A model generated the notes under the pieces. The model worked only from the letters and a program-made list of their open reading frames with translations. It ran no database searches and was not told where the DNA came from. The translations under genes were made by a program, and so were the position numbers. From an uncultured Myxococcales bacterium (GTDB lineage Bacteria; Myxococcota_A; Polyangia; Palsa-1104; JAEUJZ01), in the NCBI GenBank assembly GCA_937952145.1, contig CALFYE010000301.1, forward strand, positions 3,362 to 67,361: DNA of 64,000 nucleotides. Reading direction: 5' to 3'. Positions 1 through 64,000 of the stretch are shown here, piece by piece (the stretch's first letter is position 1; every line of letters starts with the position of its first letter).

Positions 1-836
1 TTGTGAACGCGGCGGCTGCGCAGCTCTTCGTACAGCTCTTCCAGGCGACGGCGGTTGGTCAGGAAGTTGTCGTCGAGGATGAAGACGAAGCGCTCCTTGG
101 CGCGCTCCATCTGATCGACGATCTTTTTGGCCGACAGGTAGCGCGTGCGGCGCTCGTAGAACTCCCAGATGGCGCAGAAGTTACAGTCGAAGCTGCAGCC
201 GCGCGACGTGAAGATCGAGGCCATCGGCTGCGCCACCATGAAGAAGTAGTGCTTGCGATAGTGCTCGACCAAGTGCGCCGCCGGCATCGGCAGCGAGTCG
301 AGCTGCGTCGATTGCGAGCGGGCGGCCGTCTTGCGGAAACAGACCACCGGCTGGGTCGCGGTGCCCTCGCGGTAGACGATGCCGTTGATCTGCGAGAAGT
401 CGGGCGGCGTGCCGGCCCCCTTGGCGCGTTCGACCTCGCGGACTAGCTCAGCGAAGGTGTGCTCGCCTTCGCCCCGCACGATGACGTCGATAAAGGGGTC
501 GCAGAATTCTTCGGTCGAAAGCGTCGGGTGATGGCCGCCGATGACGGTGACCACATCCTTGGACCAGCGCTTGGCAGAGTAGAGCAGCGCCTTGGCCTGA
601 TAGCAGTCGGTGGTCATGCTGGTGACGCCGACGATGTCTGGCTTGAAGGTGCGCAGGGTATCGGTGAATACCGTCGCTTCTTCGATGCGCATATCGAGGA
701 TTCGCACTTCGTGCCCTTCCCCGATTACCGCGCCGGCGACCGCAGTGAGCGCGACCGGCTCGCTCATCCAAATCATATTCTCAAGACCAAGTCGGCCCTT
801 TTCAAACGGGGCTGGCTGCGCAAGCAGAATACGCAT
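1..836 (-). CDS. B12-binding-domain radical SAM protein (class B rSAM); 3' end runs off the window
   Basis: This ORF is not in the supplied track because it has no stop inside the window. The reverse complement of 836..3 reads MRILLAQPAPFEKGRLGLENMIWMSEPVALTAVAGAVIGEGHEVRILD...VIGGHHPTLSTEEF...IVRGEGE...FTSRGCSFDCNFCAIWEFYERR...FILDDNFL. That is a B12-binding-like N-terminal segment followed by the CxxxCxxC radical SAM cluster motif (CSFDCNFC). AAGGAG lies about 10 nt upstream of the ATG at 836. The + strand ORF 3..446 is its antisense shadow. Confidence 0.85.
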   Translation of the reverse strand, partial: MRILLAQPAPFEKGRLGLENMIWMSEPVALTAVAGAVIGEGHEVRILDMRIEEATVFTDTLRTFKPDIVGVTSMTTDCYQAKALLYSAKRWSKDVVTVIGGHHPTLSTEEFCDPFIDVIVRGEGEHTFAELVREVERAKGAGTPPDFSQINGIVYREGTATQPVVCFRKTAARSQSTQLDSLPMPAAHLVEHYRKHYFFMVAQPMASIFTSRGCSFDCNFCAIWEFYERRTRYLSAKKIVDQMERAKERFVFILDDNFLTNRRRLEELYEELRSRRVH

Positions 837-1349
837 CGATCGATCACTCCTTTGCCGGTATTACGATTCCGGCATCGTTCCCAGTTCCCAAGGTCGATGT
901 CTTATGGCTGTTTCGTGGCCCTCGCCTTCCGGATTTCCGGACTACTTCGGCGCACTCTCATTCCTTTGCCCACACCCCAATACCGGCGAGTCCGTAATCC
1001 CTCACTTTTACGATGATCCGACAACAGGGTTTTGGCGCCATCCAGCGACGAGGTTTCCCAAGGCAGGGGGATAAGCTCGCAATGCAGGAAGGAATCTTGC
1101 GGAACGTCGACCAGACCAGGTTTGTGGAAGGTTTGGTAATCACGGCCGGAGTTCCGAAGTTCTTATAAGGGTCTGTTTAGAATGCACGATCGGAGTTGTG
1201 AATCAAGAACGGAGTATGCGATTTTGTGAAGTACCGCGGATCAGATTCCGGAGAATCAACCAGACTCCCCAGACTGCGGTTGTTGGCACGACGAGTCATC
1301 CTCGTTGGCCTTTGCTTCCACCCTCACGTTCCACCCCAAGGGGCCCATC

Positions 1350-3008
1350 TTGAAGATCTCCTTCGTCGCGACCCGCAAGAACTTTGATCGCACCGAGCGT
1401 GAGCTGTACGAGATGGACCTGATGCTGCGGGTCCTAGGCTTCAAACGCTCATTCCTAGACCTGGGACTGCTCACTGTGGCGGCGTGCACGCCCAGTCACG
1501 TCAACGTCGAGATCTTCGATGAGTACTTCGCGGATCTGGACTACGACTTGAAGACCGATGTCGTCGCCCTTTCGGCCAAGACTTCGTGCGTGTCGAAGGC
1601 CTACGATGCGGCGCAGCGCTATCGGGCACGCGGCAAGCGCGTGATCTTGGGCGGCATCCACGCCTCGCTGCGACCCGAGGAAGCGCTGCAGCACGTCGAC
1701 TGCATCGTCACCGGCGAGGCGGAAGCACTGTGGCCGCACGTCGTCCGCGACCTAGAGGCGGGCAAGCTGAAGTCGCGCTACGACGCCGTGGGGTATCCGC
1801 CGATGGATGCCATCCCGGTGCCGGCCTGGCGGGCGGTCGACACCAGCCAGTACCTGTTTCATCAGCTGCAGACTACGCGCGGCTGTCCGTTCCGCTGTCG
1901 CTTCTGCAGCGTGCCGGATATCTCGGGACAGGACTTTCGTTTCAAGCCGGTGGAGTGCGTGGTGAATGAGCTACGCGGACTGCCGCGTGGGCGAGGACCC
2001 ATCGCCGCCGGCAAGCCGCTTTACATCGTCGATGACAACTTCATCTCGCGCGTGAAGTACACCAAGGACCTGCTGCGAGCCCTGATTCCGCTTTATGAGG
2101 CGGGTCAGATCCCGACCTGGTCGGCTGAGACCACACTCAACGTCGCGAACGACGAAGAGATGCTGGATCTGTTTCGCGCCGCTGGCTGCTCGACGATGAT
2201 CATCGGCTTCGAGTCGGTCAGCGAAGCGACGCTTAACGACATGGACAAGCCGGTGAACTTTTGCCTGACCTTCCCCGAGGCTGTTGATCGCATCCACGCG
2301 CGTGGGATCACCGTCGTCGGCAACTTCATCGTCGGCTTTGATACCGACACGCGGGCGGTCTTCAAACAGACGCTGGAGTTCATCCAGAAGACCGGCATCT
2401 TGTATCCCTTCTTCAGCATCCTGACGCCGATGCCGGGCACTAAGCTGTTTGATGACTTCAAGGCGGCGGGGCGCCTGGATCACGAACGCTGGGATCAGTA
2501 CGACACCCGCCACGTCGTCTTCGAGCCGCGCCATATGCGCCGCGATGAGCTGATGGATGGCTACATCTGGCTGTACGAGCAGGCCTACGGCACATCGCTC
2601 TTGCTGGATCGCATGGAGCGCAACTGGCAGCGACGGCCGCGCACGAGCTCCACGCTGGCTGAGAAGGCCTTCATCGCGGCTCGCCTGGGTCGTGAAGTGC
2701 TGCACGGCGATGCCGAGCTACGCGGGCTCTACAAAGACTCGTTTAGTCTGCTGTTCAACCGCCACCTGCACAGCGATGCCGGGCATCTGCTGTTCCTGCT
2801 GGATGGCTATGACTTCGCGCGCTTCATGCGGCGCTATCGCTCGCCAAACTACCGCGACAACTACCTGACCTGCGACCAGCCCGAGCGAATCAGCGACGAT
2901 AAACAGCAGCAAGCCAGCGCGGCCCAGACGCTGAATGTTCTGCAATGGGAGAACAAGAAGGCGGTGCTGCGAACGAACAAGCGCTCGCTGCCGGTGGTGC
3001 AGGGCTGA
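1350..3008 (+). CDS. B12-binding-domain radical SAM protein (class B rSAM, about 550 aa)
   Basis: Track ORF 1305..3008. It has the motif TTRGCPFRCRFCSVP (CxxxCxxC) after a B12-binding-like segment (VVALSAKTS...ILGGIHASL...IVTGEAE), plus a long C-terminal extension. The start is uncertain because 1305 and 1350 are both TTG. I prefer 1350, which is preceded by AAGGGG at a 6-nt spacing and gives (M)KISFVATR. Confidence 0.85.
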   Translation: MKISFVATRKNFDRTERELYEMDLMLRVLGFKRSFLDLGLLTVAACTPSHVNVEIFDEYFADLDYDLKTDVVALSAKTSCVSKAYDAAQRYRARGKRVILGGIHASLRPEEALQHVDCIVTGEAEALWPHVVRDLEAGKLKSRYDAVGYPPMDAIPVPAWRAVDTSQYLFHQLQTTRGCPFRCRFCSVPDISGQDFRFKPVECVVNELRGLPRGRGPIAAGKPLYIVDDNFISRVKYTKDLLRALIPLYEAGQIPTWSAETTLNVANDEEMLDLFRAAGCSTMIIGFESVSEATLNDMDKPVNFCLTFPEAVDRIHARGITVVGNFIVGFDTDTRAVFKQTLEFIQKTGILYPFFSILTPMPGTKLFDDFKAAGRLDHERWDQYDTRHVVFEPRHMRRDELMDGYIWLYEQAYGTSLLLDRMERNWQRRPRTSSTLAEKAFIAARLGREVLHGDAELRGLYKDSFSLLFNRHLHSDAGHLLFLLDGYDFARFMRRYRSPNYRDNYLTCDQPERISDDKQQQASAAQTLNVLQWENKKAVLRTNKRSLPVVQG

Positions 3009-3009
3009 C

Positions 3010-3933
3010 ATGCGGGTCATGGTTTGGGCGCTTGCCCTGGGCTTGCTCGCTGGGGCGGCCTGCGGCGATGGCGGCACGGTCTCTTCTGCGTGTAAGTCGG
3101 ATGAGTCGTGTCTCTCTGGGGATGCGGTGCGCTGCGTTGCCGGGAGCTGCGTTGTGCCGCGCTGTCCCACGGGGAGTCGCTATGTCACGGGCGGTCGCTT
3201 TCGACAGGGCTGTAACGCCATGGAAGCCGACTGCGAGAGCTCGGCTCAGCCGGCCCATAGCGTCACGCTGAGCAGTGGCTTCTGTCTGGCCGAGCACGAG
3301 ATTTCGGTCGCAGAGTATCGTCGCTGTTTAGGGCAGGGCACCTGCACCGCCCCCGTCGCGCCGGAGTCGCTGGCCAGCCTGCGCTGCTCCAGCGATCGCG
3401 CAACCTGGACCGAGGGGGCGACTGGCGATGAGACGCTGCCCATGAGCTGCCTGCTGTGGTCGGAAGCAGCGGCGTACTGCACCTCGGTCGGCGGTCGCTT
3501 GCCCACGGAAGCGGAGTGGGAGCATGCAGCCCGCGGACGCGATGACCGATCTTTCGCCTGGGGCACCAGCGATCCGGTGAGCTGCGATCAGGGCGCCAAT
3601 TTCTTAGGCCTAGGCTGTTCCGGTCTACCCTGGTCGACCGTCGCATCTGAACGCAGTGGCAGCATGCTGCGCGGTGCGTTCGGGCAGGTCGATCTGGCGG
3701 GAAATCTGTCCGAGTGGGTGGCCGACTACTTCGACGCCAAGGCCTACGGGGTCTGCAGCGCGGGCTGTGAAGATCCGGCGGGGCCTGGAGCTGGCGAGGT
3801 GCGGGTTCGTCGTGGCGGAACCTTCTTGAGTCCGGCGAGTGAGCTGCGTTCCTATGCCCGTGAGTTCCATCGTCCAAGCGGGCCGCGTTCCGATCTGATC
3901 GGCGCGCGCTGCGCGTTCGACTTGACGCGCTAG
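3010..3933 (+). CDS. Exported formylglycine-generating-enzyme (FGE/SUMF1/EgtB/PvdO) family domain lipoprotein
   Basis: The in-frame ATG at 3010 lies 1 nt after the TGA of the upstream rSAM gene. The N-terminus MRVMVWALALGLLAGAACGDG is a signal peptide plus lipobox. FGE-type motifs are present: HSVTLSSGFCLAEHEISVAEY, GGRLPTEAEWEHAARG, NLSEWVADY, VRRGGTFLSPASELRSYAR. Confidence 0.8.
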   Translation: MRVMVWALALGLLAGAACGDGGTVSSACKSDESCLSGDAVRCVAGSCVVPRCPTGSRYVTGGRFRQGCNAMEADCESSAQPAHSVTLSSGFCLAEHEISVAEYRRCLGQGTCTAPVAPESLASLRCSSDRATWTEGATGDETLPMSCLLWSEAAAYCTSVGGRLPTEAEWEHAARGRDDRSFAWGTSDPVSCDQGANFLGLGCSGLPWSTVASERSGSMLRGAFGQVDLAGNLSEWVADYFDAKAYGVCSAGCEDPAGPGAGEVRVRRGGTFLSPASELRSYAREFHRPSGPRSDLIGARCAFDLTR

Positions 3934-4040
3934 CAGTCGGAGATCCAGCTACGGCTGAGACCGGCCAGCCGGCCAGTCGCGGATCGCTCGCCTCGTCACG
4001 ATATGATGAGAGAGCGAACGTCTTGCCGCGGGGGTGACCG

Positions 4041-5399
4041 ATGTCGCGCGTTGCTTGTGCCGTGCCTTGGATCGTGGCTCTTGTCACGTTGTCGCAGCTG
4101 GCTAGGCCTGCCCCCGTGCACGCTACGCCATGCCCCAATCTGGCGTTCCTTATCGACCGCTCGAATTCGATGCTGAACACCATGGCTGGCACGCCGCCGA
4201 TGGCGGGAGAGCTGTCGCGCTGGCGGGTGGTGCGGGATGCAATCTCGATGGTGCTGGCGCAGTACGATGACAAGCTACCGATCGGCCTAGCGTTGTTTCC
4301 CACCCCTGGCAGTACCTGCAGCACAAGCAGCTTCACATCGAGCCCAACCTATGGTCGCCAAGCCGCGATCCTGGCGACGCTCGACGCTGCAGAGTCGCTG
4401 CCGGGCAGCATGGCGCTGACGCCGACCTGTGGTGCGGTGAACGCGCTGGCCGCCGACTCGCCGCTAAAAGACCCGTCGCGGGCGCAGTACATCGTGCTCA
4501 TCACCGATGGCAAGCCGCTGTGCCAGAGCTCGGCCGGCTGCACCTGCGATGCCTGTGGCTCGCTTGGGGCCGTCAACGCCGCTGTCGAGTCGCTGCGGCA
4601 AGCTCGCAGCCAGTTGCCGAGCATCCATACGTTTGTCGTGGGCTTGGGGGGCAGCCTGGACGCGACCGAGAAGCAGATCCTAAACGACATGGCAGCCGAG
4701 GGCGGCGAAGCCAACCCCGATCCCAGCGTCGATTACTACCCCGCGGATACCGCCGCTGCGCTGAGCAGCCAGCTCGCGGCCATCTTGCGCACCATCGCGG
4801 GCACAGACGCTTCAGGCGGTGGCAGCCTGGCCTGTGATGACTCGTGCTACAGCGCGGGGTGTCTGATGGGAAACGCCTGCGTGCAGGCGGTGTGCCGCAG
4901 CAATCCCTGCAGCAGCCTGCGCTGCGACAGCGGTCAGTACTGCTACTTCGACGGCAAGACGGCGAGCTGCCTGGCCCCCTGCACCCAAAGCTGCGACGCT
5001 GGCAGCCGCTGCGTGCGGGGGGGCTGCGCGGTGGATGCATGTGGCGCGCCCTGCGGTGCGGGGCAGCGCTGTGATGTGGCCAGCAAGTCGTGCCTGCCCG
5101 ATCCGGCGTGCAGCGGCGTCACCTGCAAGCTGAGCCAGGCTTGTCAGGCTGGCCGCTGTATCGACGACCCGTGTCGCTATGGCCAGTGCCCAGATGGCTT
5201 CGCCTGCGTGCCGTTCGAGGGCAGCTGTGTGGCAGCGGGCGATGGCACGGCGGGGCGTGGCTGTAGCTGCACGATGCATCGCGAGACGGCACCTAGCCGC
5301 GCGCTGGCAGCTCTCGCCCCGCTGGTTACGGCTTGCGCTGTCTACCTTGCGCGACGGCGGCGCTCACGTCGAGCGTTGGGGGCTAGCGTCGCAGGTTGA
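4041..5399 (+). CDS. Secreted von Willebrand factor A domain protein with Cys-rich repeats and a MYXO-CTERM-like tail
   Basis: There is a signal peptide. A vWA MIDAS-like start is present (LAFLIDRSNSM ... T ... ITDG). The C-terminal half holds roughly six Cys-rich modules (C..G.yC....C..C). The tail GRGCSCTMH...ALAALAPLVTACAVYLARRRRSRR is Gly-Cys plus a hydrophobic helix plus an Arg cluster, as in the MYXO-CTERM sorting signal. The 3' end overlaps the convergent kinase gene by 17 nt. Confidence 0.75.
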   Translation: MSRVACAVPWIVALVTLSQLARPAPVHATPCPNLAFLIDRSNSMLNTMAGTPPMAGELSRWRVVRDAISMVLAQYDDKLPIGLALFPTPGSTCSTSSFTSSPTYGRQAAILATLDAAESLPGSMALTPTCGAVNALAADSPLKDPSRAQYIVLITDGKPLCQSSAGCTCDACGSLGAVNAAVESLRQARSQLPSIHTFVVGLGGSLDATEKQILNDMAAEGGEANPDPSVDYYPADTAAALSSQLAAILRTIAGTDASGGGSLACDDSCYSAGCLMGNACVQAVCRSNPCSSLRCDSGQYCYFDGKTASCLAPCTQSCDAGSRCVRGGCAVDACGAPCGAGQRCDVASKSCLPDPACSGVTCKLSQACQAGRCIDDPCRYGQCPDGFACVPFEGSCVAAGDGTAGRGCSCTMHRETAPSRALAALAPLVTACAVYLARRRRSRRALGASVAG

Positions 5400-7314
5400 C
5401 GAAGTCGTAGCGGAAGCCGTAGCTGTCACCATCGCTTGGCGGCGGTAGGCGCAGGCCACGGATAACGCCGAGCACGCAGGCGGCTCCGTCCTCGGCGCCG
5501 TCGATATTGGCTTCGCTGACCCGGCCGTCGGCCTGGACCGTCAGATCGACGGAGATCTTGGGTGGCGGACTGCTGTCGGCGGGATAGCAGCGCAGCACGG
5601 CAGGCATGGCGCGACGCATGACCGCATTGACGTTGAGTGCCGAGTCGTTCAGTCCCGGGCCGGCCTTGCTGGGGGCAGCGGCTGGCACCGGGCCGGTGGC
5701 GATTGGTCGTAGCGGGCCGCGAACCTTCTTTCCGCGGACCAGCATGGGGGTACCGGGCTTGCTGGCGGTCGTCGCAGGGGGCTCGGCGGCGGCGACTGGG
5801 GTCTCGGCGACTTCCTCGGGGCCGCGAATCGGCGGCAGCTTGTCAAGGTTGCCGGTGCGGCGGGTCGCGGCGGGCTTGGTATCGCCGGGCAACGCCGCGG
5901 TTGCGCCGGCTGGAATCGGTACCTCGACGGGCGCCTTGACCCCGGGCTCGACGACTACTGGCGGTGGCGTGGCGGGGGTCTTCGGCAGGCTAGGATCAGC
6001 AGGACGGTCGCTGGGCGGAGGCGGTGCAGTGGTCACGACCCCCGACGAGCCGACTTCGCCCGGCTGTGGCCCGGTGCCGCCAACCACGGTGGGAGCCGCC
6101 CGGCGCGATAGCACCAGGTAGCCGATGCCGATGACCAGCGACATCGCCGCAAAGCCGGAGCCCAGCACCACAAACAGGCCACTCTTGCGCGGTGGCTGCG
6201 CGACCGGCTTGTCTGCGATCAGCTCGCCCCCGCCGACGCTCGATGTGGCCGACGTGCGATCGCCCAGCGTCCCCGGGGGCAGCGGCGGCATCTTGCCGCG
6301 ACCAGGACCCGCGGCACCCAGGCCCAGCACCGGCGCCACGGCAGGCACCAAGAGCTGAGCCGCCACATCCATCGACTTCTTCAGCAGCGCGCGCTGCGCC
6401 GCTTCCAGCGCATCCTTGAGTGCTACTGCCGTCTGGTAACGATCCTCAGGACGTCGCGAGCAGGCTCGGCGAATGATGTCATCGACGAGCGGAATGCCCT
6501 GACTGGCGAAGTCAAAGGGCGGCAGCTTGGCCGCCATGATCTGCTGTCGCTTCTGTTCAAGCTTTTCAGCGCTGAACATTTTTTCGCCGACCAGGCACTC
6601 GTAGAGCAGCGCGCCGACCGCGAAGATATCGGCGCGCGCATCGACCTGGTGCGAGTCGCCGCGCGCCTGTTCCGGCGACATGTACGAAGGCGAACCAAGC
6701 AGGCGTCCGGTGCCGGTGATCTCGACGCCATCGAGGAGCTTCGACAGCCCAAAGTCGAGGACCTTGAGCGTGGTGTCGAGCTCGTCAGGACCGGGCGCTT
6801 CGACGCGGACCAGGAACAGATTCTCGGGCTTGAGATCGCGATGAATGACGCCGCGGCGATGCGCAGCGTTGAGCGCGTCGCAGAGCTCGATCATGAGGTG
6901 GATGGCGAGGCGTGGCGGCAGGGGGCCTCGCTCCAGGCGGTCGCGCAGGGTCTCGCCCAGCACCAGCTCCATCGCCAGGTACGGCCAGGAGTTGGGATCG
7001 TCGCGGAAGTCGGTGATGGCGACGATATTGGGGTGCCCAAGCTGGAAGGCGCTCTGGGCTTCTCGGCGGAAGCGCGTCCGCAGCTCGGGATTGGAGACCA
7101 GCTGCGGGTGCATGAACTTGATGGCGCATGGCCGCTGCAAGTGCAGGTGGAAGGCGCGATAGACGACGCCCACGCCGCCCTTTCCCAGCTGCGAATCCAG
7201 ACGGTAGATGCCATCTAGCACATCCCCCGGCTGGGGCTGCTTGCGGACCTTCAGCGCGGTCGCCGAATCCACTTGGTGAGGGATGTGTTGCTGGTCACTC
7301 ATGCCATGGCTCAT
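5383..7314 (-). CDS. Hanks-type Ser/Thr protein kinase with a single TM segment and a C-terminal AgmX/PglI/TonB-C-like domain
   Basis: Kinase motifs: GKGGVGVVY (Gly loop), AIKF (Lys), HRDLKPENLF, DFGLSK, SPSYMSPEQ. These are followed by a Pro/Ala-rich linker, a TM helix (GLFVVLGSGFAAMSLVIGIGYLVL), a second Pro-rich linker and a C-terminal domain (VMRRAMPAVLRCY...VSEANIDGAEDGAACV). Confidence 0.9.
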   Translation of the reverse strand: MSHGMSDQQHIPHQVDSATALKVRKQPQPGDVLDGIYRLDSQLGKGGVGVVYRAFHLHLQRPCAIKFMHPQLVSNPELRTRFRREAQSAFQLGHPNIVAITDFRDDPNSWPYLAMELVLGETLRDRLERGPLPPRLAIHLMIELCDALNAAHRRGVIHRDLKPENLFLVRVEAPGPDELDTTLKVLDFGLSKLLDGVEITGTGRLLGSPSYMSPEQARGDSHQVDARADIFAVGALLYECLVGEKMFSAEKLEQKRQQIMAAKLPPFDFASQGIPLVDDIIRRACSRRPEDRYQTAVALKDALEAAQRALLKKSMDVAAQLLVPAVAPVLGLGAAGPGRGKMPPLPPGTLGDRTSATSSVGGGELIADKPVAQPPRKSGLFVVLGSGFAAMSLVIGIGYLVLSRRAAPTVVGGTGPQPGEVGSSGVVTTAPPPPSDRPADPSLPKTPATPPPVVVEPGVKAPVEVPIPAGATAALPGDTKPAATRRTGNLDKLPPIRGPEEVAETPVAAAEPPATTASKPGTPMLVRGKKVRGPLRPIATGPVPAAAPSKAGPGLNDSALNVNAVMRRAMPAVLRCYPADSSPPPKISVDLTVQADGRVSEANIDGAEDGAACVLGVIRGLRLPPPSDGDSYGFRYDFVNLRR

Positions 7315-7532
7315 CTGGCGTCCCCCCTCCCGCTGCGGCGGCAGGGGTAGACCGTTTATCGTAACACGCGGCGGCCCGGCTCCGCGGTTCTTGCGAAGAA
7401 CTTCGCTAGCTTAGCGCGGCCATCATGGGCGGGATGGCTCGCGGGATGAAGCGGGGCTGGCCTGGCCAGTCACGGCTGCGTCCCGACTGGCGTCAGCGGA
7501 TCCAGGATTCGCAGAAATCGCAGCCTATCGAT

Positions 7533-7581
7533 CTAAGCCTACCGACTAAGCCTACCGACTAAGCCTACCGACTAAGCCTAG
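7533..7581. repeat. Tandem repeat, 13-bp unit CTAAGCCTACCGA x3 plus a 9-nt partial copy
   Basis: Read directly from the sequence. Units at 7533-7545, 7546-7558 and 7559-7571 are identical, and 7572-7580 repeats the first 9 nt. The repeat is intergenic, between the cysteine desulfurase stop (7625) and the kinase start (7314). Confidence 0.95.
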
Positions 7582-7624
7582 CGGTGCCGGGCGGGCGGGC
7601 AAGGGCATTCCTTGCGACGGTTCG

Positions 7625-8860
7625 CTAGACGGCGCGGACCTGCGCCACGCTCTCTGAAATGGCGCGCTTTAGGCGCTCGATGTCGGCGGGTGTCGTATAC
7701 GGCCCCAGCGAGATGCGGATGGCTTGTCGGGCCTGCTCATCCGACTGGCCCAGCGCGAGCAGCACAGGCGATGGCTTGACCGAGCCCGAGCTACAGGCCG
7801 CACCCGTCGATACCGCGATGCCGCGCAGGTCCAGGTTCATCATCAGGAGCTCTCCCTCGACATCCGCGACCGAGAGATTGAGCGTGCCGGGGGCGCGGGG
7901 AGCGTCATCGCCTTGCTGACGGGCGCCGGCGATCTCAAGCTGCAGCTCTGCGGCCAGCTGATCGCGCAGCGGCGGCAGCCTCTGCCATGCCGCCAAGAGC
8001 TCCTGCTGGCAGAGCTGGGCGGCGGCTCCAAAGCCGACGATCCCGAGCAGATTTTCCGTCCCCGGGCGCAGGCCGCGCTCTTGCGGACCGCCACGCAAAA
8101 GCGGGGGCAGATCGGCCAAGCTCGGCAGCGTGCTCGCCGGCGATTTGTGCGCTTCGCGTCGGGGAAGATGTTCGCTGCGGCGCGCGGGGGGGCTGCGGAT
8201 CGTCCGCAGGTACAGCGCACCCACGCCCTTGGGACCGAACAGCTTGTGCGCGGAGATGCTCAGCAGATCGACGGGCAGCCGACTCAGCGACAGCGGCAAA
8301 CGCCCGACGGCCTGGATGGCATCGCAGTGAAAGAGCGCGCCGTGTGCATGCGCGACCTCGGCCAGCTCGGCGATGGGATAGACGTTGCCCAGCTCGTGAT
8401 TGCACAGGGCCAGCGACACCAAATCGGCCGGTTGATCTTTTAGCAGGCGTGCTAATTCATCAACATTGAGCCGACCGCGACCATCGGGGGACAGCTCGCG
8501 CACCTGGCAGCCGTGGTCGGCCAGCGCGGCCAAGGTGGCCCGGATCGAGGGATGTTCCAGCGGGCTGCTGATCACGCCGGCCGGTCGGCCGAGGGTCTGC
8601 TGGACTCTCTGCGCCACCGCAGAGAGAGCTAGGTTATTGGCTTCGGTACCGCCGCTGGTAAAGACCAGCTCACTGGGGTGCGCGTCGATGAGAGAAGCCA
8701 CCTGCTGCCGGGCCCCCTCGATCAGCTGGCGAGCTTGTCGGCCTTCGCGGTGCTGCGACGAAGGATTGCCAAAGCGGGGATCCGCCGCCTGCAGCATCTG
8801 CGCCAGCACCTGCGGATGCAGCGGCGTGGTCGCGTTGTAGTCGCAGTAGAGGCGCTCCAT
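7625..8860 (-). CDS. Cysteine desulfurase, class V aminotransferase (NifS/IscS family)
   Basis: Motifs: YCDYNATTP, FTSGGTEANN, the PLP-lysine motif SISAHKLFGPKGVGALY, GGPQERGLRPGTEN, and the active-site loop STGAACSSG. Confidence 0.9.
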   Translation of the reverse strand: MERLYCDYNATTPLHPQVLAQMLQAADPRFGNPSSQHREGRQARQLIEGARQQVASLIDAHPSELVFTSGGTEANNLALSAVAQRVQQTLGRPAGVISSPLEHPSIRATLAALADHGCQVRELSPDGRGRLNVDELARLLKDQPADLVSLALCNHELGNVYPIAELAEVAHAHGALFHCDAIQAVGRLPLSLSRLPVDLLSISAHKLFGPKGVGALYLRTIRSPPARRSEHLPRREAHKSPASTLPSLADLPPLLRGGPQERGLRPGTENLLGIVGFGAAAQLCQQELLAAWQRLPPLRDQLAAELQLEIAGARQQGDDAPRAPGTLNLSVADVEGELLMMNLDLRGIAVSTGAACSSGSVKPSPVLLALGQSDEQARQAIRISLGPYTTPADIERLKRAISESVAQVRAV

Positions 8861-8925
8861 GCCTGGCTATTTGTCAGAAATCGCCGGCCGGGGAAAGGGG
8901 AACGTGGCGGGCGGAGGATGCGATG

Positions 8926-10281
8926 CTACGGCTTGAGAGAGCTCCAGGCGCCCGCGCTGAACTGCCAGTTGTCGTCGCCCGACAGCGGAGAGCCATCTGC
9001 CGCTTTGCCGGCGACCAGCAGCGAGCCATTGAGCTCTGGCGCGTAGGCCATCGCCGCTGCGCTGCGTGCCGCGGGTGTGGCCGCGGTGGTAAGGGGGGTC
9101 CAGCGATAGTCGATCGGGCTCCAGGTCAGGGCTTCGGCCAGGGGCGCGCCTGCCGTGGTGCCGCCAAACAAAAGCAGCGCCGAGTTGCTGAGATCGAAGC
9201 TGACGGCAAAGTCGCTGCGGCGAATCGGCGCGGTGTTGCCGCCAGGCGGTGGTAGCTCGGTGAAGATGGTGTCGAGCCGCCAGACTTTGAGCGTCGTCGG
9301 GTTGGCTTCGTCGCTGCCAATCAGGAGCACGTAACGCCCATCGAACACCATGCGCGGATTGGCGACGACTGGCGCGGCGGTGCTGAGGGTGCGTGGGGCC
9401 CAGGTGCTGCTGTCGCCCACCAGCTCCCAGACGTCGCTGAGCGGCTGCGGCTGGCTGGCGTTGCGACCTCCATACAGCACGAGCGTGTCGGTGCGCCGAT
9501 CGTAGGCCAGGGCGGATCCGCTGCGCGGCGATGGGGCGGTCGGCTGGTTGATGCTGCTCCAGGCGCCGGTCTGATCGAGGACCCACAGATCGTCTAGCGA
9601 CTTGTTGCTGCTGTCGGGGGCCTGGCCACCGAAGAGGGCGATGGCGCGGCGGCGGGCGTGGTAGGCCAGCTGACCGGCACGCGCGCTGGGATGATTGAGT
9701 CCGCGCAGTGGCTGCCAGCGCTTCTCGGCAGCGAGAAACTCCCAGGTGTCGTCGAGCGGCTTGGTCTGCGCGTCGATGCCGCCGAACATGATGAGGCTGC
9801 GCCGCTCCGGGAAATAGGCCAGGCCAGCGCTGTGGCGTGCCGCGGGGATTCCGCTGGAGAGCGTGGCCGCATTGCCAATGTCGGAGCTGAGGTTGAGCGT
9901 CAGGCGCTTGTGCTGCCCGGCGGGTACGGTGTCGCCCCCCTGGGCTCGCAGGCGCGGGCTGCCCGCGAGCTCGGCGATGACGTCGAGGTCGACGCGTCCA
10001 CCGCGATCACCCAAGAGCACGCTGAAGGTGATCGGGAAGCTCACGCTCTGCGTCGCTCCGCCGGGTGGCTTGCTGACGCGCTCGACCGGGACGTTGCCAT
10101 CGATGCCGACAAGCACGCGCAGTCGATCGCTGCTCTGGTCGCTGCCCGCTTCCAGGCGGACGCTGAGACAGCTCTGGCTGATGCCCTCGCAGATATCCGA
10201 GCTACAGCCGGGCAGCAGGCTGCCAAGCAGGGCGCTAGCAGCAAGTGCAGCCCGACGAGTCCAGGCGTGAGATTGCTTCAT
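8926..10281 (-). CDS. Kelch-repeat (beta-propeller) lipoprotein
   Basis: Lipobox SLLPGCSS. Kelch-like blades recur, ending in LIMFGGID, AIALFGGQ, LVLYGGRN and ALLLFGGTT, each followed by W-containing strands. The start overlaps the upstream gene's stop as ATGA (10278-10281). Confidence 0.75.
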   Translation of the reverse strand: MKQSHAWTRRAALAASALLGSLLPGCSSDICEGISQSCLSVRLEAGSDQSSDRLRVLVGIDGNVPVERVSKPPGGATQSVSFPITFSVLLGDRGGRVDLDVIAELAGSPRLRAQGGDTVPAGQHKRLTLNLSSDIGNAATLSSGIPAARHSAGLAYFPERRSLIMFGGIDAQTKPLDDTWEFLAAEKRWQPLRGLNHPSARAGQLAYHARRRAIALFGGQAPDSSNKSLDDLWVLDQTGAWSSINQPTAPSPRSGSALAYDRRTDTLVLYGGRNASQPQPLSDVWELVGDSSTWAPRTLSTAAPVVANPRMVFDGRYVLLIGSDEANPTTLKVWRLDTIFTELPPPGGNTAPIRRSDFAVSFDLSNSALLLFGGTTAGAPLAEALTWSPIDYRWTPLTTAATPAARSAAAMAYAPELNGSLLVAGKAADGSPLSGDDNWQFSAGAWSSLKP

Positions 10282-10871
10282 GGGGTCACCGGCTCGAAGA
10301 CATTGGCCTGCGCTCCACGCGTCCCGAAATACACACCCAGCCCGACGGCGACACCGACTACGACGGCGCCACCCACGACGCCGAGCACAATCGGCAGGAG
10401 CTTCTTGTTGCGGCTTTTTCCGTCGCTGGCACTGCCGCCGTTGAGGAGCGGCGCCGGCGCTGGCTCAGCCAGGTTCTCGCTACCCGGCGGCACGTACAGC
10501 GTCGAGTAAAACGCCGGTCCGAGCTGCTGTTCGAGGGCCGCGATGCGCTCCTCAACCTCGGCACGGTTTGGGGCGGTGGGGCTCTCGCGCAGATAGCGGC
10601 GATACATGCTCAGCGCTTTTTCGGGCGCACCGGCGAGACGGTGGGCCTGCGCGATGTTGTACAAGAACACCGGCTGCGGAATCAGGCGGTAGCCACCTTC
10701 CCATTCGGAGATGGCCTGCGCGTACTCCTTGGCCTGATAGCTCTTCATGCCGCGGCCGAAGGCTTGGCCGGCCTGGGCCTTGGTCTCTGCGCTGGGCTCT
10801 TCGGCCCAAGCGGGCTCACTGACTAGCGTGACCCCGAGGAGCAGCAGCAGCGCTGCGATAATCGTTTTCAC
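10278..10871 (-). CDS. TPR-like secreted protein with a C-terminal membrane anchor
   Basis: Signal peptide MKTIIAALLLLLGVTLVSEPAWA. A TPR-like helix pair is present (YAQAISEWEGGYRL...FLYNIAQAHRLAGAPEKALSMYRRYL). The C-terminal TM segment is LLPIVLGVVGGAVVVGVAVGLGVYF. The gene is translationally coupled to the Kelch gene. Confidence 0.7.
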   Translation of the reverse strand: MKTIIAALLLLLGVTLVSEPAWAEEPSAETKAQAGQAFGRGMKSYQAKEYAQAISEWEGGYRLIPQPVFLYNIAQAHRLAGAPEKALSMYRRYLRESPTAPNRAEVEERIAALEQQLGPAFYSTLYVPPGSENLAEPAPAPLLNGGSASDGKSRNKKLLPIVLGVVGGAVVVGVAVGLGVYFGTRGAQANVFEPVTP

Positions 10872-10910
10872 GGCTTACAGTACCACGTACCCTAGCGCCC
10901 CGTATAGCTC

Positions 10911-11863
10911 TTGTCCGACGCGCCGAAACATTGCCAGGAAGGGTCGTCTGCCGAGTCGCCACAGCTTGCGGCAGCCGACCAGCGAGCGGGGGCCGCAACG
11001 CCGCTTGGCAGCGAGCCAGGCAGCGCGCTCTTGCTGTTTGCCGTCACGCTGCTTCTGCTCATCGTCATCGGCAGCTTGTCGCAGGCGTATCGCCCGGGGC
11101 CGCTTGGCACCGCGCTGACCGAAATCCTGGCCATCCTGCTGCCCGCGCTGATTTTTTCGCGCGCCCGACGGCGACATGCCCTGGTGGCGCTGCGCCTGGC
11201 GCCGTTTTCGTCGGCGGTCCTGTGGGCGCTCGGGGGCGGCATGGTGTTTGGCATCGCCTGGTTCTATGGCCTGGCGGCCTACGTCGAGCCGCTGTGGGAG
11301 CGAGTCGTTCCTGTGCCCGAGAGCGAGCGAGCCCAGCTTCTGCGTCTGCTGCGCCCCGCGGGGGGGCTGCGTCCGCTGTGGCTAGACCTGCTGTGCTTTG
11401 CGGCGGTGCCCGCGCTGTGCGAAGAGGTGCTGTTTCGCGGCGCGCTGCTGCCGCTACTGCCCCCCGCCTTCGAGCCGCTGTGGCGAGGACGACGGGCTCC
11501 CGGCTTCGCCGCGGCGCTGCCGGTTCTGGCCTGTGCCCTGCTGTTCGGGGTCTTCCACCTGTCGCTGTCCAAGCTGTTTCCGACGGCGGTGCTGGGCCTG
11601 GGCTTTGGCTGGGCGGCGCTGGCCAGCCGTTCGCTGTGGGCCGCCATCGCCATGCACTTTACGAACAATGCGCTGGTGGTGGTGCTGACGCGGGCTGGCC
11701 TGGATGAGAGCCTCGCGGGTCGCAGCGAGCTGTCGAGCCCCCTTCAGCTTGCGCTGCAGCTTGTGCTCTTGCTTCCGACCTGTGCCGTGGCTTGGCTGGG
11801 GCTGCGCATGCTGCGTCAGGCGAGCCAGGCCGCCCGCCTGTCCGTCGCTGCGACCGACGACGA

Positions 11864-11867
<4 letters not shown>
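10911..11867 (+). CDS. CPBP (CAAX-type) intramembrane metalloprotease family protein
   Basis: The protein is multi-TM. CPBP motifs are present: CEEVLFRGALLP (EExxxR), FGVFH and AMHFTNNA. The TTG start at 10911 is uncertain. Confidence 0.8.
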
Positions 11868-13375
<1,508 letters not shown>

Positions 13376-13415
13376 CTTCCATCCCCCCTCGATTCTGGTG
13401 GCGGTTGCGCTGCGG

Positions 13416-13922
13416 CTAGCCCCCGGCGAACTTGGCGAGGGCGAACGTCGCCATGACCTTGTCGTTGGTGTTGCGCAGGCGCTCTGACAGGGTCAGCACA
13501 AAGTTCCACAGCAGGGACACGGTCATCTCGCGATCGTCGTGCATCGCCTGGTGCAGATCGGCGATGCGGATGGCCTGCAGCACGCAGGTGGTGTGGGCCA
13601 TGGCCTGCGCGGCGCGCGGGATGGGCTCGAAGATCTCCATCTCGCCGAAGTAGCTGCCCTTCTCTAGGATCGCCAGGGCCTCTTCGCCCATGCCGGGGAT
13701 GATGCGCGAGATACGAATGCGTCCCTGCTGAATGATGTAGAAGAAGCCGGGCTCGTCGCCCTCGTGAAAGAGGATCTCGCCAGGCTGCAGGCGGATCTCG
13801 GTACAGATCGATTCAATGTGCTTAAGCTGCTCGGGAGTCAGGTTGCTGAAAAGTCCGATATGACTGAGAAAGCTTTCCATGCTGGGGGCCTCATAGCGAT
13901 GCGGAAAAGGTTCCGCGATCAT
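13416..13922 (-). CDS. Cyclic-nucleotide-binding (cNMP) domain protein
   Basis: cNMP-binding fold motifs: GEILFHEGDEPGFFYIIQQGRIRISR...GSYFGEMEIF. An alternative ATG at 13880 (MESFLSHIG) is at least as plausible as 13922. The gene lies 40 nt upstream of the FHA/sigma-54 activator on the same strand. Confidence 0.8.
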   Translation of the reverse strand: MIAEPFPHRYEAPSMESFLSHIGLFSNLTPEQLKHIESICTEIRLQPGEILFHEGDEPGFFYIIQQGRIRISRIIPGMGEEALAILEKGSYFGEMEIFEPIPRAAQAMAHTTCVLQAIRIADLHQAMHDDREMTVSLLWNFVLTLSERLRNTNDKVMATFALAKFAGG

Positions 13923-14062
13923 TCACTAGAGTAGAGGCCCAGCGATTTTTTTGGGGAGCAATTCGGTGTTCCGGCGGTTCGGCCGGTGGCGGGCTGGCGG
14001 GGGCTGCGGGGCAGAGGTGAGAAGGAGCGTCCGGAGGCAGTGCGCTCGGAGGCGGCGCGCGA

Positions 14063-16948
14063 TCAGATGCGGTAGCGCAGGATGACCTGAGCGTTGAGAT
14101 TATCGAGGCGACCGCTGATCGTGCCGAAGGTGTTGCCGGTGCGTGCATCGAGGCTGGTTGGCGTACCGCCGCCGATCACGTTGTAGATCATGACCATCAG
14201 ATCGATGCGCTGACCGAGCAGCTTTTCTAGCGAGAACGAGCCCTGCAGATCGATCGTGAACTGATCGGGGAGCTTGAACTCGGACCAGGCGGTGGGGTCG
14301 TTGCTGCGCGCGCCGATGTTGGTGCCACGCGGCGAGCGATAGAGGCTGAAACTGTTGTCTTCCGGGCTCTGGAAGATGCGCCACTGCGGGGCACCGGTGC
14401 GGTACTGCATGCGCACGCTGACGTTCAGACCAAAGCCGAACGAGTAGTCGATCGCGCCCTTGAGCGTGTGGCGATAGTTGTCCGACAGCGCGCCGTAGTA
14501 GAGCGAGTTCAGGCGAGCGTTCTGACGGAACGCGCTGAAGTAGTCGCTGACCGTGCCCTCGGAAAAGGCCAGCGTGTACGAGGCGACGACGCCGAAGTTG
14601 CCAGGGTTGCCCTGCACCCAGAAGTCGAGACCGTGATAGGTGCGCTGGGCATCGTCGGGCGTGGCGGCTTCGTAGATTCGGCGACGCATGCCGTCGGCAT
14701 AGCCGATGACGCGCAGGCCGGCGGGATCCCAGATCTGATTGATCTCGTCGTTGGTCCACAGGTGATCGTACAGGCGATAGGTGTAGTCGAGGCCGACCAC
14801 CGTCTGCTCGATGACTTCGCGGCGGATGCCCAGGCCGACTTCGTCGAGCGAGGGGGGCTGGACGCTCTCGGCGAAGCGCTGACCACCGGCGCCGCCCGAC
14901 ATGTTCTGCACGACGAACTGATTGACGTCCTTGCCGGTGACCGGGTCCTTGCCCACCCAGCGCTTCAGCGTCGAGTTCTGGAATGGATTGCCCTGATCGG
15001 CGATGTAGGCGTTGCCGACATCGTTGTGACGGCCGTAGTGCGCCGACAGCAGCGTGCTGCGATCGTGGAACAGGTCGTAGACCAAGGACAGGCGCGGGCC
15101 GAGACCGATCAGCGTGCCGAGCTTTTTGCCCTCGAAGTCGTAGAGCAGGCCGGTGTCAAAGCGCATGCCGGGGACGACGGTGAGGAAGCGTTTGATGGTC
15201 CAGCGATCCTGCAGGAACAGGCCGATGTTGTAAGCCTCGGCGGTCGTCTGCCAGCCGTCGCCAGGGCGACCGCCTTGGGGCAGGCTCTGCGGGTACTCGG
15301 TGACCTGATTGCAGCTGGTGTAGGTCGAGGGATCGCTGGGGTTGCAGCCGAGTCCGGGGATGTTGTCGGTGAAGCGCAGACCGCCGGCCACGCCGACGGT
15401 GTGGCTGTAGCGCATGTACGCGAACTGCAGGCCGCCTTTGATGTTGTGCGAGCCGCTCTTGTTCGTCGTGCTGTAGAGGATCGTCGGGTCGGCTTGGATG
15501 CGGTACTTCGTCTCGTCGTTCCAGCCACCCGAGCTATTGCCGTAGGTGACGCCGTTGAATTGATCGGCGGTGCGCAGCGTGCGCGACGGTGTGATGCGAT
15601 CGAACGATCCATCTTCAGTGCGGCGCTGCGTATCGTCGAGGCTGCGTTTGGTCGTAAAGCCCGCCTGCATCTGGAACAGCCACTTCGAGGACAGCGCGCT
15701 GTCGATGAGCAGCACCAGCCACTCGCCGCCGCGGTCGACCATGCGCTCGGCATCATCGGTGACGGTGGTCGAAAGCAGGCTGTTTTGGATCTGGTTGCGG
15801 TCGATGTTGAACGACAGCGAGATACGCGTCGACGCCGTGGCCTGAAACGTCAGCTTGGCGCGCCCAAGATAGGTGTAGGTGTAGCGATAGCGATCGGTGT
15901 CCTCGTTCGTCCCGTTCCACGGGAAGGGCGGGATCGTCGCCATGGCGCGGTTGTAGTTGAACTGGAACGAGGTGAAAAACCACAGCCGGTCTTTGACGAT
16001 CGGGCCGCCAAGGTTGGCGTTGATCGAGTAGAAGTCGCGCACTGCCGGCGGTCGATCGTCGTAGAGCAGCGTGCCGTTCTGCTGCGGAAGCTGCGCGCCG
16101 TAGCGGATGTTGGAGTTGAACGCCGTCGGCTGGAAGGTGAAGCTGGCGTCGAGCGAGAACTTGTTGCCACCCGATCGGGTGACCATGTTCTGCACCAGGC
16201 CCAGGCTGTTGTATTCGGCGTCCATGGCGCCGGTGAACAAGCTGAACTGCTCGACCGCGTCGAAGTTCATCGGCGAGCTGATGCCGCCGGTGACGATGTC
16301 GCTGGTGTCTAGACCATCGACGAGGTAGCGGGTATAGCGCGACAGACCGCCGCGCACTGACGGCGAATTGCCAGGACCGACGCCAGGGGCAAGCTGCGAC
16401 ATCGCCTGCACCTGACGGAACACCGGCGTGCGCTGCACCTTGGTGTTGTCGAGTACGGTGGTGGCGACAGCGCTCTCGGGATTGAGTACCGGGTTGCGCT
16501 TTTCGACGATCTTGGTGGTCTGCGTGATCTGCCCGACCTCCAGGATGACGTCGACGGGCGCTAGCTGGCCGGCGAGCACGCTGATGCCGCGCTGTTCGAT
16601 GGGCGCGAAGCCCTCGACGCGAATGCTGAGCGTGTAGGTGCCGGGGGGCAGGCTGTCGAAGCGATAGCCGCCATCGTCCTGCGTGGTGGCCGTCTTCTGA
16701 CCGCCGAGCAGCGCACGGCTAGAGATGGTCACCGGGATGCCAGCGAGACCTTCTTTGGCGCCGCCGCCGGTACTGATCTGCACGACACCGCCGAGCCGGC
16801 CGGTGACTTCGCCGATGGCCCAAGCATCGCTGGAAAGTAGTAGGAGGGGGAGCCCGGCGAGCGATGACCCGAGCACTCCGAGGAGCGGCAGGGTGAGCCG
16901 AGTCAGACGGCGACCAGGCATGGAAAACTGCGAGCGAGGAGTCGGCAT
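14063..16948 (-). CDS. Oar-like TonB-dependent outer-membrane receptor with an N-terminal carboxypeptidase-regulatory-like domain
   Basis: There is a signal peptide. It is followed by a CarboxypepD_reg-like segment (GIPVTISS...TTQDDGGYRFDSLPPGTYTLSIRVEGF), a plug-like segment (VRGGLSRYTRYLVDGLDTSD...AEYNSLG...VTRSGGN) and about 700 aa of alternating beta-barrel-type sequence. Confidence 0.85.
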   Translation of the reverse strand: MPTPRSQFSMPGRRLTRLTLPLLGVLGSSLAGLPLLLLSSDAWAIGEVTGRLGGVVQISTGGGAKEGLAGIPVTISSRALLGGQKTATTQDDGGYRFDSLPPGTYTLSIRVEGFAPIEQRGISVLAGQLAPVDVILEVGQITQTTKIVEKRNPVLNPESAVATTVLDNTKVQRTPVFRQVQAMSQLAPGVGPGNSPSVRGGLSRYTRYLVDGLDTSDIVTGGISSPMNFDAVEQFSLFTGAMDAEYNSLGLVQNMVTRSGGNKFSLDASFTFQPTAFNSNIRYGAQLPQQNGTLLYDDRPPAVRDFYSINANLGGPIVKDRLWFFTSFQFNYNRAMATIPPFPWNGTNEDTDRYRYTYTYLGRAKLTFQATASTRISLSFNIDRNQIQNSLLSTTVTDDAERMVDRGGEWLVLLIDSALSSKWLFQMQAGFTTKRSLDDTQRRTEDGSFDRITPSRTLRTADQFNGVTYGNSSGGWNDETKYRIQADPTILYSTTNKSGSHNIKGGLQFAYMRYSHTVGVAGGLRFTDNIPGLGCNPSDPSTYTSCNQVTEYPQSLPQGGRPGDGWQTTAEAYNIGLFLQDRWTIKRFLTVVPGMRFDTGLLYDFEGKKLGTLIGLGPRLSLVYDLFHDRSTLLSAHYGRHNDVGNAYIADQGNPFQNSTLKRWVGKDPVTGKDVNQFVVQNMSGGAGGQRFAESVQPPSLDEVGLGIRREVIEQTVVGLDYTYRLYDHLWTNDEINQIWDPAGLRVIGYADGMRRRIYEAATPDDAQRTYHGLDFWVQGNPGNFGVVASYTLAFSEGTVSDYFSAFRQNARLNSLYYGALSDNYRHTLKGAIDYSFGFGLNVSVRMQYRTGAPQWRIFQSPEDNSFSLYRSPRGTNIGARSNDPTAWSEFKLPDQFTIDLQGSFSLEKLLGQRIDLMVMIYNVIGGGTPTSLDARTGNTFGTISGRLDNLNAQVILRYRI

Positions 16949-16950
16949 GG

Positions 16951-18399
16951 TTACTGCGACTTCTTTTGGAACAGGCAGTGGACGTAGATGGCGGGAATCG
17001 GCTTGCCCATGGCGTCGGTCGTGAGCACAGCGCCGGGTGCCGCCTTGATCTCGGCGGCGCTACACAGCGGTCGCGGAGCGATGGTGTCGGATTCAAGGCG
17101 CGTGCAGCTGGCAGCGAGTTTTTTCTTGTCGAAGTAACGCAGGCGACACACCGGCGAGAAGTCGGGGTCGGCGGGCGTGCTGGCAAAGACCGCCATGATG
17201 TCGGCGGTGCGCGTCTTTTTCGGATCGGTGCTGTCTTTGAGCTCGATGGTCGCGCTGGGGATGGGGTTTGACGTGGCCGCGACCGGCACCTCGTCACTGG
17301 CCACGAAGAGCTCGTTGAGCTTCGGGCAGACCGGAATCGGCGCCAGGCAGCGACCGCTGCTGCAGATCTCGTTGGCGGCAGCGTTGCAGTCGCTGGGCAT
17401 GGTGCAGCTCTTGCCGGTCGGAACACGCAGGATGTCGGCGCAGGCGGCCGGATCGGTGGTCACTGGCAGGGTGCCTCCGTCGAGATATCCACCCAGCAGG
17501 CCACGCAGCCAGTGCTGCGAGGGGAACTGGAAGCTGGCATCGGGATCGCCGGGGAAGCGGGGATACTTGGCGCTGCTGCCAGTGACGAATGGGCACGAGT
17601 CGCCGGCGATCGGCGTCTTCATGAGGACGGTGGCCACGCTCATCATCGGCCAGTCCTTGAAGGTCACCTTGTCGCTGCGTAGCTCGTCGCGGCTGGGGAA
17701 GCGGAAGTCGAAGTTGAAGGGGGCGCCGTCGGGGAAGGTCTTCTGTTCGCGGCTCCAGCCGGCGCGCTCGAGCAGCGAGCGCTCGCTCTTGATGTCGTTG
17801 CAGCCCATGCGGCCGCGGATCGAGTCGCGCAGCGTGACGGGCACGACCATCTGGAAGGGGCGATAGGTGCCGACAGAGGTGGGCTCGGCGGAGCTGCCGG
17901 CGCGCGTGGGATCGGTGCCGTAGGCGACGACGGGGTACTGGCGATCGGTCAGGTAGTTATTGGCCTGCGCGCTGTAGTTGCTGGGGCTAATCGCCTCGGC
18001 CCGGCCTTCGCCCCCGTCGCAGCCGCTGATCTCGTAGACGGTGGGCGGTAGGGCCTTGGTCGCGTCGGCGGCGTTGCTCACGTCAAGCTGACTGCTGCTT
18101 AGCCCGCCGAGATACCACCAAGTCTGTCCATCGATGCCGCCGCTGCCACCACCAAAGCCGCGGCGCGGGGCGAGGCAGGGATACAGGCTGTTGGGCCAGG
18201 TGCTCTTGGCCGGGCCACCAAACGCTGTATCAAAGCCGCTGGGATCGATAGTGCCCTGATAGGGGTCGGGCGGAACGAGGTCGCTGCAGCCCACCGCAAG
18301 CGCCGCCAGAGCGGAGAGCGCGGGGACCACCCGACCACAGGCGTTGACAGTGACGGAAAGCAGGTGAGATCGGCACGCCGAAGCACGCAGCATAGGCAT
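16951..18399 (-). CDS. Lipoprotein of unknown function
   Basis: Lipobox LAALAVGCSD. GC3-rich coding pattern. The stop lies 2 nt before the TonB-dependent receptor start codon. I recognise no motif. Confidence 0.6.
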   Translation of the reverse strand: MPMLRASACRSHLLSVTVNACGRVVPALSALAALAVGCSDLVPPDPYQGTIDPSGFDTAFGGPAKSTWPNSLYPCLAPRRGFGGGSGGIDGQTWWYLGGLSSSQLDVSNAADATKALPPTVYEISGCDGGEGRAEAISPSNYSAQANNYLTDRQYPVVAYGTDPTRAGSSAEPTSVGTYRPFQMVVPVTLRDSIRGRMGCNDIKSERSLLERAGWSREQKTFPDGAPFNFDFRFPSRDELRSDKVTFKDWPMMSVATVLMKTPIAGDSCPFVTGSSAKYPRFPGDPDASFQFPSQHWLRGLLGGYLDGGTLPVTTDPAACADILRVPTGKSCTMPSDCNAAANEICSSGRCLAPIPVCPKLNELFVASDEVPVAATSNPIPSATIELKDSTDPKKTRTADIMAVFASTPADPDFSPVCRLRYFDKKKLAASCTRLESDTIAPRPLCSAAEIKAAPGAVLTTDAMGKPIPAIYVHCLFQKKSQ

Positions 18400-18496
18400 G
18401 CGCCGCGTTTACCACGCCGACGCGGGGTCGCTCAACGCATTTACGAGCTTGCCGGGATGAGGGCTGAAGGTCAGCTGGAGCCGGCGGGGGGCAGAG

Positions 18497-19366
18497 CTAT
18501 AGATCGTCGCAGGGGGTGCCGAGGCGCTCGCCGGCGTAGACGCCGAGCTCGGTGTAGATCATCGCCAGGTTCTCATCGACGGGCACGGGCAGCAGAGTGC
18601 TGGTCTTGCCCTTCTGAATCCAGACCGGCTCCTTCTTGCCCAGGACCATGCGCATGCTGCCCGTCGCCGTCGAGAAGACGTCCCCCTCGGAGTCCGAAAC
18701 GACGTTGGTCATCTTTTGCAGCTTGAGGTTGCCTTTGGGGCCGACGAAGAGGCGGAAGTTGCGGCTCTCGCTGCGGTCGGCCTGGTGGCGATCGACGTAG
18801 CCGCGATCGACGTAGTAGTAGACGCCGGCGGAGTTGCGGGCGAGGGCATAGGCCTGCCACTTCCGCGGGCTGCCTTCAAACTGGGCGGCTGCCAGCAGAG
18901 GTCGGGCGGTGGCGGGGGCGACGACCGTAAGTGGCGTGGTGGTCTTGCCGCAGGTGACGGTGTACTTGCCGTCCTGCATGGCAAGCTCGCTGCGCTGGGT
19001 GAAGCCGATGTAGTAGCGAGGATCGACGAAGGTGGTGTTGAAGCGCTCTTTGCCGACGGCGCCGCCGCCCTGGATGGGGACGGCGAAGAAGCGCTTGCCA
19101 TCGCCGTAGAACAGCGAGTCGTCGTTGCGCACGAAGGGCTCGACCGCGATGTAGTGCGACTTGCCGTCGGTGAGGAGCAGCAGCTTGTCGCGGGCCGGCT
19201 TCGGTGCCGCCGGTGCGGGGCCATCCGCAAGGGCCGGAGTGACGGTCGGGGCGGTTCGCCAGCCCGCCTGCCAGCCGGGGAAAAACGCGCAAGCCGCCAT
19301 GAGGGCCCAGCCCGCGCCCCGGTAGGCTTGGCGGGTCGATCGGGACAAAGAGAGCTTTTGCAGCAT
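18497..19366 (-). CDS. Secreted protein of unknown function
   Basis: The N-terminus has a hydrophobic segment (GWALMAACAFFPGW) and a Pro/Ala linker. The sequence is non-repetitive and globular-looking. No motif recognised. Confidence 0.6.
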   Translation of the reverse strand: MLQKLSLSRSTRQAYRGAGWALMAACAFFPGWQAGWRTAPTVTPALADGPAPAAPKPARDKLLLLTDGKSHYIAVEPFVRNDDSLFYGDGKRFFAVPIQGGGAVGKERFNTTFVDPRYYIGFTQRSELAMQDGKYTVTCGKTTTPLTVVAPATARPLLAAAQFEGSPRKWQAYALARNSAGVYYYVDRGYVDRHQADRSESRNFRLFVGPKGNLKLQKMTNVVSDSEGDVFSTATGSMRMVLGKKEPVWIQKGKTSTLLPVPVDENLAMIYTELGVYAGERLGTPCDDL

Positions 19367-19490
19367 GCTTCGCAGTATAGCCGCATTGCCAGCCGGTCCG
19401 GTGGCCGAGCATCGTCGAGCAGATGGCTAGAGAGGATAGGGGGAGACCCAGGGAGGCGAGCGGTGCGAAGAGTCGTCCGGGCCGCCTGGC

Positions 19491-20564
19491 CTACGAGGCG
19501 GTGGCGCTCTGTAAGGCGGCGAGGGCGGCGCCACTCTGCACGCTGGGGCGCAGCCAGTGCGCGATCGCGGTCGTAATCGCCGATAGCAGTACTTGGCCCG
19601 TCGCTGACAGCTCGCCAGGGAGGCTCGGGCTGGTCGCGCCGGAGGGAGCAGGGTTTTCGGCCAAAAGGAGCAGGAGTTCGCGCAGTGTGCGCTGGCCCCA
19701 AGGCCGGCCGGCGAGGTCCTGCGCATAGAGCCAGGTCAGCGCGGCCGTCAGGTCGGGGGCCGCCTCGGGACGATCGAGCCAGGTAAGCAGCGTCGAGCGC
19801 AGCTGACTGGCAACGCGCAGCGGCTGGGCCCGGCCAAGCTCGTTGGCCAGCACCTCGCCACGCAGGTCGAGGGCAAAGTCGAGGAGCGACAGCTTAAGCT
19901 CGATGTGCTCGGCGGTCCGCGCAGGATCGGTCAGCGTGGCTGCCAGGCGGGCAACTAGCTCATCGACGGCGCCCTCGGCAAACTCGGCGGCTCGGCGCTG
20001 CATCTGCCGCTCTAGCTCATCGGTGACGACGGAGGCGACGCCGGAAGCGACAGCCCCGACGGCGGCGGTTCCTCGCTGCACGGCCTGGGTGGCCAGCCGC
20101 CCCAGCATGCCCAGGTTGCGGCCGGCGTTGGGGTCGGACAGCGTCGAGCGGATGCGACGGGTGTAGTCGACCAACGTCCCCAGCATGAGCTCGCGGTTGA
20201 GGCGGCGAAACGGCGGACGCGAGAGCAGGGCCACAAGCAGCGTGCGCTCGGGGACGTAGGGCGTGCGAGCAAGCTCTTGCAACAGCAGCACGGCGTCGGC
20301 TGACAACAGGCTGCGCAGGGTCGGCACGCGGCGCAGCGTGCTCTGGGCCAGCGTCAGTCCCTGGGTCAGGCGGACATCAGCTTGCGGATCGCGCAGGATG
20401 GCCAGCGCGACGGCCCGACCTAGCTCGGCACACAGGGCAGGCGGCAAGAGCGTCTGCAGCGGGCGCCCCATGCAGCCATCGAGCAAGACCTCGGCCAGCC
20501 GGTGTGCCGCGTCCTTTGGTGCGGGTGGCGGCGCAGAGGCCTCGGTGGGACTCACGCTACTCAC
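19491..20564 (-). CDS. Ala/Leu-rich, predicted helical protein of unknown function (no signal peptide seen)
   Basis: Track ORF. Its start overlaps the stop of the giant repeat gene by 8 nt (20557-20564), which implies co-translation. No motif recognised. Confidence 0.55.
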   Translation of the reverse strand: MSSVSPTEASAPPPAPKDAAHRLAEVLLDGCMGRPLQTLLPPALCAELGRAVALAILRDPQADVRLTQGLTLAQSTLRRVPTLRSLLSADAVLLLQELARTPYVPERTLLVALLSRPPFRRLNRELMLGTLVDYTRRIRSTLSDPNAGRNLGMLGRLATQAVQRGTAAVGAVASGVASVVTDELERQMQRRAAEFAEGAVDELVARLAATLTDPARTAEHIELKLSLLDFALDLRGEVLANELGRAQPLRVASQLRSTLLTWLDRPEAAPDLTAALTWLYAQDLAGRPWGQRTLRELLLLLAENPAPSGATSPSLPGELSATGQVLLSAITTAIAHWLRPSVQSGAALAALQSATAS

Positions 20565-23500
20565 TGGCCATGCGCAGCGTCGCGCCGTACCAGGCCGACT
20601 GCGTGCCGACGGGTTCTAGCGGGACGACGATGCCCCAGAGCAAGCGCAGCGTGCGGTGGATGCCCTCGCGCGAGTACCCGACCAAGCCGTAGAGCACGCT
20701 CCATTCGAGATCCTGTGGACGCGGACGGCCGAAGTTGAACAGCGGCCAGAAGTGAACGCTCCATGCGCCGGCGTACTCGCCCGTGCCCTTGTGGACGTAG
20801 GTGTTGAGTACGATCGTCGAGTGTCCGCGATCGGTACGCCAGTGCGCGCCGAAGGGGAAGAGCACGCTGAGGGCCAGACCCGGCCGGCGGACGCCGATGT
20901 AAAGCGGGGCCAGGACCGTCGTCGAACGCCCGGTCTCCTTCGAGCTGAAGTGCCAGAAGAAGGGGAAGACCACGCGCTCGCGGCTACCGTCGCCGCCGTT
21001 GCGGATCCAGGTCAGAAGCGGTAGCAGCAGGAGCGAGCGGTTGTTGTGCTCGTCGCGGCGATAGCCAAAGAAGGGCAGGGCCACGACCGTCGTCGTCGCC
21101 GGCCGCTTCAGGTAATAGAACAGCGGGAAGAGGACCGTGGTCTGGCGATCGGGCTGCTTGAAGTGCCACAAGAGCGGGAACTGCACGAACGACACACTCT
21201 TTGCCGTGGTGCCGGGCAGGGCGGCCCGCTTGAAGTAGGTCAAGAGCGGGGGCAGAAGCCAGGTCGTGCTGTCCTGTAGCTCGTCGCGGTGACGGACCAC
21301 AAACGGCAGGACGACACCGACGGCAGTGGTGCGGCTGCGGTAGTAGTTGTTGATGTCGAGCGCAAACGGCGCCAGCAGCGTGGTGCGCGAAGCGAGTGTG
21401 CGGTAGTGCCAGAACAGCGGCGTCACCATCGTCAGGCTGCGCTCTGGCGAAGAGGCGCGGTAGAAGAGCGGCAGCACAAAGGTCGTGCGGTCCTGCTTGT
21501 TGATGTCGAGACCGTCGTAAAACAGCGGGAACAGGGCCTGCGTCTTCTGGTTCGCGTCCCGTCGTACGTACAGCGGGCCCAGGTAGAAGCGGAAGCCGTT
21601 GGCCGCGCTGTTGAAGCCAAACAGCGGAGTCACTACCCAGGTGCTCGACAGTGGCTTGTGCGACGCATAGACCAGCGGGAAGATGCCCATGCTGAAGCCG
21701 CCGTCGCCTTCGTTGCGCCCGTACACCAGCGGTAGGAACCCGCCGTACGTCGCGCGCTCTTTGTGGCCGAAAAACAGCGGGCCGAGCAGGGTGAACGAGC
21801 GGTCGGTCGTCGCATCGCGCGAGTCGTAGAAGAACGGCAGCACGAAGGTGGCGCGCGCCGTCCCGCGGCGGGTGGCGAAGAACAGCGGGAACACACCGAA
21901 GTCACTGCGCGTGCGCTCGACATCGGCGTAGAACGTCAGGAAGGCGCTGCGGACGCGATCCTTGACGTAGTCGTGGTGATAGAAGCCAAGCGGCGTCGCC
22001 AGCAGGCTCTGGCTGACGCTACGGCCGTAGCCGAAGAGCGGGAGGACACCGAAGGCCAGCTCGCCCTTCTGCTCGTCTTTGTGGTGGAAGAAGGGCAGGA
22101 CCACGGTCGTGCTGCGACCGGGGCCGCGTACCGAATAGAACAGCGGCAGCACGGTATGCGACGAGAGCTCGCCACGCTTGACGCCGTAGTACAGCCACAG
22201 CACGGAACGGAACGAGGTGTTCTCGTCGCGGATGTCGGCGTAGACCGGGAAAAGAACGAGGGCGCGGCGCCCCGGGCTGCAGTGGAAGTAGTACAGCGGG
22301 AAGAGGGCGCGCGAGATCGACTGCCCTGGTTGCCCCGGATTGCCCACCGTCTCGACGTACGGACCGATGAGCAGAGTGCGGCGCTCGGCGGTGCGGCTGT
22401 AGCCAAAGCCCGGGCCCACGACCAGCGTGCGCTCCGGCGAGCGATGGGTATAGAGCAGCGGCAGAATGCCAAACGTCGTCGAGGTCACCGTGGACGGCGC
22501 CGCGGCATCGGCTGGCGCGGTACCGGTGGTCACTTGCGGGGTAAGTGCTGCCAGCGAGCCGGGGGCGACCTGGCGGCGGACCTGATGGTAGAACATCGGT
22601 CCGGCGAGGAAAGACGAGGTCTCGACGTTGCCGCTCTTGCGTCGCCACTCGGCGAACAGCGGCAGGAGCACGGTGTAGCTGTCGCTGGCGCTCCGCTTCC
22701 AGAAGAACAGGGGAACGACACCGCCGTGCACCGCCGCGCGCGTATCGCCAAAGAACTGTGGGCAGCGGCGCTGCCAGTACAGCGGACCGGCGATCAGGCG
22801 CTCGAAGCCTGGCTCGCTGTGGTGATAGAACAGCGGCAGCAGCGCTTGGGTGCGGTTTGCTCCGTGGCGGCTGACGAAGAGCAGCGGGAACAAGCCCGCG
22901 TCATAGCCGGCCTCCGGGCCCTTGGTGGTGTAGCGGTAGAAGATCGGGCCGACGTTGATGTGGTAGCGGCCGGCGGCGCGGTCCGCGAAGTACATCACGA
23001 CCGGCGGCACCAGCAGGAAGTGTGGCTTGTTGCCGGTGGCGAACGAGAACAGCGGTAACACGCCGCCTCCGCCAGCCGCTGGCGCGCTGGCCGTCGCTGG
23101 GGACGACCAGCCATAGACCGGGCCGACGAAACCCATGCGCAGCTGCGGCGAGCGATGGAACGCCGCAAGGAGCGGCGGCACGATGTACGTTCCGGCGCGC
23201 GCTACGTCGTTTTCGAAGCGGAGAAACAGGGGCAGCAGGCCTTCGCTGCGCCCGCTGTCGTCGCGCGAGAAGAAGTACAGGCCGGCATAACCCGCTGAGT
23301 GCCCAGTCTGTTTGTTGCGCCACCAGGCCGCGACCGGCGGAATGACCGTCACCTCGGATGCCGGGGTCTGTCGCCGCAGGACCAGCGGAGCCAGCCACAG
23401 CGTCGTGGTCTCGGCCGCTGGCCCGTCGTGATACTGCCCACCGAGCGGCGAGATGAAGAAGTGACTCTTGTCTTCCCACCGACGGTAGAAGAACAGCGGA

Positions 23501-24582
23501 ATGAGCGTGGCGTAGCGCGCTCCGGTCTCGCTGTTGTGTCCGCTGAAAAACAGCGGCAACACAGAGGTCGTGCTCTCGGGACCTGTGCGGCGATACCAGA
23601 CCAGGGGGAAGTAGCCAGCGCGGACTTTCTCTTCCGGGTTCTCGTCGCTCTTGGCTTCGCGATAGTAGTAGCCAAGGCCCAGGAAGAGGCCGAGCGAGGT
23701 CTTGGGTCCCTGGTGATAGAACATCAGGGCCGGCAGGAACAGGGTGTCGCTGGTCTTGGCTGCGTGATCCTTGCGCTCAAAAAATAGGAGCGGTGGGATC
23801 AGCGTGGTTTCCGTCGGACCCCGTCGCTGTGAGTAGAAGAACGGCATGATGCCGATCGCGCGGCCGCCGTCTTCCCCCTTGCCGTAGTCGGAGTAGAAGA
23901 ACAACGGCCACAGCCGGTGGGTCTTTTCCGTCGGCGTACGTCGGTACTGATAGGTGGGAAAGACCCAGGTATCGCGGGTCTTTTCGACGTGATTCTGGTG
24001 GTCGACGAAGAGCGGCGCGACTATGCGGGTGCTGCGCTGCGGTCGCCACAGGCTGTAGTAGAACGGCAGGACGAGACGAAAGCCGATCGGCCCGGGCTGG
24101 TGGAAGTAGACAATGCCCGAGGTCATGCGCTGCACCGACTTGCAGACGTGACGGGCGCAGACACTCTGGGCCGGGCACTGCGAGTCGTTGTCGCACTCGG
24201 AGGCCTTGGCTTTCTTCGCGTCCTTGTCGGTGGTGCTCTCGCTTTCGTCGTCGTCGCCGTCGAGCGCTCCGGGCGGAGGTGTGGCGAAGGGGACCGCTGG
24301 CGCCTCGCCTACCGGTGCGGCCGGATCGGCGCTTGGGCTAGCCGGAGGAGGCGCAGCCTGGGCAAACAGCGGCAGCGGGGGCAGCCCGGCTGGCTTAGCT
24401 TGCGCAGGGGCAGTCTCACCCGCTCCGGCAAGGGCGGTCCGAAACGGCGAAAAGCCCACGGGTGGCGCAGCCTGCGCGTCACCAGAGGGCCCACCGAGAA
24501 GGGCTAGACCAATCAGTCCAGCCGACAGCACAGCGACGGAAGAACGCCGTCGCAGGCTGCGTGCTACGGTGTCATCTTCCAC
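20557..24582 (-). CDS. Giant exported repeat protein (1341 aa) built from about 55-58 degenerate 17-19-aa 'PLF[YF]' units; family unknown
   Basis: GTG start at 24582 with GGAG 8 nt upstream. The N-terminus is signal-peptide-like (RRRSSVAVLSAGLIGLALLGG...AQA). It is followed by a Pro/Ala/Asp-rich linker, a Cys motif (CDNDSQCPAQSVCARHVC), and then hand-counted repeats such as VLPLFYSVRGPGRSTTV / VLPFFHHKDEQKGELAFG / VLPLFGYGRSVSQSLLA. Confidence 0.8.
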   Translation of the reverse strand: MEDDTVARSLRRRSSVAVLSAGLIGLALLGGPSGDAQAAPPVGFSPFRTALAGAGETAPAQAKPAGLPPLPLFAQAAPPPASPSADPAAPVGEAPAVPFATPPPGALDGDDDESESTTDKDAKKAKASECDNDSQCPAQSVCARHVCKSVQRMTSGIVYFHQPGPIGFRLVLPFYYSLWRPQRSTRIVAPLFVDHQNHVEKTRDTWVFPTYQYRRTPTEKTHRLWPLFFYSDYGKGEDGGRAIGIMPFFYSQRRGPTETTLIPPLLFFERKDHAAKTSDTLFLPALMFYHQGPKTSLGLFLGLGYYYREAKSDENPEEKVRAGYFPLVWYRRTGPESTTSVLPLFFSGHNSETGARYATLIPLFFYRRWEDKSHFFISPLGGQYHDGPAAETTTLWLAPLVLRRQTPASEVTVIPPVAAWWRNKQTGHSAGYAGLYFFSRDDSGRSEGLLPLFLRFENDVARAGTYIVPPLLAAFHRSPQLRMGFVGPVYGWSSPATASAPAAGGGGVLPLFSFATGNKPHFLLVPPVVMYFADRAAGRYHINVGPIFYRYTTKGPEAGYDAGLFPLLFVSRHGANRTQALLPLFYHHSEPGFERLIAGPLYWQRRCPQFFGDTRAAVHGGVVPLFFWKRSASDSYTVLLPLFAEWRRKSGNVETSSFLAGPMFYHQVRRQVAPGSLAALTPQVTTGTAPADAAAPSTVTSTTFGILPLLYTHRSPERTLVVGPGFGYSRTAERRTLLIGPYVETVGNPGQPGQSISRALFPLYYFHCSPGRRALVLFPVYADIRDENTSFRSVLWLYYGVKRGELSSHTVLPLFYSVRGPGRSTTVVLPFFHHKDEQKGELAFGVLPLFGYGRSVSQSLLATPLGFYHHDYVKDRVRSAFLTFYADVERTRSDFGVFPLFFATRRGTARATFVLPFFYDSRDATTDRSFTLLGPLFFGHKERATYGGFLPLVYGRNEGDGGFSMGIFPLVYASHKPLSSTWVVTPLFGFNSAANGFRFYLGPLYVRRDANQKTQALFPLFYDGLDINKQDRTTFVLPLFYRASSPERSLTMVTPLFWHYRTLASRTTLLAPFALDINNYYRSRTTAVGVVLPFVVRHRDELQDSTTWLLPPLLTYFKRAALPGTTAKSVSFVQFPLLWHFKQPDRQTTVLFPLFYYLKRPATTTVVALPFFGYRRDEHNNRSLLLLPLLTWIRNGGDGSRERVVFPFFWHFSSKETGRSTTVLAPLYIGVRRPGLALSVLFPFGAHWRTDRGHSTIVLNTYVHKGTGEYAGAWSVHFWPLFNFGRPRPQDLEWSVLYGLVGYSREGIHRTLRLLWGIVVPLEPVGTQSAWYGATLRMASE

Positions 24583-25208
24583 TCACCGTTCTCCAGCACC
24601 AAGTGGATGTCATCGGTCTGCACGTTGTCGCCCTTGGTGCGGCGAACCTTCAGCACCGCTAGACGCTGCTCGCCCTGCTTCTGGAACGACGTCGACAGGA
24701 ACGAGAACTGCACGCCTTCGAGGTCTTTCTGTGCCTGCTTGAACTGGTCGGGGGATTGCGCAAGCTGCTGCCCGACCATGCCCTGATACATGAGCGCATA
24801 ACAGTCGATGGCCTTGCCCGGCTCGCCCTTGAGCATTGAGGTGCGCCAGCGATCAAACGTCTTCTCTGGCGTCGAGAACTCGGTGCGCGCCGGCGGCAGC
24901 TGAAACACGATCTGCTTCACCTTGTCGCGCGGCAGCTCCAGCTTCTGGCCGTTGGTCGTCTCAAGCACGATGAGGCCGTCGAAATAGTGCGTCAGCTTGC
25001 CCATCACCTGCGTGTTGTCTGCGAGCGTGACGACCTCGGCCTGCGCCGGCCCATACTGCAGGATCAGGCTCAAGGCAGCGACGGACCAAGCGATCGAGCG
25101 GACGAACCGGCGAGAGGCAAACGTGCATTGCGAGGGTCGCGGGAAAGCCACTTGGACGACAGAGCGGCCCTGCCGCGCAGCCTGAGCAGAGCACTTGTCT
25201 GGGGACAT
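24564..25208 (-). CDS. Secreted protein of unknown function (possibly an NTF2-like C-terminal half)
   Basis: AAGGAG lies 8 nt upstream of the ATG at 25208. Signal peptide: SIAWSVAALSLILQYGPAQA. The stop overlaps the GTG start of the giant repeat gene by 19 nt. Confidence 0.6.
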   Translation of the reverse strand: MSPDKCSAQAARQGRSVVQVAFPRPSQCTFASRRFVRSIAWSVAALSLILQYGPAQAEVVTLADNTQVMGKLTHYFDGLIVLETTNGQKLELPRDKVKQIVFQLPPARTEFSTPEKTFDRWRTSMLKGEPGKAIDCYALMYQGMVGQQLAQSPDQFKQAQKDLEGVQFSFLSTSFQKQGEQRLAVLKVRRTKGDNVQTDDIHLVLENGEWKMTP

Positions 25209-25234
25209 TCAGAAAGCTCCTTGCAAGGGCAAGG

Positions 25235-25263
25235 GGTTTACCCCGCCCCGTCGCGGATGTCAA
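25235..25263 (-). promoter_or_regulatory. Candidate sigma-70-type promoter for the 25208 operon (TTGACA-N17-TAAACC on the minus strand)
   Basis: The minus strand reads TTGACA (25263-25258), a 17-nt spacer, then TAAACC (25240-25235), about 27 nt upstream of the ATG. This is pattern matching only, and myxobacterial promoters are poorly defined. Confidence 0.25.
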
Positions 25264-25313
25264 CCTTCCGCGATCGGAGCTCGTGCCCCCTCTTGGCCCC
25301 TGCGCTGGGGCGC

Positions 25314-27452
25314 TTAGCGGGGAGAGCCGGTCGGGTCGCTGCGCCAGGCGGCGAGGGCTGCGCGGACTTTTTCTGCCCGGGGATCGGCGATGGCTTCGCG
25401 CAGCCGCAGGGCCTGCTCGGCGTACTGGATGGCTTCCTCGCGGCGGCTCAGGGCATCGAGCGCGAGCGCACGGTTCCACGCCGAGTTGGCTTCCCCGCGC
25501 CGATCTGAGACGGTGCGGGCGATCGAGATGTGTTGGTCATAGAACGAAAGGGCTCGATCGGCCTGTCCGGCCAAGCGGTAGGCCAGGCCTAGGTTGCCCA
25601 GGGCACGGCCCTCGGCTCGTCGATCTCCAAGCCGCTGGGCGACGGTGAGATCGCGCTCAAACGTTGCGATGGCCGGAGCGGTGAGCCCTGCCTCCAACTC
25701 GGCGATCCCTAGGCTGGACAAAAGCGCGCTCTCGGCTCGTAGGTCGCCGAGTCCCTGGGCCAGGGCAAGGCTCGCTTTGAAGTGCTCGATGGCCTGTGCG
25801 GCTTCGCCGGCATCGAGCAGGCTGTGACCCAAGCTGGCGGCCGCCCTCATAACGAGCCCGCTCTCTCCGGCGGTCTTGGCCAGCTGTAGACACTGGGCAT
25901 AGCTCTGGTTGGCTTGGCTGGACGGTCCTAGCTCGCGCTGTATCTGGCCGAGCAGGAGCAGCAAGCCAGCCTCGGCCACAGGGTCAGCCAGGCGGCGCGA
26001 CGCGGCGAGCGCGCCTTCGATCCAGCGGCTTCGCTGACGGGGTGCCGCGCGCTGGGCAAGCAAGCCGCCGCTAGCTAGGGCTAGCCCTGCATATCCTCGC
26101 AGGCGAGGGGCCTCAGGAGCCGAGCTGTCGGGTGGCGCGCTCAGCACCCAGGCTTGCGCCGCTTCGAAGTGGGCTCGCTGGCTGTCGAAAAGAGCAAGTG
26201 CCTCGGCCAGAGCCTCCGTGCCTTGACGGGATCGCGTCTCGGCGCTCGCCAGCACCCCGGTTAGGTGAGGGACGTGCAGGTCGCGCACCAGCCGCTCGAT
26301 CCCGGGCTCGCTCTGCGTCTGCGCGTACTGCCGTACCAGCTCGTGCATGCGGTACTGGCCGTTGCGAGCATCGAATTCCAACAGCCCGCTTCGTCCTAGT
26401 CGGCGCAGCACATCGGGTAAGGGCGAGGCGTGTGGCGGCAGGGCGGCAATAGCCGATAGGGTCGCGGCATCGTAGGGCAGGGGCAGCACGGCCATCCGGT
26501 TTAGGAGCTGCCGACCCCATGGATCGATGCTGCGATAGGCCACGGCAACCACCGCCATGAGGTCGTGTGCGCTGCCCTCTCTTGGGCGCAGGTTTTCGAG
26601 GCGGGCCCGCTCGTTCTCCAGCTTGGCCAGGACGTCCCCGGGCGTGAGGCGGGGGTCTTCGCGCAGCAATAGCCCCATAAGTCCCAGCGCCAGCGGAGCT
26701 TGTACACAGCGGTGCGAGAGCTCGCTGGCTTGACTGCTCGTCAGGCGGGGACACAGGCTGCGTAGGAGCTGGGATGCATCGGAGAGCGGCAGGCCATCGA
26801 GCTCCATCGCGTAGCTGCTGGCCACGCCGATCTGGGTGAGCGGGACGCGGTTGCGGCTGGTGGCCAGGAGGGCGCAGCCGGGTGGCGGCAGCAGTGCCCG
26901 TAAGGCCGCGCCGTCACGAATGTCGTCGGCAATAATCAAGGCGCGCTGACCGGACAGCTTGCTGCGATAGAGCGAAAGCAGTGCCTCAGGCTCGCTCGGT
27001 AGGCGGGGCAGGGGGCCGACGAGGAAGCGCAGCACTCGCTCCACGGCCTGTTCTGGGCGGAGCGGCTGCTCCGTCGAGCCACGCAGATCAAGCCAGATCT
27101 GCAGCGGTAGCACGGCCTGTAGATCGTGGGCCACCTTGCAACACAGCTCGCTCTTGCCGACCCCTGCCAGGCCCCGTGCAGAAGAGACCAGCGCGACCGG
27201 ACCTGTCGCGGGCCGCAGCGTACGCGCTAGGCGCTCGATCTCGGAACTACGGCCGATAAAGCTGGGGCTGGGATCGCGGATCAGGCGTGTGACGAACGGC
27301 CGTGGGGCGCTGGAACCGGCTCGCTCTTGGCCCAGATCATCTCCGCGCTCGCCGGCCAGCGATCTGTCAAGTCCGCTTCCTGGGCCCGGTGCTCCGTCCT
27401 CGCCGCGATCGGTCCGCCCAGTCCGATCGCGCTGCCGCTGCGTCCCCGCCAC
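25314..27452 (-). CDS. STAND-type (NB-ARC-like) NTPase with C-terminal TPR repeats
   Basis: Walker A GLAGVGKSELC, a Walker B-like ALIIADDI, and a C-terminal array of TPR units (GRALGNLGLAYRLAGQADRALSFYDQHISIAR, AESALLSSLGIAELEAG...). The N-terminal roughly 70 aa are low-complexity and charged. Confidence 0.8.
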   Translation of the reverse strand: MAGTQRQRDRTGRTDRGEDGAPGPGSGLDRSLAGERGDDLGQERAGSSAPRPFVTRLIRDPSPSFIGRSSEIERLARTLRPATGPVALVSSARGLAGVGKSELCCKVAHDLQAVLPLQIWLDLRGSTEQPLRPEQAVERVLRFLVGPLPRLPSEPEALLSLYRSKLSGQRALIIADDIRDGAALRALLPPPGCALLATSRNRVPLTQIGVASSYAMELDGLPLSDASQLLRSLCPRLTSSQASELSHRCVQAPLALGLMGLLLREDPRLTPGDVLAKLENERARLENLRPREGSAHDLMAVVAVAYRSIDPWGRQLLNRMAVLPLPYDAATLSAIAALPPHASPLPDVLRRLGRSGLLEFDARNGQYRMHELVRQYAQTQSEPGIERLVRDLHVPHLTGVLASAETRSRQGTEALAEALALFDSQRAHFEAAQAWVLSAPPDSSAPEAPRLRGYAGLALASGGLLAQRAAPRQRSRWIEGALAASRRLADPVAEAGLLLLLGQIQRELGPSSQANQSYAQCLQLAKTAGESGLVMRAAASLGHSLLDAGEAAQAIEHFKASLALAQGLGDLRAESALLSSLGIAELEAGLTAPAIATFERDLTVAQRLGDRRAEGRALGNLGLAYRLAGQADRALSFYDQHISIARTVSDRRGEANSAWNRALALDALSRREEAIQYAEQALRLREAIADPRAEKVRAALAAWRSDPTGSPR

Positions 27453-27537
27453 ACAGCGAAGGTAGCATGCGAGGTCCAGGCCCGGGGGCCTCTAGGGCGG
27501 CCCACGGGGATGGGGTGGCCGATGGTAGGGTAGGGAG

Positions 27538-28692
27538 ATGCTGTCGAACAATCGGGCAAGCCTCTCGACCTATGCGCTCTTTACCTTGGCGGCGATTGGG
27601 TTATCCACAGCGGGGTGTAGTGGGACGGCGGCTCCTATGCTGGGGCAGTCGCTCACGCGGTTCCCCGAGGATGCGTTTCCGCTTCCGGCTGACAACCAAG
27701 CAAGCCCCGAGAGGATAGAGCTTGGACGCCTGCTATTTTTTGACCCCATCTTGTCGCAGAACCGTCGGGTGGCCTGCGGCAGCTGCCACCTACCCGAGCG
27801 GGCGCTGGCCGACAGCCGCCATCTGGGTGCGGCGCTGGCGCAGGAGCAGGGAGGGGTGTTGCCGCGCTCGACACCCACGATCTTCAATGTTCGGTTTCAG
27901 CACAGCCAGTTTTGGGACGGGCGGGCTGACAGCCTGGAAACCCTGGCCTTGATGCCGGTTGAGAACGTGCTGGAAATGGGTTCCTCGCGGGAACAGGCGG
28001 TGCGCGACGTGGCCGCGGTTCCTGAGTACGTCCGTCGGTTTCGCACCGCATACAACACCGAGGTAGACGAGCATGCCCTGCGGCGGGCGCTGGCCAGCTT
28101 TCTGCGCAGCGTGACCGCCAATGCCGCTCCGGTAGACCGCTACCTCGCCGGGAACGAGCCAGCGCTGTCCAGCGAGGCCACAGAGGGGTTTGAGCTGTAC
28201 TTCGGCAAAGCGCGCTGCAGTCGCTGTCACTACCTGCCGCTGTTTGCCGGGACCGAGGGCCCGTCGTTCGTCAACACCGAGTTCCGTATCACCGGCGTTC
28301 CTGAGCGCGGACAAGCGGCACTCACACGCGATCTCGGACGTGGCGGCGTCAGTGGCCTACCCGAGAGCGATGCCCAAGAATTCCGCCATGCCTTCAAAGC
28401 CCCGACGCTGCGGAACATCGACAAGACCGCGCCCTACATGCACAACGGCGCGTTTGACACGCTCGAACAGGTCATCGACTTTTACGACCGTGGACCCGAG
28501 GCACGCGGCTACACCGTACCCAACCTTGACTTCGTGCTGCAGCCAGGGCCCCTGGGCCTTAGCAGCGAAGAAAAACGGAAGCTCTTGGTGTTCCTGCGGG
28601 AAGGTCTAAGCGATCTCAGCCAGCTGCCAGGTGTGCCGGCGAGCGTGCCGAGCGGGCTGCAGCCGGGCGGCAGTCCCCCGGCCATTGAGTAG
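27538..28692 (+). CDS. Di-haem cytochrome c peroxidase (CCP/MauG family) lipoprotein
   Basis: Lipobox LSTAGCSG. Two CxxCH motifs are present (VACGSCH, ARCSRCH), plus the conserved FWDGRA and APYMHNGAFDTLEQVIDFY. Confidence 0.9.
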   Translation: MLSNNRASLSTYALFTLAAIGLSTAGCSGTAAPMLGQSLTRFPEDAFPLPADNQASPERIELGRLLFFDPILSQNRRVACGSCHLPERALADSRHLGAALAQEQGGVLPRSTPTIFNVRFQHSQFWDGRADSLETLALMPVENVLEMGSSREQAVRDVAAVPEYVRRFRTAYNTEVDEHALRRALASFLRSVTANAAPVDRYLAGNEPALSSEATEGFELYFGKARCSRCHYLPLFAGTEGPSFVNTEFRITGVPERGQAALTRDLGRGGVSGLPESDAQEFRHAFKAPTLRNIDKTAPYMHNGAFDTLEQVIDFYDRGPEARGYTVPNLDFVLQPGPLGLSSEEKRKLLVFLREGLSDLSQLPGVPASVPSGLQPGGSPPAIE

Positions 28693-28710
28693 GGTGGAGC
28701 GAGTCGCGGA

Positions 28711-30651
<1,941 letters not shown>

Positions 30652-30807
30652 ACACCTCTTGGAACTAGAAGGGGGAGACTTCGCAGCCTACCGTCGGCAG
30701 AGCTTGCTGCTTGAGGGGCTCGCGCCGGTTCACCGTTCGTTACTACGCCGTATCAACACCCCGGTGCGAAGTCTTGCCATTATTGCACAGCGAGGGTGAC
30801 AGTCAAC

Positions 30808-31977
30808 CTAAGCATTGCCCTCCCAGCCGTCGAGGATTTGTGTGAATTGGCCGGGGTCGGCCGCTTGGGACAGGGGGCTGGAAGTGGCCATGGGCGCAGG
30901 CAAAACCCTGGGGATGAGGAGGCGATCGCGGCAGCGCTCCACCCGTCCGCAGCCAGGCAGGTCCAGGCATTTTCGTCCGGCTGTACTGGCGCAGAGTCCG
31001 CGTAGCGCAGCCAGGTTCCGTGCGCTGAGTCCGGTGCCGGCAAGCTGTCGCAGCACGCGAGTCAGAATCGCCTGCGGTAGCTGTGTCAGCTCGCGGACGG
31101 GCAGGACAAGCACCGCCGCTGGGCCGGGCGCCAGCGAGTTTGGGGGCAGGGCGAGCAAGCGGGCCACAGCCTGCTGCGCCAGCTCATCGAGGCAGTCAGC
31201 GTCGGCACGCAGCTGATCAGAGAGCTCGAACAGGTGTTGGTCGAGGTGCGGCGCCAGGCCGCGTAGCTGCGGCAGTACCTCGAAGCGCAGGCGGGTCCGC
31301 AGATAGCGCGGGTTGCGGTTACTGGGGTCGGCGAAGGGCAGGGGCGCGGTAGCGATGCTGGCGTGCTCCAGAAAGGCCGTGATCTGGGCTCGTGAGACGC
31401 TGAGCAGCGGGCGCAGCAGGACGAGTTCGTGGCGGCCGGCCAGTCCGCGGCGGCTCCTCTGGCTCATGCCCGACAGGCCACGGGTGCCCGCCCCGCCGAG
31501 CCAGCGCATCAGCATGGTCTCGGCTTGGTCATCGCGCGTGTGCGCGACGCACAGATAGGGGATGTCCAGCTCCCGGGCTAGTGTCGTGAGGGCGCGATAA
31601 CGGGCGGCTCGCGCCTGCGCTTGCAGCGATGCCCCATCAGGAACTTTGATGCGCAGCACTGTGCCAGCGACCCCAAATCGAGCCGCACAGGCGAGCACGC
31701 TGTCCGCCTCGTGGGCCGCGCTGGCTCGCAGCCCGTGATCGACACAAGCGACGTGAAGCAGGCGGCCAAGCTCTGGCTGCAGTAGCGCCAGGCCTACCAA
31801 AAGCGCTGTCGAGTCCGGGCCGCCTGAGCAGGCAATCAAGAGCGGCCGACCATCGCCCGGCAGAGGGCGCAGCGCTCGCCGCAGCGCCCGCACAACGTCA
31901 GTGCGCAAGAGCCGCGAGACGAGGCTACGGCTCAGGCTCGACGAGTCCATTTCTGGCGCAGGCTGTAAGGGCGGCAC
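30808..31977 (-). CDS. tilS: tRNA(Ile)-lysidine synthetase
   Basis: PP-loop motif ACSGGPDSTAL. The gene sits in the classical position immediately upstream of ftsH. The start could instead be the internal MDSSSL. Confidence 0.85.
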   Translation of the reverse strand: MPPLQPAPEMDSSSLSRSLVSRLLRTDVVRALRRALRPLPGDGRPLLIACSGGPDSTALLVGLALLQPELGRLLHVACVDHGLRASAAHEADSVLACAARFGVAGTVLRIKVPDGASLQAQARAARYRALTTLARELDIPYLCVAHTRDDQAETMLMRWLGGAGTRGLSGMSQRSRRGLAGRHELVLLRPLLSVSRAQITAFLEHASIATAPLPFADPSNRNPRYLRTRLRFEVLPQLRGLAPHLDQHLFELSDQLRADADCLDELAQQAVARLLALPPNSLAPGPAAVLVLPVRELTQLPQAILTRVLRQLAGTGLSARNLAALRGLCASTAGRKCLDLPGCGRVERCRDRLLIPRVLPAPMATSSPLSQAADPGQFTQILDGWEGNA

Positions 31978-32108
31978 AGCGCGACGCTACCCCGACGCCG
32001 CCCGGGCGACAATGGCCTTGCACTGCAGCCTATGTGGTTGCCCGCCGCTGCCGTTCTTGCCCTCGCTGGTCGCTTCGTGGCAAGGTCGCATGCAAGAGGA
32101 ACACGTCT

Positions 32109-33272
<1,164 letters not shown>

Positions 33273-33329
33273 GGGGCGACGCATCCTGCGATCCGCTTCT
33301 GCATCAGGCCCTGGGCCAAGGAGACCCCC

Positions 33330-33797
33330 ATGCGCACAGTACAAATTCGAGCCCTGCAACTGCCAGCCGGAGCGTTCGTAGCGACGCTGTTTCTGGCGTT
33401 CGGCTGCTCTGAGGCGCCAAAGACGGTCAAGCCCTCGCCCAAGCCCTACGTCAAGCCCGAGACGCCGGCCTACGAGACGCCTACCGTCGAGAATACCGAG
33501 GAACGGGCGGCGGAAGTGCGCAAGGTCTGTACGCGCAAAGCCCAGACCAGCCCCGACATCTCGCGCTGCTGGATGCAGGAATCCGAGCGCAATGGCGGCA
33601 AGAAGTTCGAGGCCGAGATCCGCATCATGATGCTGGTCGGCCCCGACGGTCAGGCGCAGGAAGCCAACGTCCTCAACGGCGGCGAGCGCAAGGACCTTGA
33701 AGGCTGCGTGCTGGAGGCCGTCAAAGGCTGGTCGTATCCCACGGGGCAGACCGTGACCCCCGTGCAGTGCAACTTCTTCCTGCGCCCCATCATGTAG
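33330..33797 (+). CDS. Lipoprotein with an AgmX/PglI/TonB-C-like C-terminal domain
   Basis: Lipobox LFLAFGCSE, a Pro/Lys linker, then a domain with conserved Cys spacing (VCTRKA...RCW...GCVLEAVKGWSYP...CNFFL). Confidence 0.6.
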   Translation: MRTVQIRALQLPAGAFVATLFLAFGCSEAPKTVKPSPKPYVKPETPAYETPTVENTEERAAEVRKVCTRKAQTSPDISRCWMQESERNGGKKFEAEIRIMMLVGPDGQAQEANVLNGGERKDLEGCVLEAVKGWSYPTGQTVTPVQCNFFLRPIM

Positions 33798-33815
33798 GGC
33801 GGAGGGGCGAGCAAG

Positions 33816-34541
33816 ATGAAGCGTGCGTATGTCGTCGGAGCCGCGGCGTGGCTGTTGAGCGCTAGCCTCGCGTCTCTGGCGTGGAGCAAGAAGAAGCCCA
33901 AGGCCGAGCCCCCGCCGCCCGTCGCGGCCGAGATGCAGGTCGAGGGGACGGTGGGTGAGCTAGATGATGGTGCGGTGCAGCGCGTGCTGCAGGCCAACCA
34001 TGGGGCGATGCGGCGCTGCTACGACGAGCAAGCCGGTCGCTTGCACTACGTCGGGGGCCATCTTGAGCTCAAGGTCCGCGTGCTGCCCAGCGGCCAGCCG
34101 AAGTGGGTCGCCATCACCGATTCCAACGTCGGCAACACCGAGATCGAGCAGTGCGTCGTCGGGGTCCTAGAAAAGACGCGCTTTCCCGCACCCAAAGGCG
34201 GCGAAGGCGAGCTGACCTGCCCCATCGACTTCGCGGCGCGCACGCCCACCGGTAGCTGGCCGGGCGAGCGCATTGCCAGCGTCATCGGCAAGAAAAAGTC
34301 CGCCATCGCTGGCTGCCGAGGCAAGCCGGGCACCGCGGCTCTCAAATCGCTGCGACTGACGCTGTACGTTGGACCCGGCGGCAGTGCCACCTCGGCCGGC
34401 TTTTCGGCGGACGAACCCCAGGACAAAAAGCTCAGCCAGTGCGTCGCCGATCGGCTGCTTGCGCTGCACTACGACGACCCGCTGGGGCAGATGGTCAAGG
34501 TCTCGTTTTCGTTCGCGGATCTGTTTGCAAACGGCAAATGA
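33816..34541 (+). CDS. Secreted protein with two AgmX/PglI/TonB-C-like modules
   Basis: There is a signal peptide. Two similar modules are present (VQRVLQANHGAMRRCYDE...IEQCVVGVLEKTRFPAP and VIGKKKSAIAGCRGK...LSQCVADRLLALHYDDP). The stop overlaps the next ACAD start as ATGA (34538-34541). Confidence 0.6.
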   Translation: MKRAYVVGAAAWLLSASLASLAWSKKKPKAEPPPPVAAEMQVEGTVGELDDGAVQRVLQANHGAMRRCYDEQAGRLHYVGGHLELKVRVLPSGQPKWVAITDSNVGNTEIEQCVVGVLEKTRFPAPKGGEGELTCPIDFAARTPTGSWPGERIASVIGKKKSAIAGCRGKPGTAALKSLRLTLYVGPGGSATSAGFSADEPQDKKLSQCVADRLLALHYDDPLGQMVKVSFSFADLFANGK

Positions 34542-35716
34542 ACTTCGAACTCACGGAAGAACAGCAGCTCATCGTCAAGACGGCGCGCGAGTTCGCGATG
34601 TCCACCCTCGCGCCGCGGGCGGGGGCGCGTGATCGTCTCAACATCTTTCCCGAGCCTGAGCTGAAGCAGCTTGCTGAGCTTGGCCTGCTGGGTGTCAACG
34701 TGCCCGAGTCGCTGGGCGGCGTGCAGGCCGGTACCGTCGCCTACGCCTTGGCGCTGACTGAGATCGCCGCCGCCGATGCCTCGGTTGCCGTGGCGATGGC
34801 CGTCACCAACATGGTGGCTGAGCTGATTTGCACGTTCGGCAGCGATGAACAGAAAGTGCTGTTTGTGCCCAAGCTGTGCTCTGGCGAGGCGCAGTGCGGC
34901 GCCTTTGGCTTGTCAGAGCCGCACTCGGGCTCAGACGCCGGCGCGATGCGCACCACGGCCACCGCCACAAGCGATGGCTATCGCCTAGATGGCAGCAAGC
35001 TCTGGATCACCTCGGGAGACCGCGCCGGTGTGCTGATCATTTGGGCCCGTACCGATGGCGGAGCCGGACTGCGACCGGGGGGCAAGCCGGCGAGCGGCAT
35101 CAGTGCCTTTATTGTCCCCGGCGGTACTCCGGGCCTTTCAGCTGGCCAGCCTGAGCACAAGCTGGGCCTGCACGGCTCGACGACAGTGCCGCTGACCCTG
35201 GAAGGCTGCTGCGTGCCCAAGAGTGCGCTCCTGGGGCGGGTTGGCGATGGCTTCAAGCTGGCGATGGCGGCCCTCGATGGTGGGCGCATCGGTATCGCGG
35301 CTCAGGCGATCGGCGTCGCGCGCGCGGCCTTCAGCGCCGCCAAGACTTATGCGCAAGAGCGGCGGCAGTTTGGCCAGCCCATCGCGCAGTTCCAGGCCAT
35401 CCAGAACATGCTCGCTGACTCGGCCACGCAGCTGGAAGCGGCGCGCCTGCTGACGCTGCGTGCGGCGTATCTGAAGCAGCAGGGCCTGCCGTTTTCGCCC
35501 CGGGCCGCGATGGCCAAGCTCTACGCCAGCGAGATGGCCGGTCGAGTCTGTGATATGGCTCTGCAGGTGCACGGCGGCTACGGCTACACCCAAGAGTTTC
35601 CCGTCGAGAGATATCTACGCGATGCGCGCGTACAGCGCATCTATGAAGGCACGAGCGAGATCCAGCGCATGGTGATTGCCCGCTCGCTGCTCAAGGAGTT
35701 CGTCGACCATGTCTGA
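34538..35716 (+). CDS. Acyl-CoA dehydrogenase
   Basis: The in-frame ATG at 34538 gives [20 protein letters not shown]. Further motifs: [50 protein letters not shown]. Confidence 0.9.
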
Positions 35717-36182
35717 GAAGCCCCTTCCAGAAAAGGCTGGCGGCAAGAGCCACGCAAAGACCGGCGCGTCGAAGCTGCGCATCCTCATCGCCAAGCCGGG
35801 ACTGGATGGTCACGATCGCGGTGCCAAGGTCGTGGCTCGCGCGCTGTCCGATGCTGGCTACGAAGTGATCTACACCGGCCTGCACCAGACTCCCGAGATG
35901 ATCGCCGCCACCGCGGTGCAAGAAGCCGTCGATGCGGTTGGGCTTTCGATCATGTCGGGCGCGCACATGACGCTGTTCCCCGCTGTCATGGCCGAGCTAA
36001 CCAAGCGCGATGCCGGTGACGTCATCATTTTTGGTGGCGGCATCATTCCCGAAGACGACGAAAAAGAGCTGCGTGAGCACGGCGTGCGAGCCATCTTCAA
36101 GCCCGGTGCATCCACGCACGAGATCGTCGATTTCATCGAGACGGTGGTGCGTCCGCACGCCGAAGCCAGCCGCCTATCCTAG
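35709..36182 (+). CDS. Stand-alone cobalamin-binding domain protein (methylmalonyl/isobutyryl-CoA mutase small-subunit type)
   Basis: The ATG at 35709 overlaps the upstream stop. The B12-binding DxHxxG motif is present in [18 protein letters not shown], followed by GLSIMSGAH and IIFGGGIIP. Confidence 0.85.
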
Positions 36183-36259
36183 CGCGGCTCCCGTCTTGCC
36201 CTGTCCACTTTTCCGCGGGGGATCACGACCCACGCGATAGCCCGAAGCAAAGGCCTGTC

Positions 36260-37438
36260 ATGCTCGACTTTGAACTCTCCGAAGACCTGCGCGTGTTGCA
36301 AAAGACCGTGCGCGAATTTGCCGCTGCGGAAGTGGCGCCGCACTGCCATCGCTGGAACGAAGAAGAGCGCTTCCCACACGAGCTCATTCCCAAGCTGGGC
36401 GCGCTGGGTCTGCTTGGCATGGCCATCCCCGAGACCTATGGCGGGGCCGAGCTATCGCTGCAGGCCATTGCGCTCGTCGTCGAGGAGCTGGCCGCGGTCG
36501 ATGGCAGTGTGGCGATCACCGTCGCTTCGCACAATGGGCTCGCTTCCGGGCACATCCTGCTCGCTGGCACAGAAGAGCAGAAGCGCAAGTACCTGCCCGA
36601 TCTGGCGAGCGGCAAGAACCTCGGCGCCTGGGGTCTGACCGAGCCGGGCTCGGGCTCCGATGCTGCCGGGGCTCGCACCCGTGCGACGCGGCTGCCCGAT
36701 GGCAGCTGGAGCATCACCGGCACCAAGACCTTCATCACGCAGGGCTCGGTTGGTGGCACTTTTGTCATCCTGGCGGTGACGACGCCGGAAAAGAAACAGC
36801 ACGGCATCACCGCGTTTATCGTCGAGCGCGGCACCCCGGGCTTCCGAGCGGGCCGAGTGCTCGAAAAGATGGGCCTGCACGCCTCGGACACCGCTGAGCT
36901 GATCCTGGAAGACGTGCGCTTGCCCGACAGTCAGCGCCTGGGCGAAGTCGATCACGGCTTCATCGATACCCTGAAGATCCTCGATAAGGGTCGCGTCACC
37001 ATCGCCGCCATGGCGCTGGGTCTTGGCTACGGTGCGCACGAGGCCGCGCGTCGTTACGCCCGCGAGCGCAAGCAGTTCGGCAAGTCGCTGGCTGAGTTCC
37101 AAGCGATCCAGAACATGCTGGCCGACAACGCAGTCGAGCTCGACGCAGCGCGGCTTCTGATTCGGCGCGCGGCTTGGATGTACGACCAGGGGCAGCGCAT
37201 CACGCTGTCGGCGTCGATGGCCAAGCTGTACGCGGCACAGGCGGCGATGCGCGCCTGCAACCGGGCAGTGCAGATCCACGGCGGCTACGGCTACACCCGC
37301 GAGTATCCCGTCGAGCGCCACATGCGCGACGCCAAGCTCTGCGAGATCGGCGAGGGCACGAACGAAGTGCAGCGCATGGTGATCTGTCGTCAGCTCCTCC
37401 AGCGCGGGGACCTACACGTCCCACATCTCCTCGCCTAG
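36260..37438 (+). CDS. Acyl-CoA dehydrogenase
   Basis: Motifs: MLDFELSEDLRVLQKTVREFA, GAWGLTEPGSGSDA, HGGYGYTREYPVERHMRDAKLCEIGEGTNEVQRMVI. Confidence 0.9.
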   Translation: MLDFELSEDLRVLQKTVREFAAAEVAPHCHRWNEEERFPHELIPKLGALGLLGMAIPETYGGAELSLQAIALVVEELAAVDGSVAITVASHNGLASGHILLAGTEEQKRKYLPDLASGKNLGAWGLTEPGSGSDAAGARTRATRLPDGSWSITGTKTFITQGSVGGTFVILAVTTPEKKQHGITAFIVERGTPGFRAGRVLEKMGLHASDTAELILEDVRLPDSQRLGEVDHGFIDTLKILDKGRVTIAAMALGLGYGAHEAARRYARERKQFGKSLAEFQAIQNMLADNAVELDAARLLIRRAAWMYDQGQRITLSASMAKLYAAQAAMRACNRAVQIHGGYGYTREYPVERHMRDAKLCEIGEGTNEVQRMVICRQLLQRGDLHVPHLLA

Positions 37439-37465
37439 CTGCTCAGCGAGCGCGGGGGCCCGGGC

Positions 37466-37528
37466 CGGGGAATCCATCCCCCAGGGGGCGAGCCGCTGGG
37501 AGCTGGGGTGGGGGATTGATCCCCCAGG
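37466..37528. repeat. Two copies of a GGGGA(A/T)T..ATCCCCCAGG hairpin-forming motif, 44 bp apart
   Basis: Copy 1 at 37466-37484 is ggggaatccatcccccagg. Copy 2 at 37510-37528 is gggggattgatcccccagg. Each can fold as a G5/C5 stem. They lie just downstream of the third ACAD gene and may act as a terminator or as a repeated intergenic element. Confidence 0.4.
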
Positions 37529-37556
37529 CTAGCGGCACTCTCCGTCGGAGATCACC

Positions 37557-37572
37557 TGGCACGTATCTGGCG
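37557..37572 (+). promoter_or_regulatory. Candidate sigma-54 (-24/-12) promoter TGGCACGTATCTGGCG
   Basis: It matches the consensus TGGCACG-N4-TTGCW at the GG (-24) and GC (-12) dinucleotides with correct spacing, with one mismatch (TGGC versus TTGC). It lies about 35 nt upstream of the PP2C ATG at 37607. Confidence 0.45.
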
Positions 37573-37606
37573 ATGACTTCCCTCTGTCAAACGGAGGTCA
37601 GTCATC

Positions 37607-38458
37607 ATGTCAGCCGCATCGCCCAGCTCACCCCTGCCTGTTGTTGCCGCTCCGACCGTTGCTACTCGAGTTCCAGCTCGTCCCCGGCTCGCCCGCGTCG
37701 AGAGCTTCGCCGCCACCAGCGTGGGGCGTCGCGAGAGCAACGAAGACGGCCTGCTGCACCTGTCGGCACAGGGCCTATTTTCCGTCGCTGACGGGATGGG
37801 CGGTTATGAAGGTGGCGAGGTCGCCAGCCAGATCGTCGTCGAGACACTGCAGCAGGTGTACGAGCGCCTGCGCGCCGACGCCGATGCCACGTTTCCGTGG
37901 CGCCTCGATCGCGAAAAGACGCTGGAGGAGAACCTGCTCGTCGCCGCGATCCGCTTGGCCAATCGCGCCATCATTGCTCGTCGCGTCGGGCCGCTGCGCG
38001 ACATGGGATCGACGGTGGTGGCGATGGTGCTCGGCGAGCGCAGCGTCGTCTTGGCACATGTCGGAGACAGCCGCATCTACCGCCTGCGCGGTGGCGAGCT
38101 TTCGGCGATGACGCGCGATCATTCGCTGTATGAAGAAGCGCGCTCAGCGGGCTTTGGCGACATGATGCGCAGCAAGCGTGACTGCCCATACGCCAACGTC
38201 ATCACGCGGGCCCTGGGTCTGGCGGAGCGGGCGGAACCCGATGTGCGTACCGTCGATATCGAGCGCGGCGACATCTTTCTTCTGTGCTCCGATGGGCTGA
38301 GCGATCCTCTGTCCGAGGAGGGGCTGGCTGAGCTTCTGCGCGGCGCTGCTGCATCGAGCAAGAACGCGCTCAAAGACACCACGGAAGCGCTGATTCGCGC
38401 GGCGTACGACGCAGGGGGGCGCGACAATATCTCGGCCATCGTGGTGCGCGTGCTCTAA
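37607..38458 (+). CDS. PP2C-family Ser/Thr protein phosphatase
   Basis: Motifs: RESNEDG, FSVADGMGGYEGGEVAS, GSTVVAMVL, HVGDSRIYRL, LCSDGLSD, GGRDNISAIVVRV. Confidence 0.9.
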   Translation: MSAASPSSPLPVVAAPTVATRVPARPRLARVESFAATSVGRRESNEDGLLHLSAQGLFSVADGMGGYEGGEVASQIVVETLQQVYERLRADADATFPWRLDREKTLEENLLVAAIRLANRAIIARRVGPLRDMGSTVVAMVLGERSVVLAHVGDSRIYRLRGGELSAMTRDHSLYEEARSAGFGDMMRSKRDCPYANVITRALGLAERAEPDVRTVDIERGDIFLLCSDGLSDPLSEEGLAELLRGAAASSKNALKDTTEALIRAAYDAGGRDNISAIVVRVL

Positions 38459-38483
38459 CGCCTTGCGCAGCCCCTAAGCCCGC

Positions 38484-39902
38484 CTAGTCGGCGCCCGTCC
38501 CGTCGTCGCTGTCGTCCCCACCGGCATCTTTGCCCGAGACCAAGCCGTGTTTGCGCAAGAGGGTTCGCAGGTGCTTGCGGTCAAGCTCCGCCGCGCGGGC
38601 CGCTGCCGAGATGTTGCCGCCATGGCGTTCTTTGAGATCGCGCAGATAGCGCAGCTCAAAGGTGTGCAGCACCGCAGCCTTGGCTTCGGCATAGGGCAGA
38701 TCGCTGCGCACCGCCACGCCCTCTTCCGCCGCCGCCTGCGGCGCGATTTGCAAGCGCAGATCAGCGAAGGATGTGGCGCCCGGCGACAGCGCGATGGCGC
38801 GATCGATCAGGTTGCGTAACTCGCGCAGGTTGCCGGGGAACGAGTGGGCCATCAGGCGGTCCAGGTTGGGACCCGCGACGCGGCCCGCTGCCAGACCCCG
38901 GCGTCGCATGAGCTCGGTGACCAGCGCCGGAATGTCTTCGCGACGGGCCCGCAGCGGTGGCAGAACGACGCGCACGACCGACAGGCGATAGAACAGATCA
39001 GGGCGAAAGCTGCCCTCGGCGACCCGCATCGTCAGATCGATCGGTGAGGCGGCCAGCACGCGGACATCGACGCGCTTTTCGACATCGGCGCCGACCGGAC
39101 GCACGGTTCGCTCTTCCAAGACGCGCAGCAGGCGAGCCTGCATCGACAGCGGTACCGTGCCCAGCTCGTCGAGAAAAATCGTCCCGCCATGGGCGCGGGC
39201 GAAGGCCCCAGCCCGACTCTGCGCTGCGCCGGTGAAGGCGCCTTTGACGTGACCAAACAGCTCGCTTTCGAGCAGCGTCTCGGGCAGGGCTCCGCAGTCG
39301 ATGGCGACGAAGGGGCCGCTCTTGCGGGCACTCTTTTCGTGGAGCGCCCGCGCCGCCAGCTCCTTGCCGGTCCCGGTCTCGCCTTCGAGCAGCACGGTGA
39401 CGTCCGAGGCAGCGGCGAGTTCCAGCACGGCGAATAGCTCGCGCATGCTCAGGCTCTCGGCCACCATGTCGCCGAAGCGGCGCGACTGGCTGGGCGTGAC
39501 ATCGAGCGGCTGCGGCTGCGGCTGAATGCGCACGAAGCTGCGACCTAGCTTGAAGGTCGCACCGACGCTAACGGTCACCTCGCTCACGCGTGAGCCTTCG
39601 TACCAGGTGCCGTTGCGGCTGCCGAGATCGCGGACCACAAAGCGACCCGCTACCTCGCGCACGGCCATGTGTTTGCGCGACACGCGCTCGTCGCGCAGTA
39701 CCAGATCACAGTCAGCGCCACCGCCCACCAGGGTCTCGGTGCCGCCGGGTTTTAGCGTCGCGGCGCGACCGCTGTCGGGGCCTTCAACGACCACTAGCTG
39801 ACGGCTGCGCGAACCGCTCGCAGCGCCGGCAAGCGCCTCGCTGTGAACCGTCGCAACCGTGCTGTCCTCACGCATCAGCAGGTAGCTTAAACTAGTTGCC
39901 AT
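38484..39902 (-). CDS. Sigma-54-dependent transcriptional activator with an N-terminal FHA domain
   Basis: FHA-like segment: [11 protein letters not shown]...[19 protein letters not shown]...[11 protein letters not shown]+ core: [36 protein letters not shown]-terminal [24 protein letters not shown]. The maximal ORF reaches 40058. I prefer the ATG at 39902 (MATSLSYL) or at 39875, because the longer version would overlap the divergent lipoprotein gene. Confidence 0.85.
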
Positions 39903-41106
39903 GGGGTTTTCTGCGTCGTTATCAGAGGGGGGCGCTCCGGGTTCAGCAAGCGCGTCCGCTGCCCGCATTCGTCGTCGCAGGTCGGCCGAGTGGCTGGCTG
40001 GCTTCTGCCTGCTCGTGCTAGCCGGCTTGGGGTGCAAGCGGCAGGCGCAGGTGCCCAAGCAACAGGATGTCCCCTCCGCCCCGGCGGGGCACGCGACGGC
40101 TCTAGCGGCGGACGCTCCCGTCGGAAAGACGGCGGATCGCGGGTCGGCGCAGGCGGCGAATCGTCAGGGCATGCGGGCCTATCGTGGCAAGGACTACGTC
40201 GTGGCCAAGCAACAGTTCGGCATCGCTCTTAAAGCCGACGCCAGCTTCGCCTTGCCCCACTACAACCTGGCCTGCGTTGCCGCGCTGACTGGCGATGCAG
40301 CAACGGCTCGCGAGCAGCTGTCTTGGTTGGCGCAGAGCCCCGAGCCGCAGGCCCGCCGCACGCTGCGCAAGGCGCTGTACGACGCCGATCTAAAGAGCCT
40401 TACCGGCGATCCTGGACTGCGCAGCCTGCTGCACTGGGGCGGGGTGATCGGCGGCATTCGGGTGCTTGTCGATTCACGCGATGCAACGGAAGAAGAGAGC
40501 AAGCGACTGCGCCAGTCCAACGACACCTATGACGAGGAGTGCGACAGCGAGCCGACCTATCGCGCCACCTTCGCGCTTTCCGCCGACGTGGTCAGTGATC
40601 GGCCCGGCAGCGAGCTCGTCACCGCTTCGCTGGCCAGCGGCATCGCCCTCTTCGATGCGCGCGGCAAGCTGATTGCGCGAGGTGGCGGCTACGAGTGCGT
40701 GGGATCCTCGGCGGGCCTGTTCGGCATCGCGCTCGCGCAGATCGTGCCCGATCCCGAGCCCGAGATCCTGGTGCACTACGAGAGCGGCGGCCGCGAATCG
40801 CACGCGCAGGCGCTGGACATCCTTAAGCGCAAAGGCGATACGCTGGCGACGGTGCTGAGCTTTACCCTGTCACAGAGCGAGCGCACGCACGGGGACGACG
40901 ACGCAGACGGCGACGAGCGCACCAGCAGCGGGGCGCTAAGTCTGGCCAGCGAGGGTTCGCTGCTTTCGCAGGCCGTGGGCGAGCGGCAGCCGAGCATCCT
41001 GCGCTGGAACGTCGCCAAGTTTGCCTTCATCGCTGCGGACGCCGTCGATGCGGCCGCGCATAGTGGCAGCCGCGGTCCCGATCGCCAGCCCGCTCCTACG
41101 AAATAA
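39901..41106 (+). CDS. Lipoprotein of unknown function with a TPR-like N-terminal segment
   Basis: Long n-region, then lipobox [14 protein letters not shown]-like segment is present ([40 protein letters not shown]). The remainder is unassigned. Confidence 0.55.
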
Positions 41107-41865
41107 GTGAGCCCAGCCATGCACAGCGATGTCTACGAACAGCTGATCGCGCGCAACTACGATGCCGTCTATGCCGTGATCCGCGATCCCTCGGGCGACG
41201 CCGAGTTCTATCGGCAGTTGGCGCTAGCGGCCGGCGGCCCGGTGCTAGAGCTTGGCTGTGGCACCGGTCGCATCCTGCTCGGCATCGCCCGCGCCGGGAT
41301 TGAGTGCGTGGGCCTAGATGCCTCGCCGTCCATGCTCGATGTGCTGCGCGAGAAGAATCCGCCGCCCAACCTGACGATTGTCGAAGGGCGGATGCAGAGC
41401 TTCGACCTCGGGGCCGGGCGCTTTGCGCTGATCACGGCGCCGTTCCGCGCCTTTTCACACCTGCTGACCCTCGACGATCAGCTGGCGGCACTGTCCTGCA
41501 TTCGTCGCCATCTGGCGCCGGGCGGACAGCTGGTCTTCGACCTGTTTGACCCCAAGCTAGAGCGCATCGCGGCCATCCAAGAGCCGGAGCACCTGGCCGC
41601 CACCTTCCGACATGGCGGTCACGAGATCCGCCGTTATGACTCGGCGCTGCGCGATCACACGACACAGGTGATGACCATCCGCATGCGCTTCGCAGGTGGC
41701 CCGGAAGAACTCTCGGGCAGCGCCGACTTCAAGCTGCGCTGGTTTTATCGCTACGAGGTCGAACACCTGCTCTATCGCGCGGGCTTTGCCGAGGTTGCGA
41801 TCTACGGCGGTTTCGACCGCCGGCCGTGGTCCGCGTTCGGCGAGACGATTGTCGTAGCCCGCTAG
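41107..41865 (+). CDS. Class I SAM-dependent methyltransferase
   Basis: Motif I is VLELGCGTGRILLGIARAGIECVGLD, with DASPSML and LAPGGQLVFD downstream. The GTG at 41107 directly follows the upstream stop. An ATG at 41119 is an alternative start. Confidence 0.8.
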   Translation: MSPAMHSDVYEQLIARNYDAVYAVIRDPSGDAEFYRQLALAAGGPVLELGCGTGRILLGIARAGIECVGLDASPSMLDVLREKNPPPNLTIVEGRMQSFDLGAGRFALITAPFRAFSHLLTLDDQLAALSCIRRHLAPGGQLVFDLFDPKLERIAAIQEPEHLAATFRHGGHEIRRYDSALRDHTTQVMTIRMRFAGGPEELSGSADFKLRWFYRYEVEHLLYRAGFAEVAIYGGFDRRPWSAFGETIVVAR

Positions 41866-41975
41866 CTGTCCGGTTCGTCAGGCCGGCCGCCGGGGTGCTT
41901 TTCCGCGCCGGCGTGCGTATTCGGCTGATGACAGGCCCGGGCGACCTCGATATCCTGTCCTGCGGTATTATTGCC

Positions 41976-42464
41976 ATGGCTGATAAGTACCCAATGACCC
42001 CACGTGGCCTTGTGATGCTCAAGGATGAGCTGAAGCAGCGCAAGGAAGTCGAGCGACCGCGCATCGTCCGTGCCATCGAGGAGGCGCGTGCCCACGGCGA
42101 TCTCAGCGAGAACGCCGAGTACAGCGCCGCCAAAGAAGCGCAGTCGCACAACGAAGGTCGGATCAGCAAGCTGGAGGAGCTGATCGGGCTTTCCGACGTC
42201 ATCGAGCCGTCCAGCCTGTCCGGCAAGAAGGTCGTCTTTGGCGCCACCGTCACCATCGAAGACGGTGATAGCGGCGAGCGTCAGACCTTCGCCATCGTCG
42301 GCGAGCACGAAGCGGACATCAAGGCCGGGCGGATGAGCATCACCGCTCCCGTGGCGCGAGCCATGATCGGTCGCGAGGTCGGTGACGTGGTGCAAGTCCG
42401 CACGCCGCGGGGCCAGCGCGAGTACGAGATCACTGCCCTCAAGTTCGTGCCGGTCGAAGCCTAG
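41976..42464 (+). CDS. greA: Transcription elongation factor GreA
   Basis: The in-frame ATG at 41976 gives MADKYPMTPRGLVMLKDELKQRK...GDLSENAEYSAAKEAQ...ITAPVARAMIGREVGD, about 162 aa, which is canonical GreA. Confidence 0.95.
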   Translation: MADKYPMTPRGLVMLKDELKQRKEVERPRIVRAIEEARAHGDLSENAEYSAAKEAQSHNEGRISKLEELIGLSDVIEPSSLSGKKVVFGATVTIEDGDSGERQTFAIVGEHEADIKAGRMSITAPVARAMIGREVGDVVQVRTPRGQREYEITALKFVPVEA

Positions 42465-42483
42465 CGCGGGCGCCTGCCCCTCG

Positions 42484-42666
42484 ATGACGCCCGCCTCCCC
42501 GCCGACTTCCTCCGCATCTTCTGCGTCGCCTGCATCCTCCCGTCCGTCGGGCTGGTCGGTCGATTTCGCCTACGGGCTGGGAATCGCCTGTCTGGTGCTG
42601 CTGCTGCTGGTCTTTTCGGCCAGCCCCTTCCGCGCCGATCGCGGATTCATCTACATCGACTTTTAG
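42484..42666 (+). CDS. Possible small single-pass membrane protein (60 aa)
   Basis: The ATG at 42484 gives MTPASPPTSSASSASPASSRPSGWSVDFAYGLGIACLVLLLLVFSASPFRADRGFIYIDF. There is one clear TM helix and mostly G/C third positions. I see no recognisable RBS and no family. Confidence 0.3.
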   Translation: MTPASPPTSSASSASPASSRPSGWSVDFAYGLGIACLVLLLLVFSASPFRADRGFIYIDF

Positions 42667-42787
42667 CTGTCGGTTCCGGCTGATCGGCGTATCGCAACCC
42701 GGTCGAGCGGCGCTTCCCGGTTGACTTCTGTGGGCGGGATGGGAAAACTCCCGCGATCAATAGTTCGTCTAGAGCCAAGGAGAGAGC

Positions 42788-43963
<1,176 letters not shown>

Positions 43964-43964
43964 G

Positions 43965-43987
43965 CGACGCCTGCCGGCATGGCGTCG
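43965..43987 (+). terminator. Possible stem-loop after metK (7-bp stem CGACGCC/GGCGTCG, 9-nt loop), with no T-tract
   Basis: The inverted repeat was read directly, starting 2 nt after the metK stop. It lacks a U-run, so intrinsic-terminator status is doubtful. Confidence 0.25.
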
Positions 43988-44023
43988 GCGGTCCCCCCGT
44001 TGAGGTGGTGCCGCGCCGTGCGG

Positions 44024-44380
44024 TTAGCCCAGCAGCGTCAGCACCAGGGCGATCACGGCTGGCACCGCCTGCACAAACAGGATCCGCTTGCTGACGGTGG
44101 CCGCCCCGAATAGCCCGGCGACGATGACGCAGGACAGGAAGAAGATCTTGATGTCCTTGCCCTCGGCGCCGCGCAAAAGGCCCCAGACCAGTCCCGCGAC
44201 CAGGAAGCCGTTGTAGAGGCCCTGGTTCGCGGCCAGCGTCTTGCTCAGCGCCGCCTTCTCGGGCGTCATGCCGAAGACTCGCAAGCCAGTCGGCTTGTCC
44301 CACAGAAACATCTCCAAGACCAAAAAGTAGCTGTGCAGTAACGCTACCAGTCCGACGAAGACATTGGCGATCAGGCTCAC
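44024..44380 (-). CDS. DUF1304-family small membrane protein
   Basis: 118 aa with four hydrophobic helices. The signature LHSYFLVLEMFLW...NQGLYNGFLVAGL matches DUF1304 as I recall it. Confidence 0.75.
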   Translation of the reverse strand: MSLIANVFVGLVALLHSYFLVLEMFLWDKPTGLRVFGMTPEKAALSKTLAANQGLYNGFLVAGLVWGLLRGAEGKDIKIFFLSCVIVAGLFGAATVSKRILFVQAVPAVIALVLTLLG

Positions 44381-44480
44381 GGGTCACGCTCCTCGTTGCA
44401 GGTTCGCCCCATCATTGCCGATTTGCCCGCCGTCGTGGGGGGGATTACGGGGGAGGCAAGCCGGCCGCAGCGGAGGAAGG

Positions 44481-46895
44481 TCAGCTTGCCGCTGGGCCGA
44501 GGGGCGTCGCGTTCCCGCGGGGCAGCACGACGGAAAGCATCGGGCCCTCCCCGAAGGCATGGTCGATCCGCACACGAAACCTCAGTGGCTGCGGCGGCTC
44601 CCGGCCATCGGGCGGGGTTCGCGACGGCGCGCTCACTAGGAGCGCGAGCGGGACCGCATCGCCTGGCTGAAGCAGAAGGGTCGGTTCCGGCGCGAGCAGG
44701 TTTGCCTCCGCGGGCAGATCCACCGCCGACAGCCGCAGCCAGTACGCCCGCCCGGCATCGGGGGCGTTGCGAACTGCGATGGTCAGTTCACCGAGGGTCG
44801 TGTCCCCCCCCAGCGGGTTTTTGACGTGGACTGTCGCGGTCAGCCCGGGTTCCTTTTCGGGGCGAGGCGGGAGGACTGGACTCCGACTGCCATCGCCGGC
44901 AAATCGGGCGAGCAAGCGTCCGTCATCCCATCGGTACAGCTTGTCCTCGCGTCGCCAGATCCACCCCGTGCTGCTGCAATGCAGTTGGAACAGCAGCGCC
45001 CCCTGCTTTCGATCGAAGAACAGGACTTCCCGATGTCGCATCGCAGTCCACAAATAGTCTCCGTCGCGTGTGGTGCGGGTTTGGTACTTGCCGAGAGGTA
45101 GGCTGAGCGGCTTCGTCGGTTCCGCCCCGGTCTGGACGTCCCAGAATCGCAGCCCCTCGGGGCCCCACACCCACGCTCCCAGAGTCTCTCCGTGCTGCTG
45201 AAAAGCCAGGGTCGCGGCCGCGTCTTTGCTGAGCGGGAAGGCCCGGTGTTTTTCGCCGCTCTGCACATCCCAGAACACCAGCTCATCGTTGTGGACCGCG
45301 GCCAGCTGTCGGCCATCTGGGCTGAACGCTAGCTCGGAAGGAATGTTCCCTGGCGTGGGCAAGGTTCGCAGCACCTGGCCGCTGCCACAGTCCCAAATCC
45401 GCACAGTGTGATCGGCTGAGCAGGTGGCCAACTGCAAGCTATCAGGGGAAAACGCAATACAGCCGATATAGGCAGAGTGACCGTAAAAAGTCTGCACCCG
45501 CTTGCCCGTTGCGACATCCCATAATTCCACAAAATTTATAGATCCGGGTTCATCATCGGAATAGGTGGCAATCAGCTGACTGTTTCTGCTCCACTCGCAA
45601 ATTAAAGTGTAGCCGATCAGCGAAAGTGAATACCGGAGCTGACGTTCCGCAATATCCCAGACCGAGAGGTTATTGTGACTATTTGTCCCTGTGGTGATGA
45701 GCATTTTCCCGTCAGGGCTGAACTTGGTCTTGAATATTGTTCCGCTGTCTGTTTGGAAAATCCCAATCTCGGCCCATGCCGACAGATCAAAAAGCCGAAC
45801 CCGATCCGTACCGCTAGAAACCGCGAGCAGGGTGCCATCTGCAGAGATATCGACAGCGAAAGCATGGGGCGACATTTCGATGCGTCTTGCCTCGATCCCA
45901 GAGGCGACATCCATCAAACAAAGGGTCTGATCACGGGCAGCGGTTGCTAAAAACTTACCATCCGGGCTGAAGGCCATCGCCGACACCGTATTGCTGTGGC
46001 GGTACCACCTGCCGCGCTCCTGGCCTGCCGCGATATCCCATAGCCGGATCCCATAATCACGAGAATACTGGTCGGGCATGGTAGCTATCGCTAACAATTG
46101 TCCATCTGGACTAAATGTTGGAATGTCAATGTTCTCAGAATCTTCAATTTGAAAATAAATTTGCTCGGAAGAGATATTGAGTAGATCGACTTTGCCCCCA
46201 TTAAGGGCAATAGACAGGGACTCGCTGTTTGGGGCCCAGGAGATATTTATTGCAGAGTATTCTGGATTGTATGATGAAATTAGCTCGTTTCCGGTTTCTA
46301 TCTCAAATACTCTTGCGCTTCCGTCTGTGATAAATGATAAATATGAACTGTTCGGGCTAAATGACAGATGCTCAATGTGTGATTTCCCCGACAATGGAAA
46401 AAACAATATATCGATTTGGTTAGCAATGTCAGATATGTGAATTCCGACGTTTTTTTCGACATATGCAAGTCGGCCGGTGGCGCTTAGGGCTAGCAGCCCC
46501 AGACTCCCACGGCTCGGGAGGGGCTGGGTGAGTCGCTCGCCGCTCGCGAACTCCCACAAGAGGAGTGCCGCGTCGAACGGGGCAGTGGCTAAGCGCTGCG
46601 GCTCGTATCCCAGAGGGGCACCAGCGACGGAAACGCTGTCATACGAATGTCGCTGAAGCTCCCGGCCGGTTGCGGCATCCCAGATGCGGATCGGGAATTC
46701 CTGTCGGCTGTCCGAGTGATAAGGGGCGCCGATGGTCAGCAGACTGCGGCCGTCCCGGCTCCAGGCAAGCGCGGCCGGGTAGTCGGGCAGGTTGAAGGAG
46801 CGTTCGTCGAGGACACTCAGATCCTCTCCTTCGGGAACCAGCCCGCGTGGAGTCGTCGTCGCTGGGAAGAAGGCGGGGAGCTTGCGGGGGGGCAT
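44481..46895 (-). CDS. WD40-repeat protein (804 aa) with a C-terminal beta-sandwich-like extension
   Basis: Many WD40 blades are present: FSPDGKFLATAARDQTLCLMDVASG, FSPDGKMLITTG...LSVWDI, FSPDSLQLATCSADHTVRIWD, FSPDGRQLAAVHNDELVFWDV. The ORF is continuous across a pronounced low-GC stretch (see findings). Confidence 0.85.
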   Translation of the reverse strand: MPPRKLPAFFPATTTPRGLVPEGEDLSVLDERSFNLPDYPAALAWSRDGRSLLTIGAPYHSDSRQEFPIRIWDAATGRELQRHSYDSVSVAGAPLGYEPQRLATAPFDAALLLWEFASGERLTQPLPSRGSLGLLALSATGRLAYVEKNVGIHISDIANQIDILFFPLSGKSHIEHLSFSPNSSYLSFITDGSARVFEIETGNELISSYNPEYSAINISWAPNSESLSIALNGGKVDLLNISSEQIYFQIEDSENIDIPTFSPDGQLLAIATMPDQYSRDYGIRLWDIAAGQERGRWYRHSNTVSAMAFSPDGKFLATAARDQTLCLMDVASGIEARRIEMSPHAFAVDISADGTLLAVSSGTDRVRLFDLSAWAEIGIFQTDSGTIFKTKFSPDGKMLITTGTNSHNNLSVWDIAERQLRYSLSLIGYTLICEWSRNSQLIATYSDDEPGSINFVELWDVATGKRVQTFYGHSAYIGCIAFSPDSLQLATCSADHTVRIWDCGSGQVLRTLPTPGNIPSELAFSPDGRQLAAVHNDELVFWDVQSGEKHRAFPLSKDAAATLAFQQHGETLGAWVWGPEGLRFWDVQTGAEPTKPLSLPLGKYQTRTTRDGDYLWTAMRHREVLFFDRKQGALLFQLHCSSTGWIWRREDKLYRWDDGRLLARFAGDGSRSPVLPPRPEKEPGLTATVHVKNPLGGDTTLGELTIAVRNAPDAGRAYWLRLSAVDLPAEANLLAPEPTLLLQPGDAVPLALLVSAPSRTPPDGREPPQPLRFRVRIDHAFGEGPMLSVVLPRGNATPLGPAAS

Positions 46896-46963
46896 GGGCG
46901 ACCCGGTCTCTGATCTTGCACGGCGGCCGGCAGCGCAGGGAAGAAGATCGAGCGGGGCGTTGG

Positions 46964-49315
46964 CTAGTCGCGCACCAACATCACCGCGTTGCGCGGCGGG
47001 ACGTTGAGGTTGAGCAGGGTGCCGGTGAGGGTGTAGCCGGGGCCGCCGAGGGCGTCGCGCAGCTTGTCGCCGCTCTTCCAGCCGAGCTCGGGGGGGAGGG
47101 GGACGGCGGGGGTGGCGACGCCTCGCGTGCGGTTCATGATCATCAGCACAGCCTGCTTGGGATCGGGATCGAGGCGGGCGTAGGCGTAGACATCCTCGCC
47201 GAGGAGCACGGTCATAAAGTCGCCGCGCCGCAGTCCGCGTCGACTGGCCCGCGCCTTGAGCAGCGACGACATCAGCGCCGCCTGCCGCGACTCGCGACTG
47301 CTCAGCGCCGTGCCGAAGCGCATCGGGTGACGGTTGTCGGGATCGCCGCCGCCGAACTCGCCGTACTCATCGCCGTAGTAAAGAAGCGGCGTGTTCGGCA
47401 GGGTCAAAAGCGACAGCATCCCCAGCCACAGGCGGTCGTAGGGCTCATCGTCGGGCGGGGCGATGGGCAGGCCGTCCTCGCTCCACTTGCGGTTGGCGAT
47501 GTCGCGGGCCCAGGGGCCGCTGGCATCGCGATAGGTGGCCTGGGTGATGAAGCGACTGGTGTCGTGGCTGCCCAGGTAGTTCACCATCGTCGCCGGACGG
47601 AACTGATCCAGGCTGGCGTGCGTCCAGTAGTCGAGGTGCAGGTAGCGCCGATCTTCGTAGGCAAAGACGCGATAGGCCACGCCGTGATACCAGACAAAGT
47701 CGAACTGTCCATCGAGCGCATCGCCGCCCATATAGCGCTTGATGGTGTCGTAGTTTTCGCGGTTGTCCGCGACGCTGCCGTCGTTCCAGCCCATCGCCGT
47801 CTCGCCGATCAGGGGATAGCGCGTGCCGGCCCGCTCGAACTTTTCGCGGATGCGCGTGCCCAGGTTCCAGATCGCTAGATCCTCGACGTGCTTGACGGCA
47901 TCGATGCGCAGACCATCGAGATCGAATTCTTCCAGCCACCACAGCGTGTCGGCGATGAACTGCTCAGACGCCTCGGTGACCGTCCAGTCGATGTCGGGCA
48001 TGTAGCGCGAAAACAGGCACTCCAGGCGCTTGGCTGTCCAGTCGCAGCCCGCGGTGCCGCAGATGCAGCCAGTGCGGAACCAGCCGCGGCGCTTGGCGTC
48101 GGTGAAGTACTCGTGCCCCTCGTGGACGTGATTTAAGACGGCGTCCATCAGGATGCGGATGCCGTGACGATGCGCGGCTTCGACCATGCGGTGCAGTGCC
48201 GCTGCGCCGCCAAGACGCGGGTCGACCTGACGGGCTCGCACCGGCCAGTAGCCGTGATAGCCGGCGACCTGATGCTTGCCGCCCTGATCGGGGTAGGCTC
48301 CGTCGGGCTGGGTATAAAACGGCGTCAGCCACAGCGCCTTGACCGCTAGGTTATCGAAGTAACCGGCTTCGATCTTTTGGGTCACGCCATCGAGATCACC
48401 GCCGACAAAGTTCGCGGCACTGACCACGCCGGCCACCGGCTGGTTGTTCTTGGGATCGCCGTCCGAAAAGCGGTCGGTGACGGCCATGTAAAGCGGCGTG
48501 TCGGACAGGGCGAACTTCTCGGCCTCGATCCAGAACGGCAGGATGATCGGCTCGGTCTTGCGTCCTCCGACGATGGCCGACAGGCTCAGCGTGTATTTGC
48601 CATCGGGCAGGTCGGTGAGCTGGACCGTGAAGCTCTTGTGATCGGCCGCCATCGTCAGCTCAGTCGGCGACAGCGGGCGCAGGTCGGCGGGTGAGGTGTA
48701 GCGCGTGTCGGGGCGGCGCAGCGCGCTCTCGACGCTGCAGATGGCTGCGCTCCCGCCGCTGGCCGCCACGGTCTCGATACGGACGCGAAACTGACCGCGT
48801 CCGCTGGGGCCGGAAAGCGGGCGCGAGACGAGCAGCGAAGAAAGCCCAAGCTTAAGCTGCGGCACCTGGCAGTCCGGGACGCGCAGGCCCGAGTTTTCGA
48901 CGCCGCCTATGTACTTGCGGTAGGGGTTGCGCTCGTGCAGGCGCCACTCGGTACCGTCGAGGACGAGCTTGTAGCCGTACACACCGGGAGCGAGCCGCAG
49001 GTTGGCGTGATAGCGCCCTTCCAGATCCGGCGGCCCTAGGGACTGCGGCGTCCAGGCGTTCCACTCGCCAGCAATCGCGATCTGCGTCGCCGCCCGCGGT
49101 GGCGCATAGGTGACCGAGACATCACACTTCGCCGCCTCGCCGGTGGCGATCGGCTTGGCCTCGCAGGCTTCGGCAGGAGGCGGTGGGATCGCCAGATCGG
49201 GGCTGCCCTCACCCCCGTCCGTCACCCCGCCGACCGGCAGGTCGGTGCTCTCATCCGGCGATGACGAGGCGCAGGCAACCGCGAACACTAAGCACAGCGC
49301 AGAGACGACTCGCAT
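46964..49315 (-). CDS. GH13 alpha-amylase-family glycoside hydrolase lipoprotein with N-terminal beta-sandwich (CBM48/E-set-like) domains
   Basis: Lipobox VFAVACAS. All four GH13 conserved regions are present: ILMDAVLNHV, GLRIDAVKHV, GETAMG, YLGSHDTSRF. Confidence 0.85.
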   Translation of the reverse strand: MRVVSALCLVFAVACASSSPDESTDLPVGGVTDGGEGSPDLAIPPPPAEACEAKPIATGEAAKCDVSVTYAPPRAATQIAIAGEWNAWTPQSLGPPDLEGRYHANLRLAPGVYGYKLVLDGTEWRLHERNPYRKYIGGVENSGLRVPDCQVPQLKLGLSSLLVSRPLSGPSGRGQFRVRIETVAASGGSAAICSVESALRRPDTRYTSPADLRPLSPTELTMAADHKSFTVQLTDLPDGKYTLSLSAIVGGRKTEPIILPFWIEAEKFALSDTPLYMAVTDRFSDGDPKNNQPVAGVVSAANFVGGDLDGVTQKIEAGYFDNLAVKALWLTPFYTQPDGAYPDQGGKHQVAGYHGYWPVRARQVDPRLGGAAALHRMVEAAHRHGIRILMDAVLNHVHEGHEYFTDAKRRGWFRTGCICGTAGCDWTAKRLECLFSRYMPDIDWTVTEASEQFIADTLWWLEEFDLDGLRIDAVKHVEDLAIWNLGTRIREKFERAGTRYPLIGETAMGWNDGSVADNRENYDTIKRYMGGDALDGQFDFVWYHGVAYRVFAYEDRRYLHLDYWTHASLDQFRPATMVNYLGSHDTSRFITQATYRDASGPWARDIANRKWSEDGLPIAPPDDEPYDRLWLGMLSLLTLPNTPLLYYGDEYGEFGGGDPDNRHPMRFGTALSSRESRQAALMSSLLKARASRRGLRRGDFMTVLLGEDVYAYARLDPDPKQAVLMIMNRTRGVATPAVPLPPELGWKSGDKLRDALGGPGYTLTGTLLNLNVPPRNAVMLVRD

Positions 49316-49343
49316 GCGCCGTTCATACCGCGACTTGTCGTCT

Positions 49344-52300
49344 TTATGGACCGCCGTCTACCGGGGCGCTGCTTTTTGCCGTCGGCGCTGGGCTGGCTGC
49401 CGGGGCCGTCGTCGCGGGTCGGGCGTAGCCCCAGTCGCGCATCAGCGTCTCGACCTCGGCTGCACTCTTCGAGGGGGACGCAGATCCGCCACCGGAAGTC
49501 GGGCCCGCGCCGGCACTCTGGCTGGTGCTGGCGGCGGCGAGACCGGGAGCGGTCTGGTCGCGCCAGAGCAAGATCTCGCCACGCTCACCCGGGACAGGGG
49601 CATAGCTGCTGCTGAGGCGGTCGAGGAGCGCACCGTCGAGGACGATGGCGGCGCTGCTGGCAGTCGCCTCCGGGTTACTTGTGGACGACGCTGCGGTGGC
49701 CGGCTTGGCCTCGGTCCGGCCCGATAGGAGCGGCAGCGAGAACGGGCCCAGCAAGAGCTCGCGCGGGGCCACCGCAAGTCCATCGCGAGCGAGGCTCAGC
49801 TCTAGCCGGGCCGTCGGATCGACGAGGACATCGACGACGCCCCCGGCCCGCAGCTTGATCTCGATGCGCCCTGGCCCGCGCGGCACCACTTCGCCGTTTT
49901 TCACACCCTGCACCGAGAGCCCAAGGTCGCTCGACACCAGCGTTCCGGTGAGCAGGTGCTGGGCCCGCGCGTCGGGAGCCAGCATCAGATGGACCAGCGG
50001 CAGGCCCTGCTCGGGAGACTGCGGCGTGTGTCGCGAGAACTCTTCGCGCAGGCGACCCAGGATGGGACCGATGCGCGGATCGGCCAGCGGATCGTTTGGG
50101 CTGGGCGGGCTTGGCGGGCTCGGCGGCTGAGCATCGGTGGGCTTCTTGCTCGGAGCGTAGAAGCTGGCCAACAGATCGTTGTGCTGAAACGGATCGGCCT
50201 GCAGATCGTAGAGCTCTTCCGCGACTCGCATCACTGGCCCGATGCCATCGTTGCCCTGGGCCCGCTGCAGGCGACCGTCACCGCGACGCAGGTACAGATA
50301 GCCAGCGTGGCGCAGGGCGCGGATGTTCTGGCCTTCGGCATAGGCCGGTCGGCTGAGCTTGTCGTCGTCCGCGCGACCCAGGTTGGCGGCCCCGGCTGCG
50401 CCCGGCTTGAAGATCAGCGGCAGCAGGCTCTGTCCGTCGCCATGTCCACCCGAAGGCAGCACGGCGCGATAGCTGCCTAGACCCAAAAGTTCAAGGACTG
50501 TGGGGGCCACATCCGTCAAGCGTACTTGACTATTTACCACCGTGCCGCCGGGCAGCCGCCCCGGCATGCCAAGCAAAAGCGGCACGCGCAGGATCTCGTC
50601 GTAGGCCGACCAGCCGTGGTGATAAAGCGTCGGCTGCTTGAGCGACTGGACATAGTGGTTGTGGCGCGGATCGAAGACCTCGCCGTGATCGCCAACGATG
50701 ATGACCAGCGTGCGATCGCGCAGCCCCAGCCGCTGTAGCTCCGCCAGCACCAGGCCGATCTGCGCATCGGCATAGGCCGCCTCGCCCAGGTAGGCGCGGG
50801 CCTGCGGATCGAGTCGCGCTCCAGCCCGCTCGCTCTCGGGAATGCCCATAAGCTGCGCGACCTGCGCATCGGTGATGCCCTTTAGATGCTCGGGCGGCGG
50901 GGTGTAGGGCCAGTGCGGCGCGTCGTAGTGCAGCTGCAAGAAGAACGAACGTCCGCGCGGCGCCTGGCTCTGCAGAAAGGCGATCGCGGCGCGGCTGATC
51001 GCCGGCGTGTCCTCGACGGGATGGCGGACATCGGCGACCTCGTCAAAGCCCAGGCTGAGGCCGATCTGGGGATAGCCAAGCAGGAAGAAGTTGTTGCCGA
51101 TCGAGGCGACCTTGTACCCCGCATCACGCAGCGCGCGCGGCAGCAGTCGACGGTCGAGCGCGTAGAAGCGCTTGCGCTCGCGATCGCTCGGGATCATCTC
51201 TTCGGCGCTCTGGCCCACCGCGGTCGCGAGCTCGCCCCCCAGCAGGCCAAGCAGCGACGGGCGGGTCCAGGTGGCGGCGGTGATCGCCTGGCTGAAGTGA
51301 ACGCTGCTTCGGCTGTACTGGCTAAGCCCCGGCATCGCCGACAGCGCATCGGCGCGCAGCGTATCGATCAGCACCAAGAGCACGTTGGGCCCGGCGGCTC
51401 CCTCGGCCAGCGACCACAGCTCGGGGGTGCCCCAGGCGGCGGTGCCGATGGCCGGGTTATCACCCCGGCTGCTGCCGTCGCGCGGCGGGGTGGTGGCGGG
51501 CTTTTCCAGCGTGGTGCAGAACGCCACCTCGTGCAGCGGGGTGCTGCCGGGCTTATTCGCTTCCGTCGGTAGCTCGACGCTGGCGGCGTGCCAGTGTCCG
51601 GGCGGACTGACGGTCGCTCCCTCGCCGGGAGTGGGCTTGGACTTGCCGGGGCCGACCTGCGCCGTCCAGATCCGCTGACCATCGACGCTGACGCTGAAAT
51701 CAACGGGCAGGGCACGGCTGTCCGTCCCCTTCTGCGACGGGATGGCCGCGTAGTGGAACGACAACAGGCCCCGGGCGGGCAGGGACAGACGATAGCGATA
51801 GCAGGCCGGGGCCGGGGCAAACAGCGCGACCTTCGATTCGTAGACGCCACGGTAGCGATTCCACACCGGATCGAAGCGCGGCGCGGCCTCTCCGCTCGGT
51901 GCCGTCGCCGCCTCGGGGGGACGGGGATACTTCTCGACTGCTGGCTCAGCGATGGCGACCTCGATGACGCGCAGCGCGCTGTCACCGCGCAGGCCGCTGT
52001 ACGGGCTGGCCATCTTGTACGGCGAGTCAAAGCCCAGGAAGCGCTCACGCAGACTCTGGCTCGACCCTGGACGGCCCCCGCCCCCTGCGTCGGTCAGCTC
52101 CAGCGTCGCGTCACCGGCGTGGTCGCAGAAGCGATAGAGCAGGCGGTCGCCAGGCAAAGGTGGCAGCGGCGGCAGGGCGACACGCGGTGCTTCCAGCGAG
52201 CCCCCTTGCACCGACGCGGCCGAAGCCAGGGTTGACGACAACCCCGGACCGGCATCGCAGCCGGCCGTGCTCAGGCTCGCGGCGAGCGACAGGGCACACA

Positions 52301-52397
52301 GCCCCCCGAGCGCTGGCCTGCGCCCGCCCACCTGCTTGCCCCCTCGCCCACCCGTCTCGGAGGGGGCGGTGCACCGACTGAGGAAGAACCTCGGCAT
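49344..52397 (-). CDS. Sulfatase-like (alkaline-phosphatase superfamily) hydrolase/transferase lipoprotein with long N- and C-terminal extensions
   Basis: The in-frame ATG at 52397 (MPRFF...) precedes lipobox LSTAGCDAG. The core motifs are NVLLVLIDTLRADAL, AATWTRPSLLGLLGG and VIIVGDHGE. The maximal ORF (to 52568) would overlap the upstream permease gene, so the shorter start is preferred. Confidence 0.8.
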   Translation of the reverse strand: MPRFFLSRCTAPSETGGRGGKQVGGRRPALGGLCALSLAASLSTAGCDAGPGLSSTLASAASVQGGSLEAPRVALPPLPPLPGDRLLYRFCDHAGDATLELTDAGGGGRPGSSQSLRERFLGFDSPYKMASPYSGLRGDSALRVIEVAIAEPAVEKYPRPPEAATAPSGEAAPRFDPVWNRYRGVYESKVALFAPAPACYRYRLSLPARGLLSFHYAAIPSQKGTDSRALPVDFSVSVDGQRIWTAQVGPGKSKPTPGEGATVSPPGHWHAASVELPTEANKPGSTPLHEVAFCTTLEKPATTPPRDGSSRGDNPAIGTAAWGTPELWSLAEGAAGPNVLLVLIDTLRADALSAMPGLSQYSRSSVHFSQAITAATWTRPSLLGLLGGELATAVGQSAEEMIPSDRERKRFYALDRRLLPRALRDAGYKVASIGNNFFLLGYPQIGLSLGFDEVADVRHPVEDTPAISRAAIAFLQSQAPRGRSFFLQLHYDAPHWPYTPPPEHLKGITDAQVAQLMGIPESERAGARLDPQARAYLGEAAYADAQIGLVLAELQRLGLRDRTLVIIVGDHGEVFDPRHNHYVQSLKQPTLYHHGWSAYDEILRVPLLLGMPGRLPGGTVVNSQVRLTDVAPTVLELLGLGSYRAVLPSGGHGDGQSLLPLIFKPGAAGAANLGRADDDKLSRPAYAEGQNIRALRHAGYLYLRRGDGRLQRAQGNDGIGPVMRVAEELYDLQADPFQHNDLLASFYAPSKKPTDAQPPSPPSPPSPNDPLADPRIGPILGRLREEFSRHTPQSPEQGLPLVHLMLAPDARAQHLLTGTLVSSDLGLSVQGVKNGEVVPRGPGRIEIKLRAGGVVDVLVDPTARLELSLARDGLAVAPRELLLGPFSLPLLSGRTEAKPATAASSTSNPEATASSAAIVLDGALLDRLSSSYAPVPGERGEILLWRDQTAPGLAAASTSQSAGAGPTSGGGSASPSKSAAEVETLMRDWGYARPATTAPAASPAPTAKSSAPVDGGP

Positions 52398-52473
52398 GCC
52401 TCCAGCCCATTTTGCAACAGTTCGCCTTTCGGCGGACGGACAAAACGGGCGGGGATTAGCACATTGCGGCGCC

Positions 52474-52995
52474 CTACTGCGGCAGGCGGTCCAGCAGCAG
52501 ACTGGCCAGGCGATTGAGGTGCTGCGCGACGAAGCCAGCGACGAAAGGCAGGGGTAGGCAGCAGACAATGCGCAGCAGGGTCAGGCGCAGGCCGTAGATG
52601 CCCAGCTCTAGCGGCACACGCACAAACGAAAGCAGCGCCATGCTGCTGAGGTAGGTGACGATGACCCCCACGCCCGCCCCGGCCCGCAGCAGCGAGGCAG
52701 CGATGGGTAGCCCAATCGGTCCCCCACCCGGGGTCACGATGCCCAAAAGGACCGCTATCGAGAGGCCCTTGAGCCCCGAGGAGTCTGATAGCCACGTCGC
52801 CACCAGCTGACGCGGCAACAGCACCTCGGCAAAGCCGGCGAGTGCGAACATCAAGATCAGCATCGGCAAGAGCGGCCCGACACCGCGCAGACCTGCCCGC
52901 AGACCATCGAGCAAGAGCGCTGTCCCACCGCGCAGATAGCAGACGAAAGCCAGCCCGATGGCGAGCAGGCCAAGGACGATGAGTGCGCCCCTCAT
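52474..52995 (-). CDS. Small polytopic membrane protein (permease-like, about 173 aa)
   Basis: Five or six hydrophobic helices. The start overlaps the upstream stop as ATGA (52992-52995). The family was not identified by eye. Confidence 0.6.
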   Translation of the reverse strand: MRGALIVLGLLAIGLAFVCYLRGGTALLLDGLRAGLRGVGPLLPMLILMFALAGFAEVLLPRQLVATWLSDSSGLKGLSIAVLLGIVTPGGGPIGLPIAASLLRAGAGVGVIVTYLSSMALLSFVRVPLELGIYGLRLTLLRIVCCLPLPFVAGFVAQHLNRLASLLLDRLPQ

Positions 52996-55709
52996 GCGTC
53001 CTCCAGAATCTGCACGAAGCCGCGCGTGCCATCGACGCGAATGCGCTGACCGCTGCGGATTTTGTCGAGGGCGCCGGCGACGCTGACCACTGCCGGGATG
53101 CCGTACTCGCGGGCCACCACCGCGCCGTGCGTCATCAGCCCACCGACCTCGGTGACGACGCCAGCGGCGTGTACGAAAAGTGGGGTCCAGCCAGGGTCGG
53201 TATAGGCCGCGACCAAGATCTCACCGGCGTGCAGGACCTCGCGCTCGGGATCGCGCACCAGCCGCGCCACCCCCTCGATGACACCGCCCGAGGCAGCGGT
53301 TCCGGGCAGGGCGCCGGCCGGCAGATCGGCTCGGCTTGGGGTCAAGGTCGGCGTCTCACCTTCGCTCGACAGGACGAACGGAGGTCGTCGGCCGCGATCG
53401 CGGGTTAGATCGGCGGCACGGCGCGTGGCCTCGGCGCGCAGATCTTGGCTGGGCTGCGAAAGAGCCGTCAGCAGCTCCTCAAAACCGAAGTGGAAGACCT
53501 CGTCGCGCGAGCTGAGCTGCCCGCGCGCGACCAGCGTCTCACCGACGCCCAGCACGGCTGTGCGCAGCGCGCCGAAGATGCGCACCAGCATGAACTTGGG
53601 ATGCTCGCGCAGACCCAGGCCAGCGCGGACGACGCGGCAAAGGCGCTCGATGAGCCGACCGCGCAGGAGGCCTCCGGGACCGCGGCTGGCTGCCGTCACC
53701 AGCGCTCGCTGCGCCGCCTCGCCGATCTCGACCTGGGCGGCATGGCGACGGCGATGGCTGCCGCTCTCGCCACTTCCCAGGCCGCCGGCGATGGCTCGCA
53801 AGAGCGCCGTCGGATCTTCGCGCCAGCGCGGCCGAGACAGGTCGATTTCGCTCATCGCGCGGTCGCCATAGCGGGCCAAAAATGCATCTAGCTCGACGAG
53901 AAATTCTCGACCACCGCCAACTTGGGCAATGCGCTCGCGCAGCGTGGGCCAGGGCAGGCCGACGGCATCACCGCGCAACAGCGCCACTAGCTCGGCATGC
54001 GGACGGGCCTGATCCGCCAGGTCGCCGACCTGCAGATCCATGGCCGTCGTCACATTTCCCGGCAGGCCACGCAGCAGATCGTCCAGCGCGGCCCGTGACC
54101 CCTCGGCCCAGTCGGCGCCGGCCAAACGCAGGAGCAGGCGATGGCCCATTAGCGCGGCCGCCATGCGCGAAAGAGGCGCGCGCACGGTGGAAAAGACGCC
54201 GTTTAGCTCAGACATCGCACGTCGAAGCTGCCCGGCCGGCGTCGGCTCGCCTGCGATGCGCTCGCGGACTTCGCGCTGGAGATCATCAATCCGACGATCG
54301 GCCGCGCGGGCTCCGGCCTCGGGATCGCCATCTGCCATGACCAGCGGCACGCGGAATAGCACCGGCCCGATGACACGCAGCAGCGCCGGCAAGAGATCGC
54401 GCAAGCGTCCCTCCGGCTCGTTGGCGAGCCGCTCGGCGAGCAGCGACAAGCCGCGCTCCATATCGGTGTAGATGACACTCAGCGCCGGCAAGATCAGGCG
54501 ACGCAGACGCGGCACCCGCAGAAGCTCGGTGATATCGCCGTAGAGGTGGCTGCCCGCCGCCGTCATGTAGGGGCTCTTTTTCGCCGGGCTGTCGCGCGTC
54601 GGATCGCCCTTGCCAGCGGGGAAGAAGTACATCCACACCTCACGCGACAGCTTGGGCATCGGCTCCAGCATCATCTGCACGTGGCCGAAGCTGAAGTACA
54701 CGCGCAGCCCAGCGGCCGGGAGCGTCGATTCCGGCAGGGGGAAGAGCGAAGTGATCGGCCGGGCCTGCACGATGTGGATCTGTCCGCCGGCGATGCACCA
54801 CTCGATGTCCTGCGGCACGCCGCCGTAGAACGACTCGATGCGCTCGCCCACTGCGGCCAGGGCCAGCACCTGCGCGTCATTCAGGGCGCGAGCCGTGCGC
54901 TGCGCAGGGGGCAGATCGACGCGCTCGGTCCCACCGCCGGGCAGCGAGCGGATGGCAAAGGCCTTGTCGCCTGGCTGGGCCAGCGTGACGACGTGGCGAC
55001 GGCGATCGACGCGATACAGGTCGGCGCTGATCAGGCCTCCGACCAGCGCTTCGCCCAGCCCGAATCCGGCATCGATCGACAGCGTGCCGCGATGGCCGCT
55101 CACCGGATCGGCGGTAAACAGGATGCCCGAGACCTCGGGATCGATCAGCCGCTGCACCACGACGGCGAGGCGCACACTGCGCTGACCAAAGCGACTGCGC
55201 GCCCGGTACAGCACCGCGCGATCGGTGAACAGCGAGATCCAGCAGCGCCGCACGGCATCGAGCAGCGCCGCCTCGCCGCGGATGTTGAGGTAGGTGTCCT
55301 GCTGTCCAGCGAAGCTGGCTCCCGGCAGATCTTCCGCCGTCGCGCTTGAACGCACCGCCAGCGGGTGCTCGCGGCCTAGGCGGGCGTGCGCCTCTTTCAC
55401 TGCGGCGATGACCGCATCTGGGATCGGCAGCGTGCCCAGCGTCTGGCGCAAGGCTTCGGACGCGCGGCGTGCGGCTTCGACATCTTGACCGTCTAAGGCT
55501 TCGATGGCCGCAAACTGCGCCTCGGGATCGGGCAGGGCAGCGAGGAAGCGATCGTAGGCGGCCGTGGTCAGGCAGAAGCCCGGCGGGACGGGAATCCCGG
55601 CCGCGGTCAGCGCTCCGAGGTTGGCTCCTTTGCCGCCGACGCGCGGCAGCGCCTCGCCACCGATCTGTGAAAACTCCAGCACCAGGGGAACGACATCAGA
55701 TGGATGCAT
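52992..55709 (-). CDS. PEP-utilising enzyme with N-terminal PPDK_N/ATP-grasp and C-terminal phosphohistidine swivel domains (rifampicin-phosphotransferase-like architecture)
   Basis: The in-frame ATG at 55709 gives MHPSDVVPLVLEFSQIGGEALPRVGGKGANLGALTAAGIPVPPGFCLT, which is PPDK_N-type. The extreme C-terminus VTEVGGLMTHGAVVAREYGIPAVV is the mobile His domain. No TIM-barrel PEP/pyruvate domain follows it. About 905 aa. Confidence 0.85.
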   Translation of the reverse strand: MHPSDVVPLVLEFSQIGGEALPRVGGKGANLGALTAAGIPVPPGFCLTTAAYDRFLAALPDPEAQFAAIEALDGQDVEAARRASEALRQTLGTLPIPDAVIAAVKEAHARLGREHPLAVRSSATAEDLPGASFAGQQDTYLNIRGEAALLDAVRRCWISLFTDRAVLYRARSRFGQRSVRLAVVVQRLIDPEVSGILFTADPVSGHRGTLSIDAGFGLGEALVGGLISADLYRVDRRRHVVTLAQPGDKAFAIRSLPGGGTERVDLPPAQRTARALNDAQVLALAAVGERIESFYGGVPQDIEWCIAGGQIHIVQARPITSLFPLPESTLPAAGLRVYFSFGHVQMMLEPMPKLSREVWMYFFPAGKGDPTRDSPAKKSPYMTAAGSHLYGDITELLRVPRLRRLILPALSVIYTDMERGLSLLAERLANEPEGRLRDLLPALLRVIGPVLFRVPLVMADGDPEAGARAADRRIDDLQREVRERIAGEPTPAGQLRRAMSELNGVFSTVRAPLSRMAAALMGHRLLLRLAGADWAEGSRAALDDLLRGLPGNVTTAMDLQVGDLADQARPHAELVALLRGDAVGLPWPTLRERIAQVGGGREFLVELDAFLARYGDRAMSEIDLSRPRWREDPTALLRAIAGGLGSGESGSHRRRHAAQVEIGEAAQRALVTAASRGPGGLLRGRLIERLCRVVRAGLGLREHPKFMLVRIFGALRTAVLGVGETLVARGQLSSRDEVFHFGFEELLTALSQPSQDLRAEATRRAADLTRDRGRRPPFVLSSEGETPTLTPSRADLPAGALPGTAASGGVIEGVARLVRDPEREVLHAGEILVAAYTDPGWTPLFVHAAGVVTEVGGLMTHGAVVAREYGIPAVVSVAGALDKIRSGQRIRVDGTRGFVQILEDA

Positions 55710-56487
55710 GGCGCCTCCGCTGCGGCACCTGTGCGCCGCGCAGAAAGAGGTGGGTGACAAAGCGAGCCCGCTCGACCGGGTCGCCGGCAGACTGCGCACC
55801 AAGCAGCGGGCCGACGAAGCCAAAAGCCAGGACGAGACCGGCAAAGGCCTGCGCGAGATCCCGCGCCTCCGCCTTGCGCTCTGGCGGGAGGTGCGTCTCG
55901 ATCAGCGCCTGCAGTGCGTGTTGCGTGCGGAAGGGCGACAGGGCGCGCACCCGCGGCAAAAGCGGCGTACCGCGCAGCGCTTCGATAAACACCAGCCGGA
56001 TGCTGGCCGGATCGGTCTGCGCATGCGACAGCATGGCCTCGGCGATGCGCTCCAGATCGCGGCGCAGGTCGCCGGTCGGCTGATCGACGATGGCCCGCAC
56101 GCGCAGGCGCGGACTGGTGACATCCAGAAAGCCTGCGACCAGCCCATCCTTGTCGCCAAAGTGGCGGTACACCGTGGCCGGGGCGACGCGGGCGGCTTCG
56201 GCGATCTGCTCGATCGATGCCGCCTCGAAACCATGCTGCCCGAACACCTCGCGCGCGGCTTGCAAGATCCGCGTCCGCGCTTCGGCGCGCTCCCCGACAT
56301 CGCTGCCCGCTGCGGCAAGCGCATCGAGCAGCGCCTGACGCCCTCCACAGCGACGGACGACGGTGGCTCGCGAGACGCCAAGGGCGGCCGCCACGGCATC
56401 GAGCGTCAGCCCTTCTGGTCCATGCTTTTCAAGGATCTGGCGGGCTGCCGCCAGAAGCGGCTCGGGGATTGACGCGTCACCTGACAT
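55696..56487 (-). CDS. TetR/AcrR-family transcriptional regulator with two tandem TetR-type HTH segments
   Basis: The first HTH-like segment is AARQILEKHGPEGLTLDAVAAALGVSRATVVRRCGGRQALL. The second, canonical segment is AAREVFGQHGFEAASIEQIAEAARVAPATVYRHFGDKDGLV. The stop overlaps the downstream PEP-utilising gene start by 14 nt. Confidence 0.85.
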   Translation of the reverse strand: MSGDASIPEPLLAAARQILEKHGPEGLTLDAVAAALGVSRATVVRRCGGRQALLDALAAAGSDVGERAEARTRILQAAREVFGQHGFEAASIEQIAEAARVAPATVYRHFGDKDGLVAGFLDVTSPRLRVRAIVDQPTGDLRRDLERIAEAMLSHAQTDPASIRLVFIEALRGTPLLPRVRALSPFRTQHALQALIETHLPPERKAEARDLAQAFAGLVLAFGFVGPLLGAQSAGDPVERARFVTHLFLRGAQVPQRRRHASI

Positions 56488-56515
56488 ACACGAGAGAATA
56501 TACTCTCGCGTGTAT
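56486..56515. promoter_or_regulatory. 30-bp imperfect palindrome ATACACGAGAGAATA|TACTCTCGCGTGTAT, a candidate TetR operator
   Basis: 13 of 15 arm positions are complementary (hand-aligned). The left end overlaps the TetR start codon (56485-56487). It is a locally AT-rich patch in GC-rich DNA. Confidence 0.4.
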
Positions 56516-56525
56516 CAAGGCAAGG

Positions 56526-56864
56526 CTAGCGGGCTGGCGTCGGGTGTAGCGCCGTCTCGAACAGGCGGGTGACGCGGGCTTCGTGCAGCGGGAAGACGTG
56601 ATAGCCGCAGTGCTCGGTGAACACCGCCAGCGCCTGCTCGCTTTCGCGGATGACGTGGAAGGCGTGGCGGAAGCGCAGCGTCGAGCCGTCCATGAGCTCA
56701 ATGACCAGCCAGCCCCCGTCGCGGAAGTCGCCCGCGCTTAAGCCCTGGCTGCGAATGGTGTCGGGCGAGCGCCGCAGAAGCGGGGCCAGCTCATCGGCCC
56801 ACTCGACGACGGTGGTGTGGATGCGCTGCGCTACCGGATACTTGGCCGTGGGGTGATCGTGCAT
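56526..56864 (-). CDS. Small protein of unknown function (112 aa)
   Basis: Track ORF with a normal-looking, non-low-complexity sequence (MHDHPTAKYPVAQRIHTTVVEWADELAPLL...). It is co-directional with its neighbours. No motif recognised. Confidence 0.5.
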   Translation of the reverse strand: MHDHPTAKYPVAQRIHTTVVEWADELAPLLRRSPDTIRSQGLSAGDFRDGGWLVIELMDGSTLRFRHAFHVIRESEQALAVFTEHCGYHVFPLHEARVTRLFETALHPTPAR

Positions 56865-56902
56865 CCCTACAGCCTGCCCGAGTCAGCCGGCGCCAGGAAG
56901 CC

Positions 56903-58297
56903 TTACGGCCGCGGCCCGTCGCCACACCAGGTGATGTAGTCGGCCAGGCGAGCGCTCAGCCAGTCGCGATCGATATGCAGCTGACTCAGCGATCGATCGA
57001 TGGCGTAGCCGCTGCGGGCCCGCGTGGTGTGGGTGCGCGGCACGTGCGGGGGCACCTCGTGCACATCGAGGCACTGGGCATAGACGTCGCGCATCGTGCC
57101 AGCGAGATCGCGCACATAGTCCGAAAATCGCACCACTACGCGTCGCCCCGGTCCCGTCGGAGGAGCAGAGAACCAGACCTGCTCGCGCTCGCAGTAGTCG
57201 ATCTCGCTTTGGAGCGCGCGGCGGACCAGAAAATCAAAAGGCGGCGGCATGGTCCCGGGCGGGCGCGGCTGCACGCGGTGGAAGTTGATGACGCTCTGCA
57301 AGCGCGCGGCCGGCGAGCGGATGATGGCAAGGAAGCGGGCATCGGGATAGCGGTGGGCCAGATCATCCGCGACGTTGAGGAAGTGCCCCTTGATCATCAG
57401 GCGGCGCCGCGGTCGCTGATCGCCAGCGACGGGTGCAGCATCCCCCAGCACGGCATCGCCACTTAGGCGGGCCAAGAGCAGGCGCTTGCGGCCGATGGCA
57501 TCGAGGTAGCGGATGAAGTCCTGCCGCCACATATCTTGTGAGCACGGGCTGATGCTGGCGTTGTCCATCTCTTCGATCATCGTCGCCGGGCCCAGCAGCA
57601 TCGTGATGTTGACGAGCTGCGCGTTGCAGAACTGCATCTCGAAGGTGTCGGTGCGCAGCGGGTCCAGCTCGTGACGCTGCAGAAAATCCGCCGGAAAAGA
57701 GGCCTGGGCGGTCTTGCGCAGCCAGTCTTTGGACAGGCCGCAGGCAAACGCAAATTCAAAGAGGCGCCACAGCCACAGATAGGGGATCTCGGTCTGTCCC
57801 GAGCTGGGGGCGACAAGCTGGGGATCGTCTTCCAGGTAGTGCGCGATCTGCGTGCTGCCGCTGCGCGCCGCCGACAGCTCAAACAGCGGCGCCACGATGC
57901 GGGTCTGGCTGAGCGCCGGGCCGTACAGCAGATCGTCGAGATACCAGGCCAGGCCACGCAAGGGCAGCAGCGTCCCCCGCACAAGCAGGTGCGCCAGCAG
58001 GAACAGCCGCTGCCAGGGTGAGATCCCGGGAGCGGGCTGCGGCTCCCAGCCCACGCGGTAAAGCAGGCGAAGGAAGCGCGGCAGCGACGGAATATGCGGC
58101 GGCTTGGGCAGCACCAAGCGCAGCAGTGCATAAAGCCCAGCTGTCGGCCATAGCACCAGGCAGAGCAGCGCGATGAGCACCGCTTGCTGGGTCAGCAGGC
58201 GCAGCCGATACCACAAGCTCAGCGACGGGAGCGGCGGTTCGCCAGCGATGTGATCGGGCAGGGGTGGAATGTCGGGATGGGGGGACATGGGCATCAC
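56903..58297 (-). CDS. Membrane-anchored sulfotransferase-like protein
   Basis: An N-terminal hydrophobic region is followed by a 5'-PSB-like motif (LFELSAARSGSTQIAHYLE) and a 3'-PB-like motif (FLAIIRSPAARLQSVINF). The assignment rests only on these two short motifs. Confidence 0.5.
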   Translation of the reverse strand: MMPMSPHPDIPPLPDHIAGEPPLPSLSLWYRLRLLTQQAVLIALLCLVLWPTAGLYALLRLVLPKPPHIPSLPRFLRLLYRVGWEPQPAPGISPWQRLFLLAHLLVRGTLLPLRGLAWYLDDLLYGPALSQTRIVAPLFELSAARSGSTQIAHYLEDDPQLVAPSSGQTEIPYLWLWRLFEFAFACGLSKDWLRKTAQASFPADFLQRHELDPLRTDTFEMQFCNAQLVNITMLLGPATMIEEMDNASISPCSQDMWRQDFIRYLDAIGRKRLLLARLSGDAVLGDAAPVAGDQRPRRRLMIKGHFLNVADDLAHRYPDARFLAIIRSPAARLQSVINFHRVQPRPPGTMPPPFDFLVRRALQSEIDYCEREQVWFSAPPTGPGRRVVVRFSDYVRDLAGTMRDVYAQCLDVHEVPPHVPRTHTTRARSGYAIDRSLSQLHIDRDWLSARLADYITWCGDGPRP

Positions 58298-58343
58298 CTG
58301 CCTTCCTTTCGGGGGTCGCGCTTGGGTCGTGCTCGGGTCCTGC

Positions 58344-60389
58344 TCAGGGCGCTGAGAGCTCGCTCCCCAGCGCTTCCCACTCTTCGATCAGCCGTCGCAG
58401 CTTGCTGTCCAGCGACTGCTCTTCACTGACCAGGGCGTTGAGCTTCTGCCACTCGCCGCCATGGTCGGCGGCAAGCTGCTCACGCAGGGTGGCGATGGCG
58501 CGCTCGGTGGTCTCGATCTCGGTCTCTAGCTGGGCCAGCCGCTTCTGCTTTCTTTCTTGGCCGCGCTCGCGATCCTTGCGCGCCTGATGCGCGGCCAGGC
58601 GATCTTCTTTGCTGCCTCCAGCATCTTTCGACGGGGCGGCGGCGGTCGCGGCGGCCGGCGGGGGCGTGCTCTGGGTGGGGGCCTTTTTGCTCGTCGCGGC
58701 GGCGCTGTCTTTCTTCTGCGCGGCGGCACGAGCAGTCTCGGCGGGCTTGGGCTCGGGCTTGCTGGCAGCGGCCAGGCGTCGGCGATAGTCCGAGTAGTTG
58801 CCGACGTGGGCATCGATGCGTCCAGTCGCGGCATCGAGGTGCAGGATCTTGTTCACCACGCGATCCAGGAAGTAGCGATCGTGACTGACCACCACCATCG
58901 AGCCTTCGTATTCGCTCAGCGCCTCTTCTAGTGTCTCGCGGGCCGCGATGTCGAGGTGGTTGGTCGGCTCGTCCATCGCCAGCAGGTTGTACGGTCGCAG
59001 CATCAGCTTGGCCATCTGCAGCCGGTTGCGCTCGCCGCCTGACAGGCCCTTGACGACCTTGAACCCGTCGTCGCCGGTGAAGCGGAAGCGACCGAGGTAG
59101 CCGCGCACCACGTCTTCGTTCCAGTCGCCGCGCACGCTGCGGATCTCGTCGATCAGCGAGTTGTCTTCGCTGAGATCTTCCAGCTTCTGATCGAAGTAAC
59201 CGATGCGCACTTCATGGCCCAGCGTGATGAAGCCCTTCCGCGGGGCGATGCGGCCGATCAGCGCCTTGAGCAGCGTCGTCTTGCCGGCGCCGTTGGGTCC
59301 GACGATGCCGACCCGCTCGCCGCGATAGATCGTCAGCGTCAGATCTCGCACCAGGGCCGGGCCCTGGCCGTAGCCAAGCTCGACGTTTTCGCAGCGCAGC
59401 ACTTCCTTGCCGCCGCGGTGATCGCTGACGGTGAAGCGCAGGCCGATGTCGCCGGCTGCCGACCAGGTGTCGCGGTGGCGGTCGACGCGATCGAGCTTGT
59501 CCAGCATCTTGCGCCGTGACTGCGCCTGCTTGGTCTTCTGTCCGGCGATGTTGCGGCGGATGAAGTCTTCGGTGCGGGCGATCTGCCCTTGCTGGCGCTC
59601 CCACTCGGCGTTGAGGCGCTCGTGCCGCTCGTCGCGGGCGACGACGTATTTTTCGTAGCTGCCGGGATAGCGGATCAGCTCGCCGTCTTCGCAGTCGACG
59701 ATCTCATTGCAAACTGCTTGCAAGAAGTAGCGGTCGTGGCTGACCAGCAAAAGGGCGCGCGTCTCGGGCCAGGCGGCCAGTCGTTCTTCCAGGTGCTCGA
59801 CCGCTTCGGCGTCGAGGTGGTTGGTCGGCTCGTCTAGCAAGAGCAGGTCCGGCTGATCGAGCAGCACCTTGGCCAGCTCGACTCGGCCGCGCTCGCCACC
59901 GGACAAGCTAGCGACGGAGCGACCGAGATCTTCCTCACTAAAGCCCAGGTCGTGGGCCAGGGCGCGAGCCCGGCTCTCCAGCGTATAGCCTTCGCGGTGC
60001 GAGTACTCGTGCTCTAGCTCGCCATAGCGCTTAAGCAGGCTGTCGGCGCGCTCGCCTTCGGCGGCGGCGATCTCGTGTTCCAGCGCGGCCAGCTCGGATC
60101 GCATTTGCAAAAGACTTGCAAATGGGATGAGCAGCGTCTCCCACAGCGTGCCGTGGCCCTGGAATTCCTGCGACTGGTGCATGTAGGCCAGGCGCTTGCC
60201 GCGGGCCCGCACCACCTGGCCGCCATCGGGGGCTAGCTCGCCGCACAGCAGGCGCAAGAGCGTCGATTTGCCGGCCCCATTGGGACCGACCAGGCCAATG
60301 CGCTGACCAGGGTTGATCTGGAACGAGACGTGCGAAAAAAGCTCGGTACCGGGGTAGCCGAAAGAGATGTCGGCGAGTTGCGCAATCAC
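58344..60389 (-). CDS. ABC-F family ATPase (Uup/EttA-like) with a Lys/Ala/Glu-rich C-terminal coiled-coil
   Basis: Two ABC cassettes are present (GLVGPNGAGKSTLL ... LSGGERGRV ... LLLDEPTNHLD; GIVGPNGAGKTTLL ... LSGGERNRL ... LAMDEPTNHLD). There is no TM domain. The tail is charged and helical. Confidence 0.9.
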   Translation of the reverse strand: MIAQLADISFGYPGTELFSHVSFQINPGQRIGLVGPNGAGKSTLLRLLCGELAPDGGQVVRARGKRLAYMHQSQEFQGHGTLWETLLIPFASLLQMRSELAALEHEIAAAEGERADSLLKRYGELEHEYSHREGYTLESRARALAHDLGFSEEDLGRSVASLSGGERGRVELAKVLLDQPDLLLLDEPTNHLDAEAVEHLEERLAAWPETRALLLVSHDRYFLQAVCNEIVDCEDGELIRYPGSYEKYVVARDERHERLNAEWERQQGQIARTEDFIRRNIAGQKTKQAQSRRKMLDKLDRVDRHRDTWSAAGDIGLRFTVSDHRGGKEVLRCENVELGYGQGPALVRDLTLTIYRGERVGIVGPNGAGKTTLLKALIGRIAPRKGFITLGHEVRIGYFDQKLEDLSEDNSLIDEIRSVRGDWNEDVVRGYLGRFRFTGDDGFKVVKGLSGGERNRLQMAKLMLRPYNLLAMDEPTNHLDIAARETLEEALSEYEGSMVVVSHDRYFLDRVVNKILHLDAATGRIDAHVGNYSDYRRRLAAASKPEPKPAETARAAAQKKDSAAATSKKAPTQSTPPPAAATAAAPSKDAGGSKEDRLAAHQARKDRERGQERKQKRLAQLETEIETTERAIATLREQLAADHGGEWQKLNALVSEEQSLDSKLRRLIEEWEALGSELSAP

Positions 60390-60456
60390 GGGGGCGACAC
60401 TATCACAAAATCGGGGCTGTCCCGTCGCTCACTGCGCCTGGGCGAGCGCGCCGGAG

Positions 60457-62139
60457 CTACTTTTTCCAGAAGGCGCGCTGCGATAGCAGCCAGCTGTAGT
60501 CGCCGCTGAGCTGGGTGCTGTAGGTTGCCTCCTGCGTGCCGGGCTTGGGGGTGCCGCCGCTGGCGATGGGCGCTGAGGAGTGGCAGCCAATGCAGCTCTC
60601 GCTGCCGAACACCGTCGGGGCACCAGGCGGCAAGGGGTCGGGGCAGATCCCGGGCTCGACCTGCAGACAGGCCGGCTGCACGCCGCGCTGGAAGAACGAC
60701 TCCAGCGTGAGGTTGGTCAGGAACACCGGGTGTGGGCGACCGCCGGACTTGTTGTGCACGCTGTCGGGCAGGTTGATGGGCACGGCTTCCTCGCCGCTGC
60801 AGCCCGGCTCGGCCCGCGGGCGGGTTGGCAGGGCCTCGGGCTGCGTCGGGAACTGGCTGCCCACCAGCTCGTAATAGGCCAGCTTCGAGCCGTGTGCGGC
60901 CAAGAGGTGACGCATCTGCGCGTTGAGCACCGCGGTCTGGCGCTCGATCGGCAGCAGGCGCTGCAGCTGATTCTTCTGCGGCGGGGCGGCGCAGGTGTTG
61001 ACCGGGCAGCCGGGGCAGGTGGGGTCATAGAAGCTGGGTCGCAGGGTCTGACCGTGACGGGCTAGGCGCTCGGCTTCGCGCCGATCGACACCTAGGTTGT
61101 CGATATGCTCAAACGTCGACCACACCCACTGCGGTGCGCTCTGCGTCTTGTGACCGATGTGAAAGCCGACCAGACCCAGGCGAGCCGGCTTCCAGTCGGG
61201 GCCGGCGGCGACGACGTGCAGGTCGGATGTGGCGCAGCTGCCCTCAACGCGCAGGTCACGCGGCACCCAGCCATCGATGGTCAGGTAGCGGCTCTCGATG
61301 TCGCGGGCGGACAGGACGCGCCAGGCGAGCTTGATCTCGATGGCGCCGACCTCGTCGCTGTCGGGGCGGCCAGCCGGGAAGACGACGATCGAGCGGTTGG
61401 GATGATTGCAGCTGCCGGGATCGAGATCGCGGCCGGGATGGCGGCTGGCAAAGGCGACCTGACCATCGAGGTTATAGAGCTGATTGTCGACGATGTAGTC
61501 AAACTCGGCGCGGTTGATCAGCACCTCATAGAAGACGAGGCCGCCGCTCTGATCCCACAGCGGTAGCGAGAACGGCTGGTTCAGTCCCTCGGCGTGCGGG
61601 CTGCGGCGAGCGGGCAGAAGGATGCGCTCACTTACGCTCAGGCCGGCCCCCGGCGGCAGTCCAGAGAGTCCGTGCGAGCGACGGGCGAGCGAGCGCAGCG
61701 GGCTTCCCCAGGCGGCCGGTGGCGAGCCGTCTTCGGCGAAGACCTCGGGGCTCTCGCGCCAGCCGACCCAGGCCGGTGCCCCGGGGTCAGACAGGTGGTG
61801 TCGGGCGTGCCCCGCGTCGTCGGTCGGCCAGTTGATGGCGACGAAGTTCTGCCAGGACAGCTCGTCGTAGAGCGCCTGCAAGCCGGCGATGTCGCCGCGG
61901 GCCCGCAGTCGAGCGACGGCTGCCGCCGGGACATCGGCGAGGATCTGCGGTCGCAGCATCGCCGGCAACGCCAGCCGCGCGGTGGGTGACAGATCGTCGG
62001 CGGCAGCGGTCACCGCGCGATCGTGCAGGGCGGCTTCCGACATCGCCGTCGCAGGCGCCGGCTCAGGGGCGCAGCCAAGCAGAGCCAGAAGGGGCAGCAG
62101 GCCAGAGATGCCGGAGATAGACAAGCGAGCGTGCGGCAT
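60457..62139 (-). CDS. Lipoprotein of unknown function with a single C-terminal CxxCH haem-binding motif
   Basis: Lipobox LLALLGCAPE. CIGCH is encoded at 60580-60594, read directly as agc tgc att ggc tgc cac on the minus strand. The remaining roughly 500 aa are unassigned. Confidence 0.65.
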   Translation of the reverse strand: MPHARLSISGISGLLPLLALLGCAPEPAPATAMSEAALHDRAVTAAADDLSPTARLALPAMLRPQILADVPAAAVARLRARGDIAGLQALYDELSWQNFVAINWPTDDAGHARHHLSDPGAPAWVGWRESPEVFAEDGSPPAAWGSPLRSLARRSHGLSGLPPGAGLSVSERILLPARRSPHAEGLNQPFSLPLWDQSGGLVFYEVLINRAEFDYIVDNQLYNLDGQVAFASRHPGRDLDPGSCNHPNRSIVVFPAGRPDSDEVGAIEIKLAWRVLSARDIESRYLTIDGWVPRDLRVEGSCATSDLHVVAAGPDWKPARLGLVGFHIGHKTQSAPQWVWSTFEHIDNLGVDRREAERLARHGQTLRPSFYDPTCPGCPVNTCAAPPQKNQLQRLLPIERQTAVLNAQMRHLLAAHGSKLAYYELVGSQFPTQPEALPTRPRAEPGCSGEEAVPINLPDSVHNKSGGRPHPVFLTNLTLESFFQRGVQPACLQVEPGICPDPLPPGAPTVFGSESCIGCHSSAPIASGGTPKPGTQEATYSTQLSGDYSWLLSQRAFWKK

Positions 62140-62200
62140 GGGGTGTCCTTCGGTAAGCGGTGAGGTCGGCGCCGTCGGGGACGTGTTGTGACGCAGGCGA

Positions 62201-63919
62201 CTACGGCGTTGGCAGCGGCGTGACGGCTCGCTCGGGCGAGCCCGGGAAGACGAGGTTGGCCGCCACCCACAGGCCCAAGGTCGACATGGTCAGCGTGGGG
62301 TTATAGCCGGGCAGGCTGCAGAACAGCGATCCGCCGGTGCCAAACAGGTTGCCAACGCCGTGGAAGCGTCCCTGCGGTGTGCAGACGCTCGTTCGATCAT
62401 CGGTGCCGAAGCGCAGCGTGCCGCCGTGGTGTCCGCACTGGGCCTGCGCATCGTCAAGCGGCAGCGCCGCGCCGTACTGCGCCCCGGCGGCCTGCAGGAT
62501 GTCGAGCTGTTTGGGACCGAAATAGGCCGACGCTGCGACGGCGTAGGGATGTCGCTGATAGGTGATGCGCGCGACGGGCACGCCATCGTGATCGCGCAGC
62601 AGCGGATCCAGATCGATGCGGTTCTGGGCCTGCGGCGGATCTTCGACGTACATCGACAGATAGGCCATGCGCTCGCGGCCGATGCTCTGGCGCAGTGCCT
62701 TCTTCAAGAGCGGTCCCGGCGGCACGCGCAAGGTGCCGAGATAAAGCCCGGTCTCTAGGAGCAGCGTCTGCTCGCCGCCGAGGGTCATCAGCCCTCCGAT
62801 CGGACGACTGCGATCGCGGGCATCGCCGCGCAGATCAGTCATCGAAAAGCTGGCGCCGTTGCCGCGATCCTGATGGATGCGATAGTCGAAGATGCCGACA
62901 GCGACGGTGACCGAGCGACCGCAGAAGTTACGACCCACAAGATCGCGCGGGTTCAGGGTGTCGCTGCCTTCTGAGTACAGCACCAGCCGCGCGTCTTCGA
63001 TGGGCCCGGTGGCGAGCAGGTACGTGTCAGCGGTCAGCACCTGCCGCGTGCCGTCGGGGCCGATCACCTGCACGCCGACCACCTGCCGACCATCGCCAGA
63101 CAAGAGGAGCTTGTGCACGCGCGTCTGGGTATGTAGCTGGCAGCTGCCACTGAGCAGGGCTTCGCGCAGCAGGCTCACCGCGGTGGAGCCGCCGCGGGCA
63201 TTCGATGGACAGCCAAAGCCGGCGCAGAAGCCGCAGTTGACGCAGGCCGGCCGCCCGCCATAAGGCCGCGAGTTGAGGGCCCGCGGACAGCGGAACGGCT
63301 GATAGCCCTGCCGCCGCGCCGCGTCGGCGAGGAGCAGCGATACGTACTTTGCGGGGCCCGGTGTCATCGGATAGGCAGAACTGCGTGGTCCGCCGTGTGG
63401 ATCGACCTCGCCCTGCACACCGACGCTGGTTTCGGCGTAAGCGTAAAACGGTTCTAGCTGGTCGTAGGTGACGGGCCAATCGACATAGTTGGCGTCGGGC
63501 AGGATGGGGCCCAAGAGCGACCCGAACAGAAAGTCCTGCGGTGCGAAGCGCGGTACCCGACCATCGGCCAGCGCCGAGCCGCCGCCGACGCCGCGCGGCA
63601 GATCCATGATCGCGCCGACCTGCGTGCGATCGCCATCGGCAGCCGTGCGGCGGTACGAGCGCGGCGAGATGGTCGGCGCCAGATCGAGCAGGCCGCGGGC
63701 GTAGCGAAGCTCGTCGTTGCCGTGCAGGGCGATCGGCATGCCGGGCGCCGGATCGTCGATGCCCTGGTAGTAGTTGGGACCGGCCTCGACGAGCAGGACC
63801 TTCTTGCCGTGCCGGCAGAGGAGGGCGGTGGCGGCGCTGCCACTCGGTCCGCTGCCAATGACCAGGGCATCGAAGTGCGACAGCGAAGCGTTGCCAAAGA
63901 CGGTCTTTGCGGCCGGCAT
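62201..63919 (-). CDS. GMC-family FAD-dependent oxidoreductase
   Basis: N-terminal Rossmann motif FDALVIGSGPSGSAATALLCRHGKKVLLVEAGP. The C-terminal region is GMC-like (HHGGTLRFG...GVGNLFGTGGSLF). Confidence 0.85.
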   Translation of the reverse strand: MPAAKTVFGNASLSHFDALVIGSGPSGSAATALLCRHGKKVLLVEAGPNYYQGIDDPAPGMPIALHGNDELRYARGLLDLAPTISPRSYRRTAADGDRTQVGAIMDLPRGVGGGSALADGRVPRFAPQDFLFGSLLGPILPDANYVDWPVTYDQLEPFYAYAETSVGVQGEVDPHGGPRSSAYPMTPGPAKYVSLLLADAARRQGYQPFRCPRALNSRPYGGRPACVNCGFCAGFGCPSNARGGSTAVSLLREALLSGSCQLHTQTRVHKLLLSGDGRQVVGVQVIGPDGTRQVLTADTYLLATGPIEDARLVLYSEGSDTLNPRDLVGRNFCGRSVTVAVGIFDYRIHQDRGNGASFSMTDLRGDARDRSRPIGGLMTLGGEQTLLLETGLYLGTLRVPPGPLLKKALRQSIGRERMAYLSMYVEDPPQAQNRIDLDPLLRDHDGVPVARITYQRHPYAVAASAYFGPKQLDILQAAGAQYGAALPLDDAQAQCGHHGGTLRFGTDDRTSVCTPQGRFHGVGNLFGTGGSLFCSLPGYNPTLTMSTLGLWVAANLVFPGSPERAVTPLPTP

Positions 63920-64000
63920 TAGTAGAACTTCTTTCCGCCGGCGCCGGCGACGACAAGCTCTAGGTGCAGGCGCAGGGCTTCATCGATGGGGTCGGGATCG
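63919..64000 (-). CDS. 3' end of an upstream ORF (partial, runs off the window)
   Basis: The reverse complement reads ...DPDPIDEALRLHLELVVAGAGGKKFY*. Its TAA overlaps the GMC ATG as TAATG. The fragment is too short to assign. It is not in the ORF track. Confidence 0.35.
   Translation of the reverse strand, partial: DPDPIDEALRLHLELVVAGAGGKKFY

Follow-up and report, generated by a model that had tools for sequence, protein, structure and literature searches.

A giant exported beta-hairpin repeat protein with a continuous hydrophobic seam and a linked partner gene: a candidate fibrous element of the bacterial envelope

The minus strand of the window (the whole 64,000-nucleotide stretch of DNA that was analysed) encodes at 20557..24582 a 1341-aa protein, as had been described in a first-pass annotation; its GTG start has GGAG ahead of it. 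Most of this protein is a repeat region that is predicted to fold into a very long antiparallel beta-meander with one hydrophobic edge, and its gene is overlapped by that of a second exported protein, the partner. The reading preferred here, to which we assign a probability of roughly 40%, is that of a Sec-exported fibrous envelope protein in which about 62 hairpins form a single meander, the hydrophobic seam acts as an assembly interface and the partner is a dedicated helper.

The N-terminus, read by eye from the translation, is a Sec signal peptide (aa 1–38, 24469..24582, minus strand, as are all features of the giant given below), composed of an RRR n-region, a 16-residue hydrophobic stretch and an AQA/A terminus, for which the homologues have the consensus AxA. 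It is followed by a Pro/Ala/Asp-rich low-complexity linker (aa ~39–127, 24202..24468), which is weakly conserved among the homologues, and by a small four-cysteine knot (aa ~128–150, 24133..24201; C-x6-C-x6-C-x4-C). In the homologue alignment each of the four Cys columns is conserved to at least 90%, and for the knot Pfam gave insignificant hints only (EB, DUF7107 and Squash; E 0.14–1). All three elements had been noticed in the first pass and are borne out here, and the signal peptide together with the disulfide knot indicates a compartment outside the cytoplasm. The giant shows no further sorting signal besides the Sec peptide, which suits the periplasm, the outer membrane and the surface alike. 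The remainder is divided into an N lobe of 55 antiparallel strands (aa 155–671, 22570..24120; AlphaFold2, strand map and covariation), an Ala/Pro/Thr-rich hinge (aa 672–697, 22492..22569; low pLDDT), a C lobe of 70 antiparallel strands (aa 698–1322, 20617..22491; AlphaFold2, strand map and conservation) and a 19-aa C-terminal tail (20557..20616, stop codon included), which is predicted to be disordered and ends in ...RMASE, with no terminal aromatic residue. Of the repeat blocks that precede aa 1110, the hinge is the least conserved, and the most conserved segment of the whole protein lies at the end of the C lobe (aa ~1271–1310; homologue consensus ...GLxGYERxGRNRxLxLL...).

The features of the giant, which is exported, long, repetitive and rich in beta structure and has a disulfide knot behind a flexible N-terminal linker, would also suit a secreted surface fibre or adhesin (matrix or S-layer-like), which would have the same fold with another location and role, and MORN-like and phage tail-fibre proteins are indeed among the weak matches of an otherwise generic BFVD fold search. 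Against this, Pfam and NCBIfam searches gave no signal of the T1SS, T5SS, T9SS, PEP-CTERM or MYXO-CTERM type, and no secretion-system genes lie nearby. Moreover, typical adhesins are fast-evolving, unlike the giant, whose length and individual arcs are strictly conserved, and we regard this explanation as rather improbable.

The repeat region comprises ~1,170 residues of 17–18-aa "hPLF[FYW]" units, beginning after the knot. After aa 150 there are 39 occurrences of the motif P[LF][FLVYW]x, with a modal spacing of 17, as compared to 4.2±1.9 (maximum 11) in 2,000 shuffles; the repeat thus greatly exceeds chance, in agreement with the degenerate PLF-type repeat proposed earlier. A unit HMM detects 37 units, and the 125 strands of the AlphaFold2 secondary structure correspond to ~62 hairpin units, so that the initial hand count of 55–58 was a slight undercount. 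The Tandem Repeats Finder program detects no nucleotide-level array, which implies, as had been thought, that the repeat is old and its units have diverged; the plus-strand footprint (G/T)A(A/C)-CAG-CGG is rarer than the "dozens" that had been claimed, with 11 occurrences of the exact form [GT]A[AC]CAGCGG and 24 of CAGCGG. The consensus of the unit is V-L-F-P-L-F-[FYW]-x-x-R-D...S-T-T-V-L (17–18 aa), in which a Pro arc (h-P-L) leads into an outward strand (F-[FYW]-x-x-R-x), a tight polar turn and a return strand (x-S-T-T-V-L).

AlphaFold2 models residues 151–1341 with a pLDDT of 84.6 and a pTM of 0.33, and the N half (aa 151–680) with a pLDDT of 94.8 and a pTM of 0.59; in the longer model pLDDT drops below 50 in the hinge (model residues 526–544) and in the final 17 residues (model 1175–1191), and nowhere else. 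The pTM of 0.59 for one lobe versus 0.33 for both is consistent with two rigid bodies connected by a hinge. The predicted strands are 5–6 residues long and are joined by turns of mostly 2–4 residues, and the presence of two strands per unit makes the unit a beta-hairpin rather than a solenoid coil. Repeat-averaged covariation gives an in-register antiparallel signal both within the hairpin (+0.030, CI 0.018–0.042) and across the Pro arc (+0.031, CI 0.019–0.043), and no pairing signal at lags 2–19; it has to be noted that the AlphaFold2 strand map supplied the anchors for the covariation, which makes the two lines of evidence not fully independent. A long-range scan for coil contacts returned a few cells with z = 4–4.7 at lags 7 and 10, with a background that is unequal between the lobes, and was treated as no signal. 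Within the predicted model, these results show that every strand pairs antiparallel with both of its sequence neighbours, giving one continuous, hinged meander of two lobes (55 + 70 strands). The idea of one beta-solenoid coil per unit, favoured in the first-pass annotation, is thus contradicted, and no parallel beta-helix is found among the best 50 matches of each of two PDB searches with Foldseek, nearly all of which are antiparallel and beta-rich; its alternative of a long beta-hairpin array is the one that the strand map and the covariation support. A multi-finned intramolecular solenoid, with n hairpins stacked per turn, was also considered and dropped, since the covariation rejects pairing at lags 2–19.

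The same data bear on known all-beta architectures with unusually diverged repeats, namely beta-propellers arranged in a chain or a giant beta-barrel of the outer membrane; a giant barrel had been raised already in the first pass. The giant is all-beta and carries a signal peptide, and propeller proteins (IFT-A, DDB1 and LRP6) are among the Foldseek matches, but the TM to the propeller targets is at most 0.15, the period is 17–18 aa and not ~40 (propeller blades are four-stranded, have ~40–50 aa and close into rings), and Pfam finds no propeller family (WD40, Kelch, PQQ and others) in the giant, yet detects a true WD40 protein elsewhere in the window (44481–46895). The covariation connects nearest-neighbour strands only, with no signal for blade or barrel closure. 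Strands of outer-membrane proteins have ~9 or more residues with alternating hydrophobicity, and the proteins end in a C-terminal aromatic beta-signal; to our knowledge, strands of 5–6 residues cannot span the outer membrane, and in the giant only two rows beside the arc are hydrophobic, the ...RMASE end has no aromatic beta-signal and the whole-protein pTM is low. Either architecture is therefore highly improbable.

A comparably small chance is given to a shell of the Rhs/YD or teneurin type, in which the sheet would spiral into a closed cocoon around a cargo or toxin. The YD/Rhs shells (teneurins, TcB–TcC, Rhs toxins) resemble the giant in that a ~20-residue hairpin is repeated dozens of times to create a very long antiparallel sheet, the giant has a length like that of Rhs proteins, and teneurin YD shells and TcB–TcC are among the best Foldseek matches (E 1e-9 to 1e-3, probability up to 1.0). 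These matches, however, have a TM of at most 0.15 and an rmsd above 50 Å, and neither Pfam (E up to 10) nor NCBIfam yields an RHS_repeat/YD or Rhs-core match. YD-shell strands are ~8–10 residues long, and those of the giant are shorter; it has no YD motif, no plug, core or toxin and no closed-shell signal, and its C-terminus is the most conserved part instead of a polymorphic toxin. No T6SS, VgrG, PAAR or immunity genes are present in its context, and the low pTM of the whole protein and the hinge in its middle also argue against a shell.

Other known proteins share parts of the predicted design. MORN repeats, the central sheet of OspA and the CPAP G-box/TCP10 are likewise built of tandem hairpins, which line up in an elongated antiparallel sheet whose faces are polar and rich in Thr and charge, and Foldseek matched TCP10 (TMt 0.42), engineered OspA (TMt 0.20) and viral MORN proteins. 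The giant differs from these sheets in its 17–18-aa unit, in the invariant Pro arc, in a hydrophobic edge that runs the full length, in its ~125 strands, which is far above the known examples, and in being an exported bacterial protein; both the 23-aa Gly-rich MORN consensus YxGxWxxGxxxGxG and a PF02493 match are absent. Choline-binding repeats (CW_binding_1) and the beta-flower/Tubby clan (PF21784–6) are hairpin-repeat folds that share with the giant short (~5-residue) antiparallel strands in hairpin "petals", in which aromatics line the strand edges and Arg/Lys are close by (PMC10584680). Unlike the giant, these folds are small closed barrels or solenoids with three hairpins per turn, whereas its covariation shows nearest-neighbour pairing over ~50 hairpins and no closure every 4–6 hairpins, and Pfam gives no match to PF21784–6 or PF01473. 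Overall, no global match was found in fold searches of the PDB and BFVD with the giant (TM ≤0.2), and profile searches against PDB sequences with the giant and with the partner returned nothing.

The distinguishing feature of the meander is its edge. Hydrophobic and polar loops alternate over the 125 strands with few exceptions (mean KD +1.84 versus −1.64), and on both faces the KD profile of the whole family is +3 at the arc and declines to −2.7 towards the polar edge. The hydrophobic edge is made up of the invariant Pro arcs and two residue rows on both faces, the remainder being polar and rich in Thr, Arg and Asp, and the family profile gives an order with depth of aliphatic (L/V/P/L), aromatic (F/Y/W/H), Arg and polar residues. 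The anatomy of the unit thus turns one long edge of the ribbon into a continuous hydrophobic and aromatic seam with a row of Arg alongside, which is unbroken across both lobes. A beta-sheet rises by ~4.8 Å per strand, which corresponds to contour lengths of ~26 nm for the N lobe and ~34 nm for the C lobe.

In the proposed mechanism, the ~62 hairpins that follow the flexible linker and the knot would form a continuous antiparallel meander, with the hinge separating two lobes (55 and 70 strands), each of them fairly rigid. Ribbons would self-associate or coil so as to bury the seam, and the product would be a stiff fibre or scaffold located on the envelope or in the periplasm. The translationally coupled and more strongly conserved partner may be dedicated to the seam or to the conserved C-terminal cap, on which it would act in the periplasm as chaperone, adaptor or cap. 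The data show the gene pair, the export signals (by inspection), the hairpin topology, the chemistry of the seam and the distribution of the family; the location, the oligomeric state, the scaffold function and what the partner does are inferred from them.

The seam also permits a different interpretation, in which the giant is a membrane-edge or lipid-contact ribbon: the seam would dip into one leaflet facing the periplasm, as a peripheral fence or track, or would serve as a rail for lipid or lipoprotein between the membranes, in the manner of the unrelated bridge-type lipid transporters (AsmA/TamB, Lpt), with the partner loading or capping the rail. The sequence of aliphatic, aromatic, Arg and polar residues is the order found at membrane interfaces, an exposed hydrophobic seam of 60 nm that is continuous over both lobes would suit membrane or lipid contact equally well, and the contours of the lobes would be on the scale of the periplasm width. 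The best Foldseek E-value (1.2e-10) belongs to the lipid-wrapping beta-belt of ApoB100, likewise a very long amphipathic antiparallel ribbon, and the weak lipoprotein hints in the partner described below would be in line with such a role. However, the TM to ApoB100 is 0.03–0.11, which makes this a generic likeness of meanders, and there is no sequence relation; in ApoB the hydrophobic part is a face, whereas in the giant it is an edge. No match to AsmA, TamB, YhdP or Lpt was obtained with Pfam, nor to AsmA, TamB or Lpt with NCBIfam, the signal peptide is cleavable and no inner-membrane anchor is present, and no conserved lipid-metabolism neighbourhood was found around the loci. In addition, the hydrophobic band, made of the arc and some two rows of residues (by our estimate roughly 1 nm), would be too shallow for a groove in a folded sheet. 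A lipid-contact function is considered unlikely, if less so than a secreted adhesin.

Comparative data argue that the gene is no isolated curiosity. The giant has 98 homologues of 830–1800 aa, several at 100% query coverage, in which the Pro and Gly of individual arcs are invariant, and on the strength of this alignment it is a real, conserved gene with a fixed architecture. The superfamily defined by the repeat, searched with a profile built from a shorter set of homologues than the full giant alignment, comprises at least 2,365 clusters (50% identity), and its named members belong to Myxococcota, Bacteroidota, Spirochaetota and Verrucomicrobiota, among them a protein (P0349) from a Spirochaetota MAG. 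The first-pass annotation had been prepared to give up its proposal on a confident match to a characterised family, or on uniformly low-confidence or disordered predictions with no homologues outside this genome; the confident structure prediction and the abundant homologues now speak against an annotation artefact. Its view that the repeat lies outside the known families holds for Pfam, where searches of the giant found no family that matches the repeat (Kelch, WD40, TPR, YD/Rhs, MORN and pentapeptide included), but has to be qualified with respect to NCBIfam. There, the Leptospira model LA_1737_Cterm (NF047486) is the sole curated model to recognise the repeat, with E = 5e-14 and 52.5 bits, which is below its 60-bit cutoff, in three stretches of which the best is aa 1136–1185; the superfamily relative P0259 passes the cutoff with 64 bits. 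This model spans just ~158 positions, or roughly nine hairpins, and the family behind it is itself uncharacterised, with no known partner gene. Literature searches on LA_1737, on hairpin repeats in Myxococcota or Leptospira and on the beta-flower found no description of the family and no experiment on any member.

The partner gene (24564..25208, minus strand) encodes an exported protein of 214 aa, whose signal peptide ends in AQA/EVV and whose mature part has ~160 aa and a C-terminus reading ...VLENGEWKMTP. The stop of the partner gene and the start of the giant gene overlap by 19 nt, and across the loci with gene calls the overlap is 4–19 nt. The 610 homologues of the partner form a very highly conserved alignment, and in loci where the giant is 58% and 27% identical, the partner is 81% and 46% identical. 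Among 63 Myxococcota loci, which were collected through the partner alignment and not through the giant, the partner lies directly upstream of a giant homologue in 61, and the other two are cut by contig ends. Family searches with the partner gave no significant match; its C-terminal domain shows weak NTF2-like lipoprotein hints (DUF4878, E 0.17; WKL lipoprotein, E 0.0027). Bacteroidota relatives of the giant occur without the partner, which is thus not essential to the fold. Many loci are flanked by housekeeping genes (glyA, accD/folC, purD), and neither the giant nor the partner is matched by PADLOC or PHROG, on which basis the pair is core chromosomal and not part of a mobile or defence element. 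The neighbouring window genes of 357, 289, 482, 961 and 712 aa were considered as parts of the system and rejected, as they are conserved in the closest MAGs only.

The first-pass suggestion of an undescribed structural component is plausible. A wider proposal, which is offered tentatively and with less confidence than the fibre reading itself, is that the hPLF[FYW] hairpin is the hallmark of a superfamily of exported proteins, 1,000–2,000 aa long, that has not been described before and would constitute a new envelope element without counterpart among solved structures: a ribbon of tens of nanometres whose continuous hydrophobic, aromatic and arginine seam would zip ribbons into a fibre or, acting as a track, a fence or a lipid rail, would run along membranes or bridge them, and which in Myxococcota would be served by the partner. 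Should the prediction be right, at least three diderm phyla would harbour a large and wholly unstudied class of giant envelope proteins, with relatives in tractable organisms such as Leptospira and the Tenuifilaceae bacterium CYCD (Bacteroidota; 3.9-Mb genome record), and the strictly linked partner would offer an immediate genetic and biochemical handle. A continuous, edge-amphipathic meander of ~125 strands with no global PDB match could reveal a new way of building long rigid periplasmic or surface elements, or a new membrane- or lipid-contacting device, and the family would extend the domain databases, since Pfam has no coverage of it.

As to a possible order above the level of the hairpin, autocorrelation of the giant shows weak peaks at 54 and 73 aa, BLOSUM similarity among hairpins favours lags 3, 4 and 6, and profile-based hairpin similarity displays a faint even/odd effect in the N lobe.

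The gene lies at positions 20557–24582 of the minus strand, in a window whose GC content is high (about 0.61–0.69), and from a GTG start it encodes a 1341-aa protein, referred to here as the giant protein. As read from its translation, the N-terminus carries a Sec-type signal peptide (RRR, a hydrophobic core and AQA|A), followed by a Pro/Ala/Asp-rich linker, a four-Cys knot and short repeats over approximately 1,170 residues. The first-pass annotation, which had described 'PLF[YF]' units in this protein, is borne out in that observation: beyond residue 150 there are 39 copies of the motif P[LF][FLVYW]x, at a modal spacing of 17, as compared with 4.2 ± 1.9 in shuffled sequences (maximum 11 in 2,000 shuffles), and a unit HMM recovers 37 units. 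The DNA footprint of these codons, said to occur dozens of times, is indeed present, at a count of 11, and no DNA-level tandem repeat was found in the gene.

A Pfam scan of the repeat region returned no match, and for the Cys knot only insignificant hints (EB, DUF7107, Squash). The repeat-region negative is meaningful, since the same scan readily picks up a genuine WD40 protein encoded in another part of the window. This positive control for the detection of propellers is the 804-aa multi-WD40 product of 44481–46895 (minus strand), whose gene is situated in a region of reduced GC at 44–48 kb (0.61 versus ~0.66 elsewhere). There was likewise no match in PDB sequence searches, whether with the giant protein itself or with the family profile, or in searches of PADLOC and PHROGs. 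Of the curated models, NCBIfam NF047486 ('LA_1737_Cterm') alone recognizes the repeat, at E = 5e-14 and 52.5 bits, which is below its 60-bit cutoff; it represents a Leptospira family to which no function has been ascribed, and no paper on the LA_1737 family was found.

AlphaFold2 modeling of residues 151–1341 from 83 sequences (mean pLDDT 84.6, pTM 0.33) predicts 125 strands of 5–6 residues each, joined by turns of mostly 2–4 residues, with low confidence confined to an Ala/Pro/Thr stretch at residues 676–694 and to the last 17 residues, while the N-terminal half alone (residues 151–680) reaches a pLDDT of 94.8 and a pTM of 0.59. The model can be read as a hinge connecting two fairly rigid lobes, one of 55 strands and the other of 70. 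When the strands are mapped on the sequence, 'h-P-L' forms the connection between hairpins (the arc), 'F-[FYW]-x-x-R-x' the outward strand, which is followed by a tight turn, often with Pro or Gly, and 'x-S-T-T-V-L' the return strand. Strand pairing was assessed by covariation among 94 colinear orthologues (Neff 80) aligned on the family HMM, with APC-corrected mutual information averaged over ~50 hairpins and with anchors derived from the AlphaFold2 strand map. In-register antiparallel pairs exceeded off-by-one pairs by 0.030 (95% CI 0.018–0.042) within the same hairpin and by 0.031 (95% CI 0.019–0.043) between consecutive hairpins across the Pro arc; the difference was indistinguishable from zero at lags of 2 to 19 hairpins and marginal at lag 20, approximately as expected by chance for 20 tests. 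Given those model-derived anchors, each strand therefore pairs with both of its sequence neighbors, forming one continuous meander. The β-solenoid with one coil per unit, which had been preferred from the sequence, is contradicted by antiparallel covariation both within and between consecutive hairpins. On the same AlphaFold2-derived anchors, a parallel solenoid is ruled out, as is a stacking of the hairpins into separate sheets within one molecule.

Foldseek searches against the PDB gave significant E-values for what is only a generic likeness. The matches include the β-belt of ApoB100 (1e-10), teneurin YD shells and TcB–TcC, the propellers of IFT-A, DDB1 and LRP6, engineered OspA and the TCP10 domain of CPAP, with a query-normalized TM-score of at most 0.16 and an rmsd usually of 30–80 Å; the best target-normalized TM-score, 0.42, belongs to TCP10, a small single-layer sheet. 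In BFVD, MORN-repeat and tail-fibre proteins match with similarly low TM-scores. Parallel β-helices and outer-membrane barrels are absent from the best 50 matches listed in each of the three fold searches. An Rhs-like shell and a chain of propellers, both represented among these low-scoring matches, are unlikely, and so is an outer-membrane barrel.

Along the chain, hydrophobic and polar loops alternate with few exceptions (mean Kyte–Doolittle +1.84 versus −1.64). In the family-wide profile of the unit, hydropathy drops on both sheet faces, from about +3 at the arc to about −2.7 close to the polar turn. Crossing the ribbon, one meets first the aliphatic arc, then F/Y/W, Y/H/R and a position strongly favoring Arg; Thr ladders occupy the middle. 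Amphipathicity therefore runs across the width of the ribbon and not from one face to the other, an arrangement for which we know of no described repeat.

Homologues of the giant protein number 98 in a collection of 5.8 billion proteins; most have 1,100–1,400 aa, all are annotated as 'hypothetical', none contains a Pfam domain, and the named sources are MAGs of Myxococcota or Polyangia. In their alignments, the Pro and Gly residues in the individual arcs show little or no variation, and the number and order of hairpins are therefore fixed. When 1.84 billion cluster representatives were searched with a profile, the family grew to 2,365 clusters at E ≤ 1e-3, of which 705 also pass E ≤ 1e-30; many are 1,000–2,100 aa long and match the profile in several stretches. 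The distant members have no Pfam domain, and one of them, P0259, scores above the LA_1737 cutoff (64 bits). Among the members with a named source are P0349 from Spirochaetota, P0086 from a Verrucomicrobiota MAG and proteins of Bacteroidota, where the motif reads hFP[IL][YF]W; the last include CYCD_11130 (P0403) of Tenuifilaceae bacterium CYCD, which aligns directly with the giant protein by BLASTP over 800 residues, C-terminal cap included (E = 4e-27). P0403 (AP027304.1; locus L068, 6001–9225) is built from a very regular four-hairpin super-repeat of ~75 aa, with the hairpin classes LFPIYW, VFPIVW..SFT, IxPLxSFG..DG and LTPLFWxFKN, whereas this super-repeat is only faint in the Myxococcota giant protein.

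Immediately upstream lies the gene for a 214-aa partner protein (24564–25208, minus strand), the end of which overlaps the GTG start of the giant gene by 19 nt, with GGAG just ahead of that start; the two are probably translationally coupled. The partner is exported (AQA|EVV), has 610 homologues and is very strongly conserved, including in the stretches FKLPPPRAEFSTPEKTF, DCYALMYQG and the C-terminal VLENGEWKMTP; compared locus by locus, partner and giant identities are 81% versus 58% and 46% versus 27%. A partner-based search of one genome per GTDB species returned 63 loci, all from MAGs and nearly all labeled Myxococcota, Polyangia or 'delta proteobacterium'. A giant homologue directly follows the partner on the same strand in 61 of them, and the other two stop at a contig edge. 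The recurrent flanks in other loci are housekeeping genes (glyA, accD/folC, purD), and no partner gene accompanies the relatives in Bacteroidota or one distant paralogue in Myxococcota. Because of this fixed pairing, these flanks and the missing partner in Bacteroidota, the two genes are a core chromosomal module specific to this Myxococcota lineage, nested in a much wider single-gene superfamily. The only NCBIfam hints for both proteins are to Leptospira-specific families, that of the partner being a nonsignificant one of its N-terminal β-domain to LB_137_fam (E = 0.027); this may be chance, or it may point to a distant, parallel module in that genus.

The giant protein is real and exported, and it combines a disulfide knot, a continuous two-lobed β-meander, a hydrophobic/aromatic/Arg seam along the ribbon edge and an obligate Myxococcota partner. 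Tandem β-hairpins forming long antiparallel sheets are of an already known kind (MORN, YD, OspA-type, ApoB-type). The family itself appears to be undescribed, as do its invariant Pro-arc unit, edge-wise amphipathicity, size of ~125 strands, partner and cross-phylum breadth, and the literature searches brought up nothing relevant. As to function and tertiary shape, we infer that the protein would be a structural element of the envelope. Its seam, estimated at ~60 nm, is hydrophobic on both faces and could not remain exposed to water, so that it would have to be buried. This would be achieved if ribbons associated with one another or coiled, forming a fibre or scaffold, with the partner as a chaperone, adaptor or cap, a reading to which we assign a probability of about 0.4. 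The same seam might instead contact a membrane leaflet or lipid, which we consider doubtful, and a secreted surface fibre, in which the fold would be the same and the location different, is somewhat less probable still. The family is a real finding that merits structural and genetic follow-up.

The remaining neighbors in the window are conserved in the closest MAGs only. A 357-aa Ala/Leu-rich ORF (19491–20564, minus strand), the start of which overlaps the stop of the giant gene by 8 nt, matches no family and shows no signal peptide on inspection; with conservation limited to the three closest MAG loci (64–78% identity), it probably lies outside the module. Beyond it, a run of envelope genes (14063–19366, minus strand), shared with the closest MAG (L005) alone, encodes a 961-aa outer-membrane protein resembling TonB-dependent receptors (CarboxypepD_reg, Plug and OMP_b-brl_4) and two proteins without Pfam or NCBIfam matches: one of 482 aa, Cys-rich and lipoprotein-like at its N-terminus, and an exported one of 289 aa. 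Adjoining the partner gene upstream, a 712-aa STAND-type NTPase (25314–27452, minus strand; NB-ARC/NACHT hints and C-terminal TPRs) is conserved in L005 only. Elsewhere in the superfamily, a distant, paralogue-like member on an 11.1-Mb contig (P0094; locus L003, 8001–12035; E = 1e-13 to the giant protein) has no partner gene and stands divergently to yceD-rpmF-plsX-fabD-fabG-acpP-fabF. In three MAGs with MFD isolate names in their records, the giant gene is split into two to four overlapping frames (L022, 7531–10871; L038, 7446–11392; L048, 7405–11404), as a result either of frameshift errors in the assembly or of pseudogenization.
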